64,000 nucleotides of DNA from Zootoca vivipara (taxonomy: Eukaryota). The stretch lies in contig NC_083277.1 of NCBI RefSeq assembly GCF_963506605.1, positions 70,928,001 to 70,992,000 of the forward strand. The letters run 5' to 3'. Of the stretch, positions 1-64,000 are shown piece by piece (within the stretch, counting starts at the first letter, position 1; every line of letters starts with the position of its first letter). Made by a program: the position numbers and the translations under genes. The notes below the pieces were generated by a model. The model made no database searches. It saw nothing but the letters and a program-made list of their open reading frames with translations, and was not told the DNA's origin.

Positions 1-1330
1 AAAACGAGCTCAAGGGAGGAACACTGGCATCTGATCAGTTCACGGGATGCGAAACCGCGAGAGGTTTTGCGCGGTCCTTGCGGACCAAAGGATACCAGGA
101 GGAGAAACGAAGCCGCGAGGGATTCTTGTGTGGAAGGTTCGCGCCGCGGCCTGGGAAAAGAACGGGCGCGAGGGCCGTCAGATGCGCCGCTGCGCCGGGG
201 ATGGCGAGGGGGCAGCAGCACGAGAGCGTCTGCCTAGAGGAGGAGGAGGAGGAGTGTGACGGAGGAAGGGGAGGAGGACGGCGACCAGAAGGGGTTGGCG
301 CTTCAGCAGGCAGCAGCAGCAGCAGCGAGTAACCTAGCTGAGTGGCTGCCGCCCTCCTCCTCCTCGGCCAAGGCCAGCCCCGGTAGCGCCCATTCGGGGA
401 CGGGAGTCCGCGTGAACCGTCCCCAGCGGGGCCCCCGCCCGGCCTCTCTCTGCACCCGGCACTCCAGGCTAATTCTCTCCTGCCTCACGCAGCACGCTCG
501 CTTCTTGCCCAGCGCCATGGCGGCGGCGGCAGCAGCAGGCGAGCCTAGCAGCGGTGGAGGCCGATATCAGCAGGTGAGAAATGCGCTGGCTGGGCAAGAC
601 GGATCACTACAGCGCCGAGGCTTTTTAGGCCGCGCTCGGTCGCGGGAAGCGAAGCGAAGAAGGAGGTTGTGGGGAAGGGGGGAGGGGAGAGGCTGCTTGT
701 CTATGACCCACATTGAAGACGTGGAAGCCGAGCCCGGAAGGAGCGGAGGAATCGCTCTCTGCCCCCCCCCGTCACGGGCCAAATCTTGCTTTTTTCCCTA
801 TCTACTCCAGAACAGGCCCCCTCCTCCCAGCTGCTGCTGCTGCTTTGGCCCTTTATTTGTGGGGCCGTGTCATCTCTTTTCCGGCCCCCTTGCTTCGGTT
901 CCTCCTCCCCTTGAGCCCTTGCATCTGAAGGCCAGAAGCGGAAGCCGCCCCGAGCCCCCGATAAGAAGACGGCGGAGAGGCCCTTTGGCTCCCGGGCTCC
1001 TCGGGGATACGAGGCCCTAAGTTAAGACTTGCCCCGTCCCTTCGCTTTGCTGGGTGGTGCCGTTTCTTTAGCTCTGAGGACGGTGCTTTTAAGATCAACG
1101 AGTTGCCTTCGCCTTTCCACCCTCGACAGTCGGGTCATTAAAGGCGGAGTAGCGCGGGGGGGGGGGTATAAATGCCCCCCTCGACCTTTCAGTGCGTACT
1201 TGCTTATTATACTGGGATTTCAACCTGCCTAGATTGGCAGTGATGTGGAGCTGTCTTGGTAGTTATCCCGGATTAATTGACATCGAGTACAATGAAAAGA
1301 TACCGAAAGCAATTCGATCCTGGCGTTTGT
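1..1330. promoter_or_regulatory. CpG island / promoter and 5' region of NDFIP1
   Basis: Dense CpG and GC-rich sequence around exon 1, becoming AT-rich and CpG-poor after ~1400. The TSS cannot be determined from sequence. Confidence 0.85.
517..573 (+). CDS. NDFIP1: NDFIP1 coding exon 1 (MAAAAAAGEPSSGGGRYQQ)
   Basis: Kozak gccATGG at 517. RYQQ matches the NDFIP1 N-terminus. Donor CAG|GTGAGA; 57 nt, phase 0. Confidence 0.92.
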
Positions 1331-1492
1331 CATCCCCCCCCCCCCCCGGCAACCCCGAGTTTTCCAACGTAAGCAGTAGCACCATTTTGCGTGCGTTTGT
1401 TGTTTTTAAGTTAAGGGGCGTTATACATTCCTATGATACTTAAATGTTCACAATGTTGAGATGTAAACACAGCCTCCCAGCCCACCTTGTGC

Positions 1493-1627
1493 CAGGGTTT
1501 CCCAAACTTGGGCCTCCAGCTGGTTTTGGACTACAGTTCCCGTCATCTCTGACCACTGGTCTTGCTAGCAAGGGATCATGGGAGTCGTAGTCCAAAAACA
1601 GCTGGAGGCCCAGGTTTGGGAAACCTC
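1493..1627. mobile_element. Palindromic hAT-type MITE
   Basis: Inverted termini CAGGGTTTCCCAAAC...GTTTGGGAAACC; same body as 14924-15059. Confidence 0.75.
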
Positions 1628-2879
1628 AAAACACTCTTGAATTCCAGCATTTGGGATTGACCAGTGGAATCAGTACACAATAGTTCCTATTTTGATTAAA
1701 TTTGCAAAAAAATTGATTAAATTTGCAAAAGCAAAAGTTGAAATTTGCAGAAAAGAATCAGTGGTGGGGTAGCATTCAGTGGATAGTTATACATTTGCAG
1801 CATATTTCCTCTTCATGGGAGAATTTCCAGTGCTTCAGTAAATTTAGTGCTCTGAAAAGGCCCAAACTGTCACTTGGATGCCTTTGTTTATGCTTTACTG
1901 AGTGCAGTGGGTGGGAGCCAAGGAGAAATGATAGTTGTTAGTCTTCATTTGCAACCTAAATATATGGAAGCAGGGTATCTTCCCACTAACAACCACAATG
2001 CAGCTTTTTGTTTTGTTTTAATCGGTTGGTTTTATGCTTTGAGTTGACCCTGTCCCTGTTTCTTTCCTGGACTGAAAATTTCAAGGCAACAAATAATCTA
2101 TTAGTGCCTTTTTGAGGACTTTTTTTTGGGCTGAACAAATAATTACTCTCACAATTTGCTCACTCAGCAGTTTCAGATCCCTATTAAAGGGAGTCTTGCA
2201 AGCAAAGCTAGATTTCTCAGGTTAGAGGGAGGAAATTTAATTTATTTGGAATTAATGCTTGGGAGGCTCTGTGTACATGTAGTTTAGCATACAGTATGCT
2301 AGGCCTGAAAATGACTTTGTCTTCCTTGCAGTGACATAAAATTTAGATGTGTCTGATGAGTGATTGATGATTAGCTCTAGAAGACATGCATTTCTGTGAT
2401 AGCACATGGCCTTTTAACTCTGTTAGTTGTGTGGTATTTTGTTAGAGCACATGATTGTTGGCACTAGATGACATTGTTGGAAAGAGAGATAAGTGCTCCT
2501 CCCTCCTAATATCAGCTCTAGCTGTGTTAGCACCCTGTGCTCAAAACAATGGAATTTTTCAGATTTAATTAATGTGTGCTACTTTTTATTTCATTTCTGC
2601 AAATTCTGTAAACAGGTCCCCACACCCATATATTCAGCCATGCTTCAGCAGGTGAGGATTTGAGTTTGAACTTATAAATTTAATTTGTTAGAATTCTGAG
2701 AACAGTCTACAGATTACGTATTGCCCACCACCAACATAAATGAGGGTCCTACGGTATCATTACACTTCATGAGGGAAACATATTTAAATTTTCAGGGCAG
2801 AATATTTGTTACTGACAATAATAGGTATCAGTGAACCTGAACATTCTGTACTACTTTGTTTCTTAGTTACTTGCATATT

Positions 2880-3040
2880 CTGTTCAAGGAACTTGGGGCA
2901 ATTTACATGGAGTTTTTTCTCACAATAACTCTGTGGTGTAGGTTATGCTGAGAGCTAGTTACTGATCTAAGGTCACCAAGTTGTACAGTATGGGAATTTG
3001 AACCCAGGTCCAGTTCCCAGCAACGTCTACTACATTACAC
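2880..3040 (-). mobile_element. Decayed MIR/CORE-like tRNA-derived SINE
   Basis: Similar to the copies at 19220-19400 and 61215-61364. Confidence 0.55.
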
Positions 3041-4159
3041 TAGATCGTCTACCAAATCATGCAGCACCACATAGTATATATTTCAGATTTTGATTTTGTA
3101 TAGCTATTTCTTCAGCTTCCCTGTTGTACCTCAGATTTGGGCCTCTCAAGTGGAAATAAGATGTTTGACTTATCTGCAGCTTATACATTTCATATTGTAT
3201 GGTTGTTTAAAAAGATCAAAGAGGTTATACATTACATATAGTTTTATTGTTAAAAAGGATCCAACAGGTTATACATTTCATATTCTGTGGCTTTTAACAA
3301 AGCTCTACAATTTGTACAATCAATAACAGTAAAATTGATTGGGCGTTATCTTCTTTCAGTAGTGGTACTTAGCAAAGCTTGAAAAAATAGGACAGACAAT
3401 AGTTGTTTTCTTACCATGCTTACCTATTGAATTTATCACAGTTTTTAAAACAGTTGTAAAATGTACCCTATTAAAATTTCTGGATAAATGAATGTGAATG
3501 TAATAAGGACTTGCTGCTGGTGCATGAAAATCCCAAGTAAATGTGATATAGGGTACAATCCTGTGGTCCCTCACAGGGTGTTCCGGGGGCGGGCAATGGG
3601 ATTTTGGAAATCTCTGTGGGAAGAGTAGAAAGCCTATTCATTGCAACTGGAGAAAACTGCAGATGTCTCTCTCCAGTGGCAGAAAGGGCAAATAGGAGAC
3701 ATGTTGGAGATGGATTAGAGGAGGTTTTGGATCTTTATTTTCTCTCCTGTTGCAAGCAATGGGATGAAAAAAACTTGAATAAAGAAAGCTGCTGACAGTA
3801 GGTGTGGGCGTAAAATGCCATGTGCCCTTCACAGCATCAGCCTGGCAAGGTTTGGGATTTGGCAGTTTATCTAGCCTAGATTGCCCCTCCCCAGACCAGG
3901 TAGCATTATTCTGAAATCTTAAACATATTATAGAGTTAGCAACACTGAATGCAGTTATTTTATAAAAACTTGCAGTGTGATGATGGGAAGTTTCCATTTT
4001 AACCAAGTGTTGCACAGTCAAATTTCCACGGTGTTTAAAAAGATGACACAATCAAGATTACCAACTACCAGAGCCTTGATAAAAGCTTGCATTGAAAAGA
4101 GAGAGAGAAATGAAGGAAAAGGAAGGAGAGGACAAAACACAAATGCGATTTTGGAAATG

Positions 4160-4282
4160 TGTGGCCCTCCAGAGGTTGTTGGGCTCCGACTCCCATCAGC
4201 TCCAGCTAGCATGACCAATAGTCAGGAATGATGGGAACTGTAGTCCAACAACTCCTTGAGAGTCGCAGGTTCTCCCATCCTT
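4160..4282. mobile_element. Decayed palindromic hAT MITE
   Basis: Core ctccagaggttgttggg...gggaactgtagtccaaca shared with the copies at 1493, 12652, 14924 and 43895. Confidence 0.55.
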
Positions 4283-7200
4283 GGAATCAAACATCAATGT
4301 TCACAATTCAGATTTCAGTATCAACCTGTTCTACAGAATTTTGTGATTACAGAATATAGTGTACTACAAGCAGAGTAGAGCAATTAGATCTCATTTGATT
4401 GCAAGATGACCCAAGTCCTGCCAAAATGATGTACTCGCAAAGAAGACACGTGCAAGTGTAAAGAACTAGAATGAGTGCAGGGCTGATGTGAAGCCCACAT
4501 CCTCAGGCTGAGGCAGCATAGAAGGGTGTGCTGAGATATCCTCACAGAGTAGACTGACTCATGAGGTGTCGGAATCTGAGGTGGTCTCAGGCAACACTGG
4601 GATCCTGAACATGGCAGTGGGTTGCCCACTGGAAGCCATCACTCTTCTGCCACTCACTTGCTTTGATGCAATTCCTTATTGCCAGTGACTGGCATAGTAC
4701 ACATTTAAACTTCATAATAGTTTTAGTACATATAAAAGCAAGTGATCTTTACAGATCATTTGGAAGGTAATAATGTGGAATGATATAAAATAGTGTAGAG
4801 GCAACATCTGGGGATGAGGTACCTAGATGTTTCAAAATGGCTGAATTAAAATGTATGTTGAAAAATGAAAGACATCAGCTAGAAAATGACAAAAAGATGT
4901 GGGTAGGACTGGTGAAATGAGGCTTTTACAGCGTGGGTGTGACCCTTATTCCTTTCAGCATTGAACAAATGACAATCTAGTGACTTCTGCTTCTGTTTGA
5001 TGTGTGTGTCTTCCTGTTGTGTCATTTAATCATCCTTAATAGGCAGCATCATGTATACTGCCTCACCTACAGGAGGTAGCTTCCATAAACTGGAGCAAAT
5101 CACCTTGCTCTTCAGCAGGTATGTTTCTAAATGTAGTCATATACAGCTGTGACATAAAGTGAAGAGGCACATTGATGAGGATATATGGTTCAGAAAGTTA
5201 GAGCCAATAAAGGAAGTGGGTGGCAGTAATATGGATTGAGATGCATAGGTTGTATTTTACATGCTTTGTTGTGAAGTGCTAATGGTGTCTTTTTCACATG
5301 CCTAGTAGAGACCTTGGAGAACTCCCCTATGTTGCCATAGCAACAGGATGAGATTTGAAGAGCGGTATCTCTGCAATCTAGAGGCTCTCGTGATTTGTCA
5401 TTCTGAGACCAATAATTAGTTTTTGTACACAAGTTAAGGCAATAGAATTCAGAAATAGAAGCCTATGTTTAATATTCCAGCTTTCTATGATAGTTTTGGT
5501 ATGAAGGATTGCATTGTTCTAGATTTGTACATAAGCAGTTGTAAGGGAATGCCTGTATTGATTCTGCTGTTGCATGTGCATGAGAGGTTTGTTGTGTTAA
5601 AACTCTTAAGGAATAATGGATTAGCTTTTACTAGAAGGAATGAAATAAAAACATAGGTTAGGAAATATTGACCATTCTTCTAATTTATGGTAATTGGAGT
5701 TTAAATGTCAGATGTTTATGTTTTGTTTTGTTTTCCCTTTCTGCATTGCTTTGTGAATGTGAGTATGAAAATTGTAACGGCCTGACCTTTTTTCTTTTCA
5801 AATAAAGAAGCATCCTAATGGCTAGTGAACAAAGTATACATTCTCCATTAAAATAGAATAAACAATCACAGGTTTGTTTACACATTCTAATCTGAGTACC
5901 GTAATTTGAATAAGTGTAAAAAGCACAAATACCTAATGAAAAGGCCACATAATTTTAAAATGTCATAAATAGTATCAGAATTAAGGAGTACCTAGCAAAA
6001 AAATGTACTCAGAAATTTATGCCTTTTCATATTGTACTAGAAGGATTTTGGAGCAGTCCTAAGAACAAGGTGACTGGAAAGTGAAGTTGCAGGTATTCCA
6101 ACACCTCGCAGGCCCTGGTGACCTCGCAGGCCCTGGGACGAGATTGGGTGGGTGTTTTCATTCTGATGGTTTTTATTCTTGTTGTTTTTAATTCCCTGCA
6201 TTGGTTTATTTCATTTTATATTGAGATTTTTTTTTATTGCTTCTTTGTTTACTTGTGGGGGTACTATACCAGGTCCAGATTGGTATAGTTGATGGGCCTG
6301 GATCTTGCAGCCTCTTGGGGAAGCAGAGGGCCTTCAGATTCATTTGATTCCAGATGTCCTCTACTGCTGGAATGCCTTGTTTCAGGGCCTGCTTCTGACA
6401 GAAGTACCCCAAATTTATGCCTGCAGAGCTTCTGTGAATGGAGGTGCCTACCTATGGTGGTGCTCCTCTCCACTGGCCAATAAGGCACATTGAACCAATC
6501 CTAACTCCTTAGATTCAGCAGACATGGGGGTTAGGATTGATCTGTTTTGCCCTATCTCCATGTTTTAAAGGAAGGGTAATTAACTACTGGCCCATGTGCC
6601 TGATCTGACCCATCATAGTGTTTTTGACAGCCTTCCTGCCCTGAATACAATTTTCTGTGGGTGCTCAACAGCAAAGCACCTTTCTCTTTTATGATGTTCT
6701 TTTAACTACCATTGGGAACAGATCAGAGCACTCCAGAAACAGGAAGGCACTCTTTAAGCTGTTCCAATGTTTCCTGGCCCTTTTGTCCACTTGGGAAACA
6801 TCATAGCAAATCGGAGTGCTTCTTCCTTTTTCTGGAGCGCTCTGAGCTGCTCTCAGTGATGGCGAAGAAGAGAGGATGAGCAGGGTTTGAGAAAGAACCC
6901 ATGTAAAGGTAAAGCAGATGGAAAAAAGAAGAGTGTGCAACAAATGAAAAAAGCAGGACTAATGTGAGATAAGAAAAGAAAGGTAAGGAGGAGCATTTAA
7001 AAGTAGCAAGTCAAACTGAATGCTGCCTGGAGCCAATGAATAAAATATTACAATGAGGAAATGTGATCATAGTGACATGGGCATTACATTATACCAGGTG
7101 GTCAGATTTTGATCAGCAGTTAAAGGAGAAAGATGGGAAGGGAAGACCTGATAGTAGAATATATTGCAGTAGTATAGTTCAGAAGTGGGGATTCTAGTCA

Positions 7201-8455
7201 TGCCATTGTTAACTAACAGAAATAACAACAACAAAGAGAGAGCCAGTTTCATTTTGGAATCTCTTGTAATTGGGCACAAATTACAAATACAAATTATGCT
7301 GTTGGAGGAGAGTGCTGTGCTGATATTTTGCCACAGTCACCACTGGCATGTGTTTCTGGAAAGGGTTGCATTGACCCTTGGGCAGAAAAGGTTAGCCATC
7401 TCCATTTTAAAGTAAACCCACTTCACCAGTTGCAAAAACACAAGACAGTCATTGACCTGGTCACCCCAAACTTTGAGCAGGCCTTGTTTTCTACCTTTCT
7501 GTGTTCCTCACCACCCAGTTGCTAATTCTCAAAAAATAAAACTATTGCAAGTGACAACTGCCAGTTTTATGCTACTAGAGCAGCATTTGTTCATGTAAAA
7601 TTGTATGATATGTTCTTCCTACTATGTGAATCTTTACTGTGCTAATAAGCACTTAGTAGGTTTTAGATGGCTGGCATTATTGAAAAAGAGGCTGTGTGCT
7701 TTGTCCATTAAGAGGAGGATCATTTTCATGTTGCTGGCAAGATGTAATGTTGAGTTTTGGAATTTATAGCATGCCTCTTAATAGAACAACTGAATAGGAA
7801 GGAAGGGGCCTGTAAGGAGATCCCATGTAACTTTCTGGACTTTGAAAAATCTATTGCATCTAAGTTATCTAGATTTTGGTGCATTATAAATATCATGGCA
7901 CAATAACAAAATTGCAGCATAGTAAAAAAATAATTCAACACCACTATTATCTTACTCTCATTTTCTCCTTGTGTGTGTGTGCGTCTGCTCGCATATAACT
8001 CTCAGCATTACTAGAATTTGCTTGAATAAAATAGTAAAAAGCAATTTCTTTTACTCTGCATAACAGAATTGTCAGCATGTTTTCTTGGTTGTTAATCTCC
8101 ACCTTTCCTCCTTCATTTTGTCATTCTATCTGATATTATTATATCACCCTTTCAATGGTTTCCCAGGGTTGACACTTAAATCTCAAACTGTCTCTATTCC
8201 TCCCCCCCTTCCCGCTTGCCTCCAGCAGGCCTTTCCTTCTTGCATCTAGAATGCAAAAGCAGCAGTTCTCCCATTTCTCTAGGGGAATTACCTTAACCAT
8301 GTCTGTGGCATTTCTTCTTTCATTGCGTGCACAGCCTCAGATTTCATTCTCACTTCTTTCACAGATTCTTCTGACTGTTTCTTCCTGTTCACAGAAATAT
8401 ATCCAAAGTAATCACTCCTAATTTACCTAATGGCTGTCCATTTTTTGCAAATGTA

Positions 8456-8718
8456 CAGTCATACCTCGGTTTAAGCACGCCTCGGTTTGAGTATTTTCAG
8501 TTTAAGTACTCCGCGGACCCGTTGGGAACAGATTAATCCACTTTCCATTACTTTCAATGGGAAAGTTCACTTCAGGTTAAGTATGCTTCAGTTTAAGTAC
8601 TCCACGGACCGTCTGGAACGGATTAATCCACTTCCCATTACTTTCAATGGGAAAAGTTCGCTTCAGGTTAAGTACAGACTTCCGGAACCAATTGTGTTTG
8701 TAAACGGATGTACCACTG
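8456..8718. mobile_element. Tc1/mariner (Tigger/pogo-like) MITE with an internal ~90-bp tandem duplication
   Basis: TA|CAGTCATACCTCGGTTTA...TAAACGGATGTACCACTG|TA. Confidence 0.8.
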
Positions 8719-9279
8719 TATACAACATGTAGCTACTCCAGTACCATAACTTCTTTCCCTCATAGCTAGGTATCAGAGCCATAAACTAAAGTTAATGATT
8801 GCAACTGGTGGTCTGCAAGTCAAGTCCTGATCTGCCATTTCCCATCTGCAACCACCTTCCCCTCTCACCCCTCCCTTGCTTTTCCTTGCTCTTTTTGGGT
8901 GGTGCAGGAAGTAGAGATGATTTCCAGCTTAGCAGTAGTCTACCGTGTTCTTCTGGGTTAACTGGAAGCTAAAAGGGGGAAGGAAACACCATCCCTAGGC
9001 TTGCAGTTTGAGAGGCATGGCCTTCTGCTTCAGCCTAGTCATTCCACAATTCTTGCTGCAAACAATTGCTTTATGCCAGGAATAGTTGACTCAGACTGCT
9101 CTCTGTTTCTGTGGTGTCACAGGCTTTGGTGTGCACATTGAGAAGGAAGGGAGGCAACCAAACCCATCCCTCCTTCACCACTGTCACCAAGCACATATTA
9201 TTTTTATTTAATTGCACCAGTATACTTCCTTTATAGAGAAGAGTCATATGGCACTGAAGTGTGAGGTGAGAGGAGGATG

Positions 9280-10134
9280 GTGGCGGTTGGAGGATGGATG
9301 GAGGCTAATGGATTGAGGTTGAATCCTGACAAGACAGAAGTACTGTTCTTGGGGGACAGGGGGCGGGCTGGTGTGGAGGACTCCCTGGTCCTGAATGGGG
9401 TAACTGTGCCCCAGAAGGACCAGGTGCGCAGCCTGGGAGTCATTTTGGACTCACAGCTGTCCATGGAGGCGCAGGTCAGTTCTGTATCCAGGGCAGCTGT
9501 TTACCAGCTCCATCTGGTATGCAGGCTGAGACCCTACCTCCCCGCGGACTGTCTGCCAGAGTGGTGCGTGCTCTAGTTATCTCCCGCTTGGACTACTGCA
9601 GTGCGCTCTGCGTGGGGCTACCTTTGAAGGTGATTCGGAAACTACAACTAATCCAGAATGTGGCAGCTAGACTGGTGACTGGGAGCGGCTGCCGAGACCA
9701 TATAACACTGGTCCTGAAAGACCTACATTGGCTCCCAGTACATTTCCGAGGACGATTCAAAGTGTTGGTGCAGACCTTTAAAGCCCTAAATGGCCTCGCC
9801 CCAGTATACCTGAAAGAGTGTCTCCACCCCCATCGTTCTGCCCAGACACTGAGGTCCAGTGCCGAGGGCCTTCTGGCGGTTCCCTCACTGCGAGAAGCAA
9901 AGCTACAGGGAACCAGGCAGAGGGCCTTCTCGGTAGTGGCGCCCGCCCTGTGGAACGCCCTCCCATCAGATGTCAAAGAGAAAAACAACTACCTGACATT
10001 TAGAAAACATCTGAAGGCAGCCCTGTTTAGGGAAGTTTTTAATGTGTGACATTTTAATGTATTTTAATCTTTGTTGGAAGCCACCCAGAGTGGCTGAGGA
10101 AACCCAGCCAGATGGCCAGGGTTCAAATAATAAA

Positions 10135-10175
<41 letters not shown>
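9280..10175 (+). mobile_element. 5'-truncated L2-clade LINE (3' end of ORF2, frameshifted) with (ATT)n tail
   Basis: WMEANGLRLNPDKTEVL...RSLGVILDSQLS..., then SRLDYC...LHWLP...RAFSVVAPALWNALP in a second frame; shift near 9555. Confidence 0.9.
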
Positions 10176-10176
<1 letters not shown>

Positions 10177-10890
10177 TCCAAAAATTATTTCTTTTACTTC
10201 AGTGTTTTTGTAAAGCATCAGACAAATAATTTTCTGGAAGACTGTTTTAGAGAAAAGAAAACTGGTTTTGCATTTTGCTTAGTTATCTATAAGAGCAAAT
10301 AAAAAGAAACATGTAAACACATCCAACTATTCTAGAGACTGTTTTTCTAACCAAGCCAATACTTAACAATTTATACTCTTTAGTTCAGTTTCTAGGTCCC
10401 TTTTTAACCTTCTCCTGGCGTCCTTTAAAGCGATCCAGGTCTCTTACTATTCTCTAGGTTTACTTATACAGTATACATCATTTCCTGTCCCCTCCTAACC
10501 TTTTAACCAAATCACAAGGAGAATTGAACCAATATTTATCCCCAAATCCATAGAGCCAATATTTATTTATTTATTTAAACAAATCTGTGGATGACCTTTT
10601 ACTCCAGCTATCTGAGTTCGGCAGTGTTGTACGGTAGAATATCTGTGACCCTTACCAACCAAACAGCATGGGCATTTGCTTTCTATCTCATTGTTGAGAA
10701 ACATTGTTTTGCCATTCCTTTTTTAAAATTCTGGATACCTACAACTCCATTCTATGCATGTTATTAAGTCCCAGTTTATTCAGTGGAACTTAACTTTCAA
10801 ATAAAGTTAACTTAGACTTCAAGTATATGATCTTGCTCAGTATCCTTGTGAATGTACAAATAGAACTAACCAGACTCCTTTTTCTAAGTA

Positions 10891-11110
10891 CAGTCATACC
10901 TTGGGTTACACACAGCCACTTCAGGTTGCGTCTTTCCGGGTTGCGCTCTGCGCTGAACCTGGAAGTACCGGAACAGGTTACTTCCAGGTTTCAGCGTGCA
11001 CGCATGCGCAGAAGCGCCGAATCACAACCCGCGCAGGCGCAGGTTGCGAACACTGTGGGTTGCAAACGTGCCTCCCGCACGGATCATGTTCGCAACCTGA
11101 GCGTCCACTG
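10891..11110. mobile_element. Tc1/mariner (Tigger-like) MITE
   Basis: TA|CAGTCATACCTTGGGTT...AACCTGAGCGTCCACTG|TA. Confidence 0.75.
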
Positions 11111-11343
11111 TAGTCACAATTCTGTTGCACAAAGATGCATGATCTGTTTGGTCAAATGTTCTGGATTATGCTCCCACGTTATATAAAGACTCTATTGAGT
11201 TGCAAATCAGTACATTTAATTGCTGCAGTAGACAGAAAGTATGCATTATTGTTTAGGAAAAGTATAATTTTAAAATTGGAAACTTGACTCGGTTATTTAA
11301 ATTTTTTGGGAGGGGAACTGGGGAGTTAAATCATGATTTAAAT

Positions 11344-11593
11344 CAGGGGTAGGCAACCTAAGGCCCATGGGTTGCATGCGGCCTAATCGCCTTCTCAGTC
11401 CGGCCCACGGATGGTCCGGGAATCAGCGTGTTTTTACATGAGTAGAATATGTCATTTTATTTAAAATGCATCTCTGGGTTATTTGTGGGGCATAGGAATT
11501 CGTTCATTTCTTTCCCCAAAATATAGTCTGGCCCAGCACATGGTCTGAGGGACAGTGGACCGGTCCATGGCTGAAAAAGGTTGCTGACCCCTA
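11344..11593. mobile_element. Non-autonomous hAT (Buster/Charlie-type)
   Basis: TIRs CAGGGGTAGGCAACCT / AGGTTGCTGACCCCTA; exact TSD ATTTAAAT (11336-11343, 11594-11601). Confidence 0.88.
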
Positions 11594-11818
11594 ATTTAAA
11601 TCATTGATTAAATGTTCTTAATTTATGAAACATCTATACACCATTTAAAGCATTTTAAAGTATGTTTATTAATAGGAAGACTTCTCCGTTGGCATCTAAT
11701 TTCTGCAGCCACAGTTGAAATTAATCTGACTTCTTTTAATCTAGGCCTTTAAGATAAAAAAATGTGCACTCTTCATCTTGTCTTTGCCATGTTAAAACCA
11801 TAAATGTCTCTTGTTTAG

Positions 11819-11906
11819 TTGCAGAATGAGGAGGAGCCTTGTGAGAACCTGCAAATTGTAAATGATTTCCCACCACCTTACAGCAGCATTTCTGGGGAGA
11901 ACGCAG
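11819..11906 (+). CDS. NDFIP1: NDFIP1 coding exon 2 (LQNEEEPCENLQIVNDFPPPYSSISGENA; PY motif 1)
   Basis: Acceptor ttgtttag, donor G|GTATTT; 88 nt; PPPY motif. Confidence 0.96.
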
Positions 11907-12651
11907 GTATTTATTTATTTTTTAAATGCTCACTGATTTTCGTTAGTCAAGTATCATTGCTAATGGTTTGAAGTTATGTGCAGGCAGCATAAATTCATGG
12001 GGAAATATGTGATTTCATAAACTACCTTTCTTGGCTCATCTTACATTCCTGAGTGCTATGTCTTAGCATAGAGAGGAAGGCAGCATTTCATTCTGTTGCC
12101 AATTTATATTATACTCCATTTGTGGCTGTAAAACTTGATGCTAATGGTGTGTGTATCAGGAAAATGAGAGGGAGAGGGAGAGTTTTTTTTGCAGCTGGGT
12201 GACTGGTCTGTTCTACGTAGTGTTGTGGACCCAAAAATTCTGTTGCCACCTCTGAACATACTTTGAAACCATGGATAATTATTCCTTGCTGCTTGCAGAG
12301 TGCATCTTTCTCCAAGTCTTCATTATATCTGTGAGGAATCTGCAGACATGCTTCGGTTGTGCTCAGCTGTTATGACAGGCTATGATCATCCTGCAAAGTT
12401 CCAAGCCATCTGGGTTTCAAATTGGCACCTGGGAATATATTTCCATGCAGTGTAGAATTAATAAGATGAGTCAAAACACCATAATCTACTTCTAAGTGAC
12501 ACTCATTATATGATTATGTTCATCATTTACATCAGCCTAGCCTTGGCAACCTTGCATTTTGGAAAGCAAATTAACATTGATTTGTCTGACGTGGTTGTGC
12601 ACAAGGAATCCTGCTTTATCCATTTCTGTACCTGAATAAAAGACCATAGAG

Positions 12652-12785
12652 CAGGGGTGGCTGATCAGTGACTCTCCAGGTGCTGTTGGACTACAACTCC
12701 CATCTGCCCCAGCCAACCTAGTGAGGGGTCAGGAATGATGGCAGCTGTAATCCAGTGGCATCTGAAAGGTCACAAATTAGCCACA
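12652..12785. mobile_element. Decayed palindromic hAT MITE
   Basis: Starts CAGGGGTGGC; contains the ggactacaactcccatc core. Confidence 0.55.
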
Positions 12786-12951
12786 TTATGTGCCATAAAG
12801 CTGGGTTGCTGCCATATACACAATACTTTCACTATAATCATTTCACCTATCCTTATTTTTTTATTATCAGGAAGAAATATTAGGCTGTAATTTTTAGTAT
12901 GTAGGTATTCTGATAATTAACCTATCTCTCTCCCATCTATTTTCCCCGCAG

Positions 12952-13082
12952 TGTATTTTGATTATAAAGATGAGGCTGGGTTTCCTAATCCCCCGTCTTA
13001 CAATGTAGCCACAACCCTGCCTACTTATGATGAAGCAGAGAGAACCAAGGCGGAAGCTACCATACCTTTAGTTCCTGGGAGG
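12952..13082 (+). CDS. NDFIP1: NDFIP1 coding exon 3 (VYFDYKDEAGFPNPPSYNVATTLPTYDEAERTKAEATIPLVPGR; PY motifs 2 and 3)
   Basis: Acceptor ttccccgcag, donor AGG|GTAAGT; 131 nt; PPSY and LPTY motifs. Confidence 0.97.
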
Positions 13083-13271
13083 GTAAGTGTGATATGATTT
13101 TGTGTCATGTGCCTTTAGTTATGGTATCTCAACCATGCGATTTTCAAGGAAGAGTAAGCATTGACGGTAGCTGCACTTTAGCTTTCTTTTGGGGGAAAGT
13201 ATTGTAAGCCTAATGCTGGTAAATTAGTTTGTCTGACATTTGCTAGCCACCTTGAATAATTTCTGTCTTAG

Positions 13272-13359
13272 GAGGAGGACTTTGTGGCACGGGATGACTT
13301 TGATGATACTGACCAGCTGAGGATAGGAAATGACGGCATTTTCATGCTGACTTTCTTCA
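13272..13359 (+). CDS. NDFIP1: NDFIP1 coding exon 4 (EEDFVARDDFDDTDQLRIGNDGIFMLTFF)
   Basis: Acceptor tgtcttag, donor A|GTAAGT; 88 nt. Confidence 0.97.
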
Positions 13360-13843
13360 GTAAGTACACTATAAAAAAACCCCTGAACCTTTGTGACAGA
13401 ACTGTTAACAAGATTGAACTAGCATTTTACTTTCTTTTTTTCAAAGAGGTGGTTCATCCATATACAGTAGTAGACTGTCTCTCCTGAATATTGATTATCC
13501 ACGTTGATTGTGTGCTACATGCCTGCTTGGGGTGTGGTTGCTGCCCTTGCTAGTGCAGATGGGCAACTTTTACCACGAGCCAGCCATTTCCGGGCAGAGA
13601 AGGGATTTGTCATTACTTGGGATGCATTTTATATTGGATGGTTAGGAATGAAACTTTCAGAAAAATGGAAGGGTGGAGCGACCATTTCTGCTTAAAAACA
13701 TATGAAGTGCACTGCTGGTTCAGATCAAAGATCCCTCTAGTCCAGCAGCCTATTTTCCAGTGAGATGCCCCCGTGATGCCCACAATTGGCACAAATTGAA
13801 ATCAATTGTGATTGCTGTATTCTCTCTTATTTTTTTTCCTTAG

Positions 13844-13968
13844 TGGCATTCCTTTTCAACTGGATTGGATTCTTTCTCTCTTTCTGCCTGACTACCTCAG
13901 CAGCAGGAAGATATGGGGCCATTTCTGGATTTGGTCTGTCTCTCATTAAGTGGATCTTGATTGTCAGG
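13844..13968 (+). CDS. NDFIP1: NDFIP1 coding exon 5 (MAFLFNWIGFFLSFCLTTSAAGRYGAISGFGLSLIKWILIVR; transmembrane segments)
   Basis: Acceptor ttttccttag, donor AGG|GTAAGT; 125 nt. Confidence 0.97.
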
Positions 13969-14324
13969 GTAAGTTGAGGAGTGGAAGAAGAAGGCTGCAT
14001 CAATAGGCGAGTGCACTGTGTATGATAGGCATTGCAACAAATAATTCCCTAGTGAGTTCTCCCTTTGTGAAAGTCCTAAAGACAAATCATGTACAAAGCA
14101 TATGAATATGTCTTTATTATATTAAGAAAATGCTGCTTGATTGAGTTACTAACCCTGTGTAAGCATTCTGAAATTCTGAACACCATGTTGCAACCACCAA
14201 ACATGATTTTTGAAATGGAAATTATGCAGATTTGTGCAGTGTGCTTGTTTCAGCTAATTTGCATAGCTTCAGACTACCAAAAGGCAGCTCCATTGAAGAG
14301 TAATTGAAAAAAAGATATCTGAAA

Positions 14325-14700
14325 TACAATCTTTATTATGGTCCATAGAGCCATCAATTTGTTACAAAGCGATATTCAATAAGGACACCCTGCCTTCAGG
14401 TTTCAGAAACATTTTGTTCAGACGTAGAGTTGGGATCATTGATTCTTAGAACCACCGATAGAAACTTCGCCACTGCTAGTGTTCTAACATTTGACCGGTC
14501 TTCCAATAGGAACTTGATATAATACTCCTCCGATTTTCCTGGGGTCGGGGCTAGCAAGGGTGAAATCAGTTCAGCCCAAGCTTGCTTGAACTTCACACAG
14601 TACAGTATAATATGTTTTATAGAGTCTGTGTCTTGGGCACACGAGCGCAGTCTTTCCTGGTAGGGGACTCCTCTCATCCTACCCTCCAGCACTGCAGATA
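14325..14700 (-). mobile_element. 3' fragment of a non-LTR retrotransposon (RTE-X/L1-like C-terminal zinc-knuckle region)
   Basis: Minus-strand peptide GVPYQERLRSCAQDTDSIKHIILYC resembles a decayed CCHC knuckle; AATAAA downstream on the minus strand. Confidence 0.55.
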
Positions 14701-14923
14701 TCTGAAATATCTGATGTGTAATTATGTGAGGTGAATGTTGTCTTGAAGGGCATGGATACTGAAAACACTCTGGTTTGGTGTAATGTATTCCCACAAATAG
14801 TGGGGACAGATTGGTTAGATAGGTTGATGTAAACGAGCAAACAAAGGCTGTGATGTAAACTTTACATTTTTGATGTACCGTATGTAAAATCGCAAGGAGA
14901 GACTAGATGCACTAGGTCTAACC

Positions 14924-15059
14924 CAGGCATCCCCAAACTTCGGCCCTCCAGATGTTTTGGACTACAATTCCCATCTTCCCCGACCACTGGTCCTGTTAGC
15001 TAGGGATCATGGGAGTTGTAGGCCAAAACATCTGGAGGGCCGCAGTTTGGGGGTGCCTG
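14924..15059. mobile_element. Palindromic hAT MITE (136 bp)
   Basis: TIRs CAGGCATCCCCAAACT / AGTTTGGGGGTGCCTG; exact TSD GTCTAACC (14916-14923, 15060-15067). Confidence 0.9.
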
Positions 15060-16096
15060 GTCTAACCCTTTGTAGTATTGGCCATGGTATGCCAAAATGA
15101 CCTGCCCATTTTATTGATTAGATTTTATTCAAAACTGCAATAAAAGTTTGAGAACCAGTTAAAATTTTGTGTGTGTGTAGGTTTCTAGCAGTGCAGCATA
15201 CCTTAATAAAGCCAGACTTGCCTGTTGTTGGATAGATAAAACTACATGTGTATAATGTAGTTGTTTGTTAAGTGGTGCTTAGAATTTCACTGGCCTTGTA
15301 CCTTTCTGGCCTTGTACCTTTCTGAATAGGAGATAGAGGTGAAAATGCCTATGTAGAAGCAATGATTTGAGTGGCTGAAAGGATTTACTGTCTGCAAAGC
15401 TTATACATGTACAGGTATCCCCTGCTGGAAGTTATTGGTGTTGCAGTGAAGTCACCCAATACATTCTGTATGCAGTTGATGGACTGGTTTGTGTCAGGGT
15501 GGCAATAGTTTGAGGATGTGCAAGAAGAAATGTGATTGAATTGATTTTAGAAGCCAGAGAACTCATGTTTGGTCCTAAATTGTACAGTCTTTTGTATTTC
15601 AGTAGTTGCATTTCGCACATGCAGGAGGTTTCTGTTTTTGGCCATTAAGCACAGTATTGTGGATTCTTGATTTACAGCCGCTCTTATGGATCTCAGGCAG
15701 AGAAGCTCTTTCACATCACCTGCCCCCTTAGAATTCCTCATCCAGAACAGATTCTGAGATTAGCTTTCATCCCAGACCATTGCAACAAGAAGTGCTTGTG
15801 TCTATCTGGAGAGTTACCTCTTCACCTAGAGATTTTTTGGATCATGTCCTTTCACTATGCAATATTGATTTTTGCAGAGATTTAGGAACTTAACCCTGAG
15901 TTAATGGGGGTGCGTGTGTATAATTTTACAAAATTTATATACTGCTTAATTATTATACTAAACAGTTTACAGAAGAAATGTGTGCGGTAGCAGTAATTTA
16001 TCCAGCAATAACTGCTGCTAGTAACAAAATGCCAGTGCAAAAATCCTGCAACTACCTACTGATTGACCTTATTCTCCCCCCGCTTTTTTTTTTTAG

Positions 16097-16163
16097 TTCT
16101 CCACCTATTTCCCTGGTTACTTTGATGGCCAGTACTGGTTGTGGTGGGTGTTCCTTGTGTTAG
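16097..16163 (+). CDS. NDFIP1: NDFIP1 coding exon 6 (FSTYFPGYFDGQYWLWWVFLVL)
   Basis: Poly-T acceptor ending AG, donor G|GTAAGT; 67 nt. Confidence 0.97.
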
Positions 16164-16377
16164 GTAAGTGTTAAACATTAATTTCAGTTTTTACTTTAGG
16201 AATCGTGCATGAACCTGCTCATATCTAGTTGTTATTCCTTACTTGTAATAATGATTGTAGTGTATTTTTAATGTTAATTTCAGAAAGGGGCTTTTCTGCC
16301 AATCTTTTAGGTTAGTTCCTATGCTAGGCACTTGAGAGAACTTTGGCAGATTTTTGAGATGTTCCTTTCAAGGAATC

Positions 16378-16393
16378 CTGCCATCTAGTGGAC
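16378..16393 (-). promoter_or_regulatory. Candidate CTCF site in NDFIP1 intron 6
   Basis: Reverse complement GTCCACTAGATGGCAG fits the CTCF core CC(A/G)(C/G)(C/T)AG(A/G)(G/T)GGC(A/G). Confidence 0.55.
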
Positions 16394-17559
16394 ATCTCAT
16401 TCTTTGCAGTAAGAAACCCACAACCTTGTTTGACTGTGGAAAATGACAGGCACAGTGCTGTATCTGTCTCTCCTCACTCCTGAGGGATAGTAGCAACTCT
16501 GGGAGTCGTGGTGATCAGGGGGGATACTGTAGTGCTCAGATCCTGCTTGCAAGCTTCCCATAGGCATCTGGGCACCATGAAGACAGGTGGGCCTTTTGTC
16601 TGATCCAGAAGGGCTTTTCTTAAGTTCTTAAAACAACACAGGAGGAAAGAATTAAATACCCCCTGTGATCAAATTGGCATCCACACCTGACTTTTTGAAA
16701 TAAAGAAGGAAAAAAGTGGGAAATTTGTTCCACAGGTCAGCTGGGTCACAGTTTAGCCCTCATTGACTTGGAAAAACATTAGTGATGTTAACTATTTAGG
16801 AAGAGGGGCTTTTTCAAAACTGTCAGTGGTGGGTCAGATCCTCTTGGGAAGCTTGGAGGATGTATTTATAACAGGCTCAGAAAAATGAACACCACAGATT
16901 TAGAAACAAGTTCAGGATGATAGCTGTGTAGTTAAATAATAGTGTGAAGAAAACCATAAAAGGCAAGAAAGCGTCCCTTAAAAGGAAGTAGTCTTGCCAA
17001 AATGAGAACAAAAACGATTCCTAATTCCAGCAAATAAATGTGTCAAGCAAGAAAAAGGGGGGGGAATGAGGAGAAAGGCATGAAAACAAATATTTCTTCA
17101 ACTACACCAGGAACAAGGAACTAGCCAGGGAAGCAATAGGAAGTTTGGACGCCAGAGTTGTGAAAGGAAAATTAAAGGGGGGCACAGAGATGCTCCAGTG
17201 GGTCCAAACATGAGCCTCAGGTTCACTTCCCCTTCCCCACTGTGCATGAAATGGTGAGATTTAAAACTTCCTTTTCTGATTTGCAAGGAACTGCTGTTTG
17301 TCATTGCATTAAAACCTGGGTTGCTTGTGACTCACTAACAAAGCATGGTTTGAACAAACCACCCTTTGCCAGGTTTGGATGCACTTTTCTTGTAAACAGG
17401 ACATGGAAACTTTAAATATATTCTCTCACTCAAAACAGTGTGTGGAGCATGCAAGGTTCATAGCCATAAGTCATAGTAGGACCAGATAGTGTTAACCCAA
17501 GAGCTTTTGCTCAAAATTGAAACTGCTGAATTTTCAATGGCAGTATACCACATCATTAA

Positions 17560-18085
17560 ACTCAACCTCCTGATGAGAGGATTGAAAGGTACATTAGCCA
17601 AAGATGTACAGATGTGCTTCTGATCATGGCCACAACCTGCCCCTCCAGGAGCAGAAACGAATCCAAAGACACTCCTGATCCTTATCAAGAGGATTGGAAG
17701 GTAACCAATATGAGATCATTTATTTCCAAAAAAGGGACTCAGAGGGAAGGGGAACTGAAGAAATAGCAGACCTTGTCAGGCTAACCCTTTTCTAAAGTTG
17801 GTTGAAAGTCATTTTGAAGCTGGAATTATTAAGCAAATAAAAGAATAAGTCTTTCTCAGTCAGCATGGCTTCTATAAAGGGAAGCCCAGCTCACCAACTT
17901 TTTCAATTCTTTTACTCAACAAACATAAAAGTGGTTGAGAAGATACATGGTTGGACATCCGAAAACATTTTGACAAAGTCCTTTACTGCAGGCTCCTGGG
18001 TAAATGTAGTAGTGATTGGATAAAAGAATGGATAATCCTGTGGATCAAAAACTGGTTAAGCAAAAGGGAACCAATTGTAGGAATG
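17560..18085 (+). mobile_element. Highly decayed CR1 RT-region relic
   Basis: Remnants cagcatggcttc...aaaggg and tttgacaaagtcc (QHGF / FDKV-like); no open frame. Confidence 0.5.
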
Positions 18086-18151
18086 ATCCTTGCCTTTCAG
18101 AAGAATGGAAGGTGTGTATGTGAAATATAACTCTTGATATTTTTTTGTTAG

Positions 18152-18255
18152 GCTTTCTCCTGTTCCTCAGAGGATTTATCAATTATGCAAAGGTTCGGAA
18201 GATGCCAGATACATTTTCCACTCTTCCCAGGACTAGAGTTCTCTTTATTTACTAA
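18152..18255 (+). CDS. NDFIP1: NDFIP1 coding exon 7 (GFLLFLRGFINYAKVRKMPDTFSTLPRTRVLFIY*)
   Basis: Acceptor ttttgttag; TAA at 18253-18255; donor AG|GTAATT after 18257. Total CDS 660 nt. Confidence 0.97.
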
Positions 18256-18345
18256 AGGTAATTCTCTGGGGAATCTACTTTAATTCTTTTTTCCTTCCCC
18301 CCCCCCTTTTCCTTATATTTTATTACAATCACCGACAGCAAATAT

Positions 18346-18392
<47 letters not shown>
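18346..18392. repeat. (GACA)n microsatellite
   Basis: Seen directly. Confidence 0.95.
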
Positions 18393-18538
18393 TACAAAAA
18401 CATACAAAAAACTTACAAAAACACAAACACCTACATTCCATTACCATATAATACCAATATTCATATCCTCGAAATTATTTCTTGACCATTTCTAGCTTAT
18501 TACATCAATAATAAAGAACAAATTATGTATTTCAAATA

Positions 18539-18890
18539 CAGTGGTACCTCGACTTACGAACGTCTCGGCAACCGAATTTTTCGACTTACGAATGGGGGTA
18601 ATGGCCACGCACTTAGGAATGTCTCGACATCGGAAAAAACCGCAGCGGTTTTAGATAGGGATTTTTCGACTTATGAATTTTTAGATAGGGTTGCTTCGAC
18701 TTATGAATTTTTAGATAGGGTTGCTTCGACATGAATTTTTAGATAGGGTTGCTTCGACTTATGAATTTTTCCGTTTTCAATGCATTCCTATGGAAAATCG
18801 AGTTTCCAATGGCGTTTTTTGACTTACGAATTTTTCGACTTACGAAGGTGCCTTCGGAACGGGTTAAATTCGTAAGTCGAGGCACCACTG
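18539..18890. mobile_element. Tc1/mariner (Tigger-like) MITE with an internal 30-bp x4 array
   Basis: 22-bp TIR CAGTGGT(A/G)CCTCGACTTACGAA, TA on both sides. Confidence 0.9.
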
Positions 18891-19219
18891 TACATAATTG
18901 AAATACTTTAATTCTTTCTTTGTGTTTCTTTGCTTGATTTAAAAAGCAGAACATCCCACATCCTATATACCATCTTCAGTGTTGTTCACCAAATAACAGT
19001 GGCTGATTTAATTTATTTGTAGAGCACCTATTTACTGTTATGATCCTAGACATTTTGAAGTCCCATTGATTTCAGTAGAAGTCACTCCCTCCAACTTCTA
19101 ATGTGCGCTAGCATTTACACTAAATTATACCAGTTTGAAATGACAAATATGATAACATTGCTTTCGTTTCCTTTTTTGCTGGAATCTGGGTAGTGTCTTA
19201 CAGAGAAACCTGGAGTTTA

Positions 19220-19400
19220 TTTATTTTATTACATTTATATATCACCTTTTCTTCCAAGTTGCTCAAGTTGCTTTACATGGTTCTCCCCATTTCAACCATA
19301 CAACAAACCTGTGAGGTATGTTAGGCTGAGAGATAAGAAGTGGCACAAGGTCGCCAAGTGGGCATCATGGGTGAGTGGGGATACGAGCCCTGGTCTCCCA
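19220..19400 (-). mobile_element. MIR/CORE-like tRNA-derived SINE
   Basis: caacaaacctgtgaggtatgttaggctgag...gagtggggatacgagccctggtctccc; matches the 61215 copy. Confidence 0.6.
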
Positions 19401-21119
19401 GATCAAGAATTGCTAGAGAGGTAGCCTCTTTAGAGTCTAAGATCTTAAATGGTGGAGCAAAACCCAAGGAAGGCATGGGTACAGTGGTTTCTAGTCCAGG
19501 AAAGCTTATGCCACAATAGATTCCAGATTATTTGTATTCACTATGACTCATCACTGTACTTTGGCTTGTCCTGAATACCACTATTTCGTAGCCAAGCCCA
19601 AAACCAAAAGTCTCATTTGGATGCATTTCGGCTTGCCTGCTGCTGAAAGTGGCCATGAGGTGATAGATAATATCATTTATCAGTTTTAGACCCTTAAGTA
19701 GTAGCAGTTGCCAGGACACTGTCCTATTTGCCTCTGCATAGTTCCTTCCTTGTTTCAGATACTGTGATATATTGCGATGTTTAACTGGTGATATATCACA
19801 ACATTGAAAACCAGTTATTGCCCTGCCCTAGACACCACAAAATTTGACGTGGGAATCTCTATATGCACCTGCCAGTTAAGTGTTGGGTTAGAAGGGTCTA
19901 GAAGCTGAGAAAGGAGTCCTTAGTTAGAAATATTTGAAAGACATGCCCTTTGCCATTCCATAGAAACTCTTATCCCAGAGAAACCTGGAGATATTCTGTC
20001 CAGGACAGTAGTGGAAAAATGAAAGTTTCAACTGCATGTTATTAAGCATGTGTCCTATAAAACGGAACTTTAGTTTTCCCTTTCCACTTTTCTTTTCAGC
20101 TGGCCAGCAACCACACAAGCTGTAAAAGGTTTGCCTTTCCTTCCAGTAGTTAATGAGATACATGGCTAGACCACACACAGAAAGAAGATTTCTTTAGCAG
20201 TGGTGGAACACTTAAAAAACAAATCCAACCACCATCATGACATGGGCCATGTAAGAAATGCAGTTGGCACCCACCACATTAGAACATTTGAACTGAAAAA
20301 AGCTGTTTTAAAAAAAGAGAAATGCTCTGTGGTTAGGGTTTCTTTACTTCCTTAGTAAAGTTTGTGGTGTCCTCTGTAGTCCTTTTGGATCTGAAATTCA
20401 CAGTGAATTACAAACTTCCCTGCTCCTATTTTTTTTTCTCAGTTCCAATGGTAGAAACACCATTAAGTAGTAGGCCACTCTTGTTCTTTTGCTCTTGCTG
20501 GAACCATTAATTATAATTTGTATCTGAATGTAGCTTTTTCAAGCTACTTTTTTGGGGGGAGGAGGGGGAATCGTTATCTTCTTAGCCTAACCTACCTCAC
20601 GGGGCTGTTGTAAGTACAGAATAAAATTGGGAGAGCCATGTACAGATCTTTGAGCTCCTTAAAGGAAAGATGGAATAGCAAAGTAATAAGAAATAATGCA
20701 TTGAAGCTGCTTAGTTCTTTATAACAAATTTCAGAGGACTAGAAAGACGACTAGTTATTTGAAGTGTAGTATAATCCTGGGCATGTTTGCCCTGAAGTAA
20801 GCCTGACGCAGTTCCATGGAGCTTACTTGAAAGTAATCTTAAGTAGAATGGGAGGCTTGACCTTGTGTTCATGTGGGAGGCCATTGGCTGGTGCATATGT
20901 AACCATAGTTAAGGTCTTAGGAGCCAGCCACAGGATTGCATGCTTCCTATGTCCAATCTGTCCTTGTTCATACACAAAATCACCCTGCCTCTCTTACCTC
21001 TTGCTTAACATCACGGTATTCTAATAACTCCCCCCCTATATTATTTATACCCCTCCCCACCTTTCCCCCTGACAGGGACTCAGGGCAGCTTACAGATAAA
21101 AGGGAAGCTAAAAACATAG

Positions 21120-21120
21120 A

Positions 21121-21164
<44 letters not shown>
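21120..21164. repeat. (AAT)n microsatellite
   Basis: Seen directly. Confidence 0.95.
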
Positions 21165-21165
<1 letters not shown>

Positions 21166-22529
21166 CAATTAAACATTGATAAAATTAAAACTCTCTCATT
21201 CTCTCTCTCTCTCTCTACACACACATATATAAAATCTATTAAAACCATACAAATAATTATAATGAAAACAGCACTGTGCCACCCCTCTCATTAGGAGCAG
21301 TCTGTTCCCAAAAGCCTGTTGGAGAAAGCCAATTTCCTTATTTTTTTGTTTCATATCCATAAGATCAGCCGGGCTTCCAGATTCCTGTTTAACGGAAATA
21401 AATGTACTGCTACTGTAATTTGTGAACAAAACACCAGATCAGCACTTGTCCTTGTTTTTACCATTTACACTCATGGGGATGGTTCTTCTTTTTTAATCTT
21501 CTTAAAAGTCCCTGAGAACTTAAAAAGGCTCGTAGACCTGATGACAAGAAAATGTTGTTTCTTGTAATAGTTGGTTACTCTGCCCACATCCCCCTACAAC
21601 CTAAGCCAGAACACTAAGAGATGTGTTTAGCTTTAATTTGTAGAATAGTTACCCAGCCTGGCGCAGGAGAGGGAACAGTGAGCAACCATGTATGAACAAC
21701 AGTGCTGCCGTTTGCCTGCGAACAGTTCCTTTTGGAGCTACTTAAACTGGCTGGTAAAATCCAGCATATCATTACCAATCTTAATCTTTTGAAAAGGTAT
21801 AAAAATTGCTTGTTAATGAAAATTTACTGATATCCCCCCCCAATTGTGCTAGGGATACCATATGTCTGGGAAAACCTGGACATATCCTCTTTGGGGGGGG
21901 GGGCAACATGCCCATCCCAGTGAACTTTTGCATTTCAAAGGAAATGTTGGAGGGGGGTTGTTAGACTCGGAGTTGGGAAGCTTGGGCTGCTCTGCAGGCC
22001 ACAGCTGCTGCCAGCCCAAGCTGGGGAAAGAGGCATGTGGGTGCAATGACCACGCCCACCTGCACCCACCAACCTCTTTCCCCAGCTCGGACTGGCAGCA
22101 GCTTTGGCTCTCCTCTTTTTTGCTCTTCAACCCTAATTATACTTTTGATGTGGTCCAGATTCTGGATGATTCTGCTAGTTTAAAGTATTTGAAACTTAAA
22201 CTCATGTAATCAAGATGATTTCTCTCCTTTCCCCCCACCCCCGTTTAGGGTTTTTTTTTTTTGTGGGTGGGAAGAATAGGGTTGGAATTCATTGTGCCTC
22301 TGTTCCTGTGCCATACCAGAAAAAAAAAGTTTGACCGTGTACATTTTGTTCATCAGTCACAGAGGCACAGGAGTGAGGTCAGAATTAAATGTAATAGCAA
22401 GGTGGGAACTAGAAACAAAGGATTAAAAAACTAGTGAACAGTTGTGCATTTGCGTAGGCAAAACGTATTCCAAGATTGTAAACATCCTTCTCTTAGCTAA
22501 AATAGTAACTGTGCTTTTGCTCTTTTCAG

Positions 22530-23495
22530 ACTGATGTTTTCTGGCAACATTTTCCTGCATTGATGAGTTCTCCCTTAAGTGGACACCTGCAGGAAATAAA
22601 TCAAGACTCTCAACACAGAAGGAAAAATAATAATCACCCGCTTTAAAATGAATAAAGTACTGTTGGAAAAAAGAAGCATTTCTTTCTATTTGTTTCTAGA
22701 TGTAAAATTTTAATAGTTTAATGCAGAACTCCTGTAATCATTGAATCATTAGTGGCTAATGTTTGAAACGGCTCTTGCAATCAAGTCTGTGATGTTACTA
22801 ATAATGCCTTATATAGTATTTGTAGTTCTTTAAATAGCATGAGCTATTGCCCTGCAGCCAGAAGGGGTCAGTCTTGCTTTTTGTTCTCCTTAAAATTGAA
22901 CTTTGAATATGTTTTCTTAGTGTAAGATAAGTAATAATGCTGGCCATTGTGAAGGGGTGTTCTTGGAACTTTAGAAATTTGTTTTGACTGTATTTCTGCA
23001 CATAGTATGTATCTGTTGTTAAAATAAAATGAAAACAACCTGGAAATAAAATCTACATGTACCATGTGGATGTTTTTAAGGCATAGTAGTGAAAGAGCAT
23101 TAAGAAGCTGGTTACAAGTATTAACTCTTGGTAGTATGTATTCAGTATTTCTTACTGTTGTACTGCACACTTTTTGGCTAGGAACTCTCATAGTATATGT
23201 TGGTGGTATCAAATTCAAAGAATTTGATAATGTGGTATATAAAATCAGAAAGCACCTAAAATAATTTGATAATGCAGTGCATAAAATCAGAAAGCACATC
23301 GTCATTTTTGTTGACTTTAGAACTTGAAATGGTTCCTAACATAGCTGTACTCCTTGCTTTTCTAATTTCTGGTGCATTTAAATATAGATTAATGTGCACT
23401 TGTGTGATTTCTGCAAAGCAGTAATTCAGAGTTTTATTATGTTAAAACTGTAAATATAGCAGAATGTTAATAAATGTCACTTATATTACTAGGGC
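22530..23495 (+). other. NDFIP1: NDFIP1 terminal non-coding exon (3' UTR)
   Basis: Acceptor tcttttcag at 22529. Repeat-free, AU-rich, and resembles the mammalian NDFIP1 3' UTR as I recall it. The 3' end is estimated from AATAAA at 23469. Confidence 0.8.
23469..23474 (+). terminator. Probable distal polyadenylation signal AATAAA
   Basis: Followed by U/GU-rich sequence (ggctttctttttgctgt). Other AATAAA copies at 22595, 22651, 23023 and 23045. Confidence 0.65.
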
Positions 23496-24347
23496 TTTCT
23501 TTTTGCTGTACATCAGTGTTTACATGGGTGCCTATTTTTTCCCCTTAAGTTTTAACCACCCCCATCCCCATAAATTCATGGGCTGAGTTACATAGACATG
23601 ATGGTAGCAGCCAAATAATAACTATTTTGCTATGATTTTCTTACTAAGGGGGGCTACTAAAGGAGCTCATTTTTTTCTGTCTGGTATTCCACTCTACTGT
23701 CTTTGAAGTCACTCCATTCTTAGTTATTTGTGTTTCATTGCCCTAAACACTTTGACTTTCTTTGTGGATCCTTCCATTTGGGAACATAGGCAACTTCTCC
23801 CTAGAAAGACCCAAAGAAGACACAAACTTTTCCTGACTAACCCAAGGCAAGTTTGTGTATGTGCTGCTGAATCAAATCTGGAGCAAAATCAGGTGCCAGC
23901 TCTTAATATTACAATATTGGTGGATGCGCAGAGTTTATTTTCCATAAACCAATTGCTTCCGTTGCCATTAATTCAGAAATTTTAAAGCATGTTCGTAGTT
24001 TTCTCAGCCCTCAAAATGTCAGTCCTTATGTAGCCAAAATCACACCATCCAACCAGGGTGGGGGTATGAAATATGAGCATCTGGAATTATGAACAGGAGT
24101 ATTCCACACTGCAACATTTTGTTCCAGGTCCCCCTTCCACAAGAGTGCTGTTACGTAGCCAAAACTGCACCACCCACCCACAAGAGGAGCATTTCAATAG
24201 GATTATGGGACACCCACTGGGCTTCCTTCTCCCTCCTTTTTTTACATATAAATGTTCGTGAACACCACAATTTAGAAGCTTTTTTCATTTTGTTCTAAGG
24301 CATATCAGTCTATCACATGGCAATGTCTTTCTTGAAACAAGGTTCTG

Positions 24348-24477
24348 GTTACAGGTAGGTAGCCGTGTTGGTCTGGATCGAAGTAAAATAAAAAAATTCC
24401 TTCAGTAGCACCTTAAAGACCAACTAAGTTTTTATTTTGGTATGAGCTTTCGTGTGCATGCACACTTCTTCAGATAC
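24348..24477. mobile_element. Penelope-like element fragment
   Basis: gtagccgtgttggtc...gtagcaccttaaagaccaac...cacacttcttcagatac; near-identical copy at 50598-50684. Confidence 0.65.
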
Positions 24478-25867
24478 AAGGTGTTATCCTAAACTCTGCC
24501 TCCGTATCTGCTGACATGGAAAATCTGTTCTCCATATTGACCTGCGACAAAGTGTTAAACTTGCAGCACAGTGGTAGATTTTACATTCTGGATGATGCAA
24601 TATGTACAGGAGACTTGGTGATGAAAGTTTTATAACGGATGGCATAGCTTCATGGCTCGCTCAACATTGTTATCCCTTGTTCTGCAGTGTTCTAAACCTT
24701 TTTGCTTACTATTGGAGCAAGAAGCTTTTTGAATTTCAACCTTTCAAGGGAATTTTGTGGATAATTTTAATGCATTGGCTCATAGTGGCCTGTTTAGATC
24801 AGGATTATTTCCTTCTCAACAAAACACCATTAAAATATTCTGACCCTTGTAAGAACTTTAAATTTATTATATTTAATTAAAACAAAAAACAAAAAAAATG
24901 ATCCTTTGCAATGTATAACTTCCAGCATTCTTAATCGTAAAATGATCCTGAGCATTCACTGTTGTCACCTTCAATAGATATTCATTGTTTTTGCTAAAGA
25001 GGTGTCACATTCCCTCTTCCTCTGGTCATTTCCTAAGAGGTTTAAGGAAGCATCCCTGGTAGTGGGTAATTTGGCTGTCCTGGCCAGGGCACTTGGCAAA
25101 CACAAATCCTTTCATTTGCAAAGAGAAGCGAATCATTTACAACTTCAGCTTTGAAAAATGTGCATGCATTTGGAATTTTAAAAATAAATAAACCCTACAG
25201 TGGTGCCACTAAGTGCCCTGACAATTTAGGTACACCTTACTGCAACTGAGCTATTGTGCAGTTTGTATCAGTTAAACTTACTCATCCTCATTTGGCTCCA
25301 GAGAAGCAGACTAATTTTAAATGTAGTCACTACCTCAACGAGAACTGCCTCTCACATTTATTAGGTGCATGGCAGTTTTCACCTTAGATGAGCCCTCTAC
25401 CACCACTGCCCAATCCTGCTCAATGAGTACGAGGTACCAGAGCCCATATCTGAGGAGTGTCTGATGGTGCTACTTTCATGGTGACCAGCTCAAAGTTACA
25501 TGTTACAATCCTCTCCAGAGACAAACCTGCCCTGCAATTACACCATTAACTGTCTTTTAATAGAAGGTGCACTTGTTTTTATTGTGCTTGTTGTGTGGAT
25601 GAAGAGAGAGACTGCTGACATGGCAAATCTGTTCTCCGTATATTCACTCTATTAGCAGTCAGACTGCCCCCAATGTTAAAAACATTGTTTTGAGGTGGAG
25701 TGTGCTGGGAGTGGGTTCACAGGGTGCGTTTTATGGATAACACTTATTACTCATCTTACAATAACACCGAGCATATTAAGGAACGGGGAAATGTCATTAA
25801 GTTCATCCTGAGTGATCTTTAGTGAAATGCATTTTTAAATGCTGCCAACCTCTGTTTTTTTAAAAAA

Positions 25868-26148
25868 ATCCAAGGAGTCTTCACAACCTTCCAGCGTTGC
25901 TCATTCCACTGTTAAACAGCTCTTACCATCAGAAAGTTCTTCCTAATATTTAGTCAGAATCTCATTTCTTGTACTTGTAGGTTTGAGTCCTACCTTCTGG
26001 AGCAGCAGAAAACAAGCTTACTCCATCTTCCATGTGACAGCTCTTCTTAAATTGTGGTGCCCAGAACTGGACACAGTATTCCTGGTGAGGGTTTGACCAA
26101 AGCAGAACAGAGCGGTACTATGACTTCCCTTCATCTGAACCCTAATAT
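25868..26148 (-). mobile_element. CR1 LINE 3' fragment
   Basis: Antisense CR1 3' motifs (aagttcttcctaat, tggtgcccagaactggacacagtattcc). Confidence 0.65.
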
Positions 26149-26521
26149 TTTTAGAGACTGGGTTGGGGGAGAGAATTAGTTTGGTTTGCATTTGAATGTG
26201 AGCTTGCTTAATATGCATTTCCTGAACCAGCGTATATTATGTGACATGCACATGAAAAGATGTCAATGATTTTTCATGCTAACTTTTTTTAAAAAGCCTA
26301 CCCACCAACAGCTGCAAACAAGTGTGGAAATGTGGGGAGCTGAACTCAAGATTTGGAAAAATGAGAAAATAAACACAAATTGACATCCCTACCTGCTTTT
26401 AACATGCTTTTAACAGCCGACTAGCATAAATGTAGCATCTGGGACAAATGCAGCACCCTGATTTTCTGCTGGTTTTGTGGCAATGATAAACAACTACAAC
26501 TCTTTGGGCTTTTGGAGAATA

Positions 26522-26989
26522 CAGGGCCGGCCCTAAGGCAAGGCTGGGTGGCGCAATGCGGCAGGGCACTGGGCCGCCAGGGGGTGCCGCGTTGCAGCGT
26601 CCGCCAGACAGCTGCGCTGCGCCGTGCCCGCCAGACAGCCCAGCCGCCCTCCCGCTCGCCCTGCTCCTTGCCTCCCTCCCTCCCGCCGCGGGTTCGAGTC
26701 CTGGTCTCAGCCTGGCAGGTTGGGTTGGGGGCATGAGGAGGACAAGAGGCCGGGCACTGCACGGCACCGCCCCCCCAGCAGAGGCCTCCATGCAGGAGGA
26801 GGTGGTGCCGGTGCCCCGGAGGACAACCAGGCAGCCTGGCCCACCCGCTGTGGCGCCCCTGAGCTCGTCCCACCCTCAGCGCCTGGCCCGCCCATGCCAT
26901 GTCCCTCCTCTGCGTCTGCGGTGAGTGGGGGGCGGCGGCGGCGGAGGGACCTTTGCACCATGGCGCTCGATGTGGTTAAGACTGGCCTG
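26522..26989. mobile_element. Non-autonomous hAT with GC-rich cargo
   Basis: Imperfect TIRs CAGGGCCGGCC / AGACTGGCCTG; exact TSD GGAGAATA (26514-26521, 26990-26997). Left end is homologous to the right end of 35610-36332. Confidence 0.85.
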
Positions 26990-27677
26990 GGAGAATACAT
27001 GCCTCTCCTTCAGACTCCAGGTGTTTACCTGAACGAACACTGGCGTGGAGTCTGCTTGGCTGTGCCAAAGGAAAAGAAGCGCCTTAACAACATGAAGAAC
27101 ACAAAAGTGCATGCTGTCATAATAACTTATGTGCCGCTCGGGGCAGAGGGAATAGCCGCGGATGCACAGCAGACAAAGGAACGTTTTGTGTGTTACTCTG
27201 AAAGTGTTCAAATAGGCCTGCCGGAAGCACCAGGAACAGAGTATCAGCACCTTATCTCCCACTGTGTTTATTTGCACCTAGCAATCAGCCACATGTTTAC
27301 CTTTGCCTTGATGGTGCAAAGTTTAGAATTTCATTTGGGTCACCGTGGGGCAACTTGGCTTGTCCTCTGCAGCAGAGGGCTTCCACGTGAGGTGAGGCGG
27401 GGGAGGGAGGCGTGGCTTTCTCGTGAACTTTTTGTTTACCATTTCCCTGGATTCTGCTTGGCTTGAATGGTTTATGTAGGAAAGTGCAGAAAGACACTAC
27501 AATTGACTGTGCTATGCACGGCACCTAGAACAAAATGCAGGCTACCTGCGTTTGCTGGGCAAGGCCTGCTGTGCTTCTTTGCCGTGTTGGCATGCATCAG
27601 AACATAAGAAGCGCCCCTCTGGATCAGGCCAAAGGCCCTTCTAATTCAGCATCCTGTTCTCACAGTGGCCAACCAGA

Positions 27678-27957
27678 CAGTGGTGTAGTGTGGTGGTGGG
27701 AGGCAGTTGCGACAGGTGCAAAATTGTTAGGGGCACAAAATTTCAACACCTGGCGCTGCATCTAAATAGCTGCATGTGTTCGTCGCTGGGCTCTGTTGAA
27801 AATGGCTTCTCCATGCAAATGTGACCTTTCCAGACCACAGAAGCACTCTTCTTATCTCTCTGGCTGCAATCTCCTGGGTGATTTGGACACCATTAGGCGC
27901 ACATGCATACTCCACCCATTCCCCCCCCTCCACGCACCCCCGGGCTCTACGCCATTG
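27678..27957. mobile_element. Non-autonomous hAT (CAGTGGCGTAG-type TIR)
   Basis: TIRs CAGTGGTGTAG / CTACGCCATTG; exact TSD CAACCAGA (27670-27677, 27958-27965). Confidence 0.85.
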
Positions 27958-28077
27958 CAACCAGATGCCTGTGGGAAACCCACAAGTGGGACCTGAGCAG
28001 AAGAGTACTCTCCTCTCTGTGGTTTCCAGCAACTGGTATTCAGAAGCATTGCTACTTCTGACTGTGGAAATAGAGTA

Positions 28078-28268
28078 CAGTCGTACCTTGGAAGTTGAAC
28101 GGAATCTGTTCCGGAAGTCCTTTTGACTTCCAAAACAACCTGCAGCCAATCAGAAGCCACAGAAGCGTCGTCGGACATTCGCAAACCATAACGGTCACTT
28201 CCGGGTTCGCGACGCTCAGGAGCCAAAACATTTGGGAATGAAGCTGTTCGAAAACCAAGGTACGAATG
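28078..28268. mobile_element. Tc1/mariner (Tigger-like) MITE
   Basis: TA|CAGTCGTACCTTGG...CCAAGGTACGAATG|TA. Confidence 0.82.
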
Positions 28269-28870
28269 TATAGTCTTCATGGCTCTTACCTCTGTCTCCA
28301 GCTAGTTACCAATGGAACCCAAAGAGCCATTTTAAATGTGCAGAGGAGCTTGGGATTTCTCAGTAAGTTTCTCTCCCCCCTCTAAGTCAAATCACTGGGT
28401 TTTTGTGGGGGGTGGGGTGGGAACACCCTCGATTTCAAAATCCAAGGAAGGGGGTTACCAGCCAATTTAGGCCTCACTGCTGGTCCACTCACTGCCGGCT
28501 CACTTTCTTTCTGTAGTGCAGTAGCGACATAGGAGGAAGGTACCTAAACCTAATAACTATCCTGAGATCCTGACTGAGCATTCTTGGGAGCAAACAAAAG
28601 TGTTTTTTTTTTCTGTGTGGTGGCAGCTAGGCAGGGATGAAACTAGGCTTTATTTCACCAGGGTCAAAGACCCAGTTTGGCAAACCCACCCCACATGTAT
28701 TTGCATACATACACACACAGGCTGGGAGCTTCAGTGGCGCCCCTCTGGAGGCTTCACCTGGGGCAAAAAACCTGGCCAGCCCCACTAGGACTGGTAGAGT
28801 GGCAGGTAGGGAGACCAACAGTAGGTGAAGTCAGAAGCAATGGCAGGCAGAGCCACCCCCACCCCTGATT

Positions 28871-29009
28871 NNNNNNNNNNNNNNNNNNNNNNNNNNNNNN
28901 NNNNNNNNNNNNNNNNNNNNNNNNNNNNNNNNNNNNNNNNNNNNNNNNNNNNNNNNNNNNNNNNNNNNNNNNNNNNNNNNNNNNNNNNNNNNNNNNNNNN
29001 NNNNNNNNN
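28871..29009. other. Assembly gap (139 N)
   Basis: Run of Ns. Confidence 1.
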
Positions 29010-29021
29010 TGGAGGACAGTT

Positions 29022-29204
29022 TGTTGTTGTTTAGTCATTTAGTCGTGTCCGACTCTTCGTGACCCCATGGACCAGAGCACGCCAGGCACTCCTGTCTTGC
29101 ACTGACTCCCGCAGTTTGGTCAGACTCATGTTGGTGGCTTTGAGAACACTGTCCAACCATCTCGTCCCTGTCGTCCCCTTCTCCTTGTGCCCTCCATCTT
29201 TAAT
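29022..29204 (-). mobile_element. RTE-BovB LINE 3' end
   Basis: gttgttgtttagtcatttagtcgtgtccgactcttcgtgaccccatggac is the BovB-type 3' terminus with a (CAA)n tail; flanking direct repeat GGACAGTT (29014-29021, 29205-29212). Confidence 0.8.
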
Positions 29205-30279
29205 GGACAGTTAATCTCACTCTTTTCAGAAGAGACAGATTTGGGTAACAGCTGTGTTTTATGTTTCAGCCAGTGCTTCTTTACCTCTGAATCCTAAGCA
29301 TAACCTGATACCTGCAGCACTAGATGGCTTACTTATGAGTAGGCATGTATGAGGTTGCACTGCATGTTGATGCTTCGATGGTTCTCTGTATCCCAGAGTC
29401 CTGGATTTTTATTTTTTATTTTTGCTATTGCTTTGTAATGAATTCTGAACTGTTGCTTTGTAATGAATTCTGACCTTAAGTTTCTCCCATATCATTGACC
29501 TTGGCTTGACAAAATAACTTTGGCTCAGCTGTGGATAGGTATTGACCAACTCCAGATTATCTCTTGCTGTGGACATAACTTCCTGTTCTGACGCTGCTGA
29601 GCTGTCAACATGCCTTTCCATGCTCTTTCTGCTGGTGTTTGATAACCTTGGGATTTCTAGCTTTGTTTTTCTTCTTTCTTCTATCACTGACTAAAAGCCT
29701 GGTTTTTGCTATGACTATTCTGGCGGTGCTCCTCCCCACACCATGCCCCATTGTGAAATGCCCTATCAGTCTCCCTCACTATTAACTCTTAGGAGAAATT
29801 AAAAACCTTTCCTGTTTGCCAGTGCATTTTATGGTTGAAAATTCTGTCCCTGGCAGCCCCGAAATTATTAGTTTGGCAATAGCTGATTACTTTTAGGAGT
29901 TTTCATTGTTTTTAGGATTTTTTAAAAACCATTTTAGAAATTTATAATTGTGCTATTTTAGTACTGACATGTCCGCTGTCCTGGGCTCTTTTGGAGGGAG
30001 GTGTGGGATATAAATTTAATACTGTAATGAATAAATAACATAATTCTTTAGGTTCCAATGACCCAGACCTGCAAATCAGTCTGATCCCTGTATACCTGAA
30101 AGAGCGTCTCTACCCCCATCGTTCAGTCTGAACACTGAGGTCCAGCTTCCCTCACTGCAAGAAGTGAGGTTACAGGGAACCAGGCAGAGGGCCTTCTCAG
30201 TAGTGGCGCCTGCCCTGTGGAATGCCCTCCCATCCGATCTCAAGGAAATAAACAACTACCCGACTTTTAGAAGACATCT

Positions 30280-30474
30280 TAGAATCATAGAATCATAGAG
30301 TTGGAAGAAACCACAAGGGCCATCCAGTCCAACCCCCTGCCAAGCAGGAAACACCATCAAAGGATTCCTGATAGATGTCTGTCAAGCCTCCGCTTAAAGA
30401 CCTCCAAAGAAGGAGACTCCACCACATTCCTTGGCAGCAAATTCCACTGTCAAACAACTTTTACTGTCAGGAGT
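30280..30474 (-). mobile_element. CR1 LINE 3' end
   Basis: (AGAATCAT)n tail then agagttggaag...gggccatccagtccaacccc. Confidence 0.8.
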
Positions 30475-30918
30475 AGGTCTTGAAAGACCTACATTGGCTC
30501 CCAGTATGTTTCCGAGCACAATTCAAAGTGTTGGTGCTGACTTTTAAAGCCCTAAATGGCCTCAGTCCAGTATACCTGAAGGAGCGTTTCCACCCCCATC
30601 GTTCGGCCTGGACACTGAGGTCCAGTGCCGAGGGCCTTCTGGCGGTTCCCTCATTGCGAGAAGCAAAATTACAGGGAGCTAGGCAGAGGGCCTTCTCGGT
30701 AGTGGCACCAGCCCTGTGGAATGCCGTCCCATCAGATGTCAAAGGAATAAACAACTGTTTGAAGTTTAGAAGACATCTGAAGGCAGCCCTGTTTAGGGAA
30801 GGTTTTTTTGTTTTTGTTTTTAAAAAAGACTGATGTTTTATGTATTTTTAATCTCCTGTTGGAAGCCATCCAGAGTGGCTGGGGAAACCCAGCCAGATGG
30901 GCGGGGTATAAGTAATAA

Positions 30919-30989
<71 letters not shown>
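30475..30989 (+). mobile_element. L2 3' end with long (ATT)n tail
   Basis: LKDLHWLPVCFRAQFKVLVLTFKALNG...; highly similar to 9710-10175. Confidence 0.88.
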
Positions 30990-30991
<2 letters not shown>

Positions 30992-32767
30992 CTGAAGGCA
31001 GCCCTGTACAAGGAAGTTTTTAATGTTTGATGTTTTACTGTTGTTTTATAATTTGTTGGAAGTCACCCAGAGTGGCTGGGGCAACTCAGTCAGATGGGCA
31101 GGGTATAAATAAATCATCATCATCATCAAGCAAAAGAGAATCACCCACATTAGGAGTCCTTTATTTTCAGAATTTTGATGCCTAATGAACTGGGTGGATG
31201 TGCGTTTCGATGCACATGGGGAGCTGCATTCTGGGCTGTCAACTGTTCTGTGTTAGTAGTTTGACCACAATTACAGCTGGATATACCAGCTTGGTATACC
31301 TCCAGGACTGGAATCACCATACCCGTACACGCCAGCTGCTGGGGAACAACAGTTGCCTCGCCTGTGGGCTTCCCTTCAGCATCTGGTTGACCACCCTGGA
31401 GGCAGGATGCTGGACCAGGTAGCCCTTGGGCCTGATCCAGCACAAGAGCTCTACTTGTATACATCAACTCTGTATACTTTGCACGTTATTTAGCTGTGAA
31501 AATAAGTTGAGAGGCTCCTCCAACATCAGTGACAGCTGGCCGAGACAGCTGGCCATATCGTCGTCATGTTATTTATGCCTGTGTGTGGATATTGTTCAAG
31601 CTGGGGTCGGAGAAGCGGAAGAACCTCTGGTTTCACTGCTGAGGTCAGGAAGGAGGGGTCTGAGGCGAGGGAAAGGGCCTCTGCTCTCCAGATGTATGTG
31701 CCTCAAGCCTGCATGTGTTCCCTCTCTTCGGAAACGAACTAATGAGAATGTGTTTTGGAAACAGCAGTTCCGCTCAGGAGAGCCGAGTGCTGCGCCTTGT
31801 ATATTCCCCTTTACAAGAGGGCTAGCATGAATCCAGCGCTGCGCTTCTCACCCTGTGGGGCAGGGTCACCTGAAAGAGGCACAGGGGAGCAAGAACAGCA
31901 AACTGAAGCAGCAAATTAATGCAGTGGAGAGGAAATATTTAGAGATATATATCCTGATGCAAAGAAATAAAGAATAATGCGCAAAGAGACAGGACCTGTC
32001 TGGTGAGAATCAGGAATGCTGGGTGAAAGACTGGCTGAAGGCTGGGGTGCTGGTGAATGGGATCAGGCAGAGTGAAAACCTTGGCTAGGGTAGGATGAGG
32101 CCAGAAGGAAGGAGAAACTAGGAGAGGGATAGAGTCAGGTAAAGGAGGTGGCGAGGCAACTCGAATCAGCTCCTCTGAGCTATTAGTGTTGTAATGGGCT
32201 TCCAAGACTTTGATGTGAAGAAGGAAATGAAAAAGGAGCTGCCTGTTTTGCACCCAGCACCAAACCATGAAAGGGCAATTGCATAGGTGGTGGTGGTGGT
32301 TGCATCAGGCACTCAAGGCATGCAGGCACTTGGGTTATAGTTAGCGCCCTACTTGAGTTCTTTTATAACAAAAAGTTCCTCCTGGTGGCTTCATACCTGA
32401 GCATTCATCTTGATGTGCTTGCATAAAGCTCACAGGGAGCTTAGATTGTGTCTGGTTTTTATTGAACCTTCTGAAGAGGTTATATGACATCGATCCTGAT
32501 CTGCTTGTATAGTGGCAGGGCAGGGCTGGTTCACCCATGAGGCAAAGTGAGGCAGCCGCCTCAGGGGACAGGATCCACAGCTATCGTACACCCCAGTGTA
32601 GATCTTGGTTCCCCCATTCTTTCTGGTGTAGACCTTCACTCACTCATAGTGGGGAGGGGAGTGCCATTTTGTGTTTCACCTCAGGTGCAGTGGTGATAGG
32701 TCTCATTGTCAATCATTTGTCCATCCCATACTTCTCAGTGCATTGTCGCCTCACTTTCTTAACTGCA

Positions 32768-32822
32768 AAAACAAACAAACAAACAAACAAACAAACTAAC
32801 TAACTAACTAACTAACTAACTA
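32768..32822. repeat. Compound (AAAC)n(AACT)n microsatellite
   Basis: Seen directly. Confidence 0.9.
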
Positions 32823-32825
32823 CAG

Positions 32826-34299
32826 CACGGGTGTCAAACACAAGGCCCGGGGGCCTAATCCGGCCCGCCAGACCTCGTCATGTGGCCCGCGTAGCCGCCG
32901 CCGACATTAGGCGCTGACAGTAGTTCTGGAGCCTGCGATTGGCCGAGGGTCAAAACCGGGGGCGGGGTTGCAGGCAGAGGCCGGGGCGCTGGAGCCGCGC
33001 TGACGGCCTTGGCCAGGGAATTTCAATTTCGAATGAGGCTGAGGGAGGCGGTGGCACAGCGGCCAGACGGGGAAGTGAGATGCAGGAGGAGGAGGAGGAA
33101 GCCCGCCGAGGAGGTAGGAAAGCCCTACAGGCGGCGCCGGCAAAGTTGGTGCCGGGACGGAGCAGCGCTGGATTTTTTTTTGCCGAGCTTTGCTGTTGTC
33201 TCCGAGAGCGAGTGAGGCGGCACTGGGGAGCCGCCGCCCGCCGCTTCCCTTCCTCTCCTCGGCTGCATCCGGGAGGTGGGCGAGAGAGCGGGTGAAAGGG
33301 ACGCGGAGTGAGCCTGAGGGGGAAGTAGGCGAAGCGCAACAGCCGCTCTCTTGATGGAGCCGGGTTTCTCTTCCCTCTTCCCCCATTTTCTCCTCATAGA
33401 CACTCGGGAGGGTGCCTGGCTTTTGCTCTGCCCCCCACCCCCGAGCCGCCCTTTGGCTTCTCAGTTCCGGCGGAGCTGCTCCCCAGGGGGCAGCCGGGAG
33501 GGAGGCGGCGGCGACGGCACGGGTTCCTGCTCTTCCCGCTCTGCCGCCGCCTCCTCTCAACCCCTCGTGATGTAGGGCTCCAGATGGAGTCGCCTCGCGG
33601 TTTGAGTAGGTGGGAGGGGAATTTTTTTTGGGGGGGGGAGGTTTTCAAGCCTCCTCTGCCTGCAGTCCCGGTAGGGAGAGGCGGCGGCGAAGACGACAAC
33701 AGCGCGGGTGGGGGGAAGAGCAGCTCTGAGGCGAAGATGCACGTCCGCTGGGGCTGCCACCGCCTTCCTCCCCGGGAAATCCGCTGCCCTCCCTCAGCGC
33801 GAGGGGAAGGGACTCTGGTGCTGAGGAGGGAGGATGCAAAAGCAAAGCAGGGAGTTGGCGCTGCACCGCATGTTCCTGCCCCTCTCCAAAGCATGGGGTG
33901 GGTTGCAGCGTGTGGCATCCTGCCTAGCGGGGTTTGGGTGTGCGCAGAGCGGGAGAGGGAAGCCCTCTTTCCATCTGCAGGTTTTTAATCCCAGCAGTGG
34001 CTTTCTCCTTCCTGCCGAAGGTTTAGTTGAGCCCCCCCCCCCCGAAGCCGTCGATCCCCACCTTTTGTTCAAATTTCCCTCGTTTACATCCCCTCCCCCA
34101 CACACGCCACGACGCAGGAATGTGATCCGCGTGGGGGCGGGAATGAGCTTACATTATTACAAAAAACTAATAATTGAATGCAGTGACAATAATTTATGAT
34201 AATAAAGAGTGGACACATAGTCCTACAGACACAACCGGCCCTTTGAGGGTGACCAAACTGCTGATGCGCCCCCCGATGAATTTGAGTTTGACACCCCTG
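32826..34299. mobile_element. Non-autonomous hAT (Buster/Charlie-type) carrying ~1.2 kb of CpG-island, promoter-like cargo
   Basis: 14-bp TIRs CACGGGTGTCAAAC / GTTTGACACCCCTG (1 mismatch); exact TSD AACTACAG (32818-32825, 34300-34307); subterminal GGCCC repeats; no transposase ORF. Confidence 0.88.
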
Positions 34300-35036
34300 A
34301 ACTACAGGGTGACAGAGCACTTTAATGCACGAATTCCACCAAGATAAATTTCTGGTTTGCCTCTGAATCCCTCCCACAAAACATTGAGAAGTATGGGGTA
34401 GCTTGCTCTGCTGTCCCATCAGTATTTCTGATGTGAGAGGGCCAGAAAACCATTGTGAGGGCGCAGAAGGTATGCATGTATTGGTGGGGGCGGGGCGGGA
34501 CAAAACTGCCCCAAAAGGACAATCTTCAGATGACTTCCGTTACTCAGCCAAGTGCGCCCCAAGGACCAGGCTGTTTCTGGAAATATCATCTGTTGGCCTC
34601 CCATGCAGTTTGGTTTTTTGTAAATACCTAATTTTGAGCCTTACAACTCTTTCCCAAGGGTGCAACTCATTTCGGCAAGCTGTGAAATCTGCAGAGCCTC
34701 CTCTTAAAATGGGCCATAAGCACAGCCCCCCCCCCCCCCGTTGCTGCTGAAGCTCTGTGCACCAAAAGCAACAGAAGTGCACGCAACTGACCGTTTGAAA
34801 CCCAACAACAACAAAGCACAAAAAGCCAGAAGCAGCACACAATCTATAATTAAAGACTCGGTGGCTGTAATGGGAATGGATTTCTGAACTCAAGGCAAAT
34901 CCCTTCTGGCACTTCCTGTGCCTAATAACCATCAACAGAAAAATCAAACAAATCCAATTGGCTCCAGCTGCTAAATCTATAACTAGCAAAAGATTGCAGC
35001 AGAGGCAAGAAAGGAAAGCAAACCCAAGCAACATCA

Positions 35037-35037
<1 letters not shown>

Positions 35038-35078
<41 letters not shown>
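35038..35078. repeat. (AC)n microsatellite
   Basis: Seen directly. Confidence 0.95.
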
Positions 35079-35080
<2 letters not shown>

Positions 35081-35282
35081 GTGAATGTGTGTCAAAAGCT
35101 GGAAAACAGCTTATTGGCTAGGGGCAGTGATTAGGAACCTTGCCTCAGCTGGCCCTGTGTAAGTACAGTGACTAGGAGGAGGCCAAAGCCCTACCATTAG
35201 GCAGAGTGAGAGGGCAGCCTCAGGCAGCTGAAATGGGGTGTCTTGAAATGGAAGCAAATTGGTAGTTATTTAGTTTAATATT

Positions 35283-35283
<1 letters not shown>

Positions 35284-35330
<47 letters not shown>

Positions 35331-36520
35331 TACCACCTTTCATTCAGGGATCACAGGGTGCTTTACAAAACAACAACACAAAAATACATACCATAATAGC
35401 AAACATAAACAATGCTCCCCACACAGTTTAAAAGACAATAGATTAATTAGCCAAAGGCCTAGGAGAAGAGGAATGTTTTTGCCTGTCACCTAAAGATATG
35501 CAACGAAGGGGAGTGGCAGTCCTTGAGACATTACGGTGCTGGGCTGTGTAACGCTTTATATGTCAAAACCAGCACTTGGAATTGGGCCCAGAAACAAATT
35601 GGCTGTCCGCAGGGCCGTCTTAAGCCTATCCAGCCCCGTGGTTCAAAGATCCCTCTGGCACCCCCCCCCCCCCCGTTCCCCAGAGTTGCAGACCTTGGTG
35701 CTGCATGAAGAAGGGCCTTTTCCACTTATCTCTGTCTTGAATCTCCCAATATTCAGCTTCGCGGGATGTCCGCGAGTTCGAGTGTTAGGTAAGAGAAGGA
35801 GGAAAACACTTTCCTCTGCCCACTTTCTCCATGATTGCCATGATCGTGTCACTTTTCCTGCGCCTTTTCCCCAAACCAATAGAGCCCCAAACCTTTCCTC
35901 GCAGCGGAGTGGCTCCTCTGGCCTCTTTACTCCCACCCACTACTATAATTGCAGCAATTTCTCACCGCCCGCGCGGTGGGCGCCTGCACTCTGCACCCCC
36001 TCAAGAGGCGCGCGCCCCTCAGCTGAAGAGGTTCCGGGGCCGAAGGCAGCAGGCACGGGCTCCTTTCCTCACCATCACTCCTCCTCCTCCGATGCCGCAC
36101 ATGGTACCTGCGGGGGCGGAGTGGCCTCGCAGAGCAGGCAGCCGCGGACCCATTTGCACCCACAGCAGCCCCTGGGCTTGCCTCCCACTCCCCGTCCTCT
36201 GGAGGCGGAACTAGCAGCATTGGCGGCTGCCACCGCTTCCTCCTCCTCCATCCCAACCCCGGCAACAGCGCCCCCGGTGGCCAGGTGCCCTGGCGCATTG
36301 CGCCACCCAGCCCAGGCCTAGAGACGGCCCTGGCTGTCCGTGCAGTTGGGCCTGGAGCGGTGTAATATGCTCAAATTTTCTTGTCCCAGTGAGCAACCTG
36401 GCTGCTGAATTCTGCACCAGCTGAAGTTTCTGAACCATTTTCAGAGGGAGCTCTATGGATGACACATTGCAGTAATGTAACCCAGAGGTTAGCAGAGCAT
36501 AGACGACAGAAGTCAGGCTA
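35284..36520 (-). mobile_element. Old L2 3' fragment with microsatellite tail, split by the hAT at 35610-36332
   Basis: Minus-strand LPLKMVQKLQLVQNSAARLLTG...HITPLQAQLHGQP joins ICFWAQFQVLVLTYKAL across the insert; (AAT)n at 35284-35331. Confidence 0.8.
35610..36332. mobile_element. Non-autonomous hAT with GC-rich and CR1-derived cargo
   Basis: Perfect 11-bp TIRs CAGGGCCGTCT / AGACGGCCCTG; exact TSD GCTGTCCG (35602-35609, 36333-36340). Confidence 0.92.
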
Positions 36521-37154
36521 ACCTAACCACTGCCAGAATCTAATAGAAGGCAGTAATTTGACTTCCACAGATACTATGGATGTTGCCTTGGTGGGAAAGG
36601 GTGCCATTCGCTTTTCTACCTCAGGCTGCAAAATATCTTGCTCTGGCCCGGCCAGCAATGAGTATAGCACTGCAGCAGACTTAAAAGCCCTTCAATGTCT
36701 GGTTAGCGCATCATACTTTTGAGCTATCTTTAGGGGGTTAAAATGAGCTGCAGTTCCACAGGGCTCCATTTCAGAACCCATTTCGAATGCTCGGTTCAGC
36801 CTCAGAACACATGAAGCAATTACAGGAAAGAGAGTTCCTCTGAGCATTTGGCAAATGTCATTTGCAGTGATCTTCACTCCCTCAGCTGACTAACGACAGC
36901 CAAAATCTGAACCTCTCGCCCATTTGGGGACAGCTGTTACAGTTCAGAAGCTACAGTTTCCTGGCTCGAGTTTCAGCACTTTTCATTTCAAGATGTTAAG
37001 TGCTGGCCAAAATGGTTAAAAGCCAGGCCAAAATGGTCAGGGGCCAAAAGGACTCATCTTCAGGATGTCTCTCCCTTCACCTGGGCCTGCCAGCTCTCCT
37101 TGTGGCAAAAGGATTGCTTATCCTCTTCCTCTGCCTGGGGAACAGAAAGCCACT

Positions 37155-37497
37155 CAGTGGCGTACCAAGCCCAGGCGGTACACGGTGGAGTGCGCATGTG
37201 CGGCACCCCTTACGGCCTGCGCATGTGCGGCACCCCTTACAGACTGCACATGTGCGGCATCCTGCACGTGCGCACTCCGTACGGGGTGCCGCCGTGTGTA
37301 AGGCATGTTCGGCATGTTCGGCAGACCGTATGGACTGCGCACGTGTGGGATACTGCACATGCGCAGTCCGTACGGGCTGCTGCTTGTGCATGGCGGCCGT
37401 ATAGGCTGCCGCATGAGCAGCACCCCAAGTTTCACCTCCCTCCAGGGCGGCACCCAGGGCGGTCTGCTCCCGTCGCACCCCCCTTGCTACATCCCTG
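37155..37497. mobile_element. hAT MITE with internal TGCGCATGTGCG repeats
   Basis: Imperfect TIRs CAGTGGCGTACCAAG / CTTGCTACATCCCTG; exact TSD AAGCCACT (37147-37154, 37498-37505). Confidence 0.85.
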
Positions 37498-39807
37498 AAG
37501 CCACTGTAGACCAAGGGAGTTGGATCAGGGGGTCAGTCAGCACAGCTGGCCATGTTCTGGGGCTCACACCCCAGCAGGATGGGGTCTTCCATGTAGAGCC
37601 TTGTGGACCTGCTTTTCCTCACCATTGCTCATCTGCCCCCCCTCTTGCTGGCTAATTCAATTGCTATTCCATTGGTTAAAGATCAACTTACAGCTTGCTA
37701 CTCTTTAATGACACCCAGAGTCTACTGTCCGAGATTCAAGCCTCACTCTGTCCTATAGTGTGGACGAGTAACACTGCCATTTGAGCTCTTTGCTGTTGTA
37801 TTGTTTCGGTGTGGGAGAGAGGGGTGGTGGTGGTTATTGGTTTGTTTTGTCTTTATCTTGCATTTTCATTCTGTGAACTGCCCTGAGATCAACAGATGGA
37901 GGGCAGTATGCAAATTTAATAAAGAAAAATATTGTTTTATCATTTCAAACTTGTACACAGCCTTGAGACAGATTGTATTAGGTGGTACATATTCCACCTC
38001 GTTTTAAACAGTGCCAAAATGTAATTGGTGTTGATGCTTTTCAGAGCTCCAAGGAGAGGTGATTTCATAGAAAGGGGGCTGCCACAGAGAAAACTCTCCC
38101 TCTGGTCACTGCTAACTGAGATGACCACACAACTATGAGAATAATGGTTCCCCCCACCTCTTTATTAGGGTTGGTACACATAGTGGACTCAGGGCACCTT
38201 AGTAGTTGGTTCCACAGTCATAACATTTAACGTCACTTATCTTTTTGTGCCAATCTGCCACTGTTTGCTGATCAGAAGATGACAACTATAGTCAGTCAAG
38301 TGTTTCTTATGGCTGATCGACCAGTGAACATGGTACAAAATATAAAAACCACAGCCTCAGGGGAGCTAAATATTAATGATTAACTCTGGCAAGTTAGGAA
38401 CTAACATTCATAGCAGGTCTGAGAGATATGATAACGTTCAAATATTTTGCCACCTGTTTGGTAATCGATCTATTAGTCCCCTCAAGGAAGACAGGTCTTG
38501 AAAGGCTGACCGGAATCCTCTGCTCCTAGTAGGATCAGCTATGTGTTCTCTAACCACTTGATAAAATCTGCACCAGATGAATGTATGGGATCTTGGAATA
38601 GTTGCGAAGGTGTGGCGGAATGGTGCCTGATGATGATTCTGGTTCATCATGGGTTAATCCCTCACTCCCATTCTAGACAAGTGTTCCCTGAGAGGCGGAG
38701 CTTGGGGGCATTCTAAATGGCAGTTGGGAGTTGGGGATTGACAGTTGGGAGTTAGGGAGTTGGTAGAGAGTAGAGTGTTAAAGAGGGATGCAGGAGCTGT
38801 ATGAAGAAAACTGTGTTAAATAAAAAAGAAGATATGTGCTTTTAAGAACCAAAGAAACTCATGTTTATAAGTTAAATAATAAAGTTAAATGTGCTTAAAT
38901 GTTCACTGACTCGGCAGTGTCTCAGTACCTTCAGAGGTGTGACAAAGAGGGGAGAACAAAGCTTTCCTGGGGAAGAGGAAACTGTTTGCTGTTTCTCCTG
39001 TCATACAAAGGGCTGGTTAGCGAAGCCGAAGGAGCCACATAGTTGCCTAAGGGAGAGGCACACTGTAGCAGTAGGGATCCCAGGGAGGGAGACCCCACTG
39101 GTGGCAATAGGTTTCGAACGCAGAGCCTGAGGTACTCTGGAGACAAGTCCAATTTGGACTCTGGAGGTTTTTTTCTCCTGTTTGTGGAGAAGCACAGGGA
39201 GAGCCTCTGAGGTTAAAGCAGTGAGGTGGGGGATCCATCACAGAAGGCAGCACCTATCCCTGAGGAGATACCATCTAGCATGTTCTGGTGCTAGCAGAGA
39301 AGCAGTGGCAGCTTGGTTGGGCCTGGGCACTGGCATCAAACAAACATTGCTACAGTCAACAAGATAAGCAGAGCGCTGGCTTTAGTCAACAGGTCTGGGA
39401 AACTGAGGGCCAAACTACACAACATTCTATAAGCCCTTTAAAAAATTCAAATAGCATTAGTTGGCAGGTGTGTAAAAAAAATAAAATGAACAGAATCAAG
39501 GCAAGCATGGAGATGGGATATAACCCTGTGTTTTCTTATTACTGTGGTCCTGAGGAAAATATCTTTTCTGAAGCTGCTGTTTGCCGCTATCCCCCTGCTC
39601 CCACCCAAAAAAGCAAATACTGTACCAGCTACAGAAGCAGCATTTTCTTCAGGATCTGACTCTTTTTCTCTCCCTTACTGTAGCAAGGGAGGAAAAAGAA
39701 TCAAATCTCCTCTTTCTGTCTGTCCTAGACTTGTTACCTCTTACCCCCCTACACAACTGATACATTTGGCGTTTTTAAAATTAAAAAATAAATAAATACC
39801 TGCATGT

Positions 39808-40038
39808 GCTTCTGCCAACCTAGCAGTTTGAAAGCACATAAATAGGGACCGCCACAGCGGGAAGGTAAACGGCGTTTCCGTGTGCTGCTCTGGTTTGCCA
39901 GAAGCGGCTTTGTCATGCTGGCCACATGACCTGGAAGCTATACGCTGGCTCCCTCGGCCAATAATGCGAGATGAGCGTGCAACCCCAGAGTCGGTCACGA
40001 CTGGACCTAATGGTCAGGGGTCCCTTTACCTTTACCTT
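39808..40038 (+). mobile_element. Sauria SINE, 5'-truncated
   Basis: gccaacctagcagtttgaaagcac...ggtcaggggtccctttacctttacc. Confidence 0.9.
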
Positions 40039-43000
40039 CATGTTACAAAAGCACGTGATTTCAATATAATGTGTAGTTTGGCCCTCTGACAATTCCTCAG
40101 TTCATTTGTATTGTTTCTGGACTTGCATACATTGAAATTAAAGGGGACAAGTCTGTACATTTGTGAAGCTGCAGCCAGATGAGCAAAGCTTCCAAGCTAT
40201 AGTTCTGAGACCTATGGGTCACATACGGAGCTATTGGGCTAAGCAGGCTTAGAAACATAATAATTGTGCTGTTATCAGACTTTACGGCAAAGCATTTGGA
40301 ATTAGACCCCCAGGGAACATGAAAGCGATCTATTCTAACCAGCCACACCGAGGCAAGATCATCTTTGCTTGTGAAGACCTGTAAACCTCCCCCTTAAATA
40401 AATTCAGACAAGACTCAGATTTTGGTTTGGTTTTTTTGGCAGAATTTAGGCCACAACTTTATTGCTTGCAGAAAAGTGAGTGGTTGCATAGGCTCTGGTT
40501 CGACTAGCTGCCTGTACCCTTGCAGGTAGCGCTGACCCAGGGTACCAGCATAGGTCAGCCAAGGGTGAACACCTGGAATGGTGGAAAGCCGGGGACAGGC
40601 TATGTCCACCACCCAGATGTCCCCCTGGACTCAGGCACAACCCCTCTCAGAGTTGACCAAACCATTGAGTCCCTGGATTCCTTTAATGGAATATCCTTCA
40701 CATAGGGATGGCGAGAACGCTTCCTCCATTCCTATCACCTGAACCAGAGCCTATCCGCAAACTTACAAGTTGTGACGATTTGCTACGCGGCAGGTGAAAC
40801 CCAAATGGCACCAGCCAATCAGTCAAGAGGGGAAAATTCCTGTCGTGCCCCTGTCCCAACGACAGACGACACACATTGGCATAGGTCAAGCACACAAGCT
40901 CTAAAAGTAGGGAGAGGTGGGCAGGTCTTCCGAATGCACGAGCTGAAAGCGGAAACTCTGGGTCACATGCATGGGTATAAGTAGGTCCCTTGATCCGATT
41001 AGCCTGCGTCCCATTGGCCTGATTGAACCCTGCATCAAGGGACCTACCAATTGGGTGTTGTGGCTATCCAATCATACCCACCCACAAGACAACACCCAAA
41101 CATTCTCTAGGGTGGCTTTTTCCAAACTGGTGACCTCCAGATATTTTGTACTACAGTTCTCACCAGCCTCTGTTGGCTGGGGCTCCTGGGGATTATAGTC
41201 AGGGCTTTCTTTCAGCCGGAACTCACTGGAACTCAGTCCTGGCATCTTTCAGATGGACGTCATTGCCATTCTAAGAGAACGAGGGAGGTGTTCATTGTGA
41301 GTACTGCTGCCTCTTTTTTTCTAGAAGTATAGCACTGATTATATTCCATAATATCTCAAGGGCGCCAGGTTGGTGAAGGCTGCTTTATGGCATAGAATAT
41401 GTTGAGTAAGGAACCTCAGCTGGATCTAATCTTGCAGTGGTAACAGGCAGCAACAGAGAGTTCTGTTATTTGACCCCAGTCCTTCTCATAGCTGGAAAGA
41501 TGTGTGGAAAAACAAAACAAAACACATGGAGTTGGAATAGCTATGCTGAAAGCCTTTGGGCTAATTGCAGAGCATCTCTCTGAAGAGAAACATATCTGTG
41601 TTTCAGCTTGGAGGCCGTGGTTGCTCACTTCTACCAGTAAGTTCCTGTATATGGAAAGCTCATTTCCATTGCAAGTTGAAACCTCTGTAGGTGTACCGGC
41701 CTTTCTTTTATAAATATGTTGTCAGAAATCTTAGGCAATACAGAATAGGCCTACATATACAGGTCTGCATGGAGTACCTGGTAAAATGAGGGCAATTGCA
41801 CCTCCATTTTATCCCGAGATTCTGGTGTACACTCCTCCCTGAATCAGGAAGGGGTAAGATAAACGGGGAAGGAGGGGGGTCTCATCATTTTGACATGAGA
41901 TGCTATGCAGGTTTACATAGAACCCTCTGCCAAGGTAGGATAACCAGCTTCCCAGACCCAACTTGCTTAAGTGTAATTAAAGCATTAATGCCATAGAGTA
42001 AGCTGTATTTCCAGCCATAGCTAGGTCACTCCCCCTCACCCTGGAGGAAGGTAATCAAGCCTATTGTTGTACCCCAGTCTACCTGAGAAGCTCAGCATGT
42101 AAAGAGGTCTGAGGTAGTTGCTCCAAGCTCTAACCACATGGTTAGAGACCACATGGCTCTAACAAGCCTTTCCTGAGTTCCTATACCAATACTTTAGGAA
42201 CCTTCACCCCCTGAAACTAAGCCAAGTTTTACTGCCTGCACAGTACATGACCTTGATGTACTTGGAGGAAAGATGGGATATAAATGTAACATAAAAAATA
42301 AATAAGTATAAATAACCAAATGGAAGATGGAAACATAGTAAACCTCTGTAGAAAATGTGTCTGATTTCAGTTCTGCTGCATTTTAGTACTATTGGATAAA
42401 TACAGTATCAAACATCTGCAGATACAAAGAACATTCTTGGTGCAAGGATGTCAGTTTTCCTTTTTAAACATGAGCTCTGTGCCCTTCACAGCTGCATAGT
42501 CAGCAGCTGAAAAAAGCCTCACCCCTTGAATTTTTGCCTTCTAAGAAACAGTTAAATGTTCAGGAGCTCTACCAGAAAAAAGAGAGTTGATACTAATTGC
42601 TCATTGGTGGGTCCAGAATATGGTAGCAAATGGCATACTTTCCATCCAGAAAAAGATGACCGTTTTAATCTCAATTTAAAGGATCTCAGAGAAATGGGGC
42701 TCTCTTTGCCTGAGAGCTGCTGGCTCAGGAGTAGACTTTACTGGACTGGATGGCACATAGTGTCTCTGATTGCCAAGAGGGTGCCTTTTAGGGAGCTGGG
42801 GTGGAAGCAACCTCTGCCTCCCACCTTAGAGAGCCCTAGCTAGTCAGAGTAGACCAGCTTTTGTCAGTGTTGCATCCTCCAGATGCTGATTGGTGATGCT
42901 ATATCATATATTATTTCAGACTGGGTTTGCAGTTCCATGGTATGGCATACTATGGCTATTCTCAAGAACATGGTACACAAATGTTTGGTGATGTTCACAA

Positions 43001-43119
43001 GCAGGACGTGGTGGGGTTATTTTTGCCCTGTTTATTAAAAATCTAGCCCAATTGTCAACCTTCACAAGTATCCTCAAGGGAGCTTTAAAACATTAGCTTC
43101 CTTATCCCTATCCCCCCCC

Positions 43120-43170
43120 CTTCCTTCCTTCCTTCCTCCCTTCCTTCCTTCCTTCCTTCCTTCCTTCCCT
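43120..43170. repeat. (TTCC)n microsatellite
   Basis: Seen directly. Confidence 0.9.
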
Positions 43171-43353
43171 CCCCTGAGAATAGTTTCATAGCAACTGTCC
43201 CTTTGGGTGGGGGTGGAGCAGAATGCTGTGATCTTGAGCAGTTCACAGAAGTGTAACATGGGGCAGAACAGGTCCTATTGAAGCCCACAGCTTGGCATTG
43301 CATTGTTTTTTAAATTGCCATGTTTGTTGCAGATAGAGGAAATGTCCTATGCA

Positions 43354-43355
<2 letters not shown>

Positions 43356-43387
<32 letters not shown>
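43356..43387. repeat. (GT)n microsatellite
   Basis: Seen directly. Confidence 0.95.
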
Positions 43388-43390
<3 letters not shown>

Positions 43391-43894
43391 GGTATCTGGT
43401 ATTTACAGGTACAGTGTATTCTTCTGGCAGTCAGGCCTTGTTGTGTCTATTAAAAGGCCAAAAGAAAGACTGTCTGTGCCTGTGATAAAGTTAATGATTT
43501 CCTGATGTTAACATTGTAAAGAGCAGTAAGGGGGGGGGGAATCATGTACAGTCTTGTGCTACAAAACACACTGTACTTTGCTCAGATCTGCTGCCTAGAT
43601 TTACCAAATGTTGCAGGCCTTTACATGTGAGTATTGTTTGCATTATGTGGAAATGTACGAAACCTTATTTAAAAATGAAAAATTTGCCATCTTCTGCAAG
43701 CACTGAGAGCATTCACTAAAGCGAACAGGCGGTGGGCCGGGGGTTGTGTTGCATCTTCAAGGAGGGTTGGCTGGTCATGGGTTCCTCAGATGGTGCCAGG
43801 AGGATAAAGCCACATCCTCTCTTCTTGCATGGATTGACACTTGGAGATGAGGTTGACTGAGACACATGTTCTTTCTGAGTGTATAAAACAAGTG

Positions 43895-44012
43895 TTGCCC
43901 TCCAGATGTTGATGGACTACAACTCTCATCATCCCTGACCGTTGGCCAGGGTGACTGGGGCTGATGCTGTCCATTTGGAGTCCAACAACTTCTGGAAGGC
44001 CACAGTTTAGTC
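43895..44012. mobile_element. Decayed palindromic hAT MITE
   Basis: ccctccagatgttgatggactacaactc...gtccaacaacttctggaaggcc. Confidence 0.55.
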
Positions 44013-44149
44013 ATCTCATCATAAAAGGTTAAAAAAAACAAAACTTTAAAACCCTGCCTTTCTCTTAATCTCAAATGCATTGTGGCTTCTGCTAGTGATG
44101 CCTTTCTCACATTGAATGGGAGGCTAAAGATGAAGAGGTTAAATGCATA

Positions 44150-44410
44150 ATGATTAAGTGGGCACAAAAATCTAGCACATAATATACAAATGGAAGACTG
44201 GGAAAAACTATGGAAAGTGCATTTAAAATTCACCGATTATATATTGTTAAAAGAGAATTATATGACAATGATGTTATCAGTGGTTACATTACACCTGCAA
44301 AAGTGGCAAAAATGTATAGAACAGGCTCCAATAAGTGTAAAGAAAAAGAAGGCACTTTTTCATATGTGGTGGAATTGTAAAATAATTTAAAAATACTGGG
44401 AAATGATTTA
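44150..44410 (+). mobile_element. L1/Tx1-like LINE ORF2 C-terminal relic
   Basis: WEKLWK...LKENY, WYITP-like and HMWWNC remnants spread across frames. Confidence 0.65.
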
Positions 44411-46529
44411 TTTCTTTTTTAAAAGCCATCTAAACGAGTGGCAATCATAATCCTCATCACATCTTGTGCAGCAAATCCCATCAACTAAGTATGTACAATA
44501 TGGGAATCGATATAATTTATGAAGGCTATATGGAGGCTCCGTTTTCAGAGGCATTATGGCACAGAATACCATGGATTCCTTGGAAGCAGCATGAAAAATT
44601 ATGCACATTAAGCAAATGTGCATATAGTTGTTTCTTCTGTGTGTATGGGGAAGGGCAAGGAGCTGTGTGGGGTGCTGAAATCTCTCTCTTACTGGTTTCT
44701 GAAAGTCCTGCTTTTCTTTCCTCTGTTTCTGAGATATCATCAGATTCTTCTTGTATGTTTACAGTCCTTTCATTGGACTGAAGCACTAGAAACTTGCATT
44801 TTTAAAAATGAAGTTGAAATTCTCAGGATGTTGAATTCTGTTCTGTGTATTGAATTATGTGCTTCTGTAACACTATCACAGAAACACACCAGATGTGATA
44901 GCCTTATATACAATCTATTTCTCTAACTGTTCAGCCATCCATCAGATATCATTATAAGAATACCCGTTGCCTTAAATTCTGTGTTACTGAAGGGTGTTGA
45001 CAACAAAGGTAGCTCGGCTCTCATAGACTGAGAATCCATTATTTTGATTATTGCCTTGCAGAGTCTGTTTGGTAAGCTTTGTATGCATTGAAAGAAAGCG
45101 TACAAAGGGATGACATATAGCCTAGACTTGCTTTCATAACCCACTATAAAAGGGTGGCACGCTACAGAATAAAAATGTTATCTTATCTTCTGTTTGTTTC
45201 AGAATGATCTGAGAACTGCTTTAGGTTACACCCAGCAATTTAGCTTCTAGACCAAATGCTCCTGTTGTCTTTCTCCAGGAACCATGGAATGCTAGAAGGT
45301 TAGAAGAATTGGCCCTGCATCGTACATTTCTAGAAAGCATACTAGCTCTTTGCAGCTTGGCAATTCCACCCTGCTGTTAAAAAAATGAGAATATTTTCTT
45401 AGAGCTTCCTTTTTATCCCATAACGATTAGCACGCAGCCTGCATTCCCCAGCCTTCCCGGGTCAAACACAACATAAAGGGAATCTCTTGCAAAACACTTT
45501 ATGCCATCTTCATTAGGCATCTATGGAGACCATATTCTCTTTGACCATTCAATGGTGAGAACCACGAGTCAAGTCCTTCCATGCCTTCAGTTAATTGCGC
45601 ATAATGTCAGCTGGGAGGAGAAAAGAGTGTGCTCTCATTTGTTTGGTGCATTACTGTGATGATCCAGTATTTTTTCTTTATGTGTTAAGCCAACTTGAGG
45701 CAACCTGTAATGGTTGTCACACACTATTTCCTTACAAAATAGTATGCAAAGGAGACCTTTGTGTGAAAATCATCATTGAGCTGAGGGTCCTCTGCTTTCA
45801 GATGACAAGGAACTAGTCTACACAACCTTACAACCACAGGGAGCATTCAAGCATTATCCATTTGTATAAAAAGTCCATTTTTGAGGCAACGACATTGGTA
45901 TTCTGTGGTTGCTTGGACACAGCATGGAAGGCAGAAACCACATCAAATGATCCCTCGAAAGGTGAGTGGTGTACTTTCACATTGACCATGCAAAGTGACT
46001 GGGTGGGCATATTTGCCAACTAGGTTCTTATCATTAATGTGTTTCAGAAGTTTCTAAAACCTTTCAGGGGCAGGTGCATGGAAGGTTTCATGGCAACCAC
46101 AGATAAAGAAAGTACCTACATCTGAGGATAGCAATGGGATGCACTTTTCAATGCCAAGAGACACTTGGAAACTGGAATTCCTATTGCGTTAGAATTAATT
46201 GATGTCCTTTGAGTTGAACGGAATCCAGTATATTTGTATTCCTGAAATGGAGGAACAGCCATAGCAGGGAATGGCTGGGTTCCTAGTAACAGGTGAGTTG
46301 TCACTGTGCCATCATTTCTCAAAAATCAAAACTGGTATGCAAATTTTACACCCAAGGAACACATTTGAAATGGTGCAAACTACGCTAGTATTTGGGCCAA
46401 TCTAGCTAAAGTTAGTCATTGTAACCAAGGCATTGCATATGTTGATAATCCTATCACTTTCTATGGAAGGGTATCACAACCCAGCTATGAGGTTTCACTG
46501 CTAGCACAGAGATAATTGGTGTAATATAG

Positions 46530-46900
46530 AGATAAGAACATAACACCTGCAGGATCAGACCAAAGGGACATCTAGTCCAGCATTCTACTCCAACAGTGGC
46601 AAAGGATGCTCATAAGAAGTCCGCAAGCAGGATATGTGCACATTCCGGTATTCATTGCTCAATCAATATATAGGCATCATTGCTACGTAGTAGCCATTGA
46701 TGGTCTCATCCTCAATGAATTCATCTAATGTTCTTCTAAAACCACCCAAGTTGGTGCCCATATCTATGCACAGTGTGCGAGAGCATCTTTTATCTGTCCA
46801 GAAACCTCCAACATTCAACTGTGTTGGATGACCCTGGGTTCTAATATCATGGGAGAGGGGTGGGGAACTTTCCCCACACTGTGCATAATTTGATAGGCCT
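46530..46900 (-). mobile_element. Decayed CR1 3' fragment
   Basis: ataagaacataa tail, ggatcagaccaaagggacatctagtccagcat. Confidence 0.6.
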
Positions 46901-47307
46901 CTGTTTTATACACTGTGATGGGACAGTCTGGGTGTATGAAACGAGTGCACTTGTCCTTACCTTCCCCATTGCTGGTAGGGCATAATGCCTGAAGTATGTG
47001 TGTGTGTCCTTCCATTAGGCAAAGTTGGACAACGGTCTCAGGTAGATGCTGAGGTCCACTACTTTAGAGCCCCTTCCCTGCGCCCTTCTGTTGGAGGACA
47101 GAACTGGCTGTATCACATGGGCTACCCTGCACCCCCATAACCAGTGTAAGGTTAACTGGTGTAAGGGTTAGGTACCTCCAGGGCTGCTGCGATGTGGATC
47201 AGCTGTCATATCTTTGGGTACCACCACCAATCCTATCCTTGCCCAATGGACGTAGGTTGAGGATAGGATTGCATTGTGAGTTATTCATTAACACTTTTTT
47301 TTAATAG

Positions 47308-47665
47308 GTAAAGGTAAAGGTAAAGGGACCCCTGACCATTAGGTCCAGTCGTGACTGACTCTGGGGTTGCGGCGCTCATCTCGCATTATTGGCCGAGGGA
47401 GCCGGCGTATAGCTTCCAGGTCATGTGGCCAGCATGACAAAGCCGCTTCTGGCAAACCAGAGCAGCACATGGAAACGTCGTTTACCTTCCCGCTATAGCG
47501 GTTCCTATTTATCTACTTGCATTTTGACGTGCTTTCGAACTGCTAGGTTGGCAGGAGCTGGGACCAAGCAATGGGAGCTCACCCCGTCACAGGGATTCGA
47601 ACCGCCGACCTTCTGATCAGCAAGCCCTAGGCTCAGTGGTTTAACCACAGCGCCACCTGGGTCCC
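47308..47665 (-). mobile_element. Full-length Sauria SINE
   Basis: (ACCTTT)n tail and tRNA-like head on the minus strand; TSD TTTTTTAATAG (47297-47307, 47666-47676). Confidence 0.93.
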
Positions 47666-50597
47666 TTTTTTAATAGAGAGATGGTTAAATGTCTTCCCTG
47701 ACAGAGCACTATAGCATTGCTGAGTGCAAGCAATATAATTACTGTAAAAGCAGGGATGAATGATTATATCCCTGTCAAAACCAAAGATGAAAGTAAGAGA
47801 AAGAAAGAAAATCATGTTCTTTTTTGTGTGTGTCACATTGTGAGGAGATTCATTTACCCTTCTGAAATCCTGATATGACAGTTAGAAAAAGTTAGCTTGC
47901 TTGTTTTGTGTTTTGAGACAGTAGACTTTATGAATTGGAAGCTAACGATTAGAATAATGATCTCATGCGCCTGTTTGCTTTGTCCTGCAATCTTGATCAT
48001 CCCCGTGGTCCTGCACATTAGATATGTACCCGCCACAGCACACAGATGACTACATGCTCTATATCTCGCTGTTTGAACTGGCAGTGATATTTTCAAATAA
48101 CACAAGGGGGGAATTTGTGAATGGGACCCGTAGAACATTCTTTTCTCGTGTGGTTGCTCAACAGTTCTGCTTTCAAGTGGGAGGTTGGATTCGTGACAAC
48201 TTTCAATGGGGCGGGAAGGGGGGGGGGAGAGAGAGATTGTGCAAAGTTGTGCAAGCCTTTGTGAACTCAAATGTCCTACCAAAACAAATTTCAAAGGACT
48301 GCATTCATAACAAAAATGGCTTTAGATCTAACAGGTACATTCACACTGGCTCCCGTGCTCCAGTTTACTGCCTCTCATTTCGAAGATGGGCCAAAGGATG
48401 GGCCAACTCTGTTAAGAAATAATTCAAGAACTGCGGCCGTAGGAATGTAAAGCCTGGGATATTGTGTCATACCTTCCAATGTTTCCAGTCTTAACACCCA
48501 AGAGGGTCTGTAGGGAAGGAGGATGTTTTTCGGATCTTGGGGGCTGGAATTACTTAACCATTTATGTGAGCACCTTGAATTGGGCCCAGAAATGAGGTGA
48601 CCAGGGAAGCTGTTTTAACACAGAAGTTATAAGTGATCTAAAAGGAACCTCAGGCAATAACCTGTCTTTTATATTTTGGATCAATTGAACTTCCTGAGTC
48701 GTCCTCAGTTGCCCTAAATAAAAGTTCAGCATGAACTTTGCCTAAGTGTAGTATGTGAAATGGCAAGCTGCGCAGATATAGGTACGTAGCCTGCTTGAAT
48801 CCCATGGAGGCCAGGCATATGCACAATTATACCCTTGGTGTTTCTGTGTGTGGGTGTACATGCTTGTGTAGTGCAGTCAGAAAGTATCCCACTCCCACTC
48901 CGACGTGCAGGGTTAAACTAAACGAGATGCCATTGACACAATTAGCAATTGCATGGGTGGTTTTCCAAAAGTAAATAGCAGACACCTCCACCAGTCCTGA
49001 TCAGGATTTTGTGATCCTTCTTTGCCTCTCCTGGTGGACTTGATCCAGACTGGGGACCCACACCTGCTGCTACTTGCAGAAGTTAAGTGCCCATTTGTGT
49101 CATTTACAGTTTTTCTTTCAATAGCACCATCTGGATTAAGACCACAGCAGGGGGTGGAGGATTAAAGCCCCCTCCCTTCTTCCAAGATCCAGATTTTGAT
49201 CACACACATACACCTGCTATTAACTTTTTAAAAAAAGCCTTTTAATTCTATTTGCTGTAATTCTATTTATTATTGATTTTACTTTGAACATTTCCGCGCC
49301 ATCTATTTCTCCAAGGAGACCCAAGGCAGCTGACAGTAATAAAAGCAGAGCCTGTAACATAAGTTAACAATATCCAATCTGTTTAACAAATTCCAGCAGC
49401 ACAAAAATAACACAGAACTGAGCCAGCAAAATTACATAATTTGATTTGTTTCAATTAAATTAAAAAATAAATCGCTTGTTGTGTGAAAGGCGTCTCATGG
49501 CATTTGGTTCTGGGCTTTTTAGAAACCTGAGGGGAAATGAGCTGAAACCTGAAGAAAGACAACTTTAGCAACAAACAAAATATTTGAAAGGCAGCCCCAA
49601 ACTCTTCCCAAAAGGAAAAAAAGCCAAAGAAAAGAAACCCAGTTTACCGGGGCATCTACTTAAAATGGGGGTGGTAACTAGGGACTATTGGTGTGAATGT
49701 GATGTCACTGCTGAAGAATTTCTCTTCAGAATTGGAAAAAGAAGTTCCTCTTAGAATTACGGATGTTCCCCCCCCCCCTCATTGTTTTTGTTCTCATTCT
49801 GTTGACGTTGTTTTCCTCCACTGCACACATGCCTGGATCCATCTGCGTTCATTTCCATGTGCCTCCTTTTTCCTGAGTACGGTCTGCTGAGGAAGAAGTA
49901 TCTAAATAATTGCTCCCACGGAGCAGGAATGAGCAAGTAGTGCCCATTTTGGATTTATTTGGTTTTCAAAACTCGCTTGCTGTTGACTCATAGCTGAGAT
50001 TCTGGCAAAGTAAGGCGACATGAAGCGCACACGGACATGTCATTCACAACTGGGTTTTGCTCGTCTTCTTGTTTTGGCAGCCCGCATTGTCCTTGCTTGT
50101 TGTGTAGCAGAGATATTTATCAGACAAGAACAATTCATTACCCGATCCCTATCCAGCTGCCGGAGATATAGAGGAAGGAGTGCTTTATGGCCACAAACTT
50201 CCTGAATTTACTATGAATTACCTCATGCATATCTGAAACAATAAGCATGTACAGCCAAGAATATTTGGCTGGGTGCATTAGGATGTTCCAGGAGAGGAAA
50301 ACGAACTTCCTGCAAGATGCCTCCTTCCATCTTTTTTAAGATTTGTGTTTCTTTGTGTTTGAAGCAATTTGTGCCACTACCCAAAGGAGATCTTGGCATT
50401 TCTAATGCCAGAATAAGGTATCTTCAGTGGTTGGTTTTATGCAGGAGAACCCAAGCAGGGCCAAATGAAGACACCTATGGGGGGGCTGCCCGTGGCAAGG
50501 ATGTCAAGAGGATTTCCTGGGCATGGCACACTTTGTGTGGCTTGGGCCCCCTGTCTCCTTCCCTCAGCAATTTATTGGCAGGAACTGCTGCTCTTAT

Positions 50598-50684
50598 TAA
50601 AAAATTCCTTCAGTAGCACCTTAAAGACCAACGAAGTTTTTATTTTGGCATGAGCTTTCGTGTGCATGCACACTTCTTCAGATA
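50598..50684. mobile_element. Penelope-like element fragment (second copy)
   Basis: Near-identical to 24390-24477. Confidence 0.65.
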
Positions 50685-50769
50685 CATTGTACCATATGGC
50701 GAACGTACCATATAAAATCATCATAGATTTTTGCAAGGTAGATTGCCGAGGTTCCTCTCTCAAAACCCT

Positions 50770-51215
50770 ATAAGTTGGTGCCCATCACTTACATATTCTG
50801 GGAGTGGGCTCCAGAGCTTAATTAACTATGAAGAAGTACTTTCATTTGTCTGTTCTGAATCTTCCAATATTCTGTTTCATTGAATGGTTCCAGGTTCTAG
50901 GATAATGGGAGAGCAATCCACTTCTTCCATACCATGCACAAGCATGTACATTTCTATCATGCCCCCTTTCTCATGTCCCATGCTTTTTTTCTAAACAAAA
51001 AATATCAGCATGTTGGAATATTTTATTTATTATGGGAGTTGCTGCATCCCCTGGACCTTGTTCATTTTGGTTGTTCTTTGTGAAACCTTTTCCAAATGCG
51101 CAATATCCTTTCTTTAGGTGAGGCAGCCAGAACAATACAGAGTCGCACCGTAAATTATGCCATTGCAAGTTCTGTTTTCTACCCCTAACATGGAATTTCA
51201 CAGCTGATCTGGGCA
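50770..51215 (-). mobile_element. Decayed CR1 3' fragment
   Basis: gaagaagtactttcatttgtctgttctgaatcttccaatattc is antisense to the CR1 GRFRTDKRKYFF-type region. Confidence 0.6.
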
Positions 51216-51280
51216 TTTGAATTGTTTTGCCTGTGCCTGATTTGTTGTCTTATCTGCCCCCCAAATGAAATAATGTAAGG

Positions 51281-51779
51281 CAGAGATTTTCAACCTTTTT
51301 GAGTCCATGGCTCCCTTGACCAATTAGATTATTTCTGCGGCACCCCTGTGAGGCTCAGGAGCCCAGTTATGTCACCCCTTGCCTGAAGCTGGCAGCCTGT
51401 CACCCTTTTTCAAACATCTTCCCTTGTGGAGTGTTACCTCAGCCTCCTCTCCTCTCCCCTCTCCTTGGGAGTTCTTTGAGCAGCCGCAGCTGCTGCCCCT
51501 GGTCTGTGAGCTGTCCCTCTGCTCCAAAGAGAGGTGCCTCCCCACACTGCCCCACAAGGGCCTGGGAAACCCAGCCCAAGAGGCACCATTTTCCTGGGGA
51601 GCTTGTAGCCTGGGCTGCTGCAACAAACAGCTGTGCAAGCCATTGGGAGGCAGAGATGTGAGAGGACATTAGAGGAGGGATGGAAGGAAAGAGGGACAGA
51701 GGCCGGTGTTGCCCCCGGCACCCCTGACCATCATTCAAGTCACCCCAGGGTGCCAAGTCACCCTGGTTGAAAACCACCA
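51281..51779. mobile_element. Non-autonomous hAT (Buster/Charlie-type)
   Basis: TIRs CAGAGATTTTCAACC / GGTTGAAAACCACCA; TSD ATGTAAGG / GTGTAAGG (7 of 8). Confidence 0.72.
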
Positions 51780-54700
51780 GTGTAAGGATATATTTAAAAT
51801 ATTGCATTGCCATAGGAGAACACTGATCACCTTAATGCATTTGAAGCAAAACAAACCCCAAAACAGCAAACCATGTGTCACATAATAAGGAACTGAAGAT
51901 TGGACTTTAAACTTTCTTGTAATGGCGGCATATCGGTTAAGAATGAAACAGCTTCAGAGGTTTCACCTAGAAAGTTAAAACATGAGTTCTTGGTGAAAGA
52001 AAGGACATTGCAAGATCGCCATAGGCTGTTCTTTCTTTAAAATGTCCTGGGGGGAAAGAGCTACCATATTACACATCATACGGCATGTGACCGACTACAT
52101 TTACACATGGCAACATGCCAATGATTATCCTTCAGAATAATAACTTAGCAAATGTAGCATTTCGACAGCGTCTCAACAATATGACAGTTGAAATCTGTCC
52201 CAACAGAAAATTGCTGTTCCAGGTTTAAATTTAAAAACAGTCCAGCATGAGTCATTCTTGTGGTGGCCAGATTCCCTCCTCATTCATCTAGGCATTATCT
52301 CTTTTACAGCAAACTGAACAATAGAATAAAACCATAAAACAAATGCATATTCTCTTCCTAACCAACAGAATGTTCCTCAGCCATTTCTCTCTCTCTCTCT
52401 ATCGCTTAATGCCAAACTAGGTTTCTAAGTGGTTTACAAGTATAAAAACCAATTATATATGCCTTAAAATATGAACATCCACAAATAAACCACACTAGAA
52501 CAGTAGTTCTGAAACTTTCCCTCTCCCAACCACCTGGAAACAAGGGCCATGGTGGATCACTTGATGATTTTTCTGCCTGTTATAGCGATGGTAATGTGCT
52601 ATGTTAGATGCCATATGATTTTTACTTGCACAGTATTTTTATTTCTTCTTGTATTTCTGTATTGTATTTTATTGTATTGCAACTTGAATTTAATGAAATT
52701 CAAATTGTAATATAGTTAAATACAATATAATAAATAAAAGAGGGAATAAAAATGCAAGTAAAAATAAATGTCAACATTTAATGGGATGGATGTGCCATCT
52801 CCCATCTTCAGCCACAAATCCACACACACACTGTGGACCCCTGAATGGAGCTTGCAGACCACTGGTGATCTACGGATCAGAGTCTGGGAACAATCTCATT
52901 GAAATATTGTTATGCATGTGCTGGAAACCGAGGGGTACAAATCTGTGTGTGAAATGAGCAAGCGGTAAAATAGGATCAGGGCACTGAGTCTGCAACATTT
53001 CTTACCTTTTGCCTGCGTGTGAAAGTGGATAGATAAAACCGTCAATGTATTTACATTGGGTGGCAGCCAGTGGAGCTGCCCTGTTAGTACAAGTACTTCC
53101 GCCTGCTCAATGGGTCTCCCTCTCCCTCTTCTGTCCTTGTGTGCCTCCTGCATCCCTCCAAATCTCCTCCGGAACAAATTGGGAGAAGGGTGCAAGGCGA
53201 GGGAAAGAAGTCCTTGTGCTAATGAGAAGACTTCACTGCACACAACCCATTTTGTCTCTGTTGCTATCACTCGATGACTGTAAAATCAAGTGATGGTGAT
53301 TTGCATGTTGGAAGGAGCCACCTTCTATCACAGACAGAATTTTCATGCAGAATACTCTTTCATTGTGTTGGCTTGATTTAATATTTGTATGCCACTGCTC
53401 CTGTCTTGCTCCCAGAAGTCTAACATACAGTATGTCACACTGGCCTATATAATAGCAAGACACTCACAGTGTGCAACATATTTTAGTGCTGATCCACTCG
53501 GTCCCAATTCTGTGGAAATTAAAACTACGTGAAGATCTGTAGCACCTTAGAGTGGGAGAGACTGGCTGGTTGGCCCAAACTGGTACTATGAGTATACTCT
53601 GAACAATCTCCCAGATTGACTTTCTCAGGTATCTCACCTGTGTGCCAGAGTTCACACTGCTCCAAGAGTGGCCTTATTTTTCCCTTTCTTCTTGGAAACT
53701 CTCCAGAGTCCAAGCTGGCTATGATTAGGAAGTGCTGATAGGACTTTTGGCTTCCAGTGGCTGTGGATAACCTTTGAGGCACCTTGAACTGGAAGGCCTA
53801 TCCGTTTGGGTTGATACCTACCACAATACCCTAGGCGCAACTTGTGAATTTAGAAATAATGTCCCATTTCCCATTTCTCTACAGTGGTTGCTCTAAGTCA
53901 TCTATTGCACTCTGTGCACTGTAAGCACAGCTTTTGACAAGGATGATGTCATAAACTGGGCTCCTCCAGGGAGGGCATTCCACAGCTGCAGCACAACATC
54001 CAAGAAAAGTTTGACTCCAATCCCCCTTTAGCAGACTTCCCTGGTACTTGGGGACCTGAAGCAGAGCTTCTGCAGATGATCTCATCCAACATGATGGGCC
54101 ATGTGTTACGTCCCCCCCCCCCCGTGAGCAGGCAGCACAGGACCGAGTTGGCTTTATGGAACTCAGTCCTAAAATTGGAAGGTTGTCTGCATTTCCAGGT
54201 TACAGTACAGCTCCAAGCAAAAGAAAAAAATGCATTTCCTTTCTGTTCTTTTGCCTAGAGCTATTGCCCAGACCAGCACTTGGCTACAAGAAGCTCTACC
54301 TGTACATTGTAACTGCAATATACCCTGAGAGACAAAAGCGTTTGCAGAAACATTAGAGTTCTCTATTTCCTCCTTTCCTCTCCACATGTGAATAATGGAT
54401 ACAAACTGCTGACCGTGGGGAACATAGAAACTGTAAGCAAATATGGAAGCCATTAAGCATTATTTAGCAACATAGACCGCATGCAGCTGTTATGGTGCAT
54501 TTATGCAAGCTATCGCTGGAATTAAATTAGGATTTTTTAATGGGGGGGGGGAAGCATTATTTCCGTCTTTCTTTCCATTTTGGCGTGAATAACCACCAGA
54601 TGGGAAGAACAGCATGCGTCCAGAAGTGTTCACTAATTTTATAGCAATATTTTCCCTACACTAGTTTGACACAGAATTTCTCTCAACCTCAGGGCTGTTT

Positions 54701-55018
54701 TGTGTTTCCTTGTGATTGTCTGCATTTCTGCACACAGTTGCAGTTGGGTCCAGTGAATGAAATGTCACCCATCAGAGACGGCAAAGGCCTGATTCTGAAG
54801 CCCCACATTGGCCACATCCTCTCTGACTGCCTTTGAGCAAGCAACCTTCCTGCACTGGTGGGTCCCCTGTGGTTCACCCGGCTGCAGTGCTCTGATTAGA
54901 ACCAGCCACTGTTCTAATATGCCACAATGTCTCTGATGGAATCTCACTTTAGGGGATTGTGGGAAATGGGGTCCTAGGAGCAGCCTGGGATTTCTGTGTG
55001 TTACCGTAGCACCATAGC

Positions 55019-55623
55019 TGTCATGGACTCGCTGGATCCAGAGGAGGCATCAGCTAGGGAACCCTCAAGGGAAGAAGGCTCATGCCAGGGGATTGGTTGT
55101 AGTCAGAGGGAGAAGAGGAAACAGACTGGGAGGAGGAGGAGGAGGAGGAGGAGGAGGAGGGGTTGGAATCCGAAACAGTAACAGGGTTGGTGAGCAGGAA
55201 GAGTCTGTGGCAGAAGCAGAGGCAAAAGTGGAAGATGGAGAGAAGTGGGGTGGGCAAGAGGCAGAGATGCGTCAGACTGGAGAGAAAGCCAGGCTGTCTC
55301 CTGCTCCTGCTGCTACCAGCTACCCTTCCCCCTGGTCTCCCAGAACCCAAAGAGGTATGAAGAGGGAGGAGCTAAGACAGACAAGAGGACGGAGCTTCAG
55401 ATTGCTGGAGAAGGAACCAGGGGAGGAGGAGACTTAGGGAGCTGTGGGAATGTGGGGACATTCAGTCCTTGCAACTGCCTCATAGGGGCAGGTTCTACCA
55501 GGAAAAGTTGCTGTGCTCTCTAGGCCTGGCTTCCTGAGCTATCTTGTTTCTTTGACTAAAGAGTTAACTTCACTGAAGCCATGTGAGTTATTGCTTACCT
55601 GCTCCTGGCACCTGCTTCTGACA
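55019..55623. mobile_element. Possible solo LTR-like repeat with an internal (GGA)n tract
   Basis: TGTCA...TGACA termini and purine-rich body; TSD not convincing. Confidence 0.4.
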
Positions 55624-57270
55624 ATATGTGACTAAGAGACATCAAGGCTGGTCCAAGACATTATATTTCCTGAGGTGAAGGAAAGATGGCTCTCTCACCC
55701 CTTCATCTGCAGAATCTTACTTCACAGCAGAATCTTACTTCAATACTAGCAATGGGGAGATGTCTCCTGTTGCATCTGAGGGCATCAGGCTAGTTATGTG
55801 GTGGGAGGCCGGCTTAGTAATGGGGAGAGGGCTCAGGTGGAATGACTAATGGGGTACCACCCCTACCCCCACTCAAGCATCTGAGCCTCACTCTGCCCAA
55901 CAGCAGAGCCAATCCCTTATTTCAGAACTGTTAGAAGTAGGCATCCTTCTTGCCAGCTTCTGTGAGATTTCTGTGAAGTCTTGTCAACACAATCAAAACA
56001 TCAGACTGTTTCCCATGGCTGGTTCATGCGAGGGTTGCTCATTGCTCAGTAAAGGCAGCATCATGTGCCATCTTGCGCCTTTGCAACTGGAACTCTCCCA
56101 TCACCCAGCGGTCCGTTCAGACATACTGCTTTTGTTACTTTGTGCAATCATCCCGTGGCGTCCCCAGGCGTTTGTCTGAACCAGTCCTAGCCTTCCACTT
56201 CTTGGGGGAAAGAAGCCCCTCCCCCCGGAAACATATGGTGTTTGTTTTCACTTGTGTTGTTTCCGCTTGGCTTGATGCGCTTGCTCATCTGCTGCGCTTA
56301 CATCTTCGAAGCCTAAACTTAAAACAGAGGCTGGCCTGGATTTTGTGGGGGAACATAAGGGCAGATGGAAAATAAACAGCCCAAAGAATCCCTGGCTAAT
56401 AAAAGATGTTACAAAAAAACCAGGAGATCCAATACACGGGGGAGTCATCAGCGGGACTGGGAAAGTTGCCGCGGAGCTGTGTTTTCCCGCTTTTCTCATC
56501 TCAAAAGGAATTGTCAAAACGAAAAGTATGTTCTTTCTCCACGACAGTGGCCCATCACAGGGAGGGTCTTGCAATGTATGCTAAGACTTGTAAAAAGATA
56601 AAACAGGTAGGAGGTGGAGTGGGGAGAGAGAAGGAATAAGTGGGTCATCAAGCTAGTGGCAGGAAGTGAGAATCCAGCAAACCTTGTCTGTGGGCTTCTC
56701 CAGATATATGGTACATTCATGATGATTTGTGCTCCTGATGGTATTGGGGTGGTTGTATGTCCTCCGACTTTCAATACCATTTGCGTCTACAAAGGTTTCA
56801 GGGCAAGTATGCTGCTTCATTTCTATTCAGTGCGTGTCCCACAACTTACTGACATTTATACCACAAATGTCCCGGTTTGTTTGTTTTTAGCCTGCTTTAG
56901 TTCCACTAGAGTGCAAGAGGGCTCCTCTGGATGGCAATAATGTGATTATGCTGGAGAACATAGGAGAACAACTAGTAAAGCAAAATGATGTGCAGTCTAG
57001 TAATACATTTACATTGCAGAATACACCCACAAAAAAGCACCAGTCTGGAGGAAGCCTGTGCCGTTTCCCATAGTGGACAAAGTTAGTGGAAAGAGTGCAT
57101 TATGATATCAATATAATCATGGTATCAGGTCATAGCAGCATAATTACTGTCACTGTCACAACACTCTGTTGGTAGAGAAAAATCTCAGTGAACTCAGACA
57201 GAGTGGAATAATCTCCAATACATTTATATGCAATGTTGAATCAGTACTAGCTAGACAGAATCATGTGTCC

Positions 57271-57403
57271 CATGGGCGTAGCCAGGATTTTTGTTGTGGG
57301 GGAGGCCTTTTGTTAGGGGGGCAAAACCTCAGTTTGCTATGTATTTTTATTGATTTAGGGGGGGCACTTGCCCCTTCCTGCCCCACTCCCCGCTATGCCC
57401 ATG
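57271..57403. mobile_element. Short hAT-like MITE
   Basis: 12-bp TIRs CATGGGCGTAGC / GCTATGCCCATG; TSD degenerate. Confidence 0.65.
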
Positions 57404-57829
57404 ACATGTCACATTTCCAACCTATGCATAATAGTTTCTGTGCATAATGTGCTTAAGGTGTAGTTGGGATCTGTGCATAATGTGCCAGTTGGGCACCAAT
57501 GTGTCTGATCTGCTCACCATAGATGGCTTTCCACCAGGCCCCTGGACAACATGCCAAATGATTACAAGCTGAAAGCAAACATTGCATGGTTTAATGCTTC
57601 TTTAATAATTGTCAGTGGATTACATGATCCCTCATTCTTTGCCCAGGATGGATGTACCAGTTTCCCCATCTGAGTGACACAACTCGACTGTAGGCCCAGT
57701 TTCAATAATATGCTTGAGGAGAAATGTGTGTGTGTTCCTGGCCAAAGGAGGTCATAGCCAGGAAAGCAAATTATGTTGTGCAATCTTACCTAATGCAAGG
57801 GGCAGAGTGACTACCTCTAGAAGCATGAG

Positions 57830-57960
57830 ATAAAGCATGAGACCCTTAATTTCAGGGTCATGGGTTTGAGTCCCATGTTGGGCAAAAGATACCTGCACCG
57901 CAGGGGTTGGTCTAGATGACACTCAGGGTCCCTTCCAATTCTATGATTCTGTGATCCTAT
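57830..57960 (+). mobile_element. tRNA-Lys-derived SINE with CR1-type 3' tail
   Basis: gcatgagacccttaatttcagggtcatgggtttgagtcccatgttgggc (decayed tRNA-Lys-like), then ggtcccttccaattctatgattct; partial copy at ~60328-60400. Confidence 0.7.
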
Positions 57961-59087
57961 ACATCACTCGAGATTGAACTCAGACTTAAAACAGCAATGT
58001 CCATGCTGAATAGTTCAGCAGGCATGCTGGGCAATCAATTCATATACCGTTTGCTTCATTTGGCTAATTATTAATACAGAAGGATGTAAATATTTGGATT
58101 AGATTTTGCTCCCTTTACCTGTTTTCCATTTATGTATCAATCATATCCTCAGAAGCAGCATCTTCAGATTTCACCCATGATCTCACTGAGGTAGTTGGCC
58201 ATGCATAGGGATCATTTCAGTGAATGAGGAATGTTTTAGCATCTGTGCGCAGCAGGAGATGACTGTTGCTTGAAAACACGTCCTCAAATCTTCCCAGAAG
58301 TTTTCTTTCTTAGCCTTACACCTGGAAAACAGGGGCGTAGGGCAGTGGTTGCCAACTTCTTACCAAAGAAGGTTTGGGCAGGTGTGCCTTCGCTCATCCC
58401 AGTGATCCCATCATTGTTAGGAGAAGTCCCACCTGCAAAATATTTCCTTTCCATGGAAAAAATGAACAAGGCACCAGAGAAACAGACTATGAGACAAGGT
58501 GTTGACAACCTGCTAAAGGTGTGTCAGTAGCCTGTGCAGGCAAGCAGCAGTTGGTGCCCTGATGAGAGAAGGGTACTAGTGGCCAAGGTGGAATGCTAAT
58601 GTATGTGCACCTGAAACCAGAGGGAAGCATAGGGTGCCTTGGGCCAAGTGAAACCATTGGTCCATCCAGCTCAGTCCTGTCTACTTTGACTGGCAGCAGT
58701 GGCTCTCCCTGGAGATGCTAGAGAGCAAACAGGAGACAATATTCTGGCCATACGCTTGCTACATTATATAAGTCTCTGCTCTTGACACCCAGAAATTTAG
58801 GAGTTGGCGATTGTCAGGGATAAGTACATAAGAACGCCTATTCAGTCCACCATACTGCTCACGCAGCTCTCAGCCAGATGCACCTGGGAAATCCACAAGC
58901 TAGACGGGAGGACAATAGCCCTCTCCCACTATTGTTTCCCCAACATCTGGTATTCAGAGGCAAAAAGCCTCTAATCTTGGAGCTTGCATATAGCTGTCAT
59001 ACTGGTAGTCTTGTCCTCCATGAGACAAAAACATCACAGCTAGTGGCCATTGCACTATCCTGTAGTATTGATAAACTGTCTTCTGTG

Positions 59088-59448
59088 TAAAGGAAAAGGT
59101 AAAGGGACCCCTGACCATTAGGTCCAGTCGTGACCAACTCTGGGGTTGCAGTGCTCATCTCGCATTATTGGCTGAGGGAGCCTCTGCGTACAGCTTCCGG
59201 GTCATGTGGCCAGCATGACAAAGCCACTTCTGGTGAACCAGAGCAGCACATGGAAACGCCGTTTACCTTCCTGCTTGGAGTGCTACCTATTTAACTACTT
59301 GCACTTTGACGTGCTTTTGAACTGCTAGGTTGGCAGGAGCTGGGACCGAGCAATGGGAGCTCACCCCGTTGTGGGGATTCGAACTGCTGACCTTCTGATC
59401 GGCAAGCCCTAGGTACTGAGGTTTAACCCACAGCGCCACCTGCGTCCC
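59088..59448 (-). mobile_element. Full-length Sauria SINE nested in a CR1 relic (~58820-59740)
   Basis: Collinear with 47308-47665. Confidence 0.92.
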
Positions 59449-61214
59449 TGGCCTTCCATGTAAATAAGTATTAATGTTTGTCTGTCTTGAATCGGCTGTC
59501 AGTCAGCTTCACTGGATTCTTGAGAGAAAGAGACAAATAGATCTCTATCTAACTTTATCCACATAATGCATATTTTTTTATAAACCTCTACCATGCTCCC
59601 CCTTACTCACATTCCCCCCCCTCTAAATTTGGTACCCCCAAATACTGCAACCTTTTCTCTTTGGAGAGTGGTTGCAGCCCTCAGATCACTTTGGATGCCC
59701 TTTCCAGCACCTTCCCAGGCTCTACAAAATGCAGGTATGTGTGGGGCCAAAATGCTGAGATGAATGGCACAGGGAGAGGAGAAAAGTGGCAGCCCTAAGT
59801 AGCTGGTATAAATTTACAACTGCAGCTCAGGCCACTTGTAAAATGCTATTAACCTTTCCTCTGTTCTTCTGTTTTGTTTAGTTCTTCTGTTTTGTTTAGT
59901 TTTTCGATGGTGGGTAGGTTGAGGGTTCCCCCCATCCCTGCCTTGGGGAAATCAAGATCCTTTAGCTTAGTTGAAGAATGCCAGACCAAACAGTCCGTGA
60001 GGCTGAGACGACGGCAGAATGTTCTGATAATATTTCTTTCCCCCCAAGATTAGAAATGGAAGTCATGCCAGAGTGTGGAAATTCCTTGGAGCATTGTGAC
60101 TAGGTAAAGGAAGTGGTTTAAAGCTGAGCTATTGGCTTCTTCTGTGTTACAGAACAGAAGCCAATTTTTACTTCCTGTGACTAGCTCTCACTTCTTTGTG
60201 CTGCCTGGAGTTAGTTTGGTGGGGGTGCTCTATAGACACATTTGTAAGGAATAACAATAAGAAACATTTTTTTATATAAAAAAACCTAACAAACAATAAA
60301 ACAAGTTTTCAAATGTTTCTCTGGTTATTTTCCTGCATTGCAGCGGGTTGGACTAGATGACCCTCGGGGTCCCTTCCAACTCTCCAAGTCTATGATTCTA
60401 GGTAGGATAAACATTGATAGGGAGATTATGTTTGCATGAAAAACATGACCCTCTCCAGTCCTTTCCAGCTGAAGGTTCGGGGAAAGTAGCCTGAGCCTGA
60501 AAGTAAAACAAAGCAAACAATTTTCTCATTCTAAATAGCGTTTGGTTTTGGCGGCTGCTCTGCACAGTTGGAATTTTTATAAGCACTGCTAGCCTCTGCT
60601 TGGAATGATGGTAAAGAGGGACACCAGGAAACATCCCTGTCATTGCTTCCCCCCCCCCCCATGATCGATGGTTGTCAAGCCTCTGCTTAAAGACCTCTTA
60701 CCGTCAGGAAATTCTTCCTAATGTTTAGGTGGAATCTTCTTTCTTGTAGCTTGAATCCATTGCTCCGTGTCGGCTTCTCTGGAGCAGCAGAAAACAACCT
60801 TTCTCCCTCCTCTAGAATTGCAGGGTGTATATACATACCCACAAAAGATTCTTCTTTTGCTCTGAACTGTTTCTTCTACCCATGCCCCTTTCTACTGTCA
60901 GATCTTAGGCTAGGATCCTGGAGGTACCCAAGTTGTACCACAGACCAGAGTCAGGAACAATTTCATGCTCTGGGAGTCACTATTCAGTGGCCTATTTTAG
61001 TCATTGTCGCTTGGTAGCCCTGTGGAAAGGGCTGGTGGCGAGCTACTCTTGGCTGGTCCAAACATTTTTATTTTTTTTTGCCGCCTTCTCCTTGATTATC
61101 TCTTTTGCACTTTTTCAGTGTAATCATAGATATGTTTGTTCAAGAGTACCCCTCACGGACTTCAGCAGGACTTTAAGTTTTAGCTTGTTTCTCTGGTTTG
61201 TTTGCTTTTTTAAT

Positions 61215-61364
61215 TCCCACAGCAACACTGTGAGGTAGGTTAGGCTGCGAGCTGGTGACTGGCCCAAGGTCACCCAGTGAGCTCCATGGCTGAGTGGGGA
61301 TTTGAACCCTGGTCTCCCAGGTCCCAGTCCAACACTCTAACCACCACACCACACTGGCTCTCCC
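61215..61364 (-). mobile_element. MIR/CORE-like tRNA-derived SINE
   Basis: Minus-strand head GGGAGAGCCAGTGTGGTGTGGTGGTTAGAGTG with B-box GGTTCAAATCC. Confidence 0.75.
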
Positions 61365-62891
61365 TCTTTCTCTGTTTTCCAAAACAAAACAAAATCCTCA
61401 TATGCACACAGTGCCCGCCTACTTGAAAACACTGTGGCATGCTTTGAGGGTCACTAGTTCAAGTTTGATTACATTGGTAAAATGGTCTAATGCATGTGTA
61501 AAGTGGTTTCTCCTTTGCCATTGTGGTGACGGGGAGAGTAGGCGGTTCTGCTTTTCCTTGAATCCGTTGCTATAGAGCTCTTTGCTGGTTGGGCCCATAG
61601 TCTGTGCTGTCCTGACTGCTCTGAGTTTTCAGTCAGTTTCCCTTTCAGAAGGTTTACAAAGGGCTGAGAATGGAGCGCTTATGTGGAGAGCAATCGCAAG
61701 GAACTGTTCTCTGTGGTTATTCATTTGTTCCCTAAGATGTGCATCCTGTTCTTCAGTGGGCAACTGGCATTCCCAGGGCAAGGACATAGGAAGCTGCCTT
61801 GCACTGAGCCCAGGCAACTGGTTCGGCTAGCTTAGTATTGCCAACACTGGCAGTGTCTCTCCAGCATTTCAGAGACGAGTTTTTCCTTGCCCCACCTAGG
61901 GATGCTGGGGTTTGAACCTGGGCTTTCTGCAAGCAAAGCATGTACTGTGCAGATGAGCTTCGGCCCTTATAAATAAAATTAGTGAGAGATGTTAACATTC
62001 AGCAATGAACCTTCAAGCATGCATAAGTGGTTTAATGGCCTTGTTTGCACTTAATGCTGAGCCAATAGTTTAACTATGGTTTATTTGAACCTTGTTTTGT
62101 TTTCTGCAAAAAAACCAAAAAACAAAACCCATGATGTGAGGCCATAGTTGGGTTGGATTATAAACCACAGCTTGTTTTAACTATGGTTTAGAGTTATATC
62201 TGACACAACAGTCTTGCTTAACCAGACACTTATCAAGCTACAAATGTCCAAGGCAAGAGCAGCTGGAAAACAGATGACGTTTCAGAGGAGAAATCTATGA
62301 CTTGTTTGCTCATCTGTGAAATGACTCACGGTTTGCTGAACAAATTATGACTTAGTGCTATGCACCAATACAGCCAAATTGTTACTTGTGATTTTTCGAC
62401 CCCTTTCTATGGCACCCAGGGCATTTGTTCAAAAATAAGCTTATTGGAGTTCATTGCATGTGCAACACATAGTTATGGATGTGGTCAAGGCATAGCCATT
62501 ACACCTGAGGGTGGAATCTTATCTATTTCATAGATTTAAGTGGGATTGCACTTGTCAGTATAGACCAAGATGAAAGACCTTCCAGTTAAGCCTCAGATGT
62601 TTTAGGAAAGTAGCAGTCTAACTGAATAAGCAGAGGCTGGATGTGACGGTGCCATGCACTTGCCTTTAGGGCAATATGAATACATAGGAAGACTTTGAAA
62701 CACTGGACTCAGCTAACTACTGCACTGTCTGCTACTTAAAAGCAGATTACACTTAATAAAACTCGCATAACCAGGGCACTTGCATTATTTAAAATAGACT
62801 TAGCAGTGTTTTTAGTGATTTGGAATATTTAGGGCATTCAGATATTCATAACCCCAGTTGTCCCTGGAAATGCATTTGCATGGACAATGGA

Positions 62892-63101
62892 TAGGGTTTC
62901 CAGACTCAATAGAGGACAGGACTTCTGTGCCTTTTAATTGCCCTGCTCTCTTTTGAGTCTGGAAACCTTAAAGAGAAACCAGCAGACCCTTTGTTTAATT
63001 TCCAAGCAAAGGTGGTTTCTCTTTAAGGTTTCCAGTCTCAAAAGAGAGCAGGGCAATTAAAGGCACAGAAGTCCTGTCCTCTATTGAGTCTGGCAACCCT
63101 A
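62892..63101. mobile_element. Fold-back hAT MITE (TAGGGTT-type TIR, Blackjack-like)
   Basis: ~90-bp near-perfect inverted arms; exact TSD ACAATGGA (62884-62891, 63102-63109). Confidence 0.92.
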
Positions 63102-63575
63102 ACAATGGAGCATGTGAGTTGAGTTTCCAGCTGCAGCTTCTCAGTGGCGATTTTTGTGGAAATGCATTTTCAGCTCTCACTGTAATGGGAATGATTTTGG
63201 GGTAGTAGTGGAAGGATCCACAATCCTATAAAATGCTTACATGAGCAAAATGGGAAACTCAATGGGCCTTTCTTCTGAGTAGCCACTGCACAATTTGTGA
63301 AGACATGATGTGCATATAGTTCTCCTGCCTCAAGGTGGAGAGAAGAATTTAATGTTATTGTGGTTCCTATTCACCTGAGTATTGTGTTGGTTATTCCTAT
63401 CTGGAACACAGACAACTGGGAATTCATTCTTCCCTTGCTAGCTCAGTTCAAACTATAAGGAGCTGTGCCAGAGCACAATTATGAATTTGTGTTCCCTTTC
63501 ATTTTTACAGGGATTCTACAGGAGACATCAGTGATGAATGTTGCTTGTTTTTTATGTTTATTTATTATCACCTAC

Positions 63576-63913
63576 TGGTTAAACCACAGAGCCTAGGGCT
63601 TGCCAATCAGAAGATCGGCGGTTCGAATCCCTGCGATGGGGTGAGCTCCCGTTGCTCAATCCCAGCTCCTGCCAACCTAGCAGTTCGAAAGCATGTCAAA
63701 GTGCAAGTAGATAAATAGGTACCACTACAGCAGGAAAGTAAACAGCATTTCCGTGTGCTGCTCTGGTTCGCCAGAAGCAGCTTTGTCATGCTGGCCACAT
63801 GACCTGGAAGCTGTACGCCGGCTCCCTCGGCCAATAACACGAGATGAGACCTGCAACCCCAGAATCGGTCACAACTGGACCTAATGGTCAGGGGTCCCTT
63901 TACCTTTACCTTT
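63576..63913 (+). mobile_element. Sauria SINE, slightly 5'-truncated
   Basis: ggttaaaccacagagcctagggcttgcc...ggggtccctttacctttacc. Confidence 0.92.
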
Positions 63914-64000
63914 TACTGGCAATTTCAGGGCCCAATCTTATTAGATGCTCTTCAGACTGAGTTTCTGGTCCTGGATGACAATATTCATTTAAGTCTTCCA

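What the first reader, a model, noticed from the sequence alone, without database searches (positions are those of the whole stretch)
32818..34307. An entire promoter-like CpG island packaged inside a hAT transposon (Pack-TIR-like capture)
Seen: what looks like the 5' end of a second gene is exactly bracketed by 14-bp TIRs (CACGGGTGTCAAAC / GTTTGACACCCCTG) and a perfect 8-bp TSD AACTACAG. Only ~80 bp on the left and ~150 bp on the right look like hAT ends. The ~1.2 kb between is CpG-dense, has no transposase ORF, and carries a reverse CCAAT box (ATTGG 32938-32942), GC boxes (32959-32967, ~34133-34142), an ETS-like GGAAGTG (~33071), GGA/GCC 5'UTR-like tracts, donor-like sites (GAG|GTAGGA ~33113, TAG|GTGGGA ~33609) and acceptor-like sites (~33399, ~33980). 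I found no downstream coding exons for it in the remaining 30 kb. Established: 8-bp nnnTAnnn TSDs mark Buster/Charlie hATs; host-DNA capture by TIR elements is well known in plants (Pack-MULEs) and much less documented in vertebrates. Inference: a mobile, captured promoter/first exon that creates an orphan CpG island ~9 kb downstream of NDFIP1. Intact CpGs imply recent insertion or escape from methylation.
Basis: partly seen in the sequence, partly recalled or inferred. Interest (0 to 1): 0.85.

Follow-up and report, generated by a model that had tools for sequence, protein, structure and literature searches.

The report
Ordinary copy of abundant hAT transposon
This is one copy of a cut-and-paste (hAT) transposon family that lacks a transposase gene and occurs on the order of a thousand times in this lizard genome; its CpG-rich middle is the family's own sequence, so nothing shows that a promoter was captured at this spot.

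Summary
The structure is real. A 1,474-bp element (32826-34299) has CAG-type terminal inverted repeats and a perfect 8-bp duplication, AACTACAG. It has no transposase, and its interior is 64% GC with CpG o/e 0.71.

The key inference fails. In DNA contigs of the same species the whole interior has about 1,300-2,600 times the depth of the single-copy flanks. A second species holds the same interior joined to both hAT arms at about 98% identity. So the "cargo" is the core of a high-copy non-autonomous hAT family.

No coding exon, protein relative, Pfam domain or Rfam family was found in it. GC-box, CCAAT, ETS and acceptor counts are at shuffle level. No RNA reads lie on the flanks.

About half of the listed sites where this copy differs from the family majority are CpG-to-TpG/CpA losses. 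The copy therefore decays like methylated DNA: young, not protected.

An ancient capture of host DNA before amplification cannot be excluded.

The scan has flagged elements of near-identical length and description elsewhere in this genome (s1-849355, s1-856578, s1-848860). They are probably further copies; I did not check them.

The parts
32770..32822 (.). (AACT)n microsatellite at the target site; its last unit overlaps the left TSD
   Evidence: Tandem Repeats Finder: period 4, 13.2 copies; sequence read.
32818..32825 (.). Left target-site duplication AACTACAG (nnnTAnnn pattern)
   Evidence: One of only two AACTACAG in the window. It directly abuts the left TIR.
32826..32843 (+). Left terminal inverted repeat, CACGGGTGTCAAACACAA; base 3 is C where the right TIR has the canonical G
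   Evidence: Inverted repeat I3, 18 nt, 89% complementary; pattern search; alignment 16 of 18.
32826..32890 (+). Left arm (65 bp) shared with other subfamilies; holds three GGCCCG motifs about 20 bp apart (32844, 32862, 32884), which may be transposase-binding repeats
   Evidence: Loose ends 'behind 32890' in X1 (17 contigs) and X14 show other interiors joined to this arm (table 7). Three of the window's five GGCCCG lie here.
32891..34147 (.). Family-specific CpG-rich core (1,257 bp): no ORF with relatives, no transposase remnant.
   Evidence: Summed contig depth 75,682-148,053 against 54-63 on single-copy flanks (table 2). Organism-B contigs 32863-33357, 33328-33545 and 33692-34167 match at about 98% (table 8). 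GC 0.645, CpG o/e 0.71. No Pfam, protein or Rfam match.
34001..34147 (.). Right-hand 147 bp of the core, also held next to the right arm in a more distant organism (C)
   Evidence: X19 contig of 303 nt lies on 34001-34299 with 7 substitutions and 5 gaps. Nothing of organism C lies on the rest of the core (tables 2 and 8).
34148..34299 (+). Right arm (152 bp, AT-rich), shared with other subfamilies and the most abundant part of the element
   Evidence: Loose ends 'before 34148' in X1 (13 contigs) and X21 (37 reads). Depth 277,000-373,000.
34282..34299 (-). Right terminal inverted repeat; reverse complement CAGGGGTGTCAAACTCAA
34300..34307 (.). Right target-site duplication AACTACAG
   Evidence: An X1 contig at single-copy depth (47.7) runs from 34277 across the junction to 35002 with no substitution (table 8).

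Best explanation
The stretch 32826-34299 is one ordinary, fairly young copy of an abundant non-autonomous hAT family of the Charlie/Buster type.

Shown:
- It has 14-18-bp CAG-type TIRs, a 65-bp left arm with three GGCCCG repeats and a 152-bp right arm.
- It has a 1.26-kb CpG-rich core with no coding capacity and a perfect 8-bp TSD.
- The core is as repeated as a transposon family should be, on the order of 10^3 copy equivalents in this species.
- The core is linked to both arms in a second species.
- This copy has lost CpGs relative to the family majority.

Inferred:
- A transposase supplied in trans by an autonomous hAT binds the TIRs and subterminal repeats and excises the element.
- It reinserts the element at a staggered 8-bp cut in an nnnTAnnn target, here at the end of an (AACT)n microsatellite 14.6 kb downstream of an NDFIP-type gene.
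- The core rides along as passenger sequence of the family.
- After insertion this copy was methylated and is decaying like any other transposon.

It looks like a CpG island only because it is young. Where the family's core first came from is not resolved. It could be a deleted autonomous element, filler DNA or an old capture of host DNA.
For: Structure: and (4 TSD+TIR elements against 0.43 expected).

Repetition (table 2): in DNA contigs of the same organism (X1) the flank bins read 54-63, the core bins 75,682-148,053 and the arms 228,000-373,000. Ten to 39 distinct contigs cover each listed site (table 3).

Linkage (table 8): organism-B contigs run 32863-33357 across the left arm/core boundary and 33692-34167 across the right one. 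They carry 23 substitutions over about 1,340 aligned bases, or 1.7%.

Family majority differs from this copy (table 3): at 21 listed sites all or nearly all X1 contigs read another base than the window. The organism-B contig agrees with them at 20 of the 21; it keeps the window's base at 34167.

CpG decay: at 10 of these 21 sites the family has CpG. At 8 of the 10 the window copy has the TpG/CpA transition product.

No gene content: no Pfam domain in 8 ORFs; no relative of the 174-aa ORF; none of the 217-aa ORF among 1.84 billion representatives; no Rfam family at gathering score.

Promoter motifs at shuffle level.

RNA: 0 reads on the flank bins, and only 11 of 369 laid reads are at least 99% alike.

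Literature: lizard hAT non-autonomous families with shared ends, family-specific central regions and more than 1,000 copies are described (PMC3014272).

Scan notes of 1,476, 1,473 and 1,460 letters with the same description lie elsewhere in this genome. These are leads, not checked.
Against: - The tool warns that summed contig depth is not a copy number, so only the order of magnitude is safe.
- I could not fetch a second copy to read its own TIRs and TSD. No vertebrate genome is searchable here, and the look-up of earlier findings by sequence was blank.
- The family was not matched to a named Repbase or Dfam entry. Its TIR is not among the Anolis families in the parts of Tables 1-2 of PMC3014272 that I read.
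- No autonomous partner was seen.
- The same left arm is joined to other GC-rich interiors (table 7, place 32890). That is what a family that repeatedly picks up GC-rich DNA would look like. It keeps an old capture open as the core's origin.
Confidence: 0.88

Rival explanations
1. Amplified Pack-hAT. The core was once copied from a host gene's CpG-island promoter or non-coding first exon into a hAT element. That chimera then amplified to about 10^3 copies, and this locus is one descendant copy. This concerns the core's origin and is compatible with the best explanation for the locus.
For: The core meets CpG-island composition criteria. The same left arm carries other GC-rich interiors (table 7). 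Earlier scan notes report other hATs in this genome with gene 5' ends (EPB41L4B, OSBPL10, AP4E1, UNC13B), which I did not check. Donor-like GGTRRG sites are mildly raised, 6 vs 1.9. hAT is the commonest Pack-TIR carrier in animals (PMC8277862).
Against: No parental locus, coding exon or protein relative was found. GC-box, CCAAT, ETS and acceptor counts are at chance. Organism C shares 147 bp of the 'core' contiguous with the right arm, which suggests an older element backbone there. Among 370 animal Pack-TIRs only four were multicopy, and the example described had three copies (PMC8277862). A thousand-fold case would be without precedent.
Confidence: 0.2
2. The core is what remains of the autonomous element's own non-coding regions, such as its promoter/5' UTR and 3' region. 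The element would be an internal-deletion derivative. This also concerns origin only.
For: Most non-autonomous hAT families in the one lizard studied in detail are internally deleted autonomous copies (PMC3014272). The stretch 34001-34147 travels with the right arm in organism C.
Against: No transposase remnant was found: no hAT dimerisation, BED or other Pfam domain in the eight longest ORFs. No autonomous partner was seen. 64% GC over 1.2 kb with CpG o/e 0.71 seems unusual to me for hAT non-coding DNA; that is my own knowledge, not tested.
Confidence: 0.3
3. One reading: a capture specific to this copy, giving a unique orphan promoter and first exon of a second gene at this locus.
For: Only the composition and the presence of common promoter-like motifs.
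Against: Core depth is 1,300-2,600 times the flanks. The core is present and joined to the arms in another species. There is no RNA on the flanks and almost none at 99% identity or more. No downstream exon or Pfam domain was found in ORFs of 130 aa or more up to 64 kb. The CpG decay pattern also argues against it.
Confidence: 0.02
4. A native CpG island that happens to lie between two unrelated hAT fragments.
For: None beyond composition.
Against: The identical 8-bp TSD directly abuts both termini and occurs nowhere else in the window. The core is high-copy and travels with the arms.
Confidence: 0.01

Closest known systems
Non-autonomous hAT families of the lizard Anolis carolinensis (for example hAT-N4_AC, hAT-HT2N3_AC, hAT-HT2N1_AC; Novick et al., Genome Biol Evol 2010/2011, PMC3014272)
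   Same: 8-bp TSD with a central TA preference (NYYTARRN, NTNTANAN). CAG-initiated 14-16-bp TIRs. No ORF. Lengths of 0.7-1.5 kb. More than 1,000 copies for several families. Low divergence from the consensus (0.7-2.5%). [quoted passage not shown]
   Different: The TIR differs (CAGGGGTGTCAAAC here; CAGGGGTCCCCAAAC and others there), so it is not one of the families in the table rows I read. The host appears to be a lacertid, according to earlier scan notes. That paper does not mention a CpG-island-like core; a text search for 'GC-rich' gave 0 hits.
Animal Pack-TIRs (Tan et al., Nat Commun 2021, PMC8277862)
   Same: A TIR element, most often hAT, whose interior is not transposase. One documented case is a 5' UTR fragment (CAPSL in hAT-N8_XT) that transposed to three sites.
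   Different: A Pack-TIR is defined by a traceable host parental copy, and none is shown here. Only 4 of 370 were multicopy, at a few copies, whereas this core is at about 10^3-fold depth. It behaves as a family consensus, not a recent duplicate.
Pack-MULEs of plants (my own knowledge, not tested here)
   Same: TIR elements carrying GC-rich 5' gene fragments that can amplify.
   Different: A different superfamily (Mutator, 9-10-bp TSD, long TIRs). Parental genes are identifiable. They are found in plants.
The neighbouring hAT at 35610-36332 in this window
   Same: 8-bp TSD (GCTGTCCG), CAG-type TIRs, a GC-rich non-coding interior, arms at very high depth.
   Different: It belongs to another family (TIR CAGGGCCGTCT). 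Its interior is at only about 22-30 times single-copy depth (1,300-1,750 vs about 58). It is much closer to a true low-copy Pack-type element than the finding is.

Membership tests
hAT superfamily (non-autonomous member) | 8-bp target-site duplication | tested here: met
   Perfect AACTACAG on both sides, the only two copies in the window.
hAT superfamily (non-autonomous member) | Short TIRs beginning 5'-YARNG | tested here: met
   The right terminus reads CAGGG. The left reads CACGG, one deviating base. TIRs match 13 of 14, or 16 of 18 extended.
hAT superfamily, Buster/Charlie branch | Target preference nnnTAnnn | tested here: met
   AACTACAG has TA at positions 4-5. A single site is compatible with the preference but does not prove it.
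hAT superfamily (autonomous element) | hAT transposase ORF (BED finger, RNase-H-like core, hAT C-terminal dimerisation domain) | tested here: not met
   No Pfam domain in the eight longest ORFs. The element is therefore non-autonomous.
hAT superfamily (non-autonomous member) | An autonomous partner with matching termini in the same genome | not testable with these tools
   No vertebrate genome collection can be searched here.
Repeat family (multi-copy transposon) | The whole element, interior included, is present in many copies | tested here: met
   Depth is 75,682-373,000 on the element against 54-63 on the flanks. There are 10-39 contigs per listed site, and organism-B contigs span both arm/core boundaries.
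Pack-TIR / Pack-hAT (host-gene capture) | The interior is traceable to a TIR-less parental host locus | not testable with these tools
   No genome search is available. Among the loose ends shown, none marks a TIR-less parent, but 665 rows were not displayed.
Pack-TIR / Pack-hAT (host-gene capture) | The interior contains recognisable gene sequence (exon or coding fragment) | tested here: not met
   No Pfam domain. No homologue of the 174-aa ORF or the 217-aa ORF. No Rfam family.
CpG island (composition criteria: over 200 bp, GC over 50%, o/e over 0.6) | Composition | tested here: met
   1,241 bp, GC 0.645, o/e 0.71.
Functional (unmethylated, promoter) CpG island | Protection from germ-line methylation | tested here: not met
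   At 10 of the 21 listed family-versus-copy differences the family has CpG, and 8 of those are TpG/CpA transitions in this copy. This is indirect; there are no bisulfite data.
Functional (unmethylated, promoter) CpG island | Transcription starting at the locus | tested here: inconclusive
   One RNA run was sampled at 6%. There were 0 reads on the flanks, and the reads on the element come mostly from other copies. One tissue at shallow sampling cannot show silence.

The most novel reading that the evidence does not exclude
The family's 1.26-kb core began as a host gene's CpG-island promoter or non-coding first exon. A hAT element captured it and then spread it to about a thousand sites in lacertid genomes. 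That would be by far the most amplified Pack-type capture known in an animal, and a source of dispersed CpG-island-like DNA that might seed new promoters.
Probability: 0.2. Interest if true: 0.6.

Novelty: new member of a known kind. Interest (0 to 1): 0.2.

Why it matters
Mainly as a correction. The 'orphan CpG island downstream of NDFIP1' is a repeat copy, not a hidden gene start, and it should not be annotated as a promoter or counted as a gene-capture event.

It also matters for the scan. Elements of about 1.47 kb with this description were flagged at least four times in this genome, probably because the same family keeps being rediscovered.

Some interest remains. A DNA transposon that scatters about a thousand 1.2-kb CpG-island-like blocks could distort CpG-island counts and methylation maps in these lizards. 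If the core is a captured promoter, it would be an exceptional case of amplification.

I could not match the family to a named library entry, but with this abundance it is very likely already in repeat libraries.

Tried and rejected
- Protein homologue search of the 174-aa ATG ORF 33394-33918(-): 834 word-sharing candidates, none significant.
- Full HMMER search of the 217-aa ORF 32907-33560(-) against 1.84 billion representatives: 0 hits.
- Pfam on the eight longest ORFs of the element: nothing.
- Pfam on ten ORFs of 130 aa or more elsewhere between 22.8 and 48.3 kb: nothing, so no downstream coding exon was found.
- Rfam at a permissive E-value: only sub-threshold miRNA-like hairpin matches, 28.7 bits against a gathering score of 60. 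Rejected as chance in GC-rich DNA.
- BLASTN of the element against the rest of the window: no second copy. This is expected at roughly one copy per Mb.
- Paper searches for the TIR string: 0 hits for the 14-mer. The 25 hits for the 11-mer look like unrelated PCR primers, judging by their titles.
- Search of earlier findings by sequence: blank.
- The outer 22-nt inverted repeat 32725-32746 / 34376-34397 was considered as the ends of a larger element. Rejected: the right arm lies in single-copy DNA (depth 54) and no TSD goes with it.
- The bacterial promoter/terminator scan is irrelevant to a vertebrate.
- Literature search for lacertid hAT-Charlie descriptions: nothing specific.
- Orthologous empty site: not testable. 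The organism-B run laid nothing on the flanks.
Full report
OBSERVATION

AACTACAG lies at 32818-32825 and again at 34300-34307. These are the only two occurrences in the 64-kb window. Directly inside them lie CACGGGTGTCAAAC (32826-32839) and, on the reverse strand, CAGGGGTGTCAAAC (34286-34299). These are the only two matches to that 14-mer at up to 2 mismatches. They extend to 16 of 18 matching bases.

A window-wide scan for an identical 8-mer pair enclosing at least 10 of 12 complementary termini finds four elements. Block-wise dinucleotide shuffles give 0.43. The TSD has TA at positions 4-5, and the right terminus begins CAGGG. Both fit the hAT rules (YARNG termini; nnnTAnnn targets of the Buster/Charlie branch, from established knowledge).

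The interior 32910-34150 has GC 0.645 and CpG o/e 0.71. The flanks have o/e 0.26-0.31. The target site is the end of an (AACT)n microsatellite.

THE DECISIVE RESULT

I asked which public runs hold 32700-34450. I then laid four runs on 31900-36900 at 88% likeness or more:
- X1, DNA contigs of the same organism A
- X14, a second organism B
- X21, raw RNA reads of organism A
- X19, a more distant organism C

In X1 the single-copy flanks read 54-63. One contig of 1,689 nt and one of 781 nt match without a substitution. The second crosses the right junction at 34277-35002.

The seven bins inside the supposed cargo read 75,682-148,053. The bins holding the arms read 228,000-373,000. The tool warns that summed contig depth is not a copy number, so I take only the order of magnitude. 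The core is some 1,300-2,600 times as abundant as the flanks, and the arms are two to three times more abundant still.

Ten to 39 distinct contigs cover each listed site. This is therefore a family of variants, not one mis-laid contig.

In organism B nothing lies on the flanks, but four contigs tile the element:
- 32863-33357
- 33328-33545
- 33692-34167
- 34148-34299

They carry 23 substitutions in about 1,340 aligned bases (1.7%). The first contig crosses the left arm/core boundary and the third crosses the right one. So the core is physically part of the hAT element in another species too.

The dip in organism-B depth at 33570-33736 is an artefact. The contig ends at 33572 and 33692 carry Nextera adapter letters.

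Organism C holds only 34001-34299.

FAMILY STRUCTURE

Loose ends 'behind 32890' (17 X1 contigs, 2 X14 contigs) show the same 65-bp left arm joined to other interiors in other copies. Loose ends 'before 34148' (13 X1 contigs, 37 RNA reads) show the same for the 152-bp right arm. Those attached to the left arm are also GC-rich (table 7).

Several subfamilies share these arms, and the present core makes up roughly a third to a half of the copies.

The left arm holds three GGCCCG motifs about 20 bp apart. That is three of only five in the whole window. This is the pattern of subterminal transposase-binding repeats; that reading is an inference.

THIS COPY COMPARED WITH THE FAMILY

Table 3 lists 21 sites within the element where all or nearly all X1 contigs read a different base from the window. 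The organism-B contig agrees with them at 20 of the 21; at 34167 it keeps the window's base. These are private changes of this copy.

In one search I checked their contexts. At 10 of the 21 sites the family has a CpG. At 8 of those 10 the window copy has the transition product TpG or CpA.

CpGs make up about 14% of the bases but take about half of the changes. That is the signature of germ-line methylation and deamination (inference from established knowledge). The copy is CpG-rich because it is young: about 1.7% overall and about 0.9% at non-CpG sites. It is not protected from methylation. Only the 40 best-supported of 152 differences were displayed, so these counts are a sample.

IS THERE ANY GENE OR PROMOTER CONTENT?

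- Twenty-one ORFs of 30 aa or more overlap the element, as expected in 64% GC DNA.
- The eight longest have no Pfam domain.
- The 174-aa ATG ORF has no homologue.
- The 217-aa ORF has none among 1.84 billion representatives.
- Rfam gives only sub-threshold hairpins.
- Against 300 dinucleotide shuffles of the core, four motif classes are at chance: GC boxes (4 vs 2.9), CCAAT (1 vs 1.6), ETS cores (2 vs 0.7) and acceptor-like sites (1 vs 1.1).
- Only donor-like GGTRRG is raised, 6 vs 1.9, with 5 of 300 shuffles reaching it. In a G-rich sequence I give this little weight.
- No ORF of 130 aa or more downstream has a Pfam domain.

RNA

About 6% of run X21 was read. There are 0 reads on the flank bins. 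Of the 369 reads laid on the 5-kb stretch, 11 are at least 99% alike.

A strand-specific block of reads over 32902-33068 carries 32907A, 32910A and 32911C throughout. The 32910A variant is at about 10% of DNA depth. The block therefore comes from one variant copy elsewhere, not from this locus (table 3).

One shallowly sampled run cannot prove silence. It gives no support for promoter activity, either here or family-wide.

CONTEXT

An NDFIP-type gene lies upstream on the + strand:
- PY-motif exons lie near 11870 and 12990.
- The last coding exon ends at 18252 (…RTRVLFIY, then stop).
- It matches Pfam NEDD4_Bsd2 with E = 0.001, below the gathering score because the piece is short.

The element is therefore 14.6 kb past the stop codon. 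There were no RNA reads at 31900-32400, so it is probably intergenic.

WHAT IT IS AND HOW IT WORKS

It is a non-autonomous hAT element.

Shown: termini, TSD, lack of a transposase, family-level repetition of the whole element, and CpG decay of this copy.

Inferred:
- It is mobilised in trans by an autonomous hAT transposase that recognises the TIRs and subterminal repeats.
- It moves by cut-and-paste, with an 8-bp staggered target cut.
- After insertion it is methylated and decays.
- The core is passenger sequence of the family.

The origin of the core is open. I put about 0.3 on remnants of an autonomous element's non-coding regions. The link between 34001-34147 and the right arm in organism C points that way, although there is no transposase remnant. 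I put about 0.2 on an old capture of host GC-rich DNA that was then amplified. The rest goes to unknown or filler DNA.

COMPARISON WITH WHAT IS KNOWN

Novick et al. (PMC3014272) describe the same kind of thing in Anolis:
- hAT non-autonomous families of 0.3-1.5 kb
- CAG-type 14-16-bp TIRs
- NYYTARRN-type TSDs
- more than 1,000 copies for several families
- 0.7-2.5% divergence from consensus
- families 'nearly identical at their ends' that 'differ in their central region'

The TIR here is not among the table rows I read, so I do not file the element under a named family.

Tan et al. (PMC8277862) found 370 Pack-TIRs in 100 animal genomes, 208 of them hAT. Only four were multicopy, for example a 5' UTR fragment present at three sites. 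Membership of that class needs a traceable host parent. I could not test this, and the gene-content criterion was tested and not met.

EARLIER NOTES OF THIS SCAN (leads, not evidence)

- Three notes on other pieces of this genome describe hAT elements of 1,476, 1,473 and 1,460 letters carrying about 1.2 kb of CpG-island-like DNA (s1-856578, s1-848860, s1-849355).
- The one that was followed up leaned toward a family-own core but could not test it. The near-identical length fits my depth result, and I think they are copies of this family. I could not compare sequences.
- Other notes report hATs carrying identifiable gene starts (s1-852634, s1-852026, s1-850894, s1-850068). I did not check these.
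- Another note states that the genome is a lacertid's (s1-850912).

VERDICT

It is a real, young, non-autonomous hAT insertion that looks like a CpG island. The 'captured promoter' is the core of a high-copy repeat family, with no sign of gene content or of activity at this locus. Interest is low. The residual novel reading is an ancient promoter capture amplified a thousand-fold, at about 0.2 probability.

No N run was touched.

Noticed in passing
window 35602-36340 (element 35610-36332): A second hAT of another family (TSD GCTGTCCG, TIR CAGGGCCGTCT) with a GC-rich interior. Interior depth at 35741-36241 is only 1,300-1,750, about 22-30 times single copy, while its arms are at 67,000-113,000. 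It sits inside a high-copy repeat (35407-35602 and 36341-36575). Many X1 joints skip about 740-820 bp there, meaning copies of that host repeat without the insertion. This looks much more like a genuine low-copy Pack-type element than the finding does.
   Followed up: partly
window 14916-15067: A 136-bp hAT-like MITE (14924-15059) with perfect TSD GTCTAACC and TIR CAGGCATCCCCA / CAGGCACCCCCA. It lies between the PY-motif exon near 12990 and the last coding exon at 18124-18252, so it is probably inside an intron of the NDFIP-type gene.
   Followed up: no
window 62884-63109: A 210-bp TIR element (62892-63101) with perfect 8-bp TSD ACAATGGA and TAGGG-type termini, TAGGGTTTCCAG / TAGGGTTGCCAG.
   Followed up: no
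window 11819-18255: Exons of an NDFIP-type gene on the + strand. PY motifs (PPPY near 11870, PPSY near 12990) and the last coding exon 18124-18252, which matches Pfam NEDD4_Bsd2 with E = 0.001. The stop codon is 14.6 kb upstream of the element, not 9 kb.
   Followed up: partly
window 32902-33068 (reads from elsewhere): RNA reads of X21 over this part of the core are strongly one-stranded (first mate on minus 20.1 vs 0.3). All carry 32907A, 32910A and 32911C. So at least one variant copy of the family elsewhere in the genome is transcribed in the element's + sense (tables 2-3).
   Followed up: no
window 34148-34299 (reads from elsewhere): 37 RNA reads enter the right arm from a different interior, and 50 leave it into one fairly consistent AT-rich flank (agreement 0.77-0.84). 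This points to a short relative sharing only the right arm that sits inside an expressed transcript elsewhere (table 7).
   Followed up: no
window 32401-32734: An unrelated moderately repeated stretch just left of the element, at depth 6,210 and 860 against about 58. I did not identify it.
   Followed up: no
window 1-1200, 26801-27200, 37001-37600: Other CpG-island-like patches (GC 0.60-0.69, o/e 0.64-0.90). The first probably marks the NDFIP-type gene's 5' end. The other two have no Pfam-bearing ORF, and I did not test whether they are repeats.
   Followed up: no
X14 contig ends at window 33572 and 33692: The loose ends read Nextera adapter letters. The organism-B contigs are therefore cut by library adapters, which explains that run's depth dip at 33570-33736 (table 7).
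   Followed up: yes
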